In this document: positions 1 through 28,457 of the stretch, in pieces
How the letters are laid out: each line of letters starts with the position of its first letter
Position numbering within the stretch: position 1 is the stretch's first letter
DNA from: a virus
Taxonomy: Duplodnaviria; Heunggongvirae; Uroviricota; Caudoviricetes
Length of the DNA stretch: 28,457 nucleotides
Strand: one strand, 5' to 3'
Virus record (IMG/VR): IMGVR_UViG_2698536484_000010
Location: 1 to 28,457 of that record
Notes under the pieces: model-generated
Seen by the model: only the letters and a program-made list of their open reading frames with translations
Told to the model about the DNA's origin: nothing
Database searches by the model: none
Position numbers and translations under genes: made by a program

Positions 1-267
1 CCGCTGGGTGCAGTGATTATGTCGATCGTTATGGCTGGTTTGCGCATCGCCTATTTTGGCGGTGGTGGTGGCTGGAAGCGAAAAACGCTCGAGATTTTGC
101 TATGTGGCGCTCTGACGCTGACCTTTGCATCCGCTCTTGAATATGTCGGATGGCCTAAATCGCTTTCTGTTGCCATTGGTGGTGGCGTGGGGCTGATCGG
201 TGTCGATGCTATTCGTGGGGCTGCAATGCGAGTAATCGGTAACAAATTTGGTAGCTCGAAGGAGTAA
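1..267 (+). CDS. Holin, lambda S-like (5' end probably outside window)
   Basis: Reading frame is open from base 1. C-terminal pattern SVAIGGGVGLIGVDAIRGAAMRVIGNKFG resembles lambda S C-terminus ([25 protein letters not shown], recalled from memory). Hydrophobic TM-like stretches; sits immediately upstream of the endolysin. Confidence 0.6.
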   Translation, partial: PLGAVIMSIVMAGLRIAYFGGGGGWKRKTLEILLCGALTLTFASALEYVGWPKSLSVAIGGGVGLIGVDAIRGAAMRVIGNKFGSSKE

Positions 268-270
268 TTT

Positions 271-747
271 ATGCAGGCACTAAATTCCCAGCGTAAAGCT
301 TTCCTGGATATGGTGGCATGGTCAGAAGGAACGGATAACGGGCGACAACCGACACGTAACCACGGTTATGATGTTATTGTTGGTGGCGAACTGTTCACTG
401 ATTACTCCGATCACCCTCGCAAACTTGTCACGCTAAACCCCAAACTCAAATCAACAGCCGCCGGACGTTACCAGCTTCTTTCACGCTGGTGGGATGCTTA
501 CCGTAAACAGCTTGGCCTGAAAGATTTTTCTCCAGAAAGCCAGGACGCTGTAGCTCTGCAGCAGATTAAAGAGCGTGGTGCTTTACCGATGATTGACCGC
601 GGCAGTATTCGTCAGGCAATCGACCGTTGCAGCAATATCTGGGCGTCGTTACCTGGTGCAGGTTACGGTCAGTATGAACATAAAATCGGTGACCTGATTG
701 CCCGATTTAAAGAGGCTGGTGGGGTGGTAAATGAAGTTAAGCTATAA
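271..747 (+). CDS. R: Endolysin, lambda R-like lytic transglycosylase
   Basis: 158 aa; near-identical by eye to lambda R (NSQRKAFLDM.AWSEGTDNGRQ.TRNHGYDVIVGGELFTDYSDHPRKLVTLNPKLKSTAAGRYQLLSRWWDAYRKQLGLKDFSP). Confidence 0.9.
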   Translation: MQALNSQRKAFLDMVAWSEGTDNGRQPTRNHGYDVIVGGELFTDYSDHPRKLVTLNPKLKSTAAGRYQLLSRWWDAYRKQLGLKDFSPESQDAVALQQIKERGALPMIDRGSIRQAIDRCSNIWASLPGAGYGQYEHKIGDLIARFKEAGGVVNEVKL

Positions 748-1123
748 GCTGGTTATTGCTGCTTTCCTTTTTACTGTCGTCAGTTCTTTCATCTGGTCAG
801 CCAACTACTACTACAGCAAATATCAGCACGAAAAGAAACGTGCTGATGAGGCTGTACAAAATGCCAAATCGGCAACTGCCATTACCAATAACGTCCTGCA
901 ATCACTGCAAATCGTCAATACAGTACTGGAGGCTAACCAGCATGCAAAACAGCAGAGCACACTGGAGTCACAGAGAACCCAGGAAGATATCAAAATGGCT
1001 GTTGCGGATGATGATTGTGCTTCACGTGCTGTGCCTGCTGCCGCTGCTGACCGGTTGCGGAAGTACGCGGACAGTTTACGTGCCAGTTCCAGCGGTGCCA
1101 TTACCGGCGAATCTGACCACTGA
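731..1123 (+). CDS. Rz: Rz-like inner-membrane spanin
   Basis: 130 aa with N-terminal TM segment then coiled-coil-like periplasmic domain; overlaps the 3' end of the endolysin gene; contains embedded lipoprotein ORF in another frame. Confidence 0.75.
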   Translation: MKLSYKLVIAAFLFTVVSSFIWSANYYYSKYQHEKKRADEAVQNAKSATAITNNVLQSLQIVNTVLEANQHAKQQSTLESQRTQEDIKMAVADDDCASRAVPAAAADRLRKYADSLRASSSGAITGESDH

Positions 1124-1265
1124 AACACTGCAACCAGCTATTCCTGAGCCGCTGACCTATGGCGGCAGTTTGGATTTGAATGTCAGCTTGTTGTTGGCGC
1201 TGGGGCAGTGTAACAGAGATAAAGCGGACATCCGAACGATTGAGCAATCGCGAACCTCGCAATAG
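1008..1265 (+). CDS. Rz1: Rz1-like outer-membrane lipoprotein spanin, embedded in Rz in the +1 frame
   Basis: ATG-ATG at 1008/1011 gives MMIVLHVLCLLPLLTGCGS with lipobox LLTGC, followed by a Pro-rich segment; fully inside and extending past Rz. Confidence 0.7.
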   Translation: MMIVLHVLCLLPLLTGCGSTRTVYVPVPAVPLPANLTTETLQPAIPEPLTYGGSLDLNVSLLLALGQCNRDKADIRTIEQSRTSQ

Positions 1266-1276
1266 CGAGGTTTTTT
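1255..1276 (+). terminator. Rho-independent terminator after the lysis cassette
   Basis: cctcgc-aata-gcgagg hairpin followed by TTTTTT; overlaps the Rz1 stop codon. Confidence 0.6.
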
Positions 1277-1288
1277 AACGACAGAGGT

Positions 1289-1483
1289 ATGACAGTGGTT
1301 CTTACAGCTAAGCAGTTTGAAGACCTTGCATCCTTCGCGAAGGAAGATAGCCAGCCTCAATACACCATCGCTACCGGAATCATCCCAGAATTCGAAGATG
1401 ATTGTGAGTTTATCCCCGTTTATGCCTGGCTCATCGCTTATTTAGAGTTACTGAAGCACGGTGTATTGCAACTCGACCACTAG
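1289..1483 (+). CDS. Hypothetical small acidic protein (64 aa)
   Basis: ORF only; SD-like agagg very close to the ATG; no recognisable motif. Confidence 0.3.
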   Translation: MTVVLTAKQFEDLASFAKEDSQPQYTIATGIIPEFEDDCEFIPVYAWLIAYLELLKHGVLQLDH

Positions 1484-1500
1484 AGGCATTACGCCAAGTA

Positions 1501-1529
1501 TTCATCAAGTGCCTAGTTTAATGTTAAAT
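1501..1529 (+). promoter_or_regulatory. Candidate sigma70 promoter for the moron gene (TTCATC, 17-nt spacer, TTAAAT)
   Basis: AT-rich intergenic sequence; hexamers read by eye; inverted repeat ttccct/agggaa at 1532-1553 overlaps the RBS. Confidence 0.25.
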
Positions 1530-1557
1530 TATTCCCTCATTCATAAAAGGGAATGTT

Positions 1558-1959
1558 ATGAAAATAGATCACGAGTATTTGAAAGGTCTTTTGGACGCTT
1601 TCGAGGCGTCTGAAGAGCCGCATACTGATATAAAGCAGCTGCAGCTGGCTGGGTATGACTACAGCACCGATGAATTTTTATTCCATATGCGTTTATTGGC
1701 TGATCGTCAACTAATTGCTAGAACAGACGGCAAGTATGGGTTTGGTTTCTCTGAGGCTGCTGATGGAGGATCATGGTTCGTTATACCGTTACGCTTAACT
1801 TCAAGCGGTCATGACTTCCTTGAAGCTCTCAGGAATAAAGAGGTTTGGAATTCTCTCAAGACCGGCTTTAAAGATGCAAGCATTGGAACATTAGTTGACG
1901 TTTCAAGGCGTTTGCTGGATGGTTATATTCAGAAAAAAATTGACGACTTAATTGGCTAA
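1558..1959 (+). CDS. Hypothetical 133-aa protein, moron (function unknown)
   Basis: AT-rich relative to flanks; own candidate promoter, good RBS (aaaaggg, then ATG) and a strong terminator directly downstream; lies between lysis and packaging modules. Confidence 0.6.
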   Translation: MKIDHEYLKGLLDAFEASEEPHTDIKQLQLAGYDYSTDEFLFHMRLLADRQLIARTDGKYGFGFSEAADGGSWFVIPLRLTSSGHDFLEALRNKEVWNSLKTGFKDASIGTLVDVSRRLLDGYIQKKIDDLIG

Positions 1960-1977
1960 TATTTTATATAACCATCA

Positions 1978-2001
1978 GCCCCGCAATCGCGGGGCTTTTT
2001 T
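1978..2001 (+). terminator. Rho-independent terminator after the moron
   Basis: gccccgc-aatc-gcggggc hairpin followed by TTTTTT. Confidence 0.65.
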
Positions 2002-2093
2002 ATTGCCATTACGATGGCAGATACATTGCTATGGCGTAACAGGATTTCAACTATGAACCCAACAGAAGCAGCTACATCACCGAAGGACGGATA

Positions 2094-2444
2094 ATGCCAC
2101 CACGCACACCAAAAGCCTGCCGTGTTCGCGGCTGCCGCCATACCACTACTGACCCGTCAGGCTACTGCGAAAGCCACAAAGGCGAAGGCTGGAAGCAATA
2201 CAAACCTGGACAATCCCGTCACCAGCGCGGTTATGGTTCGAAATGGGACGTCATCCGTGAACGTGTGCTGAAGCGTGACAAAGGCCTGTGTCAGTCATGT
2301 CTGCATGCTGGTGTGGTGCGTGAGGCGAAAACCGTTGACCACATCGTTCCTAAAGCGCATGGCGGCACTGATGCCGACAGTAATCTGCAGAGTCTGTGCT
2401 GGCCCTGCCATAAGGCGAAGACGGCCCGTGAACGGTTAAAGTGA
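2094..2444 (+). CDS. HNH endonuclease (terminase-associated type)
   Basis: 116 aa; Cys-rich N-terminus (CRVRGCRH...CESH), HNH core DHIVPKAHGG...N...LCWPCH; directly upstream of the terminase genes as in HK97-like phages. Confidence 0.85.
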   Translation: MPPRTPKACRVRGCRHTTTDPSGYCESHKGEGWKQYKPGQSRHQRGYGSKWDVIRERVLKRDKGLCQSCLHAGVVREAKTVDHIVPKAHGGTDADSNLQSLCWPCHKAKTARERLK

Positions 2445-2465
2445 TAATAATTCTCAACTGTCTGA

Positions 2466-2529
2466 GGGGAGGGGCGGGTCAAATCCCTGCGGCCTGACGT
2501 CTTCCGGACTGCCCGCCCCATCGTTTTTT
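2466..2529 (+). other. GC-rich inverted repeat (ggggcggg ... cccgcccc) plus T7 run; candidate cos region or terminator
   Basis: Perfect 8-bp inverted repeat separated by 33 nt, followed by TTTTTTT, in the HNH-terS intergenic region where HK97-like phages carry cos. Confidence 0.3.
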
Positions 2530-2569
2530 TATACCCGCGAAAAATGAAATTTAACCAGGAGTGCCGCAT

Positions 2570-3064
2570 ATGGCTGGAACGGCGGGGCGTTCCGGGCGTC
2601 GCCCCAAGCCAACGGCGCGCAAGGCGCTGGCCGGAAACCCCGGCAAGCGAGCCCTGAACAAAGATGAACCTGTTTTTACGCCCATCAAAGGTGTTGAGCC
2701 ACCGGAGTGGTTCGCAGAAGAAGATCTCCCTCTCGCCACGATCATGTGGCAACTGACAACCAAAGAACTCTGCGGTCAGGGCCTGCTGTGCGTGACTGAC
2801 CTGGCGGTACTTGAGCGGTGGTGCGTGGCCTATGAGTTCTGGCGACGTGCCGTGAAAAATATTGCCAGCCAGGGCAACACCATCACCGGCGCAATGGGCG
2901 GCAGGGTCAAAAACCCGGAGCTGACCGCCAAGAAAGAACAGGAGTCCGAGATGAGCAGCACGGGGGCAATGCTCGGACTCGACCCCAGCAGCCGCCAGCG
3001 TCTGATAGGCCTGGCGGGGCAGAAGAAAGCCACTAACCCGTTTCTGAAAATCATCGAATCATGA
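2570..3064 (+). CDS. Terminase small subunit
   Basis: About 164 aa, basic N-terminus; ATG at 2570 has better SD spacing (ccagga) than GTG at 2561; stop overlaps terL start (ATGA). Confidence 0.8.
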
Positions 3065-4794
3065 GCCGGAAATCTTACCCCAACGTAAATGCTGCCAATC
3101 AGTATGCCCGTGATGTCGTGCGGGGAAAGATTGTGGCCTGCCAGTTTGTGATTCAGGCCTGCCAGCGCCATCTTGATGACCTGATGGCGGAAAAAAGTAA
3201 GTCGTTTCGTTACCGCTTCGACAAGGACCTGGCTGAACGGGCCGCCAAATTTATTCAGCTGTTGCCGCACACCAAGGGTGAGTGGGCATTTAAGAGGATG
3301 CCCATCACGCTGGAGCCGTGGCAGCTCTTTGTGATCTGCTGCGCGTTTGGCTGGGTCAATAAAGGCTCCCGGCTGCGCCGCTTCCGTGAGGTGTATACCG
3401 AAATCCCCCGTAAGAACGGCAAATCGGCAATCTCTGCCGGTGTCGCCCTGTATTGTTTTGCCTGTGATAACGAGTTTGGCGCGGAAGTGTATTCCGGTGC
3501 CACGACAGAGAAACAGGCGTGGGAAGTCTTTCGCCCGGCGCGACTGATGTGTAAACGCACACCCATGCTGACGGAAGCGTTCGGGATTGAGGTTAACGCC
3601 TCAAACATGAACCGTCCGGAGGATGGCGCGCGGTTTGAACCGCTGATCGGTAACCCCGGTGATGGATCATCACCCCACTGTGCGGTGGTGGATGAATATC
3701 ACGAGCACGCCACCGATGCGCTTTACACCACGATGCTTACCGGGATGGGGGCGCGACGTCAGCCACTGATGTGGGCCATTACTACTGCCGGGTACAACAT
3801 TGAGGGGCCGTGCTACGACAAACGGCGGGAAGTTATCGAGATGCTCAACGGTTCGGTACCCAACGATGAACTGTTCGGGATCATCTATACCGTTGACGAA
3901 GGTGACGACTGGACCAACCCACAGGTGCTGGAAAAAGCCAACCCGAATATCGGGGTGTCGGTTTACCGTGAGTTTTTGTTAAGTCAGCAACAGCGTGCGA
4001 AAAATAACGCCCGTCTGGCAAACGTCTTTAAAACAAAACACCTCAATATCTGGGTGTCGGCGCGTTCGGCGTATTTCAACCTGGTGAGCTGGCAGAGCTG
4101 CGAGGATAAATCACTGACTCTTGAGCAATTCGAGGGGCAGCCGTGCATTCTGGCCTTTGACCTGGCGCGTAAACTGGATATGAACAGCATGGCGCGACTT
4201 TATACCCGCGAGATTGACGGTAAAACGCATTACTACAGTGTGGCCCCGCGTTTCTGGGTACCGTATGACACGGTGTACAGCGTCGAGAAAAATGAAGATC
4301 GCCGGACAGCCGAACGCTTTCAGAAATGGGTGGAAATGGGCGTCCTGACCGTTACCGATGGTGCAGAGGTGGATTATCGCTACATCCTCGAGGAGGCCAA
4401 AGCGGCGAACAAAATCAGCCCGGTCAGTGAGTCACCCATCGACCCCTTCGGGGCGACCGGGTTGTCACATGACCTTGCTGATGAAGACCTGAACCCCATC
4501 ACTATCATTCAGAACTACACCAACATGTCCGACCCGATGAAAGAGCTGGAAGCAGCGATTGAATCGGGACGTTTTCATCATGACGGCAATCCCATCATGA
4601 CCTGGTGTATCGGCAACGTGGTCGGCAAAAACATGCCGGGTAACGATGATGTGGTGAAACCCGTCAAAGAGCAGGCTGAAAACAAAATTGACGGTGCAGT
4701 TGCGCTGATTATGGCGGTTGGCAGAGCCATGCTGTACGAGAAAGAAGACACGCTGTCTGATCACATTGAGTCCTACGGGATCCGCTCGCTTTAA
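3061..4794 (+). CDS. Terminase large subunit
   Basis: 577 aa; Walker A-like PRKNGKS, acidic ATPase motif VVDEYHEH, C-terminal nuclease-like region; typical size and position. Confidence 0.9.
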
Positions 4795-4805
4795 CTGAGG
4801 TAATT

Positions 4806-4988
4806 ATGATCATGCTGATTCTCGCGCCTCTGGTGGGCGTGCTGGGGGTGCTTTTGCTGGCGTATGGTGCCTGGCTGATTTATCCCCCGGCGGGGTTTGT
4901 TGTTGCCGGGGCGTTATGCCTGTTCTGGTCGTGGCTGGTGGCGCGATATCTCGACCGTACACAGATGTCTGTTGGTGGAGGTAAATAG
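4806..4988 (+). CDS. Small hydrophobic membrane protein (60 aa)
   Basis: Two predicted TM helices; between terL and portal; stop overlaps portal GTG start. Confidence 0.4.
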
Positions 4989-6229
4989 TGTTCTTTTCGG
5001 GATTATTTCAACGAAAAAGTGACGCACCGGTGACCACGCCAGCAGAGCTGGCGGATGCTATCGGGCTGTCATACGACACCTATACCGGAAAGCAGATCAG
5101 CAGCCAGAGGGCCATGCGACTGACGGCGGTTTTTTCCTGCGTCAGGGTGCTGGCGGAGTCGGTCGGGATGTTGCCCTGCAACCTGTATCACCTGAACGGC
5201 AGCCTGAAGCAGAGAGCCACTGGCGAACGTCTGCATAAGCTGATCTCCACGCATCCCAATGGCTATATGACGCCGCAGGAGTTCTGGGAGCTGGTGGTCA
5301 CCTGTCTGTGCCTGCGGGGAAACTTTTACGCCTACAAAGTGAAAGCATTTGGCGAAGTGGCTGAACTGCTGCCCGTCGATCCCGGCTGTGTGGTACCGAA
5401 GCTTAACAGTAGCTGGGAGCCGGTCTATCAGATCACATTCCCGGATGGCTCCTCGGATGTACTGAGCCAGGAGGATATCTGGCATGTGCGCACGCTGACG
5501 CTGGACGGACTGGTGGGGCTGAATCCCATCGCCTATGCCCGCGAGGCAATATCGCTGGCGGCAGCGACCGAAGAGCACGGGGCCAGACTGTTCAGCAATG
5601 GCGCGGTGACGTCGGGTGTGTTGCGTACAGAGCAGACGCTGTCAGATCAGGCTTATGAGCGCCTGAAGAAAGATTTTGAGGAGCGTCACACCGGGCTTGG
5701 CAATGCTCACCGCCCGATGATCCTTGAGATGGGGCTGGACTGGAAGTCGATGGCGCTGAACGCCGAGGACAGCCAGTTCCTGGAAACCCGCAAGTTTCAG
5801 CTTGAAGAAATCTGTCGTCTGTTCCGGGTACCGTTGCACATGGTGCAGAACACCGATCGCGCCACCTTCAACAATATCGAAGAACTGGGGCTCGGATTTA
5901 TCAACTATTCACTGGTGCCGTATCTGACCCGCATCGAACAGCGGATCAACACCGGACTGGTACGAAAAAGTAAGCAGGGCGTTTATTACGCCAAATTTAA
6001 CGCCGGGGCGTTACTGCGCGGGGATATGAAGTCCCGTTTTGAAGCCTACGCCACCGGGATTAACTGGGGAATTTACTCTCCCAATGACTGCCGCGACCTG
6101 GAAGATATGAATCCGCGTCCCGGTGGTGATGTCTATCTCACACCGATGAACATGACCACGAAACCCTCCGATGGCAGTAAGGCCGGTAAGCAGAAGGATA
6201 ACGCCAATGCAGACGAAACAACGTCTTGA
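4988..6229 (+). CDS. Portal protein (HK97 family)
   Basis: 413 aa; GTG start with GGAGG 7 nt upstream; position after terL and before the prohead protease; HK97-type portal-like composition. Confidence 0.85.
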   Translation: MFFSGLFQRKSDAPVTTPAELADAIGLSYDTYTGKQISSQRAMRLTAVFSCVRVLAESVGMLPCNLYHLNGSLKQRATGERLHKLISTHPNGYMTPQEFWELVVTCLCLRGNFYAYKVKAFGEVAELLPVDPGCVVPKLNSSWEPVYQITFPDGSSDVLSQEDIWHVRTLTLDGLVGLNPIAYAREAISLAAATEEHGARLFSNGAVTSGVLRTEQTLSDQAYERLKKDFEERHTGLGNAHRPMILEMGLDWKSMALNAEDSQFLETRKFQLEEICRLFRVPLHMVQNTDRATFNNIEELGLGFINYSLVPYLTRIEQRINTGLVRKSKQGVYYAKFNAGALLRGDMKSRFEAYATGINWGIYSPNDCRDLEDMNPRPGGDVYLTPMNMTTKPSDGSKAGKQKDNANADETTS

Positions 6230-6857
6230 TGTACCGCTGAGTCTGAAATCTGTCAGTGACTCCGGTGAGTTTGAAGGGTATGGCTCCGTCTTTGGTGTAA
6301 AGGACAGCCACGATGATGTGGTGATGTCCGGGGCATTTGCTGCTTCCCTGCGGGCGTGGAGTGACAGAAAAGCGTTACCTGCGCTGCTCTGGCAGCACCG
6401 CATGGATGAACCCATCGGTGTTTACACCGAAATGAAGGAAGACGATGTCGGGCTTTACGTCAGGGGACGGTTGCTTATTGATGATGATCCCCTGGCAAAA
6501 CGCGCACATGCACACATGAAGGCCGGTTCGTTAACCGGCCTTTCTATTGGGTACGTCCTGAAAGACTGGGAATACGACCGGACGAAAGAAGCCTTTTTGC
6601 TGAAAGAAATCGACCTCTGGGAAGTCAGTCTGGTGACGTTTCCGTCTAACGACGAGGCGCGGATCAGCGACGTCAAGAACGCGCTGGCCCGCGGGGAAAT
6701 CCCTGAACAGAAAAAAATCGAAAGAGTCCTGCGTGATGTCGGACTCTCCCGTACCCAGGCCAAAGCATTCATGGCCGGGGGCTATGGCGCACTGTCCCTG
6801 CGCGATGCTGAGGATGTGGGCTCTGCACTGAATGCACTGAAAAATCTGAACTTCTAA
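6207..6857 (+). CDS. Prohead protease (HK97 family)
   Basis: ATG at 6207 with aagga SD (the ORF-track start at 6171 overlaps the portal); between portal and capsid genes. Confidence 0.8.
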   Translation: MQTKQRLDVPLSLKSVSDSGEFEGYGSVFGVKDSHDDVVMSGAFAASLRAWSDRKALPALLWQHRMDEPIGVYTEMKEDDVGLYVRGRLLIDDDPLAKRAHAHMKAGSLTGLSIGYVLKDWEYDRTKEAFLLKEIDLWEVSLVTFPSNDEARISDVKNALARGEIPEQKKIERVLRDVGLSRTQAKAFMAGGYGALSLRDAEDVGSALNALKNLNF

Positions 6858-6871
6858 TCAGGAGAAATACG

Positions 6872-8077
6872 ATGGCGGTTGATATTAAAGATGTGGAACA
6901 GGTCGCGCAGGAGCTGCAGCAGAAGTTTGACGACTTCAAGGCAAAGAACGACAAGCGCGTGGATGCGATTGAGCAGGAAAAAGGCAAACTTGCCGGGCAG
7001 GTGGAAACCCTGAACGGGAAACTCAGCGAGCTGGAAAATCTCAAAAGCGACCTTGAAAAAGAGCTGCTTGAGCTGAAACGTCCGGCAGGTGGTGTGCAAA
7101 ATAAACTGGCCACTGAGCATAAAGAAGCGTTTGTGGGCTTTCTGCGTAAAGGCCGTGAAGACGGTCTGCGCGATCTGGAGCGCAAGGCATTACAGGTGGG
7201 CACCGATGAAGACGGTGGCTATGCCGTGCCGGAAGCACTGGATCGCAACATTCTCACCCTGCTGAAAGATGAAGTGGTGATGCGCCAGGAAGCCACGGTG
7301 ATCACTGTTGGCGGTTCCGACTACAAAAAACTGGTGAATCTGGGCGGCACGGCTTCCGGATGGGTGGGCGAGACTGACGCGCGCTCCCAGACTGCCACCT
7401 CAAAACTGGGGCTGATTGAACCTTTCATGGGGGAAATCTACGGTAACCCGCAGGCCACTCAGAAAATGCTGGATGATGCCTTCTTCAACGTGGAGGCCTG
7501 GATCAACAGCGAGCTGGCGACCGAATTTGCTGAACAGGAAGAAATTGCCTTTACCACCGGTGATGGCACCAAGAAGCCAAAAGGGTTCCTGGCGTATGAA
7601 TCCACCGATGAAACCGATAAGGTTCGTGCGTTCGGTAAACTTCAGCATATTGTATCCGGTGAAGCGACGACGGTGACCGCAGACGCCATTATCAAACTGA
7701 TTTACACGCTGCGTAAGGCACACCGCACTGGCGCGAAGTTCATGATGAACAACAACAGCCTGTTTGCCATCCGTCTGTTGAAAGACACCGAGGGTAACTA
7801 TCTGTGGCGTCCGGGGCTGGAGCTGGGGCAACCGTCCTCTCTGGCGGGTTACGGTATCGCTGAAAACGAACAGATGCCGGATATCGCCGCTGATGCGAAA
7901 GCCATTGCATTTGGTAACTTCAAACGGGGTTACACCATCGTTGACCGTATCGGCACCCGCATTCTGCGTGACCCGTACACCAATAAACCGTTTGTCGGTT
8001 TTTATACCACCAAGCGCACCGGCGGGATGCTGGTCGATTCGCAGGCCATCAAACTGCTGAAGATTGCAGCGGCGTAA
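6872..8077 (+). CDS. Major capsid protein (HK97 fold) with N-terminal coiled-coil delta domain
   Basis: 401 aa; strong SD aggag; N-terminal approx 100 aa highly charged and coiled-coil-like; remainder typical of HK97-like capsid proteins. Confidence 0.9.
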   Translation: MAVDIKDVEQVAQELQQKFDDFKAKNDKRVDAIEQEKGKLAGQVETLNGKLSELENLKSDLEKELLELKRPAGGVQNKLATEHKEAFVGFLRKGREDGLRDLERKALQVGTDEDGGYAVPEALDRNILTLLKDEVVMRQEATVITVGGSDYKKLVNLGGTASGWVGETDARSQTATSKLGLIEPFMGEIYGNPQATQKMLDDAFFNVEAWINSELATEFAEQEEIAFTTGDGTKKPKGFLAYESTDETDKVRAFGKLQHIVSGEATTVTADAIIKLIYTLRKAHRTGAKFMMNNNSLFAIRLLKDTEGNYLWRPGLELGQPSSLAGYGIAENEQMPDIAADAKAIAFGNFKRGYTIVDRIGTRILRDPYTNKPFVGFYTTKRTGGMLVDSQAIKLLKIAAA

Positions 8078-8085
8078 TCATTCAT

Positions 8086-8103
8086 GGGCGCGGAACCGCG
8101 CCC
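8086..8103 (+). other. GC-rich hairpin after the major capsid gene
   Basis: gggcgcgg / ccgcgccc perfect inverted repeat immediately after the stop, with no T-run; possible mRNA-stabilising or attenuating stem. Confidence 0.3.
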
Positions 8104-8126
8104 CCTGTTCTGACGGGTGAAGAATC

Positions 8127-8327
8127 ATGATCCTGAAACAAGATCTGAAATGGTCACCGGACGGTATGCGTGTTGAGGTCATTCGGGCCGGTGAGTATGA
8201 CGACGGGGCGCTTCCTGCCCGTGTGCAGGAGATTGCACTTCAGGCCGGGTTAGCAGAGCGCGGAATCAGTGCAAAAAGCAGTAAAGCGGCAAAAGAGAAA
8301 AAAGCCACGACCAGTAAAGAGGGCTGA
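8127..8327 (+). CDS. Hypothetical small protein (66 aa, Lys/Ala-rich C-terminus)
   Basis: ORF with SD-like gtgaag; position between capsid and connector genes. Confidence 0.35.
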   Translation: MILKQDLKWSPDGMRVEVIRAGEYDDGALPARVQEIALQAGLAERGISAKSSKAAKEKKATTSKEG

Positions 8328-8329
8328 GC

Positions 8330-8653
8330 ATGCTTCTGACAATGGAAGAGATTAAAGCCCAACTCCGGCTGGATGAGGATTTCGATACTGATGACCGCCA
8401 TCTGCAACTGCTGGCCTGTGCGGCGCAAAAGCGGACGGAAACGTATCTGAACCGGAAGCTCTATGCACCGGATGAAACCATTCCGGAGAGCGATCCAGAC
8501 GGGCTGCACCTGCCGGATGATATTCGTCTGGGGATGCTGATGCTTATCAGCCATTTTTACGAAAACCGCTCGTCGGTTACGGAAGTGGAGAAACTCGACA
8601 TGCCGCAGAGTTTTGGCTGGCTTGTCGGCCCGTACAGGTACTTTCCGCAATGA
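8330..8653 (+). CDS. Head-tail connector (gp6-like)
   Basis: 107 aa; N-terminal 'EEIKAQLRLD' pattern typical of gp6-like connectors; gene order. Confidence 0.7.
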   Translation: MLLTMEEIKAQLRLDEDFDTDDRHLQLLACAAQKRTETYLNRKLYAPDETIPESDPDGLHLPDDIRLGMLMLISHFYENRSSVTEVEKLDMPQSFGWLVGPYRYFPQ

Positions 8654-9060
8654 AAATTCGTCAGGCGCAGACCAGCGCAACCTACATTCTGCCGGACCCC
8701 GGTGAACTGAATAAACGCGTCCTGATCCGCCAGCGGGTGGATATGCCCGCGGATAACTTTGGCGTGGAGCCTCAATACCCGGTTACGTTCCGGACATGGG
8801 CGAAGGTTATCCAGACCAGTGCCACCACCTGGCAGGAAACCGCGCAGACCGGGGACGCCATCACCCATTACATCACCATTCGCTACCGCCGGGGGATCAC
8901 TGCTGATTATGAGGTGGTCTGTGATGACCGTGTGTACCGGGTGAAACGTCAGCGTGATCTGAACGGGGCGCGGCGCTTTCTGCTGCTGGAGTGTACGGAA
9001 CTGGGTGCCGAAGAACAAATGGGAGGACGCAGTGGATCAGACAGCATTTTTACACGTTGA
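8650..9060 (+). CDS. Head closure / head-tail adaptor protein
   Basis: 136 aa; translationally coupled (ATGA overlap); position after the connector. Confidence 0.65.
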   Translation: MKIRQAQTSATYILPDPGELNKRVLIRQRVDMPADNFGVEPQYPVTFRTWAKVIQTSATTWQETAQTGDAITHYITIRYRRGITADYEVVCDDRVYRVKRQRDLNGARRFLLLECTELGAEEQMGGRSGSDSIFTR

Positions 9061-9556
9061 TTTCAAACAACCGGAGGAGATGGAGTTTAACCGTGCCAGG
9101 CTCCGAAGGGCATTTGTTCAAATCGGGCGTGTCTATATGCGTGATGCCCGGCGGCTGGTGATGCGACGTGGTCGGTCTGCTCCAGGTGAAAACCCCGGCT
9201 ATCAGACCGGACGACTTGCGCGTTCTATAGGTTATTACGTCCCCCGTAAAAGCTCCCGTCGTTCTGGCCTGATGGTCAGGATTTCCCCTAACCAGAAAAA
9301 CGGGCAGGGTAACCGGCGTTTTCCTGAAGGTTCTGCGTATTATCCGGCGTTTCTGTATTACGGTGTGCGTCATGCCGCATACGGGATGAGCAAAAAGGAT
9401 AAGCGCCAGAAAAAGCAGCATTCATCCCGCTGGCGGCTGGCACCACGTAATAACTTTATGGCTGATGTCATCGACCAGCGTCGTTACTGGACACAAAAGT
9501 TACTGTCCCGTGAGTTACAGCGGTCATTACGTCCTGTAAGAAGGAAAAAAACATGA
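9032..9556 (+). CDS. HK97 gp10-like neck/tail component (start uncertain: GTG 9005, GTG 9032 or ATG 9080)
   Basis: Very basic protein; GGGAGGA upstream of GTG 9032; end at 9556 overlaps the next gene start. Confidence 0.55.
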   Translation: MDQTAFLHVDFKQPEEMEFNRARLRRAFVQIGRVYMRDARRLVMRRGRSAPGENPGYQTGRLARSIGYYVPRKSSRRSGLMVRISPNQKNGQGNRRFPEGSAYYPAFLYYGVRHAAYGMSKKDKRQKKQHSSRWRLAPRNNFMADVIDQRRYWTQKLLSRELQRSLRPVRRKKT

Positions 9557-10149
9557 AACTGACTCCTGTTATTGCTGCGCTGCGTGCCCGCTGTCTGTAT
9601 TTTGAAAACCGGGTGGCAGGCGCGGCACAGTTCAAAAATCTGCCGGAGGTCGGAAAGCTGAGACTCCCGGCGGCATATGTTGTACCGGGTGATGATTCTC
9701 CGGGAGAAAACAAAAGCCAGACCGACTACTGGCAGGAGCTGAAAGAGGGCTTCTCCGTGGTTGTCATACTGAGTAACGGGCGTGATGAGCGCGGTCAGTT
9801 TGCCTCGTATGATGTGGTGGACGATGTCCGGCAAATGCTCTTTAAGGCCCTGCTGGGCTGGAACCCGGAAGCGTGCGGTAATCCGATTACCTATGACGGT
9901 GGCACGCTGCTGGATCTGAATCGTCATGAGCTGATTTATCAGTTCGATTTTTCGGTCATCAGCGAGCTGACCGAAGACGATACCCGCCAGCAGGATGATC
10001 TGAACAGTCTGGATGAACTGCGAACGCTGGCGATTGATGTTGATTATCTCGATCCCGGTAACGGGCCTGACGGCGATATCGAACATCACACCGAAATAAC
10101 CCTTCCTTCCTTCCTTCCTGAGAATCTTCATGTTTGTGAAACCTGTTAA
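9553..10149 (+). CDS. Putative tail terminator / neck protein
   Basis: 198 aa; immediately upstream of the sheath gene; start overlaps the previous stop. Confidence 0.45.
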   Translation: MKLTPVIAALRARCLYFENRVAGAAQFKNLPEVGKLRLPAAYVVPGDDSPGENKSQTDYWQELKEGFSVVVILSNGRDERGQFASYDVVDDVRQMLFKALLGWNPEACGNPITYDGGTLLDLNRHELIYQFDFSVISELTEDDTRQQDDLNSLDELRTLAIDVDYLDPGNGPDGDIEHHTEITLPSFLPENLHVCETC

Positions 10150-10283
10150 AGGGCGGTCAGTTCCTGACCCTGCCCGCGGCGACCTTTTGCCCGCCGAGGG
10201 GCGAAATGTTGATGAGAACAACTACTGGCTGCGCCGTGAAGCAGCGGGTGATATCCGGCGCGTGAATGAAAAGGTGAATACCG

Positions 10284-11780
10284 ATGACGATAAGCTTTAA
10301 CTCCATTCCGTCGAATACGCTGGTTCCGATTTTTTATGCGGAAATGGATAACTCGGCGGCGAATACTGCACAGGACAGCGGAGCATCGCTGCTGATTGGT
10401 CATGCCAATAACGGTGCAGAGATTGTTGCCAACAGTCTGGTGCTGATGCCATCGGCAGACTATGCACGCCAGATTTGTGGTGCGGGAAGTCAGTTGTCGC
10501 GTATGGTCGAGGCTTATCGCCAGACCGACCCGTTTGGTGAACTGTATGTGATTGCCGTTCCTGAATCCACGGGCGCGGCGGCAACAGTTACGCTGACGGT
10601 GACCGGAGCGGCAACCGAAACCGGCACGGTGAATGTTTATGTGGGACGTACCCGCGTGCAGGCACCGGTGACCAACGGCGATAACGTCGCGACGATTGCC
10701 AGCAGTATCAAAGATGCCATCAATGCCGTTCCGACCCTGCCGTTTACTGCCTCATCTTCGGCAGGCGTGATCACACTGACCGCGCGTCATAAGGGGCTTT
10801 GCGGGAATGAAATTCCTGTCAGCCTCAATTACTACGGCTTTGGTGGGGGCGAAGTGCTGCCAGCGGGCGTACAGATTGCCGTGGCGACGGGTACCGCCGG
10901 AACGGGCGCTCCTGTTCTCACCGGCGCGGTGGCTGCAATGGCGGATGAGCCGTTTGATTATATCGGCCTGCCGTTCAACGACACGGCCTCCGTTAACACG
11001 CTGGTGACCGAGATGAACGATACCAGCGGTCGCTGGAGCTATGCGCGTCAGCTGTATGGTCATGTGTATACGGCAAAGATCGGCACGCTGTCAGAACTGG
11101 TGACCGCAGGTGACCAGTTTAACCAGCAGCACATTACCCTGGCGGGATACGAAAAAGAGACCCAGACGCCTGCCGACGAGCTGGCGGCAAGCCGTACCGC
11201 CCGCGCAGCAGTGTTTATTCGCAACGATCCGGCACGTCCCACGCAGACCGGTGAGCTGGTGGGTATGCTGCCTGCGCCGAAGGGGAAACGGTTCACGATG
11301 ACCGAACAACAGACCCTGCTGTCGCATGGCGTGGCAACGGCGTATGTCGAAAGCGGGGTGCTGCGCATTCAGCGTGATGTCACCACGTACAGGAAAAATG
11401 CTTACGGTGTTGCGGATAACAGCTACCTCGACAGCGAGACGCTGCATACCAGCGCGTATGTGCTGCGCAAACTGAAATCCGTCATTACCAGTAAGTACGG
11501 GCGTCACAAGCTTGCCAGCGACGGTACCCGCTTTGGTCCCGGTCAGGCGATTGTCACACCGGCGGTGATCAAAGGGGAACTGCTGACAACCTACCGTCAG
11601 CTTGAGCGTGCGGGGATCGTGGAAAACTACGAACTGTTTAAGCAGTACCTGGTTGTGGAGCGTGATGCCAGCGATCCGAACCGCCTGAACACGCTGTTCC
11701 CGCCTGACTATGTTAACCAGTTGCGTGTCTTTGCCGTGGTTAACCAGTTCCGTCTTCAGTATTCAGAGGAGTCTGCATAA
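10284..11780 (+). CDS. Contractile tail sheath protein (Mu gpL-like)
   Basis: 498 aa; size, position before the tube gene and composition typical of Mu-like sheath proteins. Confidence 0.85.
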   Translation: MTISFNSIPSNTLVPIFYAEMDNSAANTAQDSGASLLIGHANNGAEIVANSLVLMPSADYARQICGAGSQLSRMVEAYRQTDPFGELYVIAVPESTGAAATVTLTVTGAATETGTVNVYVGRTRVQAPVTNGDNVATIASSIKDAINAVPTLPFTASSSAGVITLTARHKGLCGNEIPVSLNYYGFGGGEVLPAGVQIAVATGTAGTGAPVLTGAVAAMADEPFDYIGLPFNDTASVNTLVTEMNDTSGRWSYARQLYGHVYTAKIGTLSELVTAGDQFNQQHITLAGYEKETQTPADELAASRTARAAVFIRNDPARPTQTGELVGMLPAPKGKRFTMTEQQTLLSHGVATAYVESGVLRIQRDVTTYRKNAYGVADNSYLDSETLHTSAYVLRKLKSVITSKYGRHKLASDGTRFGPGQAIVTPAVIKGELLTTYRQLERAGIVENYELFKQYLVVERDASDPNRLNTLFPPDYVNQLRVFAVVNQFRLQYSEESA

Positions 11781-12136
11781 TGGCCCGTATCGGGGGAACC
11801 TGTTATTTCAAAATTGACGGTCAACAGCTATCGCTGACCGGCGGCATTGAGGTGCCCATGAACAGGACGGTCAATGATGACATCATCGGCCTGGACGGTT
11901 CAGTGGACCGCAAGGAAACTCACCGTGCGCCTTATGTCAAAGGGACTTTCAAGGTACCGAAGAATTTTCCGGTGAGCAAAATCACCTCGTCTGATGAGAT
12001 GACCATCACTGCCGAGCTGGCGAACGGTCAGGTCTATGTATTGTCGTCTGCCTGGCTGCACGGTGAAGCGAACCATAATGCCGAAGAAGGCACGGTCGAT
12101 ATTGAATTTCACGGTGAAGAAGGGGATTACCAGTGA
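11780..12136 (+). CDS. Tail tube protein (Mu gpM-like)
   Basis: 118 aa; coupled to the sheath gene; canonical position. Confidence 0.8.
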   Translation: MARIGGTCYFKIDGQQLSLTGGIEVPMNRTVNDDIIGLDGSVDRKETHRAPYVKGTFKVPKNFPVSKITSSDEMTITAELANGQVYVLSSAWLHGEANHNAEEGTVDIEFHGEEGDYQ

Positions 12137-12456
12137 TTGAGCTTGTACTTAAAAAACCGATCATCGCCCACAAAGAAACACTGCATGTGTTGGAAATACG
12201 TGAGCCTACGTATGACGAGATTGAGGCGCTGGGGTTCCCTTTCTCTGTTTCGCCTGATGGTGGTATGAAAATGGACAGTCAGGTGGCGCTGAAATATATC
12301 CCGCTTCTGGCCGGGATCCCGCGCTCGTCTGCAGCGCAGATGACGAAGCTGGATATTTTCAAGGCAGGCATGATTGTAATGCGTTTTTTTACCGGCTTGG
12401 AGACGGAAGAGACCTCCGGAAGCGATTCTACAATGTCGCGTGGTTCTGGAAATTAA
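12133..12456 (+). CDS. Tail assembly chaperone, short form
   Basis: 107 aa; canonical position between tube and tape measure; contains T7 slippery run near the 3' end. Confidence 0.65.
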   Translation: MIELVLKKPIIAHKETLHVLEIREPTYDEIEALGFPFSVSPDGGMKMDSQVALKYIPLLAGIPRSSAAQMTKLDIFKAGMIVMRFFTGLETEETSGSDSTMSRGSGN

Positions 12457-12548
12457 ACCCCCTTGAACTTCGCCGGACGGCTATTTCTCACTTTGCTGAT
12501 CTGGAGGCAGAGGCCGTCCGTATAAATGAGGAGATGAAGCATGGCTGA
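12384..12548 (+). other. -1 frameshift site (T_TTT_TTT at 12384-12390) and extension ORF giving the long chaperone form
   Basis: The -1 frame is open from 12390 to the stop at 12546-12548 (about 52 codons, no ATG start), ending just inside the tape-measure gene; the same arrangement as lambda G/GT and P2 E/E+E'. Confidence 0.55.
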
Positions 12549-14448
12549 TAATTTTCAGCTGAAAGCCATCATCACCGCCGTTGACAGGCTATCCGGCCCG
12601 CTTAAAGGTATGCAGCGTCAGCTTAAGGGATTTCAGAAAGAAGTCTCCAGCCTTGCTCTGGGCGCTGCCGGGGCTGGTACTGCAATAATGGGGGCACTGG
12701 CACTCCCTGTAAAATCAGCCATCACCCTTGAATCGAAGATGGCTGATGTCCGCAAAGTGGTGGACGGTCTGGATACGCCGGATGCATTTAAGGCCATGAC
12801 GGAGCAGGTACGCGCTTTGTCTACAGAGCTTCCCATGTCTGCAGACGGGATCGCGGAAATTGTGGCGGCTGGCGGTCAGGCCGGGATTGCACGTGATGAA
12901 CTGATGCAGTTTGCCACTGATGCGGTGAAGATGGGCGTGGCCTTTGATACAACGGCTGAAGAGTCCGGGCAGATGATGGCCCAGTGGCGTACTGCGTTTA
13001 ATATGACACAGGATGAAGTGGCTGGGCTGGCTGACAAAATCAACTACCTTGGTAATACCGGCCCGGCGAATGCGAAGAAAATCTCCGATATTGTTACGCG
13101 TATTGGTCCTTTAGGTGGTGTTGCTGGTGTGGCTTCCGGCGAAATCGCGGCGATGGGGGCAACCATTGCCGGGATGGGCGTGGAGTCAGAAATTGCCGCC
13201 ACAGGGATCAAGAACTTCATGCTTTCCCTGACCGCGGGAAATTCCGCGACAAAATCGCAGAAACAGGCATTGCGTTTTCTGCGGATCAATCCGAAGAAAT
13301 TAGCTACTGATATGCAGAAAGATGCCCGGGGCACCATGCTGTCTGTACTGGATGCGATGGCTAAAGTGCCTAAAGAAAAACAGGCAGCTGTGCTGAATGC
13401 CCTGTTCGGGAAAGAGTCTCTGGGCGCGATAGCACCTCTGCTGACTAACCTTGATTTGTTGCGTACCAACTTCAGGCGGGTTGCGGATTCCCAGCAATAT
13501 GGCAGTTCGATGCAGAAGGAATATGCTTCGAGGGCAGCGACGACGGAAAACCAGCTTTTACTTCTGCAAAATCAACTTGATGCCATTTCTTCCACGCTGG
13601 GGGAAACGTTTCTTCCTGAGGTTAATGATGGTCTTGAAGCGGTAAAACCGCTCCTTGAGGAAGTGAGAACGTTTGTCCGTGAAAACCCGGAGCTCGTTAA
13701 GACCATTGCTAAAATCGGTCTGGCCTTACTGACGGTGGGAGCCGCTGCAGGCTCTTTGTCCAGAATTATGAAAGTTCTCGGCGGTGTGATGAATATGACG
13801 CCTGCTAAGGGGCTGATTGCTCTTCTGGTTGGTGGCGCTTACCTCATTATTGATAACTGGGAAACCGTAGGTCCTGTCATAAAAAAAGTCTGGCACGTGG
13901 TGGATGAAACGGCGCAGGCGATGGGGGGATGGGAAACTGTTCTGAAAGCGATTGCCCTGTTTATGGCAACCAAATGGGTTGCTGACGTTACCAAATCCAT
14001 TACCGCAGTGACCAGAGAGATGCGTACGCTGGGGAAGGTATCGGCAGAAACGGGATTGATGGGGAAAGGCCGCGGCTTTATCGGGAAGGCCGGGGTATAT
14101 GGTTTTCTGGGAACCCTGATGTATGAGCCGGTTAAAGATACTCTGGAAAGTGTTGTTCCTGAAGATACGGTTAACTGGCTGGATAATAAAGGGCTGTTTC
14201 TGGCTTCAGACTGGACGCCTTTTTTTGATCGTAAAGAGTACGAGCAGTATCAGGCCAGCCTGAGTCAGTACAAACCCAATGTTCCGCTGTTGAATCCATC
14301 TTCTTCCATGACACAGCACAGCGAGCTGAAAGTCACGTTCGAGAATGCTCCGCCAGGTATGAAGATAATTGATGTACCGGGAAAAGCCGATCCCCTGATG
14401 AAAATCACGCACGATGTGGGGTATTCCCCTTTTCGTTTTCCACGATAA
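12541..14448 (+). CDS. Tail tape measure protein
   Basis: 635 aa; Ala/Gly-rich, helical and TM-like segments; follows the chaperone pair. Confidence 0.85.
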   Translation: MADNFQLKAIITAVDRLSGPLKGMQRQLKGFQKEVSSLALGAAGAGTAIMGALALPVKSAITLESKMADVRKVVDGLDTPDAFKAMTEQVRALSTELPMSADGIAEIVAAGGQAGIARDELMQFATDAVKMGVAFDTTAEESGQMMAQWRTAFNMTQDEVAGLADKINYLGNTGPANAKKISDIVTRIGPLGGVAGVASGEIAAMGATIAGMGVESEIAATGIKNFMLSLTAGNSATKSQKQALRFLRINPKKLATDMQKDARGTMLSVLDAMAKVPKEKQAAVLNALFGKESLGAIAPLLTNLDLLRTNFRRVADSQQYGSSMQKEYASRAATTENQLLLLQNQLDAISSTLGETFLPEVNDGLEAVKPLLEEVRTFVRENPELVKTIAKIGLALLTVGAAAGSLSRIMKVLGGVMNMTPAKGLIALLVGGAYLIIDNWETVGPVIKKVWHVVDETAQAMGGWETVLKAIALFMATKWVADVTKSITAVTREMRTLGKVSAETGLMGKGRGFIGKAGVYGFLGTLMYEPVKDTLESVVPEDTVNWLDNKGLFLASDWTPFFDRKEYEQYQASLSQYKPNVPLLNPSSSMTQHSELKVTFENAPPGMKIIDVPGKADPLMKITHDVGYSPFRFPR

Positions 14449-14472
14449 CGCAGTCCTTTTTGAGGTCAGTCT

Positions 14473-15849
14473 ATGGATTTATCCTCATTTCCCACCCGAC
14501 CTTCATTACTTTCGTCGTCTTCAGGCTGGCGTGACAGGCTTCAGGACGCGTCATTTCGCGGCGTGCCGTTTAAGGTTGAAGAAGAAAGTGCGGGAACCGG
14601 TCGCCGTGTGGAAACACATGAATACCCGAACCGCGACAAGCCCTATACCGAAGATCTGGGAAAAGTCACTTTCCGCCCGTCCATCACAGCTTATGTGGTG
14701 GGAGATGACTGCTTTGACCAGCGCGATCGCCTGATTGAAGCGCTGAATAAACCCGGTCCCGGCACGCTTGTCCACCCGACATATGGTGAGCTGAAAGTCT
14801 GTGTTGACGGGGAAGTTCGGGTCAGCACATCGAAAAGTGAAGGGCGTATTGTCCGCTTTGACCTGAAGTTTGTCGAAGCAGGAGAACTCTCTTACCCCAC
14901 ATCAGGTGCGGCGACGGCGCAGACGCTGATGTCATCCTGTTCTGCACTGGATGACTGCATTAGTGACAGCTTCAGCGGTTTCAGTATCGATGGTGTGGCG
15001 GATTTCGTGCAGAACGACGTTATCGGTAATGCCAGCATAATGCTGGGGTATGTTTCTGATGCGATGAAAGTGGTGGATTCTGCCGTATCGGATGCCGCCA
15101 GGCTGTTGCAGGGGGATATCTCGGTACTTCTGCCGCCGCCATCGTCAGGCAAAAATTTCGTTGAGCAGGTGCAGAAAATGTGGCGTACCGGGAAACGCCT
15201 TTATGGTAACGCCAGCGACCTGGTTACCATGATCAAAACGCTTTCCGGTGTCAGCCTCGGCAGCGATCTGCAACCGCGCGGCGTCTGGAAAACGGACAGT
15301 AAAACCACCGCCACGGCGACGCAGCAGCGTAACGTGGTTGCCAGCACCCTTCGTACGACCGCAATCAGCGAAGTGGCGTATGCCGTCACCCGATTGCCTG
15401 CGCCAACAACTTCCGCGGTGATGCAGAATTCCGCAGTGGGGCAGGCAACAACACCCGCGCAGAGCACTGGCTGGCCTTCCGTCACGCATCCGGCACTGAA
15501 CAATGCACCGGCGGTGAAAAACACGGTTGACCTGCCGACGTGGGAAGAACTGACTGACATTCGCGACACACTGAATACGGCAATTGATAAGGAGTTGTCC
15601 CGTACAACCAGTGATGCGCTGTTTCTGGCGCTGCGCCGGGTGAAAGCAGATCTGAATGCGGATATCAACACGCGCCTTGAACAGTCTGCACGGATCATTC
15701 AGCGCACACCGGATGAGGTTTTACCCGCGCTGGTGCTGGCGGCTACCTGGTTTGATAACGCGGCGCGTGACGCGGACATTATCCGGCGTAATGCCATTAC
15801 GCATCCCGGCTTTGTGCCGGTGATCCCTCTGAAGGTGCCAGTGCAATGA
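14473..15849 (+). CDS. DNA circularisation-like tail protein (Mu gpN-like)
   Basis: 458 aa; position after the tape measure in Mu-type tail clusters. Confidence 0.65.
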   Translation: MDLSSFPTRPSLLSSSSGWRDRLQDASFRGVPFKVEEESAGTGRRVETHEYPNRDKPYTEDLGKVTFRPSITAYVVGDDCFDQRDRLIEALNKPGPGTLVHPTYGELKVCVDGEVRVSTSKSEGRIVRFDLKFVEAGELSYPTSGAATAQTLMSSCSALDDCISDSFSGFSIDGVADFVQNDVIGNASIMLGYVSDAMKVVDSAVSDAARLLQGDISVLLPPPSSGKNFVEQVQKMWRTGKRLYGNASDLVTMIKTLSGVSLGSDLQPRGVWKTDSKTTATATQQRNVVASTLRTTAISEVAYAVTRLPAPTTSAVMQNSAVGQATTPAQSTGWPSVTHPALNNAPAVKNTVDLPTWEELTDIRDTLNTAIDKELSRTTSDALFLALRRVKADLNADINTRLEQSARIIQRTPDEVLPALVLAATWFDNAARDADIIRRNAITHPGFVPVIPLKVPVQ

Positions 15850-16925
15850 ACGACAATGTCACGCTACGGGTAAATGGCCGGGAGTGGAATGGCTGGACAT
15901 CGGTGCGCATCGGTGCCGGTATTGAACGGCTGGCGCGGGATTTCAGTGTGGAGATCACTCGCCAGTGGCCGGGAGATGAGGGTATCACCACGCTTCAGCC
16001 GCGCATTAAAAACGGTTCAAAAGTGGAAGTGCTGATTGGTGATGAGCTGGTGATCACCGGCTGGGTGGAGGCGACGCCCGTTCGTTACGATGCCCGTTCG
16101 GTCAGCACCGGTATTGCCGGACGTAGTCTGACGGCTGACCTGATTGACTGTGCAGCCGAACCGACACAGTTTAACGGACGCTCGCTGGTGCAGATTGCGC
16201 AGGCGCTTGCTGCGCCTTTCGGCATTGAGGTGGTGAACAGCGGTGCGCCGTCGGGTGTTATTCCTGATGTTCAGCCTGATCACGGTGAAACGGTGATTGA
16301 GGTAATCAACAAAATACTCGGTCAGCAGCAGGCACTGGCTTACGACGACCCGCACGGCAGGCTGGTGATTGGCGGTATTGGCTCAACGCGGGCACATACC
16401 GCGCTGGTACTCGGGGAAAACATCCTTTCCTGTGATACGGAGAAGAGTATCCGGGAGCGGTTTTCTGTTTACCAGGTGGCGGGGCAGCGTGCCGGAAACG
16501 ACGATGATTTCGGTGAGGCCACCACCACCGCGCTGCGGGCCCGCACAGAGGACGCATTTATTGCCCGTTACCGTCCGATGTATATCAGGCAGACAGGGCA
16601 GGCTACGGGGGCAGGCTGTATTGCCCGTGCGGACTTTGAAGCCAGACAACGGGCGGCGCGGACGGATGAAACCACCTATGTGGTGCAGGGCTGGCGACAG
16701 GGTAACGGTACGCTGTGGCAGCCCAACCAGCGGGTGATTGTCTTTGATCCGGTCTGTGGTTTCGACAATACCGAACTGCTTGTTTCGGAAGTCACGTTTA
16801 CTCAGGACCAGAACGGCACCCTGACGGAAATCCGTGTCGGCCCACCTGATGCTTATCTGCCTGAACCCGAAGCCCCCGGCGCGCGAAAAAAGAAAAAAGC
16901 CAGAGTACAGGAGGACCCGTTCTGA
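15846..16925 (+). CDS. Baseplate hub / tail protein (Mu gpP-like)
   Basis: 359 aa; coupled start; canonical position. Confidence 0.7.
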   Translation: MNDNVTLRVNGREWNGWTSVRIGAGIERLARDFSVEITRQWPGDEGITTLQPRIKNGSKVEVLIGDELVITGWVEATPVRYDARSVSTGIAGRSLTADLIDCAAEPTQFNGRSLVQIAQALAAPFGIEVVNSGAPSGVIPDVQPDHGETVIEVINKILGQQQALAYDDPHGRLVIGGIGSTRAHTALVLGENILSCDTEKSIRERFSVYQVAGQRAGNDDDFGEATTTALRARTEDAFIARYRPMYIRQTGQATGAGCIARADFEARQRAARTDETTYVVQGWRQGNGTLWQPNQRVIVFDPVCGFDNTELLVSEVTFTQDQNGTLTEIRVGPPDAYLPEPEAPGARKKKKARVQEDPF

Positions 16926-17473
16926 TGAGGACGATTGAAGCCATGCAGCGACAACTCCTCGGCCTGATTGGGCGGGCCGTGGTGAAAAGCATCAGTGCCG
17001 CCACGAAATGTCAGACCGTGGATGTGTCTCTGATTGCCGGTGAACCCAAAGCCGGGGTTGAACATCTTGAACCCTACGGTTTTACCGCAAGGGCAAACAG
17101 CGGTGCGGAAGCGGTGGTGTTGTTTCCGGATGGCGACCGTTCTCATGCGGTGGTTGTTACGGTGTCGGACCGGCGCTACCGCCTGAAAGGGCTGCAGACG
17201 GGTGAGGTGGCTGTCTATGACGATCAGGGGCAGTCCGTGACGCTGACCCGGGAGGGGATCGTGGTGGACGGTGCAGGTAAAACGATCACGTTTCGCAATG
17301 CGCCTAAGGCTCGTTTTGAAATGGACCTGGAAGTGACCGGACAGGTGAAAGACCTGTGCGACTCCAGCGGCACCACCATGTCAGCGATGCGGCTTGCCTA
17401 TAACGGGCATCGTCACAGAGAGAACGGTCAGGGCAGTAACACCGACAAACCTGATAAAGCGATGGAGGCATGA
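16925..17473 (+). CDS. Baseplate assembly protein V / spike
   Basis: 182 aa; SD aggagga 9 nt upstream; canonical position. Confidence 0.7.
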   Translation: MRTIEAMQRQLLGLIGRAVVKSISAATKCQTVDVSLIAGEPKAGVEHLEPYGFTARANSGAEAVVLFPDGDRSHAVVVTVSDRRYRLKGLQTGEVAVYDDQGQSVTLTREGIVVDGAGKTITFRNAPKARFEMDLEVTGQVKDLCDSSGTTMSAMRLAYNGHRHRENGQGSNTDKPDKAMEA

Positions 17474-17898
17474 TGGAACTGTGGCTGACGGTGAACGGTA
17501 AACGCACCTGCGCCAGCGCACCGCTGGATCCGCTGACCCGTGCCGTGGTGATTTCCCTGTTCACCTGGCGGCGGGCTGAACCTGATGACAATGCCGACGT
17601 CCCGATGGGATGGTGGGGGGATACCTGGCCTGCGGTACAGAATGACCGTTACGGCTCCCGACTGTGGCTGCTTCAGCGCAGCAAACTGACCAATCAGCTG
17701 GTGCAGACGGTAAGGGGGTATATCCGCGAATGCCTGCAATGGATGATTGATGACGGCGTGGTGTCCCGTATTGATCTGGATATCCGCCGCACCGGGATTA
17801 ATGAACTGGGTAACAGTATCACTCTCTGGCGTCGTGACGGACCGGTAATGATTTCTTTTGATGATCTGTGGAGTGCGATAACGCATGGCGGACAGTGA
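17470..17898 (+). CDS. Baseplate protein (Mu gp46 / GPW-like)
   Basis: 142 aa; coupled; position. Confidence 0.65.
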   Translation: MMELWLTVNGKRTCASAPLDPLTRAVVISLFTWRRAEPDDNADVPMGWWGDTWPAVQNDRYGSRLWLLQRSKLTNQLVQTVRGYIRECLQWMIDDGVVSRIDLDIRRTGINELGNSITLWRRDGPVMISFDDLWSAITHGGQ

Positions 17899-18943
17899 AT
17901 TTCAGCGCCCGACGCTGGCAGAAAATATCAGTATGCTCCGTAACGATTTATTCGCCAGGCTGGACGTCAGCGACACGCTCCGGCGCATGGATGAAGACGT
18001 GCGGGCAAAGGTGTATGCGGCGGCGCTGCATACGGTTTACGGTTACATCGATTATCTGGCAATGAACATGCTGCCTGACCTGTGCGATGAGTCCTGGCTG
18101 GCGCGACATGCTGCGATGAAACGGTGTCCGCGCAAGGGAGCCACGGCTGCCAGTGGGTATATGCGCTGGGAAGGTGTCAGCGATGGCCTGAAGGTGACCG
18201 CCGGGAGCGTGATTCAGCGCGATGACCTGGTTCAGTACACGGCAACTGCCGATGCAACCAGCTCCGGTGGTGTCCTGCGTGTGCCGATCACTTGCTCAAC
18301 TACAGGCGCGGTCGGTAACGCTGACGACGGTACGGCATTAATCCTGGTCACGCCGGTGAATGGTCTGCCGTCTTCCGGCGTGGCAGATACCCTGACAGGT
18401 GGATTTGATACTGAAGAGCTGGAAACGTGGCGCGCCCGCGTCATTGAGCGGTATTACTGGACGCCTCAGAGCGGGGCTGACGGGGACTATGTTGTCTGGG
18501 CTAAAGAAGTTCCCGGCATTACCCGCGCATGGACATACCGACACTGGATGGGAACGGGGACTGTCGGTGTGATGATTGCCAGCAGCGACCTGATTAACCC
18601 CATTCCGGAAGAATCAACGGAAACGGCGGCAAGACAACACATTGAGCCACTGGCTCCGGTGGCAGGCTCTGATTTGTATGTATTCAGGCCGGTGGCACAT
18701 ACGGTGGATTTTCATATCCGCGTGACGCCGGACACACCAGAAATACGGGCTGCCATTACCGCGGAGTTGCGTTCGTTCCTGCTGCGTGATGGTTATCCGC
18801 AGGGAGAACTGAAGGTATCGCGTATCAGTGAGGCGATTTCCGGTGCGAACGGGGAATACAGCCATCAGTTGCTTGCACCGGCGGACAATATCTCCATTGC
18901 AAAAAATGAACTGGCGGTTCTGGGGACGATTTCATGGACGTGA
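17885..18943 (+). CDS. Baseplate J-like protein (Mu gp47-like)
   Basis: 352 aa; coupled; position. Confidence 0.75.
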
Positions 18944-19518
18944 CAAACGATGATTACATCCGTCTGTTGTCGGCACTGCTGCCGCCCGGTCCGGCGTGGT
19001 CAGCCAGCGATCCGGCGATTGCCGGTGCAGCACCGTCATTAACCCGCGTTCATCAGCGTGCGGATGCCCTGATGCGGGAGCTGGATCCGCGCACCACCAC
19101 CGAACTGATAAACCGCTGGGAGCGTCTGTGCGGCCTGCCAGATGAATGTATTCCTACAGGGACACAGACCCTTCGCCAGCGTCAGCAACGGCTGGATGCG
19201 AAGGTTAACCTGTCGGGTGGCATCAACGAGGATTTTTATCTTGCACAGCTTGCTGCCCTGGGCAGACCAGATGCTACCATCACGCGATACGACAAAAGTA
19301 CGTTCACCTGCTCATCGGCCTGTACTGACGCTGTGAACGCGCCTGAATGGCGGTATTACTGGCAGGTCAACATGCCAGCCGCCACCAACACCACCTGGAT
19401 GACATGTGGCGATCCCTGTGATTCCGCACCGCGTATCTGGGGCGACACCGTTGTCGAATGTGTGCTTAACAAACTCTGCCCGTCGCATACCTACGTAATT
19501 TTTAAATATCCGGAGTAA
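18934..19518 (+). CDS. YmfQ-like tail protein (Mu gp48 / P2 gpI-like), Cys-rich C-terminus
   Basis: 194 aa; immediately upstream of the tail fibre gene as in e14-like phages. Confidence 0.7.
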
Positions 19519-19825
19519 TCCATGCATCGTATAGACACGAAAACCGCGCAGAAGGATAAGTTCGGCGCGGGTAAGAACGGTTTTACCCGTGGTAACCCCC
19601 AGACCGGCACGCCTGCCACCGATCTGGATGATGACTACTTTGACATGTTGCAGGAGGAGCTTTGCAGCGTTGTGGAGGCGTCCGGTGCCAGCCTGGAGAA
19701 GGGGCGGCACGACCAGCTACTTACCGCGCTTCGCGCGCTGCTGTTAAGCCGCAAGAATCCGTTTGGCGATATCAAATCGGATGGCACGGTGAAAATGGCT
19801 CTCGAAAACCTTGGTTTGGGAGAAG
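19064..19825 (+). repeat. Direct repeat copy 1 (762 bp: YmfQ 3' part + Sc + pix); copy 2 at 20689-21450
   Basis: Identical translations in all frames across both copies; boundaries read from sequence. Confidence 0.75.
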
Positions 19826-20130
19826 CGGCAAAACGGAATGTGGGAACAGGGGAAAATCAGATACCTAGTATGTCAGAATGGACATCTGGGACAGGATGGA
19901 ATAGAGACCCGTCGGGGAGAATAATACAGCGGGGATTTGCTATGACATCAAGTCAAACTAACATTTTATTCCCGATACCATTTCCGTATGACGATTTCGA
20001 AGTTATCGTTTGTGCAGCAGATACAGGAGCAAATAAAGGGGCCGTAAATGTGTTGCGAAAATCGAGGCAGGGGTTTTCTGTTTCACAGGTTGGAAGTATG
20101 CCAGTCGCATACAGATGGATAGCGGGGTGA
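19522..20130 (+). CDS. Tail fibre protein: constant N-terminus (Sc, aa 1-97) fused to variable C-terminus Sv1
   Basis: 202 aa; first 100 aa identical to the ORF at 21147; the two diverge directly after the 26-bp crossover site at 19799-19824. Confidence 0.75.
19799..19824 (+). other. Pin crossover site (pix-like): CTCTCGAAAACC-TT-GGTTTGGGAGAA
   Basis: Two imperfectly symmetric 12-bp half sites flanking a 2-bp core, same architecture as gix/hix; lies exactly at the Sc/Sv junction and at the inverted-repeat boundary. Confidence 0.7.
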
Positions 20131-20573
20131 TTGAAATGTATAAATTTGATCCAAAGAATGCATTATTCTATCCTGCTGCGTCAATTTCCGATTATAAATT
20201 GAGCGAAGATGAAATCGCCACATTCACTGATATTAGCGAGGAGGATGCAACCGAGTTTTTAGGATTCCCGCCGACTGGAAAAATCAGAGGGTCGGACGGT
20301 TATGGCAATCCTGCATGGGTTGAAATACCTCCACCATCACATGAGGAACTTATTGAACAGGCCGAATCAGAGAGGCAATTATTGATTAACCATGCCAACG
20401 AATACATGAACAGTAAACAATGGCCTGGTAAAGCGGCTATTGGTCGTCTGAATGGTGAGGAACTGGCGCAATATAATTTGTGGCTGGATTATCTGAACGC
20501 ACTGGAACTGGTTGATACCTCCAGTGCGCCAGATATTGAATGGCCTACGCCTCCGGCAGTTCAGGCCAGATGA
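20115..20573 (+). CDS. Tail fibre assembly chaperone Tfa1
   Basis: 152 aa; overlaps the fibre gene 3' end; identical inverted copy at 22521-22979. Confidence 0.75.
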
Positions 20574-20687
20574 CATCCGGCGCGGTGCTGGTATCTGTTG
20601 CCGTCACCGCGTCAATGTAATCCAGCACAGCGTTAAGTCGGGTGGTTTCTGCCTGCGTCAGTTTACGTCCGGCCTGCAATTTCAGTT
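20545..20687 (-). pseudogene. 3' fragment (about 47 codons) of the Tfa2 gene, inverted copy
   Basis: Reverse complement of 22407-22549; copy ends abruptly at 20687. Confidence 0.5.
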
Positions 20688-20688
20688 A

Positions 20689-21143
20689 ATGCCCTGATGC
20701 GGGAGCTGGATCCGCGCACCACCACCGAACTGATAAACCGCTGGGAGCGTCTGTGCGGCCTGCCAGATGAATGTATTCCTACAGGGACACAGACCCTTCG
20801 CCAGCGTCAGCAACGGCTGGATGCGAAGGTTAACCTGTCGGGTGGCATCAACGAGGATTTTTATCTTGCACAGCTTGCTGCCCTGGGCAGACCAGATGCT
20901 ACCATCACGCGATACGACAAAAGTACGTTCACCTGCTCATCGGCCTGTACTGACGCTGTGAACGCGCCTGAATGGCGGTATTACTGGCAGGTCAACATGC
21001 CAGCCGCCACCAACACCACCTGGATGACATGTGGCGATCCCTGTGATTCCGCACCGCGTATCTGGGGCGACACCGTTGTCGAATGTGTGCTTAACAAACT
21101 CTGCCCGTCGCATACCTACGTAATTTTTAAATATCCGGAGTAA
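20689..21143 (+). pseudogene. Truncated duplicate of the YmfQ-like gene (equivalent to codons 46-194 of 18934-19518; translated copy 20697-21143)
   Basis: 148 aa identical to the C-terminal part of the gene at 18934; no N-terminus or proper start. Confidence 0.55.
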
Positions 21144-21146
21144 TCC

Positions 21147-21947
21147 ATGCATCGTATAGACACGAAAACCGCGCAGAAGGATAAGTTCGGCGCGGGTAAG
21201 AACGGTTTTACCCGTGGTAACCCCCAGACCGGCACGCCTGCCACCGATCTGGATGATGACTACTTTGACATGTTGCAGGAGGAGCTTTGCAGCGTTGTGG
21301 AGGCGTCCGGTGCCAGCCTGGAGAAGGGGCGGCACGACCAGCTACTTACCGCGCTTCGCGCGCTGCTGTTAAGCCGCAAGAATCCGTTTGGCGATATCAA
21401 ATCGGATGGCACGGTGAAAATGGCTCTCGAAAACCTTGGTTTGGGAGAAGGTTCGGCATTACCCGTTGGTGTGCCTGTTCCGTGGCCTTCCGCCACTCCG
21501 CCAACAGGCTGGCTGAAATGCAACGGTGCGGCTTTTTCTGCTGAAGAATACCCGGAACTGGCAAAGGCTTACCCGACAAATAAATTGCCTGATTTACGTG
21601 GTGAGTTTATTCGTGGCTGGGATGACGGACGTGGTATGGATACGGGGAGGGCAATATTATCAGCTCAGGGCGATGCCATACGTAATATCTATGGTGAGTT
21701 CAAGACTGTAAACACCGAAAATTATTCAATATGGGAATCAGCAGGCTCGTTTAAGGGGGCAGTGGTGCCTTTGAATCCCTCAACGAACAATAGTTATTTC
21801 TCCTTAACCAGAAGTATGGTGACTGAAAGAACAGATGGCGCTGTTTACCCAAAAGTGATTGGCCTTGATGCTTCAAGAATTGTTCCAACTGCAAACGAAA
21901 ACCGTCCTCGTAACATTGCCTTTAATTATATCGTGAGAGCTGCCTGA
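21147..21947 (+). CDS. Tail fibre protein: Sc fused to alternative C-terminus Sv2
   Basis: 266 aa; C-terminal region matches the receptor-binding domain pattern of P2 H / Mu S-like fibres ([17 protein letters not shown] ... [10 protein letters not shown]). Confidence 0.8.
21424..21449 (+). other. Pin crossover site (pix-like), identical 26-mer to 19799-19824
   Basis: Same 26-bp sequence at the Sc/Sv2 junction. Confidence 0.7.
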
Positions 21948-22549
21948 TGAATAAAGCCGTATTAAATAACGAACTCATTGCCATAAAAGCGGGAGACATT
22001 ACCATTTATAATTATGATGGTGAAACGCGGGAATATATTTCCACATCAACTGAATATCTTGCGGTTGGCGTCGGTATCCCGGAATGTTCTTGTTTAGATG
22101 CACCAGTTACACATAAAGCTGGTTATGCAATCTGCCGTTCTGCAGATTTTAACTCATGGGAATATGTGCCAGACCATCGCGGTGAAATCATCTATAGCAC
22201 CGAAACAGGAGAATCGAAAGAAATCACAGCTCCGGGTGATTACCCTGAAAATACAACCACTATCGCCCCGTTAACGCCATATGATAAATGGGATGGTGAG
22301 AAATGGGTGACGGATACCGGGGCACAGCATAGCGCCGCAGTAGATGCAGCAGAAGCACAGCGCCAGTCGCTGATTGATACTGCAATGGCTTCCATCAGTC
22401 TGATTCAACTGAAATTGCAGGCCGGACGTAAACTGACGCAGGCAGAAACCACCCGACTTAACGCTGTGCTGGATTACATTGACGCGGTGACGGCAACAGA
22501 TACCAGCACCGCGCCGGATGTCATCTGGCCTGAACTGCCGGAGGCGTAG
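21947..22549 (+). CDS. Tail fibre assembly chaperone Tfa2
   Basis: 200 aa; N-terminus [10 protein letters not shown] typical of Tfa proteins; 3' end converges on and overlaps Tfa1 on the opposite strand. Confidence 0.75.
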   Translation: MNKAVLNNELIAIKAGDITIYNYDGETREYISTSTEYLAVGVGIPECSCLDAPVTHKAGYAICRSADFNSWEYVPDHRGEIIYSTETGESKEITAPGDYPENTTTIAPLTPYDKWDGEKWVTDTGAQHSAAVDAAEAQRQSLIDTAMASISLIQLKLQAGRKLTQAETTRLNAVLDYIDAVTATDTSTAPDVIWPELPEA

Positions 22550-22979
22550 GCCATTCAATATCTGGCGCACTGGAGGTATCAACCAGTTCCAGTGCGTTCA
22601 GATAATCCAGCCACAAATTATATTGCGCCAGTTCCTCACCATTCAGACGACCAATAGCCGCTTTACCAGGCCATTGTTTACTGTTCATGTATTCGTTGGC
22701 ATGGTTAATCAATAATTGCCTCTCTGATTCGGCCTGTTCAATAAGTTCCTCATGTGATGGTGGAGGTATTTCAACCCATGCAGGATTGCCATAACCGTCC
22801 GACCCTCTGATTTTTCCAGTCGGCGGGAATCCTAAAAACTCGGTTGCATCCTCCTCGCTAATATCAGTGAATGTGGCGATTTCATCTTCGCTCAATTTAT
22901 AATCGGAAATTGACGCAGCAGGATAGAATAATGCATTCTTTGGATCAAATTTATACATTTCAATCACCCCGCTATCCAT
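22521..22979 (-). CDS. Tail fibre assembly chaperone Tfa1 (inverted cassette copy)
   Basis: 152 aa identical to 20115-20573. Confidence 0.7.
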
Positions 22980-23281
22980 CTGTATGCGACTGGCATACTT
23001 CCAACCTGTGAAACAGAAAACCCCTGCCTCGATTTTCGCAACACATTTACGGCCCCTTTATTTGCTCCTGTATCTGCTGCACAAACGATAACTTCGAAAT
23101 CGTCATACGGAAATGGTATCGGGAATAAAATGTTAGTTTGACTTGATGTCATAGCAAATCCCCGCTGTATTATTCTCCCCGACGGGTCTCTATTCCATCC
23201 TGTCCCAGATGTCCATTCTGACATACTAGGTATCTGATTTTCCCCTGTTCCCACATTCCGTTTTGCCGCTTCTCCCAAACC
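22964..23281 (-). CDS. Silent Sv1 cassette: promoterless, start-less variable C-terminal fibre segment that becomes fused to Sc on inversion
   Basis: Identical to codons 98-202 of 19522-20130; the ORF-track N-terminal extension to 23323 runs across the crossover site and is not credible. Confidence 0.6.
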
Positions 23282-23295
23282 AACGTTTATGAAAA
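23270..23295 (+). other. Pin crossover site in inverted orientation: TTCTCCCAAACC-AA-CGTTTATGAAAA
   Basis: Inner half site is the exact reverse complement of GGTTTGGGAGAA; core AA is the complement of TT; lies 55 bp upstream of pin. Confidence 0.65.
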
Positions 23296-23349
23296 TGCAG
23301 AAATAACGAGCAAATGGCATCATTCCTGCTTTTGTCAGGGAGATCTACC

Positions 23350-23904
23350 ATGCTTATTGGCTATGTACGTGTGTCAACAAATGACCAGAACACAGATCTA
23401 CAACGTAATGCGCTGAACTGTGCAGGATGTGAGCTGATTTTTGAAGACAAGATAAGCGGTACAAAGTCCGACAGACCAGGACTGAAAAAGCTGCTCAGGA
23501 CATTATCGGCAGGTGACACGCTGGTGGTCTGGAAACTGGACCGACTGGGGCGCAGTATGCGGCATCTTGTCGTGCTGGTGGAGGAGTTGCGCGAACGAGG
23601 CATCAACTTTCGTAGTCTGACGGATTCAATTGATACCAGTACCCCAATGGGGCGCTTTTTCTTTCATGTGATGGGTGCCCTGGCTGAAATGGAGCGTGAA
23701 CTGATTGTTGAACGAACAAAAGCTGGACTGGAAGCAGCTCGCGCACAGGGACGAATTGGTGGACGTCGCCCCAAACTTACACCAGAACAATGGGAGCAGG
23801 CCGGACGATTAATTGCATCAGGCGTTCCTCGCCAGAAGGTGGCGATCATCTATGATGTTGGTATATCGACACTGTATAAGAAGTTTCCGGTCGGAGATAA
23901 ATGA
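23350..23904 (+). CDS. pin: Serine DNA invertase (Pin/Gin/Hin/Cin family)
   Basis: MLIGYVRVSTNDQNTDLQRNAL... with catalytic Ser in the YVRVS motif and C-terminal HTH; SD GGGAG 7 nt upstream of ATG 23350. Confidence 0.9.
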   Translation: MLIGYVRVSTNDQNTDLQRNALNCAGCELIFEDKISGTKSDRPGLKKLLRTLSAGDTLVVWKLDRLGRSMRHLVVLVEELRERGINFRSLTDSIDTSTPMGRFFFHVMGALAEMERELIVERTKAGLEAARAQGRIGGRRPKLTPEQWEQAGRLIASGVPRQKVAIIYDVGISTLYKKFPVGDK

Positions 23905-23964
23905 AACCGTAGCACGTCGTATGCAAGAAGATCGTGCTGCGGTTTATGCTTATCACTTAAAGAC

Positions 23965-24834
<870 letters not shown>

Positions 24835-24914
24835 CTAAGTCTTTGAATTTACATAGTACAAAAAAGATACTTTTCCTCATAATGTGAATTAATTTTATGT
24901 TTCGTTTGATGATT

Positions 24915-24980
24915 GGACCGGTCTCGAAAACCGGAGTGGGGGCAACTCCACCGGGGGTTCAAATCCCCCTCTCTCCGCCA
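24915..24980 (+). other. att core: 3' 66 nt of a tRNA-Ser(CGA) gene (anticodon stem-loop through CCA), no 5' half
   Basis: GGACCGGTCTCGAAAACCGG (anticodon CGA) ... CCGGGGGTTCAAATCCCCCTCTCTCCGCCA; upstream sequence cannot form the acceptor stem. Confidence 0.7.
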
Positions 24981-25025
24981 AAATTCAATCACTTATACAT
25001 CATTAAGTCAGTGACAAAAATCACA

Positions 25026-25057
25026 CTTGGAATTACTTGGAATATTTTCTTGGAATA
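25026..25057 (+). repeat. Three direct copies of CTTGGAAT (25026, 25036, 25050), candidate integrase arm-type sites
   Basis: Read directly; overlap the int stop codon, lying between int and the att core. Confidence 0.4.
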
Positions 25058-26058
25058 TTTTCAGGTAACGGGACATCAAGTGTCGGTGAAACTTTAACCT
25101 TCCTGTCATAGATTAGCACTTGCCCCTCGGTTTTGTGACCAGAGAAAAGTTGCTTATCCCGACTGCTTCCTTCATAGTCTGAAATTCCTTTCGCCTTCAG
25201 ATCATGAAAGGTGAAGTCGGTTAAAATACCTGAAATTTTGCCTGCGCGATTTCTTGCTTCTACCCACATTTCGTTAAAGCCTTTGTACATATATCGGTTG
25301 CCGTATTGATTGCTGATTACATAGGCGGATGTTGGTAACTGTTTTGCTTTTTCGATCGCCGCCTGTAATCGTGGACTCCATGCTTTTATCTGTTTTTTTC
25401 CTGTTTTCCCTTGCTGGATAAAGATCCCGTCGTTTCCAATCTGCTCCCATTTCAGCGATAACACATCGGAAACCCTCGCTGCACACAGATAGGCAATTTC
25501 CATTGCGATAAAAACAGGAAGAGGTGCAACGCTTAATACTGCCTGGTATTCTTTGTCGGTTACATATCGTTCGCGGTTTTTGGCCTTGAATTTACTTACA
25601 CCTGCACATGGGTTACCCTTCACGTACCCTCGCTCATACCCCCAACTGTAAACGCGGGACATACTGCTTTTTTCATGGTTGGCTTGCGTTTTACTCTGCT
25701 CCCCTCTCTTGTCCATGTATCGACGGATGTGTTCTGGTTTTATGGAATCTGCCGGCACCTTACCGAATACGGCAAGCAACTTTTTTTGATGTTGCAGATA
25801 ATCTTTTTGTGTTCTTGGACTGAGGTCACTGTAATAGGCGCTGGCGAGGAATTTTTCCCACAAGCGACCGAATGTCATTGCACGATCGCGATTATTTACA
25901 GTTTCCTCATACTTTTTCCATAAAGCAGCTAAACCATCCTTGATGGCGGTTAGTGTTACAGATTCTCTGGATGTTGGTTTCCATGCATAACTATATTTAT
26001 TTGGGTATACATTTGGAGGTAATTTTTCGTGTTCAGGATTTTTCCTTCGTCTTCCCAT
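25033..26058 (-). CDS. int: Tyrosine integrase (lambda Int family)
   Basis: 341 aa; box I AARVSDVLSLKW, box II TFHDLK...GHKTEGQVLIY aligns with lambda TFHELR...GHKSDTMASQY. Confidence 0.9.
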   Translation of the reverse strand: MGRRRKNPEHEKLPPNVYPNKYSYAWKPTSRESVTLTAIKDGLAALWKKYEETVNNRDRAMTFGRLWEKFLASAYYSDLSPRTQKDYLQHQKKLLAVFGKVPADSIKPEHIRRYMDKRGEQSKTQANHEKSSMSRVYSWGYERGYVKGNPCAGVSKFKAKNRERYVTDKEYQAVLSVAPLPVFIAMEIAYLCAARVSDVLSLKWEQIGNDGIFIQQGKTGKKQIKAWSPRLQAAIEKAKQLPTSAYVISNQYGNRYMYKGFNEMWVEARNRAGKISGILTDFTFHDLKAKGISDYEGSSRDKQLFSGHKTEGQVLIYDRKVKVSPTLDVPLPENIPRKYSK

Positions 26059-26261
26059 CAGATCGCACCAAAATTCGGCTCTACCTCGCGTGGTGGTAAA
26101 GTTTTATTGCAGGTAAATAGCTCCCGGCTGACAATCGGTTTGCCACTACGATTGGTATAGAACGGAAGCCCGTTTTCCATTAACCATTTTCGCTGGTGGC
26201 TTGCATATTTGCAGCCCGTTAATATTAGCAATTCATCTTCGGTTAAAAATAAGCTGCTCAT
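26058..26261 (-). CDS. Excisionase-like small DNA-binding protein
   Basis: 67 aa; stop overlaps int start (ATGA); position and size typical of xis. Confidence 0.5.
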   Translation of the reverse strand: MSSLFLTEDELLILTGCKYASHQRKWLMENGLPFYTNRSGKPIVSRELFTCNKTLPPREVEPNFGAI

Positions 26262-26319
26262 AGCTATATCTCATAACCGCCGCTAACTATATACGGTTAG
26301 CGGCAATTAGGGTTGAACA

Positions 26320-28440
26320 TTAAAAATCAGCCTGACTCGGGATCAGTTTTTGCCAGATAGCTGAAACGTATTTTGCCTGGTAACGGGCGTCATCAAGTGC
26401 ATTATGGCGCTCACCTTCGAATGGAATAGCCGTTCTGGCATCGAAGTCTATGGCTTTCCCCAGCTCAACGATTGTGCGTACATCGCGATCGTTGTAGTAA
26501 CGCCACGGGCAGGGGATCCCCTGCCGTTCGTATGAACGGCGCAAAATCGTGTTGTCGAAGTTGGCTCCATTTCCCCAGACATGAACAAAAAATTCACCGG
26601 AGTTTTCGTCGATAAATTCCCGCAATTGTAACAGTGCATCATCTAACGGGATTTCATCGGCCATAATGGCAGATTGCGCTTCGCGTGATTGTTTAAGCCA
26701 CCATTTAATGGTGTCCCGATCAATGACTCCGCCAGCAGTTTCCAGATCGATAGTCTTACTAAATTCCGGTCCCATATCTCCGGTTTGCGGATCGAAAAAT
26801 ATTGCACCTATTGAGATAATCGGGGCATCGGGATTTTTTCCCATGGTTTCAAGGTCGATCATCAGATGAATCCCCGCTCTGCTGGTGGATGTGAGATTAT
26901 GATGACCGTTCGCCTTAATTAAGGGATCTGACGCCTCGCCAGTTTCACTATCGCTGGCATGATGCTGATTGCCGCCAGTGTTCTCCTTGTGCTGATGCGC
27001 AGTGCCTTCCATTTCCTCCGGATCATTTTCCTGAACTTCAGGCTGATTCTCTCCATCGAATATTTCCTGGTATGTTGCGTCACCCATCACCGCACCACAA
27101 TCAGGGCAGTTGCCGCCACCGCTCTGACCGCAGGCGGTGCAGATCTTTTCCGGTTCCTGTTGCACTACTGGTTCAGGTTGTTTCGTTTCTGGCTCGTTTT
27201 GTAACGCATTTGGGCTGTTTTGTTCCGCTTTTTGGTAGTTCCGTTCCGATTCATGCTGGTTCTGGTTCACAGAATCGCGAGTCTGGATCCCCTTGACCCA
27301 TTTCGGATCATTAGGGGCGCTAATCCCCTCAACAAATTCACCACGCGATACAGCAAGTAACTTATCGGCGTCAGGCTGGCTGATATTGGCTGCCTGCATA
27401 ATTTTGTTTACTTCGTCAGCGGTAACTTTTACCGGCCCTGGTTGTGCGGTCGTGTCAGATGCACCAGTATTTTGTTGTGAACCTGAGTATGTACCGTTTT
27501 TGCGGGCGAAATATTCTTCTTTCGTGATTTCAGTAGCCCCAGCAGACAGCGCCTTATCCAGACCAGAAAGTTTGTTTGCGCGACCGTATTTTTCGCCATC
27601 CTTGTCGGTGAAGAGGAAGTAGAACGGCCCCTCACGCTCTACAGATGGTTCAGCTTCCGGCGCGGTTTCATTTTTTGGGATATCAGATACCTCAGTTTCC
27701 ACTGCATCAGTTTGTGTTTCTGATGACTGGAGAACATCAACAGTGCCCAGGTCTGTTTCTTCATTCTCAAACACGCCCTTTGTCGTCAGGTATTCGCAGA
27801 TATATTTGTTCAGTGCTACGGGATCTTTGTGAATGTCGATCGGACGTTCACGGACAAGGCCAAAAATAGTCTGGCGGTCGTAGCGAAGGGCATCAGGCTG
27901 TTTGCGCATTGATGCCGAGATACGCTTCCAGTCTTCGCGGCCGTTGTCGATAACTTCATTTTTTGCCCAGCGATGGATGCTGCCGTCAATGTTTCCGGCA
28001 TCCACATCACCAGGCCAGAGAGCGTAGGCCAGTTCGTCATCCAGTGTTTTCCATGTCTGCTTGTATTCGCGATGAATGGCAGCAATGACCGGGCTGATTT
28101 TTCCTGTTGAATTTTCAGTGTACTGTTGATTGGCTCTGGCGCGGGCGAGATCAACAACAGACGTGTATTTTCCGGTTTCCTTGCGTTCACCTTCGCGACG
28201 TTTTTTCCAGATGCGCATCTCTGCCTGAATTTCGGGCCATTTAGCACCAGGAATACATTTATGCTTAACCCACCCAATGGCGTGCAACTTAAGCTCCGGA
28301 TACATGGCGTTAACTTCTGGCATTTTCATCAACGCTTCAACGATATGTCCGTCGAATGTTGCCATGTCTTCCTGCAACAATTCCTGTGCGCTAATAACCA
28401 TATCAACGGTGATGTTTTCACATGTGTCGAACTTAACCAT
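26320..28440 (-). CDS. Large exonuclease with C-terminal DnaQ-like DEDDh 3'-5' exonuclease domain
   Basis: 706 aa; C-terminal motifs IDLETMG (Exo I), VWGNGANFD (Exo II), HNALDDARY (Exo III with His); central CxxC...CxxC zinc-ribbon-like motif; acidic/polar linker. Confidence 0.7.
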   Translation of the reverse strand: MVKFDTCENITVDMVISAQELLQEDMATFDGHIVEALMKMPEVNAMYPELKLHAIGWVKHKCIPGAKWPEIQAEMRIWKKRREGERKETGKYTSVVDLARARANQQYTENSTGKISPVIAAIHREYKQTWKTLDDELAYALWPGDVDAGNIDGSIHRWAKNEVIDNGREDWKRISASMRKQPDALRYDRQTIFGLVRERPIDIHKDPVALNKYICEYLTTKGVFENEETDLGTVDVLQSSETQTDAVETEVSDIPKNETAPEAEPSVEREGPFYFLFTDKDGEKYGRANKLSGLDKALSAGATEITKEEYFARKNGTYSGSQQNTGASDTTAQPGPVKVTADEVNKIMQAANISQPDADKLLAVSRGEFVEGISAPNDPKWVKGIQTRDSVNQNQHESERNYQKAEQNSPNALQNEPETKQPEPVVQQEPEKICTACGQSGGGNCPDCGAVMGDATYQEIFDGENQPEVQENDPEEMEGTAHQHKENTGGNQHHASDSETGEASDPLIKANGHHNLTSTSRAGIHLMIDLETMGKNPDAPIISIGAIFFDPQTGDMGPEFSKTIDLETAGGVIDRDTIKWWLKQSREAQSAIMADEIPLDDALLQLREFIDENSGEFFVHVWGNGANFDNTILRRSYERQGIPCPWRYYNDRDVRTIVELGKAIDFDARTAIPFEGERHNALDDARYQAKYVSAIWQKLIPSQADF

Positions 28441-28457
28441 GACAGCGTTCTGTACTT

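Follow-up and report, generated by a model that had tools for sequence, protein, structure and literature searches.

The DNA examined here, called the window, is a stretch of 28,457 nucleotides from an E. coli prophage. Annotation around the locus describes an HK97-type head, a P27-family terminase, and a Mu-like sheathed tail. Between the lysis genes and the packaging genes lies a short segment with two small genes, orf64 and a gene of the DUF2513 family, along with several predicted hairpins. The features of this region, in window coordinates, are the following.

13-267: holin.
271-747: lysozyme.
731-1123: Rz; Rz1 ends at 1265.
1253-1277, plus strand: intrinsic terminator of Rz1, AACCTCGC-aata-GCGAGGTT followed by T6; it overlaps the Rz1 stop codon and forms the left edge of the cargo segment.
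1289-1483, plus strand: orf64, 64 aa, of the N15 gp56 / mEp390 gp53 family.
1482-1529, plus strand: degenerate copy of a repeated hairpin, recognized by a covariance model and covering the region first read as a candidate promoter.
1531-1554, plus strand: leader hairpin, in which an anti-Shine-Dalgarno sequence (UUCCCU) pairs with the Shine-Dalgarno region (AGGGAA).
1558-1959, plus strand: gene of the DUF2513 protein, 133 aa, a winged helix-turn-helix followed by three C-terminal helices.
1977-2002, plus strand: intrinsic terminator of the DUF2513 cassette, AGCCCCGC-aatc-GCGGGGCT followed by T6.
2004-2036, plus strand: second, two-tier hairpin in the spacer before the HNH gene (dG -12.8, z -3.05).
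2094-2444, plus strand: HNH endonuclease, first gene of the conserved packaging module and right edge of the cargo segment.
2561-3064: small terminase subunit, TerS.
3061-4794: large terminase subunit, TerL.

The contents of the segment are rare among genomes that carry its surroundings. Window positions 1200-2100 are found at 100% identity in 4 complete E. coli chromosomes. The insert of orf64 and the DUF2513 gene occurs in 10 of 5426 E. coli genomes, against 1248 of 5426 complete genomes for the HNH-TerS module (window 2060-3300), and the locus is missing from more than 99% of the E. coli prophages that have the same packaging module. In most of the 1248 genomes, homology begins at query positions 33-35, which correspond to window 2092-2094, the start codon of the HNH gene. 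At the other edge, 6 of the 10 insert-bearing genomes become similar at query position 56 (window 1255), within the Rz1 terminator, and have a different lysis region upstream. Alternative contents of the slot in prophages with the same packaging module are a GrlR-family regulator, a 74-aa hypothetical protein, or iss/bor on the opposite strand. Given that the insert is present in so few of the genomes that hold the packaging module, and that other cargo takes its place in the slot, the locus is moron-like cargo. A megablast search of isolated phages with the locus as query gave no match.

Base composition agrees with the first-pass annotation, which had called the DNA AT-rich and had proposed comparing conservation and GC content with related phages. 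Across 1400-2100 the GC fraction is 0.385-0.46, compared with 0.52-0.625 in the packaging genes, so that it falls across the same segment that is rare among the E. coli genomes. Three of the marks of a moron are thus observed: presence in some relatives at the slot, a factor-independent terminator downstream, and deviant GC. In its anatomy and its status as cargo, window 1253-2093 is almost certainly a rare, horizontally exchanged accessory segment in a variable slot between lysis and packaging. The orf64-DUF2513 locus is ordinary prophage cargo in the lambdoid moron slot, carrying an uncharacterised protein family. The earlier proposal of a moron locus therefore stands as regards accessory cargo in a moron slot; its other part, a promoter belonging to the locus, is taken up below and is not supported.

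Two intrinsic terminators, both anticipated from the first reading of the sequence, enclose the genes of the segment. The hairpin after Rz1 (1253-1272, followed by T6) has an RNA dG of -14.0 and a z of -4.05, and 0 of 200 shuffles are as good. A simple terminator scan overlooked it because AA/TT pairs consume part of the T run. The hairpin after the DUF2513 gene (1977-1996, followed by T6) has 8 pairs, 7 of them G-C, with a dG of -17.2 and a z of -4.03. An intrinsic terminator is kept 3′ of the gene in 18 of 25 close relatives, among them nearly all of the enterobacterial prophage copies.

The 64-aa reading frame had been described as weak. It is real, and the description does not suit it, since orf64 matches PHROG 9518 (phrog_9518) with an E value of 3.7e-32 and also matches N15 gp56 and mEp390 gp53. 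The family has 20 invariant columns among 13 sequences; from its consensus the protein of the window deviates by G47W and S54L, both at nearly invariant sites. With a pI of 4.2 and a net charge of -8 the protein is very acidic, and its predicted structure is of low confidence (pLDDT 47.5). GAGG at 1284-1287 stands only 1 nt before ATG 1289, so that translation may truly begin at GTG 1295. N15 gp56 and mEp390 gp53 both lie directly after lysis genes, the former right behind the stem-loop of the Rz terminator. This constant position suggests that orf64 is a late gene linked to the lysis module. Its start is 12-18 nt past the T-run of the Rz1 terminator, a gap too short for a promoter, and orf64 must therefore be transcribed by read-through, as in N15. 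Its product would be made only when transcription passes the terminator, which would amount to Q-antiterminated late transcription.

The 133-aa reading frame at 1558-1959, for which a gene had been proposed, is a real and conserved one. The protein matches Pfam DUF2513 (PF10711) at 49.6 bits, against a cut-off of 29.6, over profile positions 1-98 of 100, and it matches PHROG 585 (phrog_585) with an E value of 3.7e-31. DUF2513 is the only Pfam family that it matches even at E ≤ 1, with neither MarR nor PadR among the matches. Neither this protein nor orf64 has a match in PADLOC (PADLOC-DB v2, E ≤ 1) or NCBIfam, and a PDB sequence search gave only chance matches. A literature search found no useful paper on DUF2513, DUF2560, YjcQ, or PF10711.

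The AlphaFold model of the 133-aa protein has a pLDDT of 96.4 and a pTM of 0.88. In the model, a winged helix consisting of H5-16, H25-30, H38-49, and a four-strand wing is followed by helices 82-92, 94-103, and 109-132. The predicted structure adds three helices to a MarR/PadR-like winged helix, and the winged-helix-like fold guessed from the sequence at the outset agrees with it. A Foldseek search of the PDB with the model found no full-length match (E ≥ 0.013, TM about 0.4). The closest solved folds are all DNA-binding transcription regulators, and for this reason a role as a classical dimeric MarR/PadR-type DNA-binding regulator of phage or host genes, with the position among cargo incidental, is plausible despite the acidic surface of the protein. 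The features of the family nevertheless make such a role unlikely. Besides the missing profile membership, the protein has a pI of 5.1 and a net charge of -6, and the family as a whole is similarly acidic, with a median pI of 5.2 and a net charge of -6. The recognition helix has a net charge of -1 and the wing a net charge of 0, and H43 is the sole invariant polar residue of the recognition helix. The best-conserved residues outside the helix-turn-helix are R79, T81, G84, H85, R92, E95, W97, K101, K105, and D106; apart from G84 they make up the top conserved surface, which therefore lies off the DNA-reading head. Across 66 genomic loci of DUF2513 genes, the neighbourhoods hold no conserved partner gene, no conserved adjacent target gene, and no divergent operator arrangement. 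Recurring 'clusters' of neighbours around these loci were rejected as artefacts of antisense reading frames.

The family is large and mostly consists of single-domain proteins. A word-based search found 91 relatives; searching with the full profile raised this to 2096 clusters (50% identity), nearly all of them stand-alone proteins of ~130-145 aa (about 135), from Proteobacteria, Acidobacteriota, Nitrospirota, and other phyla. The genes orf64 and DUF2513 are found independently of one another: orf64 homologues occur without a DUF2513 gene in mEp390, N15, and one Klebsiella phage, and Klebsiella, Citrobacter, and other prophages have a DUF2513 homologue but lack orf64. These latter homologues occupy the same slot, frequently behind a DUF2560 gene, and the terminases beside them are of three unrelated types (HNH/P27, lambda Nu1/A, and Terminase_2/6). 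Elsewhere, the DUF2513 gene of phage Chlobot lies in the early-left operon near xis/int, and that of Thiothrix follows a Type ISP restriction enzyme in a non-phage context.

These settings bear on the view that both proteins are helpers of late functions, such as lysis timing or cos/terminase action, and not cargo. In favour of such helpers, both genes have the orientation of the late genes and lie between lysis and packaging; the lysis cassette always precedes the orf64 homologues, and DUF2513 is often directly upstream of HNH or TerS. However, nearly all E. coli prophages with this packaging module lack the locus, the two genes are found apart from each other, and DUF2513 genes are found beside unrelated terminases, in an early operon, and in chromosomal contexts outside phages, all of which makes helpers of this kind very improbable. 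A role as packaging accessories in particular was rejected, given the three unrelated terminase types and the non-phage contexts.

A further indication of function comes from longer relatives. P0110 (278 aa) joins a full-length DUF2513 to a CAP12/Pycsar-type TIR domain (E 7.7e-21), P0165 is a long relative with TIR_2 (E 3.2e-19), and P0192 is another with a faint match to DUF4062. Fusions of DUF2513 with TIR are confirmed for 7 clusters (90% identity) within a very large TIR family of varied N-terminal domains, and these few fusion clusters are the only link of DUF2513 to immunity. Because the protein is acidic, has no conserved basic residues in its recognition helix, has no obligate partner, and is rarely fused to TIR, DUF2513 is tentatively taken to be a stand-alone recognition module, for protein or nucleic acid, in conflict between phage and host or between phages. 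It would serve as a sensor or adaptor rather than as a classical repressor, and this is the weakest step of the proposed mechanism. The TIR fusions together with the cargo position make DUF2513 a reasonable candidate for a phage-conflict factor. A function for DUF2513, if found, would annotate about 2100 unannotated protein clusters.

Upstream of the DUF2513 gene, the inverted repeat ATTCCCT (1531-1537) / AGGGAAT (1548-1554) spans the ribosome-binding site. The first-pass annotation had seen a strong site here and had suggested an operator or a translational control hairpin. The site itself (AAGGGA, about 6 nt upstream of the ATG) is of moderate strength and lies inside the hairpin. The repeat is real; taken alone, the hairpin of the window folds no better than shuffled sequences (dG -7.9, z -0.9 to -1.7), and in this respect the suggestion stands at chance level. 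The idea of a control hairpin is backed by comparison: pairing of an anti-Shine-Dalgarno with the Shine-Dalgarno sequence is part of the minimum-energy fold in 11 of 12 distinct DUF2513 leaders, whose sequences differ. The pairings are CCCU/AGGG, CCCCU/AGGGG, CUCCC/GGGAG, CCUC/GGGG, and CCUCAC/GUGGGG, with energies of -3.4 to -11.5 kcal/mol. The leader hairpin probably throttles translation of DUF2513.

The degenerate hairpin copy at 1482-1529 belongs to an element discovered by comparing the regions upstream of DUF2513 genes in divergent prophages. The element is 40-47 nt long, with the consensus GGCATTACAGCAGGCATTCACTGAGTGCCTGTGATAATGC; the consensus of the sense-strand hairpin can also be given as GGCAUUACAGCAGGCAUUCACUGAGUGCCUGUGAUAAUGC. 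Profile and pattern searches of about 300 phage loci from enterobacterial temperate phages found at least 138 distinct copies. By BLAST the element occurs in 44 isolated-phage records, including phi80, phiP27, ST64B, cdtI, mEp390, and ZF40, and it is present in 410 of 5426 E. coli genomes with 1-4 copies each. Its carriers include many phages of E. coli, Klebsiella, Salmonella, and Pectobacterium. The phi80 copy comes right after rha and the phiP27 copy right before an HNH gene. The palindromic element was also considered as an operator bound by DUF2513; this was rejected, as only 3 of the 44 phage records encode a DUF2513 homologue.

An alignment of 101 distinct copies gives a hairpin of 18 pairs in which 83.8% of cells are paired, compared with 30-49% in slid controls. 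Covariation is evident at 10 pairs in which both partners have changed (90 cells), and no shuffle out of 500 reaches the observed values. Wobble pairs show a strand bias, with 227 G-U against 40 A-C, which places the hairpin in the sense strand, with RNA as its simplest form. The consensus folds with a dG of -24.7 kcal/mol and a z of -6.4. In some variants the 2x2 internal loop is closed to give a perfect 19-bp stem of -31 kcal/mol. The copy in the window is recognized by covariance model R1 at 37.4 bits (E 7e-8); 4 of its 16 pairs are non-canonical, its fold has a dG of -7.5 kcal/mol and a z of -1.2, and, being degenerate, it may no longer be functional. The hairpin at 2004-2036 was considered as a diverged copy and rejected, as the covariance model gives no match to it. 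A covariance search of Rfam found no family for the consensus copy, and for the window it returned only sub-threshold matches driven by terminators. A literature search with the core sequences of the hairpin found no paper.

The element has a regular place between genes. It begins 0-1 nt past a stop codon in 78 of 162 distinct copies, and the distance from the element to the next start codon has a median of 29 nt. The reading frames downstream (132 distinct, median 88 aa) fall into 74 PHROG families; among these 132 are DUF2513 (15-18), DUF2560 (12), HNH (7-9), and TerS (4-5), and others encode BamE-like lipoproteins, DUF551, a Pol III theta homologue, and a Lar-like protein. Within a single cargo region, other prophages carry 2-4 copies, with one before each small gene. 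In a four-way alignment the element lies exactly at mosaic junctions. The window and mEp390 are homologous across orf64 and the element and diverge immediately after it, whereas the window and the Citrobacter/Klebsiella loci are unrelated upstream and homologous from the 5′ edge of the element.

This placement would suit several roles: RNase III or RNase E processing, mRNA stabilisation, attenuation, or a linker for recombination. The element is probably both an intercistronic signal for processing or stability and a recombination linker. The conserved, self-contained DUF2513 cassette consists, in order, of the element (a worn copy here), a leader that sequesters the Shine-Dalgarno sequence, the 133-aa reading frame, and an intrinsic terminator.

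How the cassette is transcribed depends on whether it has a promoter. A scan of positions 1-4000 for sigma-70-like promoters found 0 above threshold, where 3.2 are expected by chance, and the best candidate read by hand, TTCATC-18 nt-TAAATT, matches at 7 of 12 positions. The promoter that the first reading had assigned to the gene is thus without a consensus match, and its candidate region is the copy of the repeated hairpin, which elsewhere precedes HNH and TerS. The 3′ arm of the element holds a -10-like GATAAT, as TGnGATAAT in the main subfamily. The TG tracks base-pairing and is not conserved independently, and the element has no -35 at 16-19 nt from the GATAAT. Just downstream of the element, CTAAATTA is kept in the DUF2513-linked copies and not in other copies, and the hairpin does not account for it. 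A weak promoter active in the lysogen may lie in or near the element. Given that the sense-strand hairpin also stands before late genes that are essential and can do without a lysogenic promoter, the DUF2513 cassette is probably transcribed mainly from upstream by late read-through. The element would then be part of the late polycistronic mRNA, with the cassette read from upstream and the leader hairpin damping its translation.

A moron in the strict sense would behave differently. DUF2513 would have a weak promoter of its own (TTCAYT-18 nt-TARATT or the GATAAT -10), placed within the element or immediately behind it, would be expressed in the repressed prophage and ended by its own terminator, and would benefit the lysogen, for example by exclusion or defence. 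Several observations are in keeping with such an arrangement: the gene lies in AT-rich DNA between two good terminators, of which the downstream one is conserved; CTAAATTA follows the element in the DUF2513-linked copies and not in others; and at several loci (L025, L030, and L009) the element comes directly after an intrinsic terminator. The TIR fusions tie the domain to immunity, and the cassettes of T4-type phages known as PeSLs overlap promoter and stem-loop (PMC2839356). The empty consensus scan, the 7 of 12 matches of the window candidate with its 18-nt spacer, a putative extended -10 whose TG follows base-pairing, and the same element before HNH and TerS late genes weigh on the other side, as does the absence of a PADLOC match, and a strict moron is accordingly rather unlikely, if less so than the classical regulator considered above.

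The best overall explanation is that the locus is an exchanged cargo segment, transcribed by late read-through, that encodes a recognition module related to conflict; the probability of this reading as a whole is put at roughly 0.55. A broader and tentative proposal concerns the hairpin. The element may represent an undescribed class of intercistronic RNA that orders the post-lysis region as exchangeable [hairpin - small gene] cassettes, a lambdoid counterpart of PeSL that would join a processing or stability signal to a recombination linker, with DUF2513 as one such cassette whose recognition domain is shared with TIR effectors. Such a hairpin offers a testable mechanism for the shuffling of accessory genes among lambdoid phages and for their expression from the late transcript.

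The moron concept stems from Juhala, Hendrix, and colleagues, with lambda bor and lom and HK97 gp15 as examples. Like the lambdoid morons, the present locus is extra to close relatives that lack it, lies at the lysis/packaging junction as lambda bor and iss do, deviates in base composition, and has its own intrinsic terminator. Unlike them, it is in the orientation of the late operon and has an RNA-level hairpin upstream; no credible sigma-70 promoter was found, and its expression in the lysogen is putative. The DUF2513 protein shares with MarR and PadR regulators the winged helix-turn-helix fold of its model, but it differs from them in profile membership, in its acidic surface, in a conserved patch outside the DNA-reading head, and in the Foldseek TM of about 0.4. 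With the TIR immune effectors (CAP12-PCTIR_TIR, PF10137; TIR_2) it has in common that a DUF2513 module, in full length or as its N-terminal part, forms the N-terminal domain in P0110 and 6 related clusters and in P0165. The protein of the window, in contrast, has no effector domain, and no TIR gene adjoins it.

Known intercistronic hairpins include the REP elements and the RNase III processing hairpins such as the R sites of T7. The repeated element resembles these as an imperfect hairpin of ~40 nt that directly follows a stop codon within a polycistronic transcript and is built from a lower stem, a 2x2 internal loop, and an upper stem. It differs from them in having no sequence similarity and in being phage-specific (410 of 5426 E. 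coli genomes, 1-4 copies each).

The promoter-early stem-loops (PeSLs) of T4-type phages are mobile regulatory cassettes with consensus sigma-70 -35 and -10 boxes, whose activity as promoters and as terminators has been demonstrated (Arbiol et al. 2010, PMC2839356). The repeated hairpin element appears to be undescribed and to be the closest lambdoid analogue of these cassettes. Both are short repeated motifs between a stop codon and the next Shine-Dalgarno sequence or start codon; both precede small ORFans in a hyperplastic region; and both form, at the edges of exchanged modules, a stable stem-loop that contains G-T pairs (PMC2839356). The element differs in that it has no -35 at a workable spacing and no U-tract, and in that it belongs to the late regions of temperate lambdoid phages. 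It is also much more conserved in sequence than PeSL.

The post-lysis region of many enterobacterial temperate phages carries a repeated hairpin element of 40-47 nt, lying on the sense strand between cistrons. Covariation in the element is strong and is accompanied by a G-U strand bias, and the sites of the element are also the mosaic junctions. Rfam holds no family for it, and a literature search with its sequence found no paper.

Copies of the hairpin element
1482-1529, window
5923-5970, prophage locus L003
2498-2545, locus L312 (phi80)
2499-2546, locus L314 (phiP27)
2496-2543, locus L313 (ST64B)
4195-4242, locus L014 (mEp390)

DUF2513 is the winged-helix protein of the window. Among Klebsiella and E. 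coli prophages, the gene that most often neighbours the DUF2513 gene on its upstream side encodes DUF2560 (81 aa), and this gene has its own copy of the hairpin element in front.

DUF2560 genes upstream of DUF2513
5680-5925, locus L003
5685-5930, locus L019
8498-8710, locus L002

In the window, the 64-aa ORF of the N15 gp56 family (1289-1483) carries two changes, G47W and S54L, at positions where the family consensus is nearly invariant. Because its ATG is only 1 nt away from a GAGG motif, the real start, judged from the sequence, may be GTG 1295.

DUF2513 also occurs in other genomic settings. In a second lineage (phage Chlobot, L011, and loci L038 and L047), the gene is in the early-left operon near xis/int, and a perfect palindrome, GTGACATGTCAC, is located upstream of it, immediately 5' of the SD (about 3975-4000 in L011; also in L038 and L047). 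This regulatory arrangement differs from that of the late-region cassettes. In Thiothrix nivea (L015, region 2773-7731), a Type ISP/MmeI-like restriction-modification enzyme of 1065 aa is encoded 30 nt upstream of a DUF2513 homologue. Two unknown ORFs, of 143 and 290 aa, come after the homologue, and IS1595 copies flank it; with such neighbours, the locus has the look of a defence island. As an N-terminal module, DUF2513 is joined to TIR domains, either PF10137 (CAP12/Pycsar-type) or TIR_2, in metagenomic proteins P0110, P0251-P0255, P0259, and P0165. P0192 has a faint DUF4062 match.

The prophage of the window, in E. coli DLI.6n (L001), has a second cargo slot outside the window, upstream of the holin and on the opposite strand. 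Here, the stretch from the Q antiterminator to the holin contains the genes for an ATP-dependent nuclease and a DNA cytosine methyltransferase (4628-7462 of L001), and the slot is probably defence-related.

Two further sequences of the window are hairpin-like. At 15771-15798 (minus strand), within a tail-region ORF, GGCATTACG...GATAATG resembles the outer stem of the element with the inner stem absent, and the covariance model scores it at 13.3 bits (E 0.39); the resemblance is probably due to chance. In the spacer from the DUF2513 terminator to the HNH gene is a second two-tier hairpin (2004-2036; outer stem GCCAT..ATGGC, dG -12.8, z -3.05), which the element's covariance model does not detect. 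At the corresponding place, phiP27 has a canonical hairpin element.

Follow-up and report, generated by a model that had tools for sequence, protein, structure and literature searches.

Introduction

The P-inversion system of the e14 element of E. coli K-12 comprises the genes ymfQ, stfP/ycfK, tfaP, tfaE, stfE and pinE, and is carried by an element that is itself cryptic. In the Gin/G segment system of phage Mu and the Cin/C segment system of phage P1, a serine invertase is encoded beside a segment that lies between two inverted crossover sites, and the C-terminal part of the fibre is exchanged together with its chaperone. The G segment of Mu is ∼3 kb long. The Min region of p15B and the R64 shufflon have more than two crossover sites and can adopt several arrangements. 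How an assembly can be affected by a switch of this type is seen in E. coli 2020N21-246, in which a P2-like prophage has an invertible fibre segment that recurs on a 3,095-bp 'plasmid' contig, and the chromosome carries the same segment with the same four protein accessions.

Here, a window of 28,457 bp was analyzed, which is the entire contig CYBA01000059.1 of the short-read draft assembly GCA_001286165.1. It contains a tail fibre switch with the same gene order as e14, preceded by an extra block of 1.6 kb. Taken at face value, the contig is multi-site like p15B Min and the R64 shufflon, with three sites and several reachable arrangements; unlike them it has only two variable cassettes, and its third site was not reproduced elsewhere. 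Presence in contig CYBA01000059.1 is not the same as presence in the genome. Judged from the sequence comparisons described below, the extra copy, and with it the second fibre gene and a third pix site, is very probably an assembly artefact in which scaffolding or gap filling has acted on inversion heterogeneity.

Results

A two-site Pin switch in an SfII/SfIV-like prophage

The left 17 kb of the window are 96-98% identical to the Mu-tailed Shigella/E. coli phages SfIV, SfII, SfI and vB_EcoM-720R4. Many E. coli chromosomes match the right end (24915-28457) at 100% identity, which identifies E. coli as the host. For the switch region, the nearest complete genome is only ∼97% identical.

The full-length ymfQ gene (18934-19518, plus strand; Pfam PF10076) encodes a Mu gp48-like baseplate wedge protein of 194 aa and is considered real. 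The fibre gene Sc-Sv2 (21147-21947, plus strand) encodes 266 aa with a Collar domain. Since it is located directly 3' of full-length ymfQ in the independent Logan contig ERR197252_69, it is judged to be the real, expressed fibre of the unflipped orientation, which is designated state A; the flipped orientation is designated state B. The constant part Sc (101 aa) has its end within the pix core. Sv2 is followed by its cognate chaperone gene tfa2 (21947-22549, plus strand; domains Caudo_TAP_N and Caudo_TAP). The alternative cassette faces the opposite way. It consists, according to ORF and domain searches, of the silent chaperone gene tfa1 (22521-22967, minus strand) and of Sv1 (22964-23320, minus strand), a 118-aa ORF with a Gp53-like_C domain, which has neither a promoter nor a constant part. 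Sv1 and Sv2 are the only variable cassettes in the window. The exact Tfa1 protein recurs widely among Mu-like and P2-like prophages, and the exact Pin protein is also very widespread.

The segment is bounded by pixL (core 21431-21450, plus strand) and by pixR (core 23269-23288, minus strand), which is inverted relative to pixL; both are regarded as real sites. Over the 32 nt of core and flanks, pixL differs from the pixL of E. coli K-12 e14 by one flank base and pixR from its e14 counterpart by two, while in the 12-nt cores there is no difference from e14. The gene pin (23350-23904, plus strand) encodes a Din-family serine DNA invertase of 184 aa with an N-terminal resolvase catalytic domain (PF00239) and a C-terminal helix-turn-helix domain (HTH_7, PF02796). 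Residues 1-181 match the Gin structures 3UJ3 and 4M6F (E = 1e-95), and 177 of the 184 residues are identical to K-12 PinE.

In searches against NCBIfam, the fibre, chaperone and YmfQ proteins received no name at family level, and Pin gave only sub-threshold matches to serine recombinases. Structured RNAs were not detected by Rfam (18500-25500), nor tRNAs by ARAGORN (whole window). A scan for promoters and terminators gave results at or below chance level. A weak terminator-like hairpin is located at 20577-20591, between the two fibre ORFs of the contig.

The organization is that of the Din family: two inverted AAACC-NN-GGTTT-type cores (21431, plus strand, and 23277, inverted) flank the segment, the constant part of the fibre lies outside and the alternative parts with their cognate chaperones lie inside, and the recombinase is a small serine recombinase with a resolvase domain and a helix-turn-helix. 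At the DNA level, ymfQ-Sc is ∼96% and the pin region ∼92% identical to e14. Sv2-tfa2 is 89-93% like stfE-tfaE, whereas the Sv1 cassette is not the one of K-12. In contrast to the cryptic e14, the prophage that carries the switch here is intact, SfII/SfIV-like and Mu-tailed, and has a full late operon. The segment is, with ∼1.8 kb, shorter than that of Mu, and the fibres (202 and 266 aa) are shorter as well. The real element is the known two-site Pin/e14-type tail fibre switch. The extra copy seen in the contig is taken as an artefact and not as a biological difference from e14.

Related genomes carry one copy in either orientation

In 52 related genomes the region is single-copy and spans ∼6.3 kb, compared to 7.9 kb in the window. 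In the relatives L006 and L013 (state B), ymfQ is followed by a 202-aa fibre and tfa1, whereas in L011 and L015 (state A) it is followed by a 266-aa fibre and tfa2. Both orientations thus occur among the relatives, always as one copy, as in Din-family switches. Because these genes are present once in each related genome, in one orientation or the other, the real mechanism is the known one: Pin swaps the DNA between the two inverted pix sites, so that the fibre receives another C-terminal part for receptor binding and the matching chaperone is brought in. The preliminary description of this DNA had proposed a comparison with related phage genomes as a check on a duplication, and in none of these 52 relatives was the duplication found.

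It was considered whether position 19064 is a mosaic boundary in the population as a whole. This was rejected, as the alignments of 1,380 of the 1,489 matching records run through it without interruption. Several 'partial YmfQ' proteins that start near this position had raised the idea of a general hot spot for contig breaks. Their lengths are spread from 99 to 152 aa, which indicates cluster membership and no hot spot at 19064, and this idea was also rejected.

Geometry of the extra block and its junction

The extra block (19064-20687, plus strand) consists of the 3' part of ymfQ, Sc, pix, Sv1, tfa1 and a 3' fragment of tfa2, and equals the flipped, state-B form of the single-copy switch. Self-comparison of the window showed that 19064-19825 and 20689-21450 form a direct repeat with 762 of 762 nt identical, and that 19806-20687 is complementary to 22407-23288 in 881 of 882 nt. 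Repeats so long and identical cannot have arisen by chance. The only mismatch of the inverted repeat, a C versus a G, lies inside the pix core, where the site at 19806 reads AAACCTTGG and the reverse complement of the right-hand site reads AAACGTTGG. A single mismatch at this place is what a crossover by Pin predicts.

Three crossover cores are present in the window, AAACCTTGGTTT at 19806 and 21431 in direct orientation and AAACCAACGTTT at 23277 in inverted orientation. The core of the first copy (19806-19825, plus strand) is a hybrid of the outer half of pixL, the dinucleotide TT and the inner half that adjoins Sv1, and fits the crossover predicted at the central dinucleotide. Downstream of full-length ymfQ, the block contains a Sc-Sv1 fusion fibre ORF of 202 aa (19522-20130, plus strand; Gp53-like_C domain), which corresponds to the state-B product and has its first 101 residues, Sc, in common with the 266-aa fibre. 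It is followed by an exact copy of tfa1 (20127-20573, plus strand; 148 aa, PF02413), identical to the minus-strand copy at 22521-22967; the block copies Sv1-tfa1 exactly. By coordinate mapping, the state-B piece ends with 143 nt of antisense tfa2 (20545-20687, minus strand), which also form the end of the inverted-repeat arm. The state-A piece starts with a second copy of the 3' part of ymfQ (20689-21143, plus strand), in which an ORF at 20697-21143 encodes 148 aa and lacks the first 46 residues of the protein.

At the join, a single A (20688; no strand assigned) has no template in either parent, as both parent sequences go on with a G, and the microhomology amounts to 0 nt.

Most structural elements of the preliminary description were recovered in this comparison, namely the 762-bp direct repeat, the right part of the invertible segment in flipped orientation with Sv1 and Tfa1 on the plus and a Tfa2 3' fragment on the minus strand (borne out by the ORFs and the inverted repeat), the two fibre genes with a common N-terminus and, as a property of the contig, three pix sites, two of them direct and one inverted. 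The 875 bp given for the flipped part is correct if the count starts at the crossover dinucleotide (19813-20687); without the shared pix core, 862 nt remain. A sharp join at 20687/20689 was also correctly described, whereas the 1-2 nt of microhomology ascribed to it do not exist.

The contig is composed of the two inversion states

For a piecewise comparison, the 1,625-nt block was removed from the window and inversion of the resulting single-copy sequence by Pin was simulated, with the crossover modelled at the central TT/AA dinucleotide. The sequence 19064-20687 was identical to this simulated inversion product, and the hybrid pix junction in contig CYBA01000059.1 agreed with the simulated crossover. 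The complete window equals positions 1 to 20687 of state B, the base A, and state A from 19064 to the end, with no further difference. This composition is what a flipped and an unflipped contig set end to end would give, the two having 762 nt in common before they diverge. An identical sequence would result if the segment were truly duplicated in tandem and the distal copy then inverted, and therefore the sequence alone cannot decide between the two.

Independent assemblies of the identical prophage lack the block

Logan contig ERR197252_69 (20,018 bp) is 100% identical to window positions 670-19825 and continues directly with 21451-22312. It contains full-length ymfQ, Sc, pix and Sv2 in this order, and the 1,625-nt block is absent. 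The NCBI contig AAVTUC010000088.1 (GCA_014417105.1, 19,913 bp) corresponds to positions 1-19825 followed by 21451-21538, is also 100% identical and also lacks the block. Logan contig ERR134557_37 (17,249 bp) starts at window position 2592 and matches the window at 100% identity over its first 12,203 nt. Calculated from its length, and not taken from its sequence, its end should lie at ∼19840, which is past 19064 and at about pix; this should be the fork that is expected from mixed orientations. The exact YmfQ protein is encoded on eight contigs, seven of which either go directly into Sc-Sv2 or stop near pix, and the exact Sc-Sv2 protein was found on one other contig only, ERR197252_69. In a grouped listing, five more Logan contigs share the neighbouring genes of ERR197252_69. 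Among the contigs of the 100% identical prophage that were compared, the extra block is present in CYBA01000059.1 only.

Logan takes its contigs as unbranched paths from a simplified k=31 de Bruijn graph, and each 31-mer in them is distinct (PMC12424806). If the 762-nt unit occurred twice per genome, such a graph would branch at 19064 and 19825, and therefore no Logan contig would cross both positions. A multi-site system with at least three crossover sites in the DNA molecule and more than two variable cassettes is not what was found: the site at 19806 is present in CYBA01000059.1 only, with the reservation that the compared contigs may be from sister isolates, and the cassettes are Sv1 and Sv2 only.

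An exact full-length call of the adjacent GIY-YIG gene is found in ERR134556, ERR134557 and ERR4852831 and is absent in ERR197252. The source of the draft GCA_001286165.1 may be one of the former three. Two runs that neighbour ERR197252, ERR197199 and ERR197201, come from public E. coli O55 isolates. The single-copy assemblies could thus be derived from clonal sister isolates and not from the draft's own reads.

The junction is confined to one contig

In 5,426 complete E. coli genomes the junction was not spanned once, and a 24-mer across 20688 had no match in 185,579 species-representative genomes, IMG/VR or the JGI metagenomes. The exact 202-aa Sc-Sv1 protein was found for CYBA01000059.1 only among ∼15 billion proteins, and its 90% cluster has no other member. 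The exact 148-aa truncated YmfQ is likewise on record for this contig only. The novel junction was thus not reproduced in independent data, be it genomes, contig collections or the proteins that depend on it. The ORF predicted at the right end of state B (182 or 183 aa) is absent from the protein collection; as this side lies in a genomic repeat, its absence is uninformative.

Discussion

Of the two readings offered in the preliminary description, the assembly chimera of the two inversion states is favoured, by the exact piecewise identity and by the single copy in assemblies of the 100% identical prophage. According to this reading, the genome would contain one e14-type switch in the order ymfQ, Sc, pixL, the invertible segment (Sv2-tfa2 and, inverted, tfa1-Sv1), pixR and pin. 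The sequenced culture would have held cells in both orientations, so that the short-read graph forked at pix. A left piece, in flipped orientation, would have been read through pix and 862 nt into Sv1-tfa1, and a right piece, in unflipped orientation, would have extended 762 nt leftward via Sc into ymfQ. As Sc-pix is all that the two pieces share before their sequences part, merging would have failed, and the overlap would have been written twice. Scaffolding or gap filling may then have set them end to end, with base 20688 inserted as a single filler. On this reading the join, and not the DNA, would have produced the truncated ymfQ, the second fibre gene and the third pix site. In E. coli 2020N21-246 the same two-orientation problem also produced surplus sequence, but there it was left as a separate contig, whereas here it would have been joined in line, mimicking a tandem duplication.

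Both the software step behind the join and the absence of the junction from the draft's own reads are points that we infer. The accession style, the ERR run numbers and annotation strings such as 'phage terminase%2C large subunit' and 'Uncharacterised protein' suggest an origin of the draft at the Sanger Institute. In the Sanger pipeline, assembly with Velvet is followed by SSPACE and by 120 iterations of GapFiller with only those reads that were not mapped as proper pairs, and its authors caution that greedy steps may create false joins (PMC5320598). Reads from the minority orientation would be precisely those that fail proper-pair mapping. GapFiller extends both edges of a gap base by base and closes the gap only when the extensions overlap (PMC3446322). 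At a gap at pix, the left edge would grow with flipped-state reads and the right edge would grow into Sc/ymfQ, and the two would never overlap. Because of the published overlap rule, a join without Ns does not fit the rules of GapFiller, which counts against the artefact route. A fill based on reads would moreover give a G and not an A at 20688, and this also counts against it. The extensions of 862 and 762 nt differ by exactly 100 nt. The EPEC study ERP001141 used 100-bp reads and Velvet assembly (PMC5343136), and it is likely the source project.

A real clonal tandem duplication in one isolate would require that the flipped-state sequence 19064-20688 was duplicated by illegitimate recombination and that Pin then inverted the distal copy, giving three pix sites and two fibre genes in one late operon. 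This two-step history would produce exactly the structure seen; both fibre ORFs and both chaperones are intact, the weak hairpin mentioned above is the only terminator-like element between them, and the single-copy assemblies may represent sister isolates of the source of the draft. Nevertheless, the junction was found in no other dataset searched (the 5,426 E. coli genomes, three contig collections and proteins), and all other assemblies of the 100% identical prophage that reach ymfQ cross 19064 unbroken, in the case of ERR134557_37 by its computed end. In RecA-independent duplications in E. coli, a junction without microhomology and with an untemplated base is unusual, and here both 0 nt of microhomology and an untemplated base are seen. 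Over 762 and 881 nt the copies have not diverged at all, and a direct repeat of 762 nt is expected to be readily lost by homologous recombination. A duplication would also have to coincide with the one locus at which assemblers meet two orientations. Taken together, this history is very unlikely. With the junction found nowhere else and the assumed microhomology absent, the other reading of the preliminary description, in which a real duplication creates a three-site shufflon-like switch with two co-expressed fibres, is left unsupported. There is a slim chance that a single isolate did carry a real 1,625-bp tandem duplication, by which the Pin switch gained a second, upstream Sc-pix entry point and became a newly formed minimal multi-site shufflon. 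If so, one late operon would make both Sc-Sv1 and Sc-Sv2 fibres with both chaperones, and Pin acting on three sites could reach single-fibre states as well.

The junction might also be present in real minority molecules, either a subpopulation with the duplication or chimeric library fragments, of which the assembler threaded a rare path into the consensus. De Bruijn contigs normally need read support for each k-mer, including those of the junction, and the simplification of the Logan graph might have dropped a low-coverage branch (PMC12424806). On the other hand, assemblers usually discard low-coverage paths instead of favouring them, scaffolding and gap filling can join sequences without k-mer support (PMC5320598, PMC3446322), and no independent trace of the junction was detected in the contig collections or proteins searched, which makes this explanation highly improbable. 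Even less probable is a block contributed by a second, related prophage that shares ymfQ 3'-Sc-pix-Sv1-tfa1 and was spliced in via shared repeats. Window positions 22313-23831 are not covered by the unique Logan contigs recovered, as ERR197252_69 stops at 22312 and the contigs with the GIY-YIG gene begin at 23832 or 23900; this gap suggests another pin/Sv1/tfa1 cassette in the genome, in line with the very wide distribution of the exact Tfa1 and Pin proteins. With a second prophage, however, 19064-19825 would be present in two copies, yet no break occurs there in the k=31 Logan contigs or in the NCBI contig. The complete genomes show no homology boundary near 19064, and the join back to this position would be left unaccounted for.

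An in-line join of the two inversion states as the most probable origin of the block calls for some caution, since phase-variable inversions in mixed cultures can enter public drafts as in-line pseudo-duplications. These yield false truncated genes such as the 148-aa 'YmfQ', false recombination sites and singleton protein clusters such as that of the 202-aa fibre. Scans for new shufflons or duplicated receptor-binding genes therefore need checking against reads or independent assemblies. For the biology of the prophage the weight of the finding is small, as the locus is a textbook host-range switch of the Pin/e14 type in an SfII/SfIV-like prophage. If the duplication were true, it would represent one route from a two-site to a multi-site switch.

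The right end of the window

The end of a second, lambdoid prophage (24915-28457) directly follows the Mu-tailed prophage, and contains a partial tRNA (∼24915-24980), int (25033-26058), a DUF4224 gene (∼26058-26261) and an exonuclease gene (26320-28440). Many E. coli genomes are 100% identical to this stretch, and in those genomes the counterpart is located at tRNA-Ser, adjoining mtfA. Identity to these genomes begins 24 nt within tRNA-Ser, indicating that the tRNA is represented in the window by its 3' part alone. Therefore, no tRNA was detected in the window by ARAGORN. The 3' part of tRNA-Ser is an att-site copy, and the Mu-tailed and lambdoid prophages appear to be inserted in tandem at a single tRNA-Ser site.

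At the end of the Mu-tailed prophage, just downstream of the invertase gene pin, a gene encoding a 257 aa protein with a LEM-3-like GIY-YIG nuclease domain (23965-24738, minus strand) is carried as cargo. In e14 of K-12 this position is occupied by mcrA. The family is common; the exact allele is rare and on record from 3 contigs.

Contig ends and a possible second cassette

None of the unique Logan contigs recovered for the strain covered 22313-23831, which comprises the 3' end of tfa2, tfa1, the variable cassette Sv1, the right crossover site pixR and the 5' part of pin. Logan contig ERR197252_69 ends at 22312, and the contigs with the GIY-YIG gene begin at 23832 or 23900. This coverage gap suggests that the genome has a second, near-identical Sv1-tfa1-pin cassette at another site, which might be a P2-like prophage, for instance. 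P2-like prophages of other strains do encode the exact Tfa1 protein.

At the left end, the first position of contig AAVTUC010000088.1, which belongs to a different NCBI assembly (GCA_014417105.1), is exactly the same base as position 1 of the window. This common start falls within a holin-like gene, and such an identical contig end in separate assemblies is unusual.

Extra records with tail-fibre genes in other strains

The invertible tail-fibre segment of a P2-like prophage in E. coli 2020N21-246, including IS1203, is redundantly present in a 3,095-bp contig with the label 'plasmid unnamed6' (NZ_JBQJRR010000008.1, 1-3095); the chromosome of this strain (NZ_CM125675.1) has the segment with the same four protein accessions. 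The contig is a further by-product of assembly at an invertible cassette for tail fibres. E. coli 13P477T has three small extra records (CP019274, CP019275 and CP019279; 15, 37 and 22 kb), each with near-identical tail-fibre-assembly genes, which are also found on the chromosome. These records may represent phage-plasmids, DNA of induced phages or redundant products of the assembly.

Follow-up and report, generated by a model that had tools for sequence, protein, structure and literature searches.

The DNA between positions 21450 and 23269 of the analyzed stretch (28,457 nucleotides, referred to below as the window) is almost certainly an invertible segment of the e14 P type, predicted from its sequence to switch the tip of a tail fibre. 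It forms part of the late tail operon of an E. coli prophage resembling SfV, SfII and SfIV, with a lambdoid head and a Mu-like contractile tail. As a whole, the locus is best explained as a Pin fibre switch combined with a partial duplication (probability of about 0.85). The switch itself brings nothing new; it follows the e14/Mu/P1 paradigm that is widespread among E. coli prophages, and RefSeq relatives have already been annotated with pinE, tfaE and ymfQ.

Organization of the invertible segment

The genes and sites identified within the locus are listed below.

18934–19518 (+): ymfQ, intact copy; Mu gp48-like baseplate wedge protein, 194 aa (Pfam PF10076, E=9e-27)
19064–20688 (+): tandemly duplicated block, 1,625 bp, delimited by exact repeats and a junction
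19522–20130 (+): fibre gene copy 1, Sc (101 aa) and Sv1 in frame, 202 aa (ORF; PF21882)
19799–19824 (+): crossover site L1, CTCTCGAAAACC TT GGTTTGGGAGAA, product of the duplication
20115–20573 (+): Tfa1, forward copy, tail-fibre assembly protein, 152 aa (PF02413, E=5e-31)
20697–21143 (+): ymfQ, second copy, 5′-truncated, 148-aa ORF from Met47 (ORF list, domain search)
21147–21947 (+): fibre gene copy 2, Sc and Sv2 in frame (tail-collar domain), 266 aa (PF07484)
21424–21449 (+): crossover site L2, CTCTCGAAAACC TT GGTTTGGGAGAA, same as e14 pixL
21947–22549 (+): Tfa2, 200 aa (domain search), 91.5% identical to K-12 TfaE
22521–22979 (−): Tfa1, silent inverted copy (ORF, sequence comparison)
22964–23323 (−): Sv1 cassette, inverted, 119-aa ORF (ORF, comparison with K-12)
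23270–23295 (−): crossover site R, TTCTCCCAAACC AA CGTTTATGAAAA, core 23282–23283, same as e14 pixR
23350–23904 (+): pin, serine DNA invertase of 184 aa, Ser9 present, C-terminal HTH (PF00239, E=1e-51; PF02796, E=4e-13)

The Pfam domains found at the locus (gp48, collar, gp53-like C, two Caudo_TAP proteins and Resolvase with HTH_7) are those expected of such a switch, the gp53-like C domain being that of Sv1.

Scanning of the window with a 19-nt probe (up to 3 mismatches allowed) revealed three sites in 28 kb, L1, L2 and R, compared with 0.03 expected by chance. L2 and R are mutually inverted, have the inner half-site GGTTTGGGAGAA and the TT/AA core in common, and are built, like other sites of this class, of 12-bp imperfect inverted half-sites around matching 2-bp non-palindromic cores. 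Both 26-bp sites match the pix sites of e14 in E. coli K-12 at every base. These sequences agree with an earlier, sequence-only reading, in which 21450–23269 was described as flanked by inverted 26-bp sites with a common inner half-site and a TT core. That reading had also placed the core in the codon at which the two fibre proteins diverge, which needs correction: the L2 core (TT, 21436–21437) falls within codon 97 (CTT, Leu) of the fibre gene, five codons ahead of the divergence codon. The first 101 aa of fibre copies 1 and 2 are identical and divergence begins at codon 102 (21450–21452 in copy 2), while the inner half-site codes for GLGE, present in both fibres.

Between L2 and R, Sv2 and Tfa2 are encoded on the plus strand and Tfa1 and Sv1 on the minus strand, so that both cassettes can be read explicitly from the sequence, as had been claimed. 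The constant N-terminus lies outside the segment, the two convergent cassettes lie inside it, and the frame is kept after in silico inversion. Since the first 101 codons are outside the segment and the crossover falls inside the reading frame, the same N-terminus is joined to either cassette. In the opposite direction, the 22964–23323 ORF begins with a short leader outside the segment, passes site R and runs on into Sv1. In position it corresponds to StfE2 of K-12 (PMC12529663).

The pin gene begins 55 bp past site R, just outside the invertible segment, as in other systems of the class, and its intact 184-aa ORF corresponds to the serine invertase gene previously noted directly downstream. 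Pin has the resolvase catalytic domain, nucleophilic serine (Ser9, included in the element MLIGYVRVSTND) and C-terminal HTH of the small serine recombinases, which are about 185–195 aa long. It is 96% identical to K-12 PinE, and its best matches in PDB are the Mu Gin structures 3uj3 and 4m6f (E=1e-95). Invertases of this family act together with Fis, and an enhancer containing two Fis sites is expected within the 5′ part of the invertase gene, about 100 bp away from the nearest crossover site. A motif scan, performed without a reference enhancer sequence, gave a Fis-like 15-mer whose centre is 95.5 bp away from the R core, followed 49 bp farther on by a weaker one. Over its first ~110 nt, pin has almost the same sequence as K-12 pinE and Mu gin, a conservation for which coding constraint could account.

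By analogy with the other small serine invertases of its group (Gin/Hin/Cin/Pin), Pin would bind the 26-bp sites, cut at the 2-bp core and invert the 1,846 bp between cores 21436 and 23282. Inversion would join one N-terminus to Sv2 (then Tfa2) or to Sv1 (then Tfa1), resulting in an altered receptor-binding tip.

The identity with e14, together with comparison between genomes, suggests that such inversion probably takes place in this strain. With the duplication removed, the window is colinear with strain D1, and its in silico inverted form is colinear with strain 22AR0750; when the orientations are wrongly paired, the alignment breaks exactly at the sites. Strains D1, MB15 and O157 share one orientation and 22AR0750 and E371 have the opposite one, again with breakpoints at the sites. 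Among complete genomes, the Sc-Sv2 junction was found in 514 and the Sc-Sv1 junction in 5. Opposite orientations within one clone were sought in two O157:H7 strains, both of which had the same orientation. In the case of e14, experiments have shown PinE, PinQ and PinR to invert the P segment between TTGGTTTGGGAGAAGG and the complement of this sequence, and both orientations coexist in K-12 culture (PMC12529663; PMC4272514), with the inverted form in ~30% of the cells (PMC12529663). The earlier assignment of the locus to the Mu G / P1 C / e14 P type is thus upheld by the sites identical to those of e14, the close relationship of Pin to PinE, the Mu-like layout and the occurrence of both orientations in nature.

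The tandem duplication and the third site

The locus contains an exact direct repeat of 762 bp (19064–19825 = 20689–21450) and an exact inverted repeat of 877 bp (19811–20687 with 22407–23283), which together amount to a 1,625-bp tandem duplication with the third site, L1; in the repeat analysis, the A-B join sits precisely at the core. The block starts within the intact ymfQ, at 19064, comprises the 3′ part of this gene, Sc, the site, Sv1, Tfa1 and 114 nt antisense to the tfa2 3′ end, and ends at a novel junction (20687, an orphan A at 20688, 20689). The orphan base matches neither parental sequence, and the parental sequences share at most 2 nt at the junction. L1 has the same direction as L2 and is inverted relative to R, and the forward Tfa1 is identical to the inverted copy at 22521–22979. 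The duplication was overlooked in the sequence-only reading, although it falls within the span considered there (19799–23904), whose own start coincides with that of L1.

In the deposited sequence, the forward strand encodes both fibre types in frame, because the duplication adds a second in-frame fibre gene, Sc-Sv1/Tfa1. Their frame and strand indicate that both fibres may be co-expressed. The proposal that inversion swaps Sv2/Tfa2 for Sv1/Tfa1 is appropriate for the type of switch, but not for this arrangement: with Sc-Sv1/Tfa1 already present in frame in the upstream copy, L2-R inversion would not be a simple swap and, according to the enumeration of isomers, would convert Sv1+Sv2 into Sv1+Sv1. 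In total, Pin could interconvert four enumerated isomers (Sv1+Sv2, Sv1+Sv1, Sv1 only and Sv2 only), and RecA recombination over the 762-bp repeat would remove the duplication.

The simplest history would consist of (i) duplication during the Sv1-on orientation followed by (ii) Pin inversion between L2 and R. The outcome would be direct L1 and L2 sites with R inverted, a forward Sc-Sv1/Tfa1 upstream and a normal switch downstream. Pin as the maker of the junction was rejected, as inspection by eye against the half-site consensus found no Pin quasi-site there.

A weak terminator-like hairpin is present between the copies (20577–20591), and the terminator and promoter scans yielded nothing exceeding the shuffle expectation. 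No Shine-Dalgarno sequence was seen upstream of the truncated ymfQ (20697–21143).

It may tentatively be proposed, as a rather doubtful extension of these observations, that the duplication turns an either/or switch into a three-site, four-state device, whose deposited state makes both fibres on one N-terminal anchor. If this were true, mixed-fibre virions and a broader host range would be possible, and the locus would be a snapshot of a multi-site invertible cluster arising from a two-site switch.

Biological or assembly origin of the duplication

We are inclined to regard the duplication as present in cells, perhaps as a recent private event, and not as an assembly error. Nevertheless, there is a considerable chance that the strain carries an ordinary two-site switch, and that a mixed-orientation culture caused the Sv1-on junction to be placed in tandem with the Sv2-on locus during assembly, scaffolding or gap closing. 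The window is the entire 28-kb contig of a fragmented draft assembly (GCA_001286165.1), and orientation mixtures are usual, as exemplified by the K-12 cells mentioned above (PMC12529663). Invertible regions of mixed orientation are a known source of assembly trouble, and in ON470584, the record of a related phage, a break falls exactly at this region. The orphan base at 20688 could be the remnant of a closed 1-nt gap. Furthermore, the duplication junction is unique among all collections searched: a 401-bp junction query detected it in 0 of 5,426 complete E. coli genomes, and a 36-nt exact pattern had 0 matches in viral, genome and metagenome contigs. The 100% identity of the two copies would suit a very recent event or an artefact alike.

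On the other hand, the sequences that meet at the junction, mid-tfa2 antisense and mid-ymfQ, are both unique and are not the repeat boundaries, where orientation mixtures give graph ambiguity. Since no more than 2 nt are shared at the junction, a shared repeat cannot have led to a misjoin in a de Bruijn graph; without a shared k-mer at the join, any assembler of this type would need junction k-mers in the reads. In addition, the whole structure is explained by two biological steps, tandem duplication and then L2-R inversion.

Other 148-aa truncated YmfQ proteins of the same 90% cluster were considered as further duplications and rejected; their shortness reflects either the start codon chosen for an intact gene or an independent deletion in a decayed e14-like element.

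If the duplication is real, the structure records a Pin inversion that followed it and constitutes a natural intermediate, in which tandem duplication plus one inversion adds a crossover site and lets two fibres be expressed together. If it is an artefact, it serves as a warning that invertible segments can yield false duplications in drafts, and that fibre-gene counts in these regions are untrustworthy.

Role of the switch and related systems

Inversion would also change the cassette fused to the leader ORF that crosses R leftwards, and the locus could conceivably be a host anti-phage switch rather than a phage host-range device, which we consider unlikely. K-12 StfE2 is reported to block T2 adsorption and to give protection (PMC12529663), and the 22964–23323 ORF has the same leader as K-12 StfE/StfE2, followed by a gp53-like domain. 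However, the gp53-like part is just 32% identical to StfE2, so the activity of the latter is not transferable, and the promoter scan gave no candidate site for this ORF. Moreover, the head and tail genes of this prophage, in contrast to those of the defective e14, form a full set (related prophages cover 94% and an isolated myovirus ~80%), which makes the classical fibre role available.

That the locus is a frozen relic, with sites and cassettes kept but no inversion in this strain, is very improbable: locked relatives are known (pin is truncated in 22AR0750 and E371) and the orientations are skewed as counted above, but here pin is full length with Ser9, close to the active PinE and conserved in its 5′ region, the sites are those of functional e14, K-12 has other Pin paralogues able to act in trans (PMC12529663), and the duplication, if real, requires a later inversion.

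The closest counterpart of this fibre-tip switch is the e14 P segment (stfP/tfaP - tfaE/stfE - pinE), with which it shares, besides the sites, Pin and Tfa2, the order ymfQ, fibre constant part, two convergent Sv-Tfa cassettes and pin, as well as a leader ORF crossing site R. The two differ in that e14 is defective, whereas the window appears to come from a complete SfV-like myovirus prophage; Sc-Sv1 is 57% identical overall to StfP and Sv2 is 58% identical to StfE; pin is followed by a gene for a GIY-YIG protein here and by mcrA in e14; and only the present locus has the extra 1,625-bp tandem duplication and third site.

Clusters of the p15B Min type resemble this locus in having more than two crossover sites and, consequently, more than two isomers. 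The same likeness extends to the multi-IR invertible regions of P2-like E. coli prophages (PMC4272514). Systems of these two kinds differ from it in holding several distinct cassettes, which evolution has maintained. Assignment to a shufflon-like cluster of the p15B Min type was rejected: there are three sites, but the third is a private identical duplication that brings no new cassette, was found in no other genome or contig searched, and may be an artefact.

The P1 C/Cin and Salmonella Hin/H systems were compared at the level of the invertase, which belongs to the same subfamily, P1-like Cin matching Pin at ~81% identity. Hin switches a promoter, not a fibre. In both systems inversion proceeds by a Fis/enhancer-dependent invertasome mechanism (PMC3798978).

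Compared with the Mu G segment (S/U - U′/S′, Gin), the sites are identical in 18 of 26 positions and the core is TC/GA in Mu versus TT/AA here; the Mu fibres are ~500 aa long and the G segment ~3 kb, versus 202 and 266 aa and 1.85 kb, and the cassettes are without detectable similarity. Nevertheless, both systems have 12-2-12 sites inside the fibre reading frame that code for NLGL (the Mu gix sites lie within the NLGLQE coding stretch), both have an invertase gene just outside the segment with conserved 5′ DNA, and Mu-type baseplate genes, gp44-48, are located upstream in the window.

Organization of the tail-fibre switch

The anatomy of the switch region was established by ORF listing, repeat finding, direct reading of the DNA and exact repeat extension.

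Features of the switch region (Sc, constant fibre N-terminus; Sv1 and Sv2, alternative C-termini; Tfa1 and Tfa2, paired assembly proteins)
18934-19518 (+), ymfQ (Mu gp48-like)
19522-20130 (+), fibre gene Sc-Sv1, 202 aa
19799-19824, crossover site L1
20115-20573 (+), tfa1, forward copy
20574-20687 (+), 114 nt antisense to the tfa2 3' end
20688 (+), single orphan base A
from 20689 (+), second ymfQ, 5'-truncated (ORF 20697-21143)
21147-21947 (+), second fibre gene Sc-Sv2, 266 aa
21424-21449, crossover site L2
21947-22549 (+), tfa2
22521-22979 (-), tfa1, inverted copy
up to site R (-), Sv1, inverted
23270-23295, crossover site R
23350-23904 (+), pin
23965-24789 (-), LEM-3-like GIY-YIG protein (slot after pin)

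Every gene assignment is backed by Pfam (gp48, gp53-like C, tail collar, two Caudo_TAP, and Resolvase with HTH_7). The G+C content of the cassettes (0.41-0.45) is lower than that of the constant part (0.54-0.60). A 119-aa ORF (22964-23323, minus strand) starts next to pin, outside the invertible segment, and reads through site R into silent Sv1. By position it corresponds to K-12 StfE2, although its gp53-like part is only 32% identical; StfE2 is a chimeric protein for which a block of T2 adsorption was reported in 2025 (PMC12529663).

The 28-kb window contains exactly three copies of the 26-bp site type (3 matches to a 19-nt site probe versus 0.03 expected by chance). The sequence of L1 and L2 is CTCTCGAAAACC TT GGTTTGGGAGAA, and that of R is TTCTCCCAAACC AA CGTTTATGAAAA. 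As described in the sequence-only reading, L2 and R have the inner half-site in common, contain a TT core and enclose positions 21450-23269. The core was also said to lie in the codon where the fibres diverge, but positions 21436-21437 belong to codon 97 (Leu); the fibres have 101 residues in common and diverge from codon 102. The GLGE motif, common to both, is encoded by the inner half-site.

Relationship to e14 and other invertase systems

Base for base, the L and R sites match the pair that bounds the K-12 e14 P segment. In e14, sequencing, qPCR and PCR have demonstrated inversion between TTGGTTTGGGAGAAGG and its complement; ~30% of a wild-type culture was inverted, and the segment is a substrate for PinE, PinQ and PinR alike (PMC12529663). 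Paired-read analysis likewise showed that both forms coexist (PMC4272514). The Pin protein of the window is 96% identical to PinE, matches Mu Gin crystal structures (E=1e-95) and retains Ser9. Mu gix has the same 12-2-12 layout and likewise lies within the NLGLQE coding stretch of a fibre gene. Over its 5' 110 nt, pin is almost the same sequence as K-12 pinE and Mu gin and, by analogy, this stretch lies where the Fis-dependent enhancer is placed in the invertase family; in the Hin system the enhancer is ~100 bp from the nearest site (PMC3798978).

The variable cassettes differ from those of e14 (Sc-Sv1 is 57% identical overall to StfP, and Sv2 58% to StfE). The switch is thus essentially the e14 P segment in its sites and recombinase, with different variable cassettes. 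All the features that define Gin/Hin/Cin/Pin fibre switches and could be tested were found, which supports the proposed Pin-controlled host-range switch; what that proposal describes is already known.

Probable tandem duplication within the switch

A duplication was overlooked in the sequence-only reading. An exact 762-bp direct repeat (19064-19825 = 20689-21450) and an exact 877-bp inverted repeat (19811-20687 = reverse complement of 22407-23283) give the contig the order A-B-j-A'-C-B'-pin, where A is the constant part, B the Sv1-Tfa1 block, C the Sv2 block and j a novel junction. This order could have been generated by two events: (i) tandem duplication of A+B (1,625 bp) while the switch was Sv1-on, followed by (ii) one inversion by Pin at L2 and R. 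A meets B precisely at the core, where Pin recombination has to place such a join. At junction j the middle of tfa2, read antisense, adjoins the middle of ymfQ; the two share 0-2 nt there, and the junction carries one untemplated base. Pin was rejected as the maker of j.

The duplication is probably real, recent and private, possibly occurring in only part of the culture (probability approximately 0.6). None of 5,426 complete E. coli genomes contains its junction, which also had no match in viral, genome and metagenome contig collections. The window is the whole of contig CYBA01000059.1 (draft assembly GCA_001286165.1), whose ends fall in prophage sequence, suggesting assembly from short reads. 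Since switch orientations are usually mixed, which disturbs assemblies, and the record of a related phage (ON470584) has its break right at the invertible region, an assembly artefact is a substantial but lesser possibility. However, the junction lies away from any repeat boundary and the parental sequences have no k-mer in common, so that a graph assembler would need junction-containing reads. ON470584.1 (locus L019, 1-2309), deposited as the "partial genome" of the isolated phage vB_EcoM-689R6, opens with the invertase gene and has a fibre gene that stops abruptly; the break in this assembly appears to lie at the invertible segment and illustrates such disturbance.

Three independent decayed e14-like elements (L014, L015 and L016) have deletion end-points in ymfQ (window 19041-19066), within ~25 nt of the right side of the duplication junction (19063/19064). 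This region may be a rearrangement hot spot, or the clustering may reflect selection bias, because a shared 148-aa ORF call led to all three.

With a real duplication, the late-operon strand would encode both Sc-Sv1/Tfa1 and Sc-Sv2/Tfa2 in frame, with a separate start region for each, and RecA could collapse the 762-bp repeat. Symbolic enumeration indicated that Pin could produce four isomers: the deposited one (Sv1+Sv2), Sv1+Sv1, and one each with Sv1 alone or Sv2 alone. L1 and L2 have the same orientation, and sites in direct repeat are recombined poorly by invertases of the Gin/Hin/Cin/Pin family. A three-site, dual-fibre variant of the switch, conditional on a real duplication, is a tentative and rather unlikely proposition. 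A multi-site cluster of the p15B type was ruled out, as the third site brings no new cassette and is not conserved.

Host prophage and inversion between genomes

The surrounding element is a complete-looking myovirus prophage, SfV/SfII/SfIV-like, covered to 94% by a prophage of strain MB15 (97.6% identity) and to ~80% by the isolated myovirus vB_EcoM-720R4. Its relatives carry the usual arrangement in single copy (ymfQ, fibre, tfa, tfa', Sv', pinE). Nucleotide homology to phages SfIV, SfII, SfI, SfV and vB_EcoM-720R4 ends exactly at 21450, the inner end of L2, and this site is therefore also a mosaic boundary for fibre-tip exchange.

The duplication was removed in silico and the resulting sequence compared with other genomes. 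The un-inverted form was colinear with strain D1 and the inverted form with strain 22AR0750; in pairs of mismatched orientation the alignment breaks fall exactly within the 20-bp sites. Among the 5,426 complete genomes, junctions of the Sc-Sv2 type numbered 514 and those of the Sc-Sv1 type 5. In 22AR0750 and E371 pin is truncated, and the orientation is therefore locked.

The position immediately after pin is occupied by a nuclease/defence-type gene that varies among relatives (L005, 6487-8376; L007, 5847-6680; L019, 684-1517; L015, 6194-8083): the LEM-3-like GIY-YIG gene also in MB15, D1 and O157, McrA (HNH) in K-12 e14 and vB_EcoM-689R6, and DUF262/GmrSD in 22AR0750 and one more contig. At its right end (24916-28457) the contig matches, with 100% identity, one end of a different prophage, the end that carries integrase, DUF4224 and exonuclease; many E. 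coli genomes have that prophage beside tRNA-Ser. No tRNA was detected in the window by ARAGORN, so the two prophages seem to meet at this attachment site or close to it.

What the first reader, a model, noticed from the sequence alone, without database searches (positions are those of the whole stretch)
24840..26058. attP-like arrangement: tRNA-Ser(CGA) 3' fragment flanked by tail-fibre module and int
A 66-nt stretch at 24915-24980 matches the 3' two-thirds of a serU-type tRNA-Ser(CGA) ending in CCA, but the upstream sequence cannot form the acceptor stem, so it is an att core, not a gene. Compared with my recollection of E. coli serU, the variable arm carries a compensatory pair of substitutions. 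Three CTTGGAAT direct repeats lie between the core and the int stop, as expected for arm-type sites. Structural genes on one side and int on the other is the un-integrated configuration, so this is a phage, plasmid-like or circularly assembled genome rather than a prophage end.
Basis: partly seen in the sequence, partly recalled or inferred. Interest (0 to 1): 0.5.

Follow-up and report, generated by a model that had tools for sequence, protein, structure and literature searches.

The report
Junction of two serU prophages
The tRNA-Ser fragment is a real phage attachment site, but it is the seam where one serU-targeting prophage inserted next to a different one in a bacterial chromosome, which is a known and ordinary arrangement rather than the attP of a free phage.

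Summary
Bases 24915-24980 are the 3' 66 nt of E. coli serU (64/66 identical), with no acceptor stem upstream. The two differences form a compensatory A-U to G-C pair in the variable arm. Three exact CTTGGAAT repeats sit at the 3' end of int.

The interpretation (un-integrated attP of one phage or a circular molecule) is not supported.
- **Right arm:** it is cognate to the adjacent integrase, Int(B). Its native attP and attR in strain FORC 064 carry CTTGGAAT on both arms.
- **Left arm:** it has no exact CTTGGAAT. It carries TGAGAAAA-type sites with the same spacing as in ST64B and KpF5. In strain MB15 this exact arm is the attR of a complete SfV/ST64B-like myovirus at serU. That phage has its own ST64B-type integrase, Int(A).
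- **Complete genomes:** only two of 5,426 E. coli genomes hold this junction. In both it lies between two complete prophages.
- **Source:** the window is a non-circular contig of a draft bacterial assembly.

The site is therefore a hybrid P(A)-core-P'(B), made when phage B integrated into the serU core at the right end of prophage A. Natural recombinants confine the crossover to 24919-24937, the anticodon stem-loop. This is a known kind of arrangement and of low interest.

The parts
23314..23904 (+). pinE-like serine invertase of prophage A (context, end of the invertible fibre module)
   Evidence: Pfam Resolvase plus HTH_7. Annotated pinE in relatives.
23965..24738 (-). LEM-3-like GIY-YIG ORF, the last gene of prophage A before its att arm
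   Evidence: Pfam PF22945. A 257-aa gene is called at these coordinates in the source contig. It is annotated as such in relatives.
24790..24914 (+). P arm of phage A, the arm cognate to an ST64B-type integrase
   Evidence: Near-identical to the attR arm of MB15 (A-type phage alone at serU) and of strain 357900. Homologous in layout to the ST64B and KpF5 P arms.
24810..24817 (+). TGAGAAAA, an arm-type site of the ST64B/KpF5/Int(A) specificity (direct)
   Evidence: Only copy in the window. It lies 23 nt upstream of the GGCTAA box, the same spacing as in ST64B and KpF5. The same word occurs in the P' arm of MB15 attL.
24836..24848 (-). IHF-like box (ATTCAAAGACTTA on the minus strand), the inverted partner of 24983-24995
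   Evidence: Inverted repeat I4. The box is conserved in the ST64B, KpF5 and Chris1 P arms regardless of arm-site type. Assignment to IHF is an inference from the consensus WATCAANNNNTTR.
24872..24879 (-). TTTCCTCA, an inverted TGAGGAAA, one mismatch from the A-type arm site
   Evidence: Same position as TTTTCTCA in KpF5 and TTTTTTCTCG in ST64B.
24915..24980 (+). serU 3' fragment, the common core shared by host, phage A and phage B
   Evidence: 64/66 identical to K-12 serU. The same block is present in attL, attR and junction copies.
24919..24937 (+). Interval that must contain the strand-exchange site. It covers the anticodon stem-loop (24918-24934), whose loop is 24923-24929.
   Evidence: The native B attP differs from serU at 24915-24918 (TCAT for GGAC). 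attL copies carry the phage bases at 24938 and 24949, and attR copies carry the host bases, within one genome, FORC 064. A-type homology in EcE.CRE.COL breaks at 24933.
24983..24995 (+). IHF-like box ATTCAATCACTTA (H'-like), directly after the CCA end
   Evidence: Conserved as (A/T)TTCAAnCACTTA in ST64B, KpF5 and Chris1. The host has TATCAATGACTTA here. This is an inference.
25026..25056 (+). P' arm-type sites of Int(B): CTTGGAAT at 25026-33, 25036-43 and 25049-56
   Evidence: The same word occurs direct and inverted in the native P(B) arm. Homologues have three repeats of another word at the same place.
25033..26058 (-). int(B): a 341-aa tyrosine integrase, intact in the window
   Evidence: Pfam Phage_integrase, Phage_int_M and SAM-like domains. 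It is 59% identical to ST64B Int. It is present in 1,155 of 5,426 E. coli genomes. The five other contigs with the exact protein that show its downstream flank have mtfA (Peptidase_M90) there.
26058..26261 (-). DUF4224 ORF overlapping the int start, a putative excisionase of B
   Evidence: Pfam PF13986. It is conserved next to int in all relatives. The excisionase function is inferred from position only.
26320..28457 (-). RecE-like exonuclease of prophage B, cut by the contig end
   Evidence: Pfam Rv2179c-like. It is an 823-aa exonuclease in relatives.

Best explanation
The site is a hybrid attachment site, P(A)-core-P'(B). It marks the boundary between two different prophages lying head-to-tail in a bacterial chromosome.

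Prophage A is an SfV/ST64B-like myovirus that occupies window 1-24914. Its native integrase is ST64B-like and binds TGAGAAAA-type arm sites. Prophage B is a Rac-like lambdoid phage that runs from 24981 onward. Its integrase, the one in the window, binds CTTGGAAT-type arm sites. Both integrases use the same core, the 3' part of serU, and exchange strands in the anticodon stem-loop.

B integrated into the serU core already present at the right end of A (A's attR, or a relic of it). Everything left of the crossover is therefore A or host sequence, and everything right of it is B sequence. That right-hand part includes the G-C variable-arm variant and the three P' repeats.

By analogy with lambda, the site should now serve as attR for excision of A and as attL for excision of B. 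It should be a poor attP for either integrase.

Shown here: arm cognacy, the crossover interval and the tandem context in complete genomes. Inferred: protein binding to the repeats, the IHF boxes, excision competence, and the tandem context in this particular genome.
For: - The right arm is cognate to Int(B). FORC 064 has attL, an internal P(B)-O-P'(B) junction and attR. Both P(B) arms carry GGCTTGGAATATTC (direct) and ATTCCAAG (inverted).
- The left arm is not cognate to Int(B). It has no exact CTTGGAAT. It has TGAGAAAA at 24810 and an inverted TGAGGAAA at 24872, with the same 23-nt spacing to a conserved box as in ST64B and KpF5.
- MB15 has the A-type phage alone at serU. Its order is mtfA-serU-P'(A) with TGAGAAAA-int(A)...GIY-YIG-P(A)-core-yodB. 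Int(A) matches ST64B Int at 85% in the N-domain but the window Int at only 37%.
- N-domain similarity tracks the arm-site word across five integrases.
- In Z1323HEC0067 and CD45 the same junction separates two complete prophages. In Z1323 prophage B has its own attR, P(B)-core(host type)-B', followed by exactly the DNA that follows A's core in strain 357900.
- Core polymorphisms fit. The phage-B bases at 24938 and 24949 appear in all attL-type copies, and the host bases appear in all attR-type copies.
- The window is a draft-genome contig with no terminal overlap.
- Precedent exists. Sp10 integrates in tandem using the attR of Rac as its attB (PMC2669165). Tandem arrays at tRNA genes are catalogued (PMC4383910). 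ST64B inserts in serU (PMC10100743).
Against: - The contig ends inside phage genes on both sides. The outer attL(A) and attR(B) of this particular genome were not seen, so the tandem arrangement is inferred from relatives that are only 96-99% identical.
- The left arm has two one-mismatch copies of CTTGGAAT, at 24783-24790 (minus strand) and 24841-24848 (plus strand). About 0.1 would be expected by chance in 135 bp, so some binding of Int(B) to this arm cannot be excluded.
- No binding or recombination experiment supports the arm-site assignments.
Confidence: 0.8

Rival explanations
1. One reading: this is the functional attP of one un-integrated, possibly chimeric, phage or circular element that combines the SfV-like late genes with the int-xis-recE early region.
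For: Phage genes lie on both sides of the core and no host DNA is in the contig. The int is intact here, whereas it is frameshifted in Z1323, CD45 and FORC 064. There are two one-mismatch CTTGGAAT copies in the left arm.
Against: The P arm is cognate to a different integrase. The contig has no terminal overlap and comes from a bacterial draft assembly. No phage record, IMG/VR contig or GTDB representative holds the junction. Int(B) is linked to siphovirus late genes where that can be seen. In lambda the distal P-arm site is required for integration (established knowledge of lambda Int, recalled and not tested here).
Confidence: 0.08
2. Inert scar: the junction arose as described, but one or both prophages are defective. 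The site no longer recombines and is only a fossil.
For: B-type int is frameshifted in three of the complete genomes examined. Many serU prophages are remnants. A-type arms persist as fossils at thrW in 413 genomes and in truncated form at ssrA.
Against: In the window int(B) is a full 341-aa ORF. All three P' repeats and the core are intact. The A late region is a complete set of ORFs.
Confidence: 0.09
3. Assembly chimera: the short-read assembler joined an attR(A) and an attL(B) from different loci through the shared serU core.
For: The contig has another suspicious join. The source record has an N at 20688, next to a 762-bp 100% direct repeat in the invertible fibre region.
Against: Only 23 bp (24915-24937) are shared between an A-type or host-type copy and a B-type copy before the first distinguishing base. 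A mis-join would therefore need k of 23 or less. The identical junction exists in two independently closed genomes.
Confidence: 0.03

Closest known systems
Salmonella phage ST64B attP/Int, which inserts in serU
   Same: The integrases are homologous: 59% identical to the window Int and about 83-85% to the Int of the A-type phage. The target tRNA gene is the same (PMC10100743). The attP layout is the same: a direct and an inverted arm site plus a conserved box on the P arm, the tRNA 3' part as core, and three direct repeats next to the int stop. The late genes are related.
   Different: ST64B has the same arm word, TGAGAAAA, on both arms. The window has TGAGAAAA-type on the left and CTTGGAAT on the right. 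The window's adjacent Int has a divergent N-terminal domain, 37% identical.
Tandem integration of a second prophage into the attR of a resident one (O157 Sakai Sp10 next to Rac in K-12, PMC2669165; tandem islands in Islander, PMC4383910)
   Same: A second element uses the att core at the end of a resident prophage as its attB. This gives a phage-phage junction that looks like attP.
   Different: Here the two phages have integrases of different arm specificity that share one core. The junction is therefore recognisably hybrid rather than a regenerated attP.
Bacteriophage lambda attP / attL / attR
   Same: It works like lambda: a tyrosine integrase with an N-terminal arm-binding domain, arm-type repeats on both arms, bending-protein boxes, and an xis-like gene upstream of int.
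   Different: The integrases share only the general family domain, with no close sequence relationship. The core is a tRNA anticodon stem-loop. The P' repeats overlap the end of int. No biochemical data exist.
Shigella phages SfIV, SfII, SfI and SfV
   Same: Window 2500-21450 is 96-98% identical over 47-73% of the 24.9-kb late-region query.
   Different: In the relative examined whose phage carries the same SfV-type late genes at thrW, it has a different integrase. None of the Sf phage records listed appeared among the phage-collection hits to 24700-26300, where only the core and the int side found matches and the left flank found none.

Membership tests
Complete cognate attP of a lambda-type (arm-binding) tyrosine integrase | A core identical to the target, with symmetric core-type sites around the overlap | tested here: met
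   A 66-bp serU block. The anticodon stem CCGGT/ACCGG flanks the 7-nt loop at 24918-24934.
Complete cognate attP of a lambda-type (arm-binding) tyrosine integrase | P' arm-type repeats matching the adjacent integrase | tested here: met
   CTTGGAAT x3. The same word is found on the native P(B) arms. The word co-varies with the Int N-domain across homologues. Binding itself was not tested.
Complete cognate attP of a lambda-type (arm-binding) tyrosine integrase | P arm-type sites of the same specificity as the P' arm | tested here: not met
   No exact CTTGGAAT lies left of the core. TGAGAAAA-type sites are there instead. The native P(B) arm is a different sequence.
Complete cognate attP of a lambda-type (arm-binding) tyrosine integrase | Both flanks belong to one phage genome | tested here: not met
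   In Z1323 and CD45 the flanks belong to two complete prophages. MB15 shows A with its own int. 606R7 and Z1323 show B with siphovirus late genes. For the window's own genome this is only inferred.
Tandem-prophage hybrid junction, attR(A)/attL(B) | The left arm is identical to the attR arm of a phage with a different integrase | tested here: met
   MB15 and 357900 attR arms.
Tandem-prophage hybrid junction, attR(A)/attL(B) | The right arm is identical to the attL arm of the adjacent integrase at the primary site | tested here: met
   mtfA-serU-P'-int in ON470580, ON470583 and FORC 064, and in the five other contigs with the exact Int that show its downstream flank.
Tandem-prophage hybrid junction, attR(A)/attL(B) | Core polymorphisms partition as expected for a crossover in the overlap region | tested here: met
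   Phage-type bases at 24938 and 24949 in the junction and attL copies, and host-type bases in attR copies.
Tandem-prophage hybrid junction, attR(A)/attL(B) | Outer attL(A) and attR(B) present on the same molecule | not testable with these tools
   The contig ends at 1 and 28457 inside phage genes. The other contigs of GCA_001286165.1 could not be fetched.
Functional tRNA-Ser gene | A full cloverleaf with an acceptor stem | tested here: not met
   ARAGORN finds 0 genes. Folding gives no acceptor stem. The chimeric serU in lysogens is called intact.
Anticodon-centred class of tRNA-gene att sites (Williams 2002; Islander class A) | The identity block runs from the anticodon stem to the 3' end, with the crossover at the anticodon loop | tested here: met
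   The block is 24915/24919-24980. The crossover is confined to 24919-24937 by natural recombinants. The class is described in PMC4383910.

The most novel reading that the evidence does not exclude
Copies of the serU att core carried at the right end of A-type prophages act as portable secondary attB sites for serU-specific lambdoid phages. These copies include fossil ones now sitting at thrW together with 278 bp of serU-downstream host DNA, found in 413 E. coli genomes. The phages they capture can include ones carrying the T3SS effectors nleB2, nleC, nleH and nleF. Two integrase lineages with one core but different arm codes would thereby exchange modules at the anticodon-loop crossover. This would explain the break of A-type homology exactly at 24933 in an ssrA-resident relative.
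Probability: 0.35. Interest if true: 0.35.

Novelty: new member of a known kind. Interest (0 to 1): 0.15.

Why it matters
Mostly as a caution. A tRNA fragment flanked by phage genes on both sides is not proof of a free or circular phage. Tandem prophages produce the same picture, and comparing the arm-type sites on the two sides tells the two cases apart. As a by-product, the analysis gives a working att-site map for a very common E. coli integrase (21% of complete genomes). The map covers the core, the crossover interval, the CTTGGAAT arm code and the IHF-like boxes. The analysis also shows that related integrases share serU as a target but use different arm words. This is useful for delimiting prophages and predicting which neighbours can excise independently.

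Tried and rejected
- **Rfam on 24000-26500:** only a sub-threshold tRNA-Sec partial hit and a spurious plastid UTR hit on the T-arm. Not informative.
- **Exact-pattern scans for the junction:** IMG/VR and GTDB representative genomes gave 0 hits. There was no help locating a free phage or another host. An exact 80-90-nt match is a strict requirement.
- **First literature search:** it matched 'serum' instead of serU and was repeated with whole-word matching.
- **CTTTGAAT at 24841 as a P-arm copy of the repeat:** rejected as the primary reading. It lies inside a box conserved in ST64B, KpF5 and Chris1 whatever their arm word. It is kept as a caveat.
- **Chromosomal inversion between thrW and serU prophages:** considered as an explanation for the serU-downstream DNA at thrW. 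Rejected because only 278 bp of serU-side DNA is present, and a thrW fragment follows about 2 kb later.
- **Assembly mis-join through the core:** considered unlikely, given only 23 bp of shared sequence and the same junction in closed genomes.
- **Not attempted:** a protein database search to find int(A) in the same assembly. No tool gives access to the other contigs of that assembly.

Full report
**1. What is in the sequence**

Window 24915-24980 reads GGACCGGTCTCGAAAACCGGAGTGGGGGCAACTCCACCGGGGGTTCAAATCCCCCTCTCTCCGCCA. It matches the last 66 nt of K-12 serU, tRNA-Ser(CGA), at 64 of 66 positions.
- ARAGORN finds no tRNA anywhere in the window.
- Rfam gives only sub-threshold partial hits.
- The 24 nt upstream cannot pair with the 3' acceptor strand.
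- The two differences, 24938 G for A and 24949 C for T, pair with each other in the variable arm. A-U therefore becomes G-C.
- CTTGGAAT occurs three times, at 25026, 25036 and 25049, and nowhere else in the window. No random sequence out of 300 showed any 8-mer tripled within 31 bp.
- The int stop codon is 25033-35. The repeats therefore overlap the end of int rather than lying between the core and the stop.
- To the left lie an SfV/SfIV-like late region, a pinE-type invertase and a LEM-3-like GIY-YIG ORF. To the right lie a 341-aa tyrosine integrase, a DUF4224 ORF and a RecE-like exonuclease.

**2. The right arm and core belong to the adjacent integrase, Int(B)**

Two prophage records show mtfA, a full serU, the same P' sequence and then int. 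Their match to the window starts exactly at 24915.

This int is present in 1,155 of 5,426 complete E. coli genomes. The five other contigs encoding exactly this protein that show its downstream flank have mtfA there.

In FORC 064 the serU locus holds two B-type prophage remnants in tandem. It therefore shows three sites in one genome:
- an attL;
- a native P(B)-O-P'(B) junction;
- an attR followed by the K-12 serU-downstream DNA and yodB.

Both native P(B) arms carry GGCTTGGAATATTC (direct) and ATTCCAAG (inverted). CTTGGAAT is therefore the arm word of this integrase on both arms.

In native P(B) the identity to serU starts at CGGTCTCG, equivalent to 24919. attL and junction copies carry G and C at 24938 and 24949. 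attR copies carry the host A and T. The crossover therefore lies within 24919-24937, which covers the anticodon stem-loop at 24918-34. This is the common anticodon-centred class of tRNA att sites (PMC4383910). The chimeric serU left in lysogens is still called an intact tRNA-Ser.

**3. The left arm belongs to another integrase, Int(A)**

Homologous integrases each have three direct repeats beside the int stop, plus matching copies on the P arm:

| Phage | Int identity to window Int | Target | Arm word |
|---|---|---|---|
| ST64B | 59% | serU | TGAGAAAA |
| KpF5 | about 60% | serU | TGAGAAAA |
| Chris1 | about 58% | serU | TTGGTATA |
| Evi | about 55% | serT | CTTGGTATA |

The first ~65 residues of these integrases diverge more than the rest, and their grouping follows the arm word.

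The window's left arm has no exact CTTGGAAT. It has the only TGAGAAAA in the window, at 24810, lying 23 nt before a conserved GGCTAA...TTGAA box. That is the same spacing as in ST64B and KpF5. It also has an inverted TGAGGAAA at 24872, where KpF5 has TTTTCTCA.

Strain MB15 shows where this arm belongs. A complete A-type myovirus sits alone at serU, and its lysis module is 99.1% identical to window 1-2600. Its order is mtfA, serU, a P' arm with TGAGAAAA, int(A), the rest of the phage, pinE, GIY-YIG, this same P arm, the core and yodB. Int(A) is 328 aa. It matches ST64B Int at 85% in the N-domain and 83% elsewhere, but matches the window's Int at only 37% in the N-domain.

**4. Context in closed genomes**

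Only two of 5,426 genomes contain the GIY-YIG-core-int junction.

In Z1323HEC0067 the gene order is as follows:
- proA, thrW and a thrW-type int;
- a lambdoid early region, lysis genes, and the SfV-like head and tail;
- pinE, GIY-YIG and then the junction;
- int(B), xis and exonuclease;
- B's own Q and lysis genes, lambda-like head and tail, and the effectors nleB2, nleC, nleH and nleF;
- P(B), a host-type core, and 278 bp of serU-downstream DNA followed by an AraC gene.

The DNA after B's attR is the same DNA that directly follows A's core in strain 357900, which lacks B. B therefore inserted into the serU core at A's right end.

CD45 shows the same picture: a full A late region on the left of the junction, and a B prophage with its own early, Q and holin genes on the right. 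Where the late genes of B-type prophages can be seen, they are siphoviral. The window is collinear with Z1323 at about 96-97% identity across both sides of the junction.

**5. Source of the window**

The window is the whole contig CYBA01000059.1 (28,457 bp) of draft assembly GCA_001286165.1. The only difference is an N at 20688 in the source record. Its ends share no sequence, so there is no sign of circularity. No phage record, IMG/VR contig or GTDB representative genome contains the junction.

**6. Mechanism**

The best-supported reading is a hybrid P(A)-core-P'(B) site, produced when phage B integrated into the att core at the end of resident prophage A.

Under the lambda model (established knowledge, not tested here) three things follow:
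- The site supplies the P arm needed to excise A.
- It supplies the P' arm needed to excise B.
- It lacks a cognate P arm for integration by Int(B).

The IHF-like boxes at 24836-48 and 24983-95, an inverted pair, and the excisionase role of DUF4224 are inferences.

There are two caveats. The left arm has two one-mismatch CTTGGAAT copies. The outer att sites of this particular genome were not seen.

**7. Comparison with what is known**

- ST64B is known to insert in serU (PMC10100743).
- Tandem integration into a resident prophage's attR is documented for Sp10 and Rac (PMC2669165).
- Tandem islands at tRNA genes are catalogued (PMC4383910).

This is an ordinary example of a known arrangement. 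Interest is low.

Noticed in passing
window 19064-23288: There is a 762-bp 100% direct repeat (19064-19825 = 20689-21450) and an 886-bp inverted repeat (19806-20690 vs 22403-23288). The source record has an N at 20688, exactly at the repeat boundary. It looks as if both orientations of the pinE-invertible fibre segment were assembled in series, so the duplicated fibre cassette is probably an assembly artefact.
   Followed up: partly
window 23965-24738 (-): A LEM-3-like GIY-YIG nuclease-domain ORF sits as the last gene before the att arm, in the position that (from memory, not checked here) mcrA occupies in e14. The pinE-GIY-YIG-core block is present in 561 E. coli records. Its function is unknown.
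   Followed up: partly
L004 6616-8807; L011 (reverse complement) about 750-2400: In 413 E. coli genomes an A-type prophage at thrW ends in this order: a serU att fragment, 278 bp of genuine serU-downstream host DNA, an AraC gene, an IS fragment and the thrW attR fragment. Host DNA from serU has travelled to thrW with the phage module. It served as a secondary attB for phage B in Z1323.
   Followed up: partly
L022 43175-43300: In EcE.CRE.COL an A-type prophage at ssrA keeps the P(A) arm, but homology to the window stops at 24933, inside the anticodon stem. A cytosine methyltransferase / type II restriction cassette follows. The module boundary coincides with the inferred crossover region.
   Followed up: partly
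L012 19795-19860; L003 21708-22758; L023 21705-22755: The internal junction of FORC 064 has only two CTTGGAAT repeats, with one 13-bp unit missing. The B-type int is annotated as frameshifted in FORC 064 (the serU-proximal copy), Z1323 and CD45, whereas it is intact in the window.
   Followed up: no
L011 reverse complement, attR(B) of Z1323: The displaced serU fragment has a mutated T-loop, GGGGGGGCAAATCC instead of GGGGGTTCAAATCC. This is decay of a copy that is no longer part of a tRNA gene.
   Followed up: no
L009 about 2520-2900: Escherichia phage Evi has an integrase of the same family (55% identity). Its att core is the 3' part of serT, tRNA-Ser(UGA), and its arm word is CTTGGTATA. This is an example of retargeting to a different tRNA-Ser gene within the family.
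   Followed up: partly
L024 9183-11434: In MB15 three hypothetical ORFs lie between the P'(A) arm repeats next to serU and int(A). This is a cargo insertion between the att site and int.
   Followed up: no
window 24836-24850 and 24981-24995: A 15-nt inverted repeat (87% complementary) brackets the core. Each arm contains an ATTCAAnnnnTTA box resembling the IHF consensus. The host has a perfect TATCAATGACTTA immediately after serU.
   Followed up: partly
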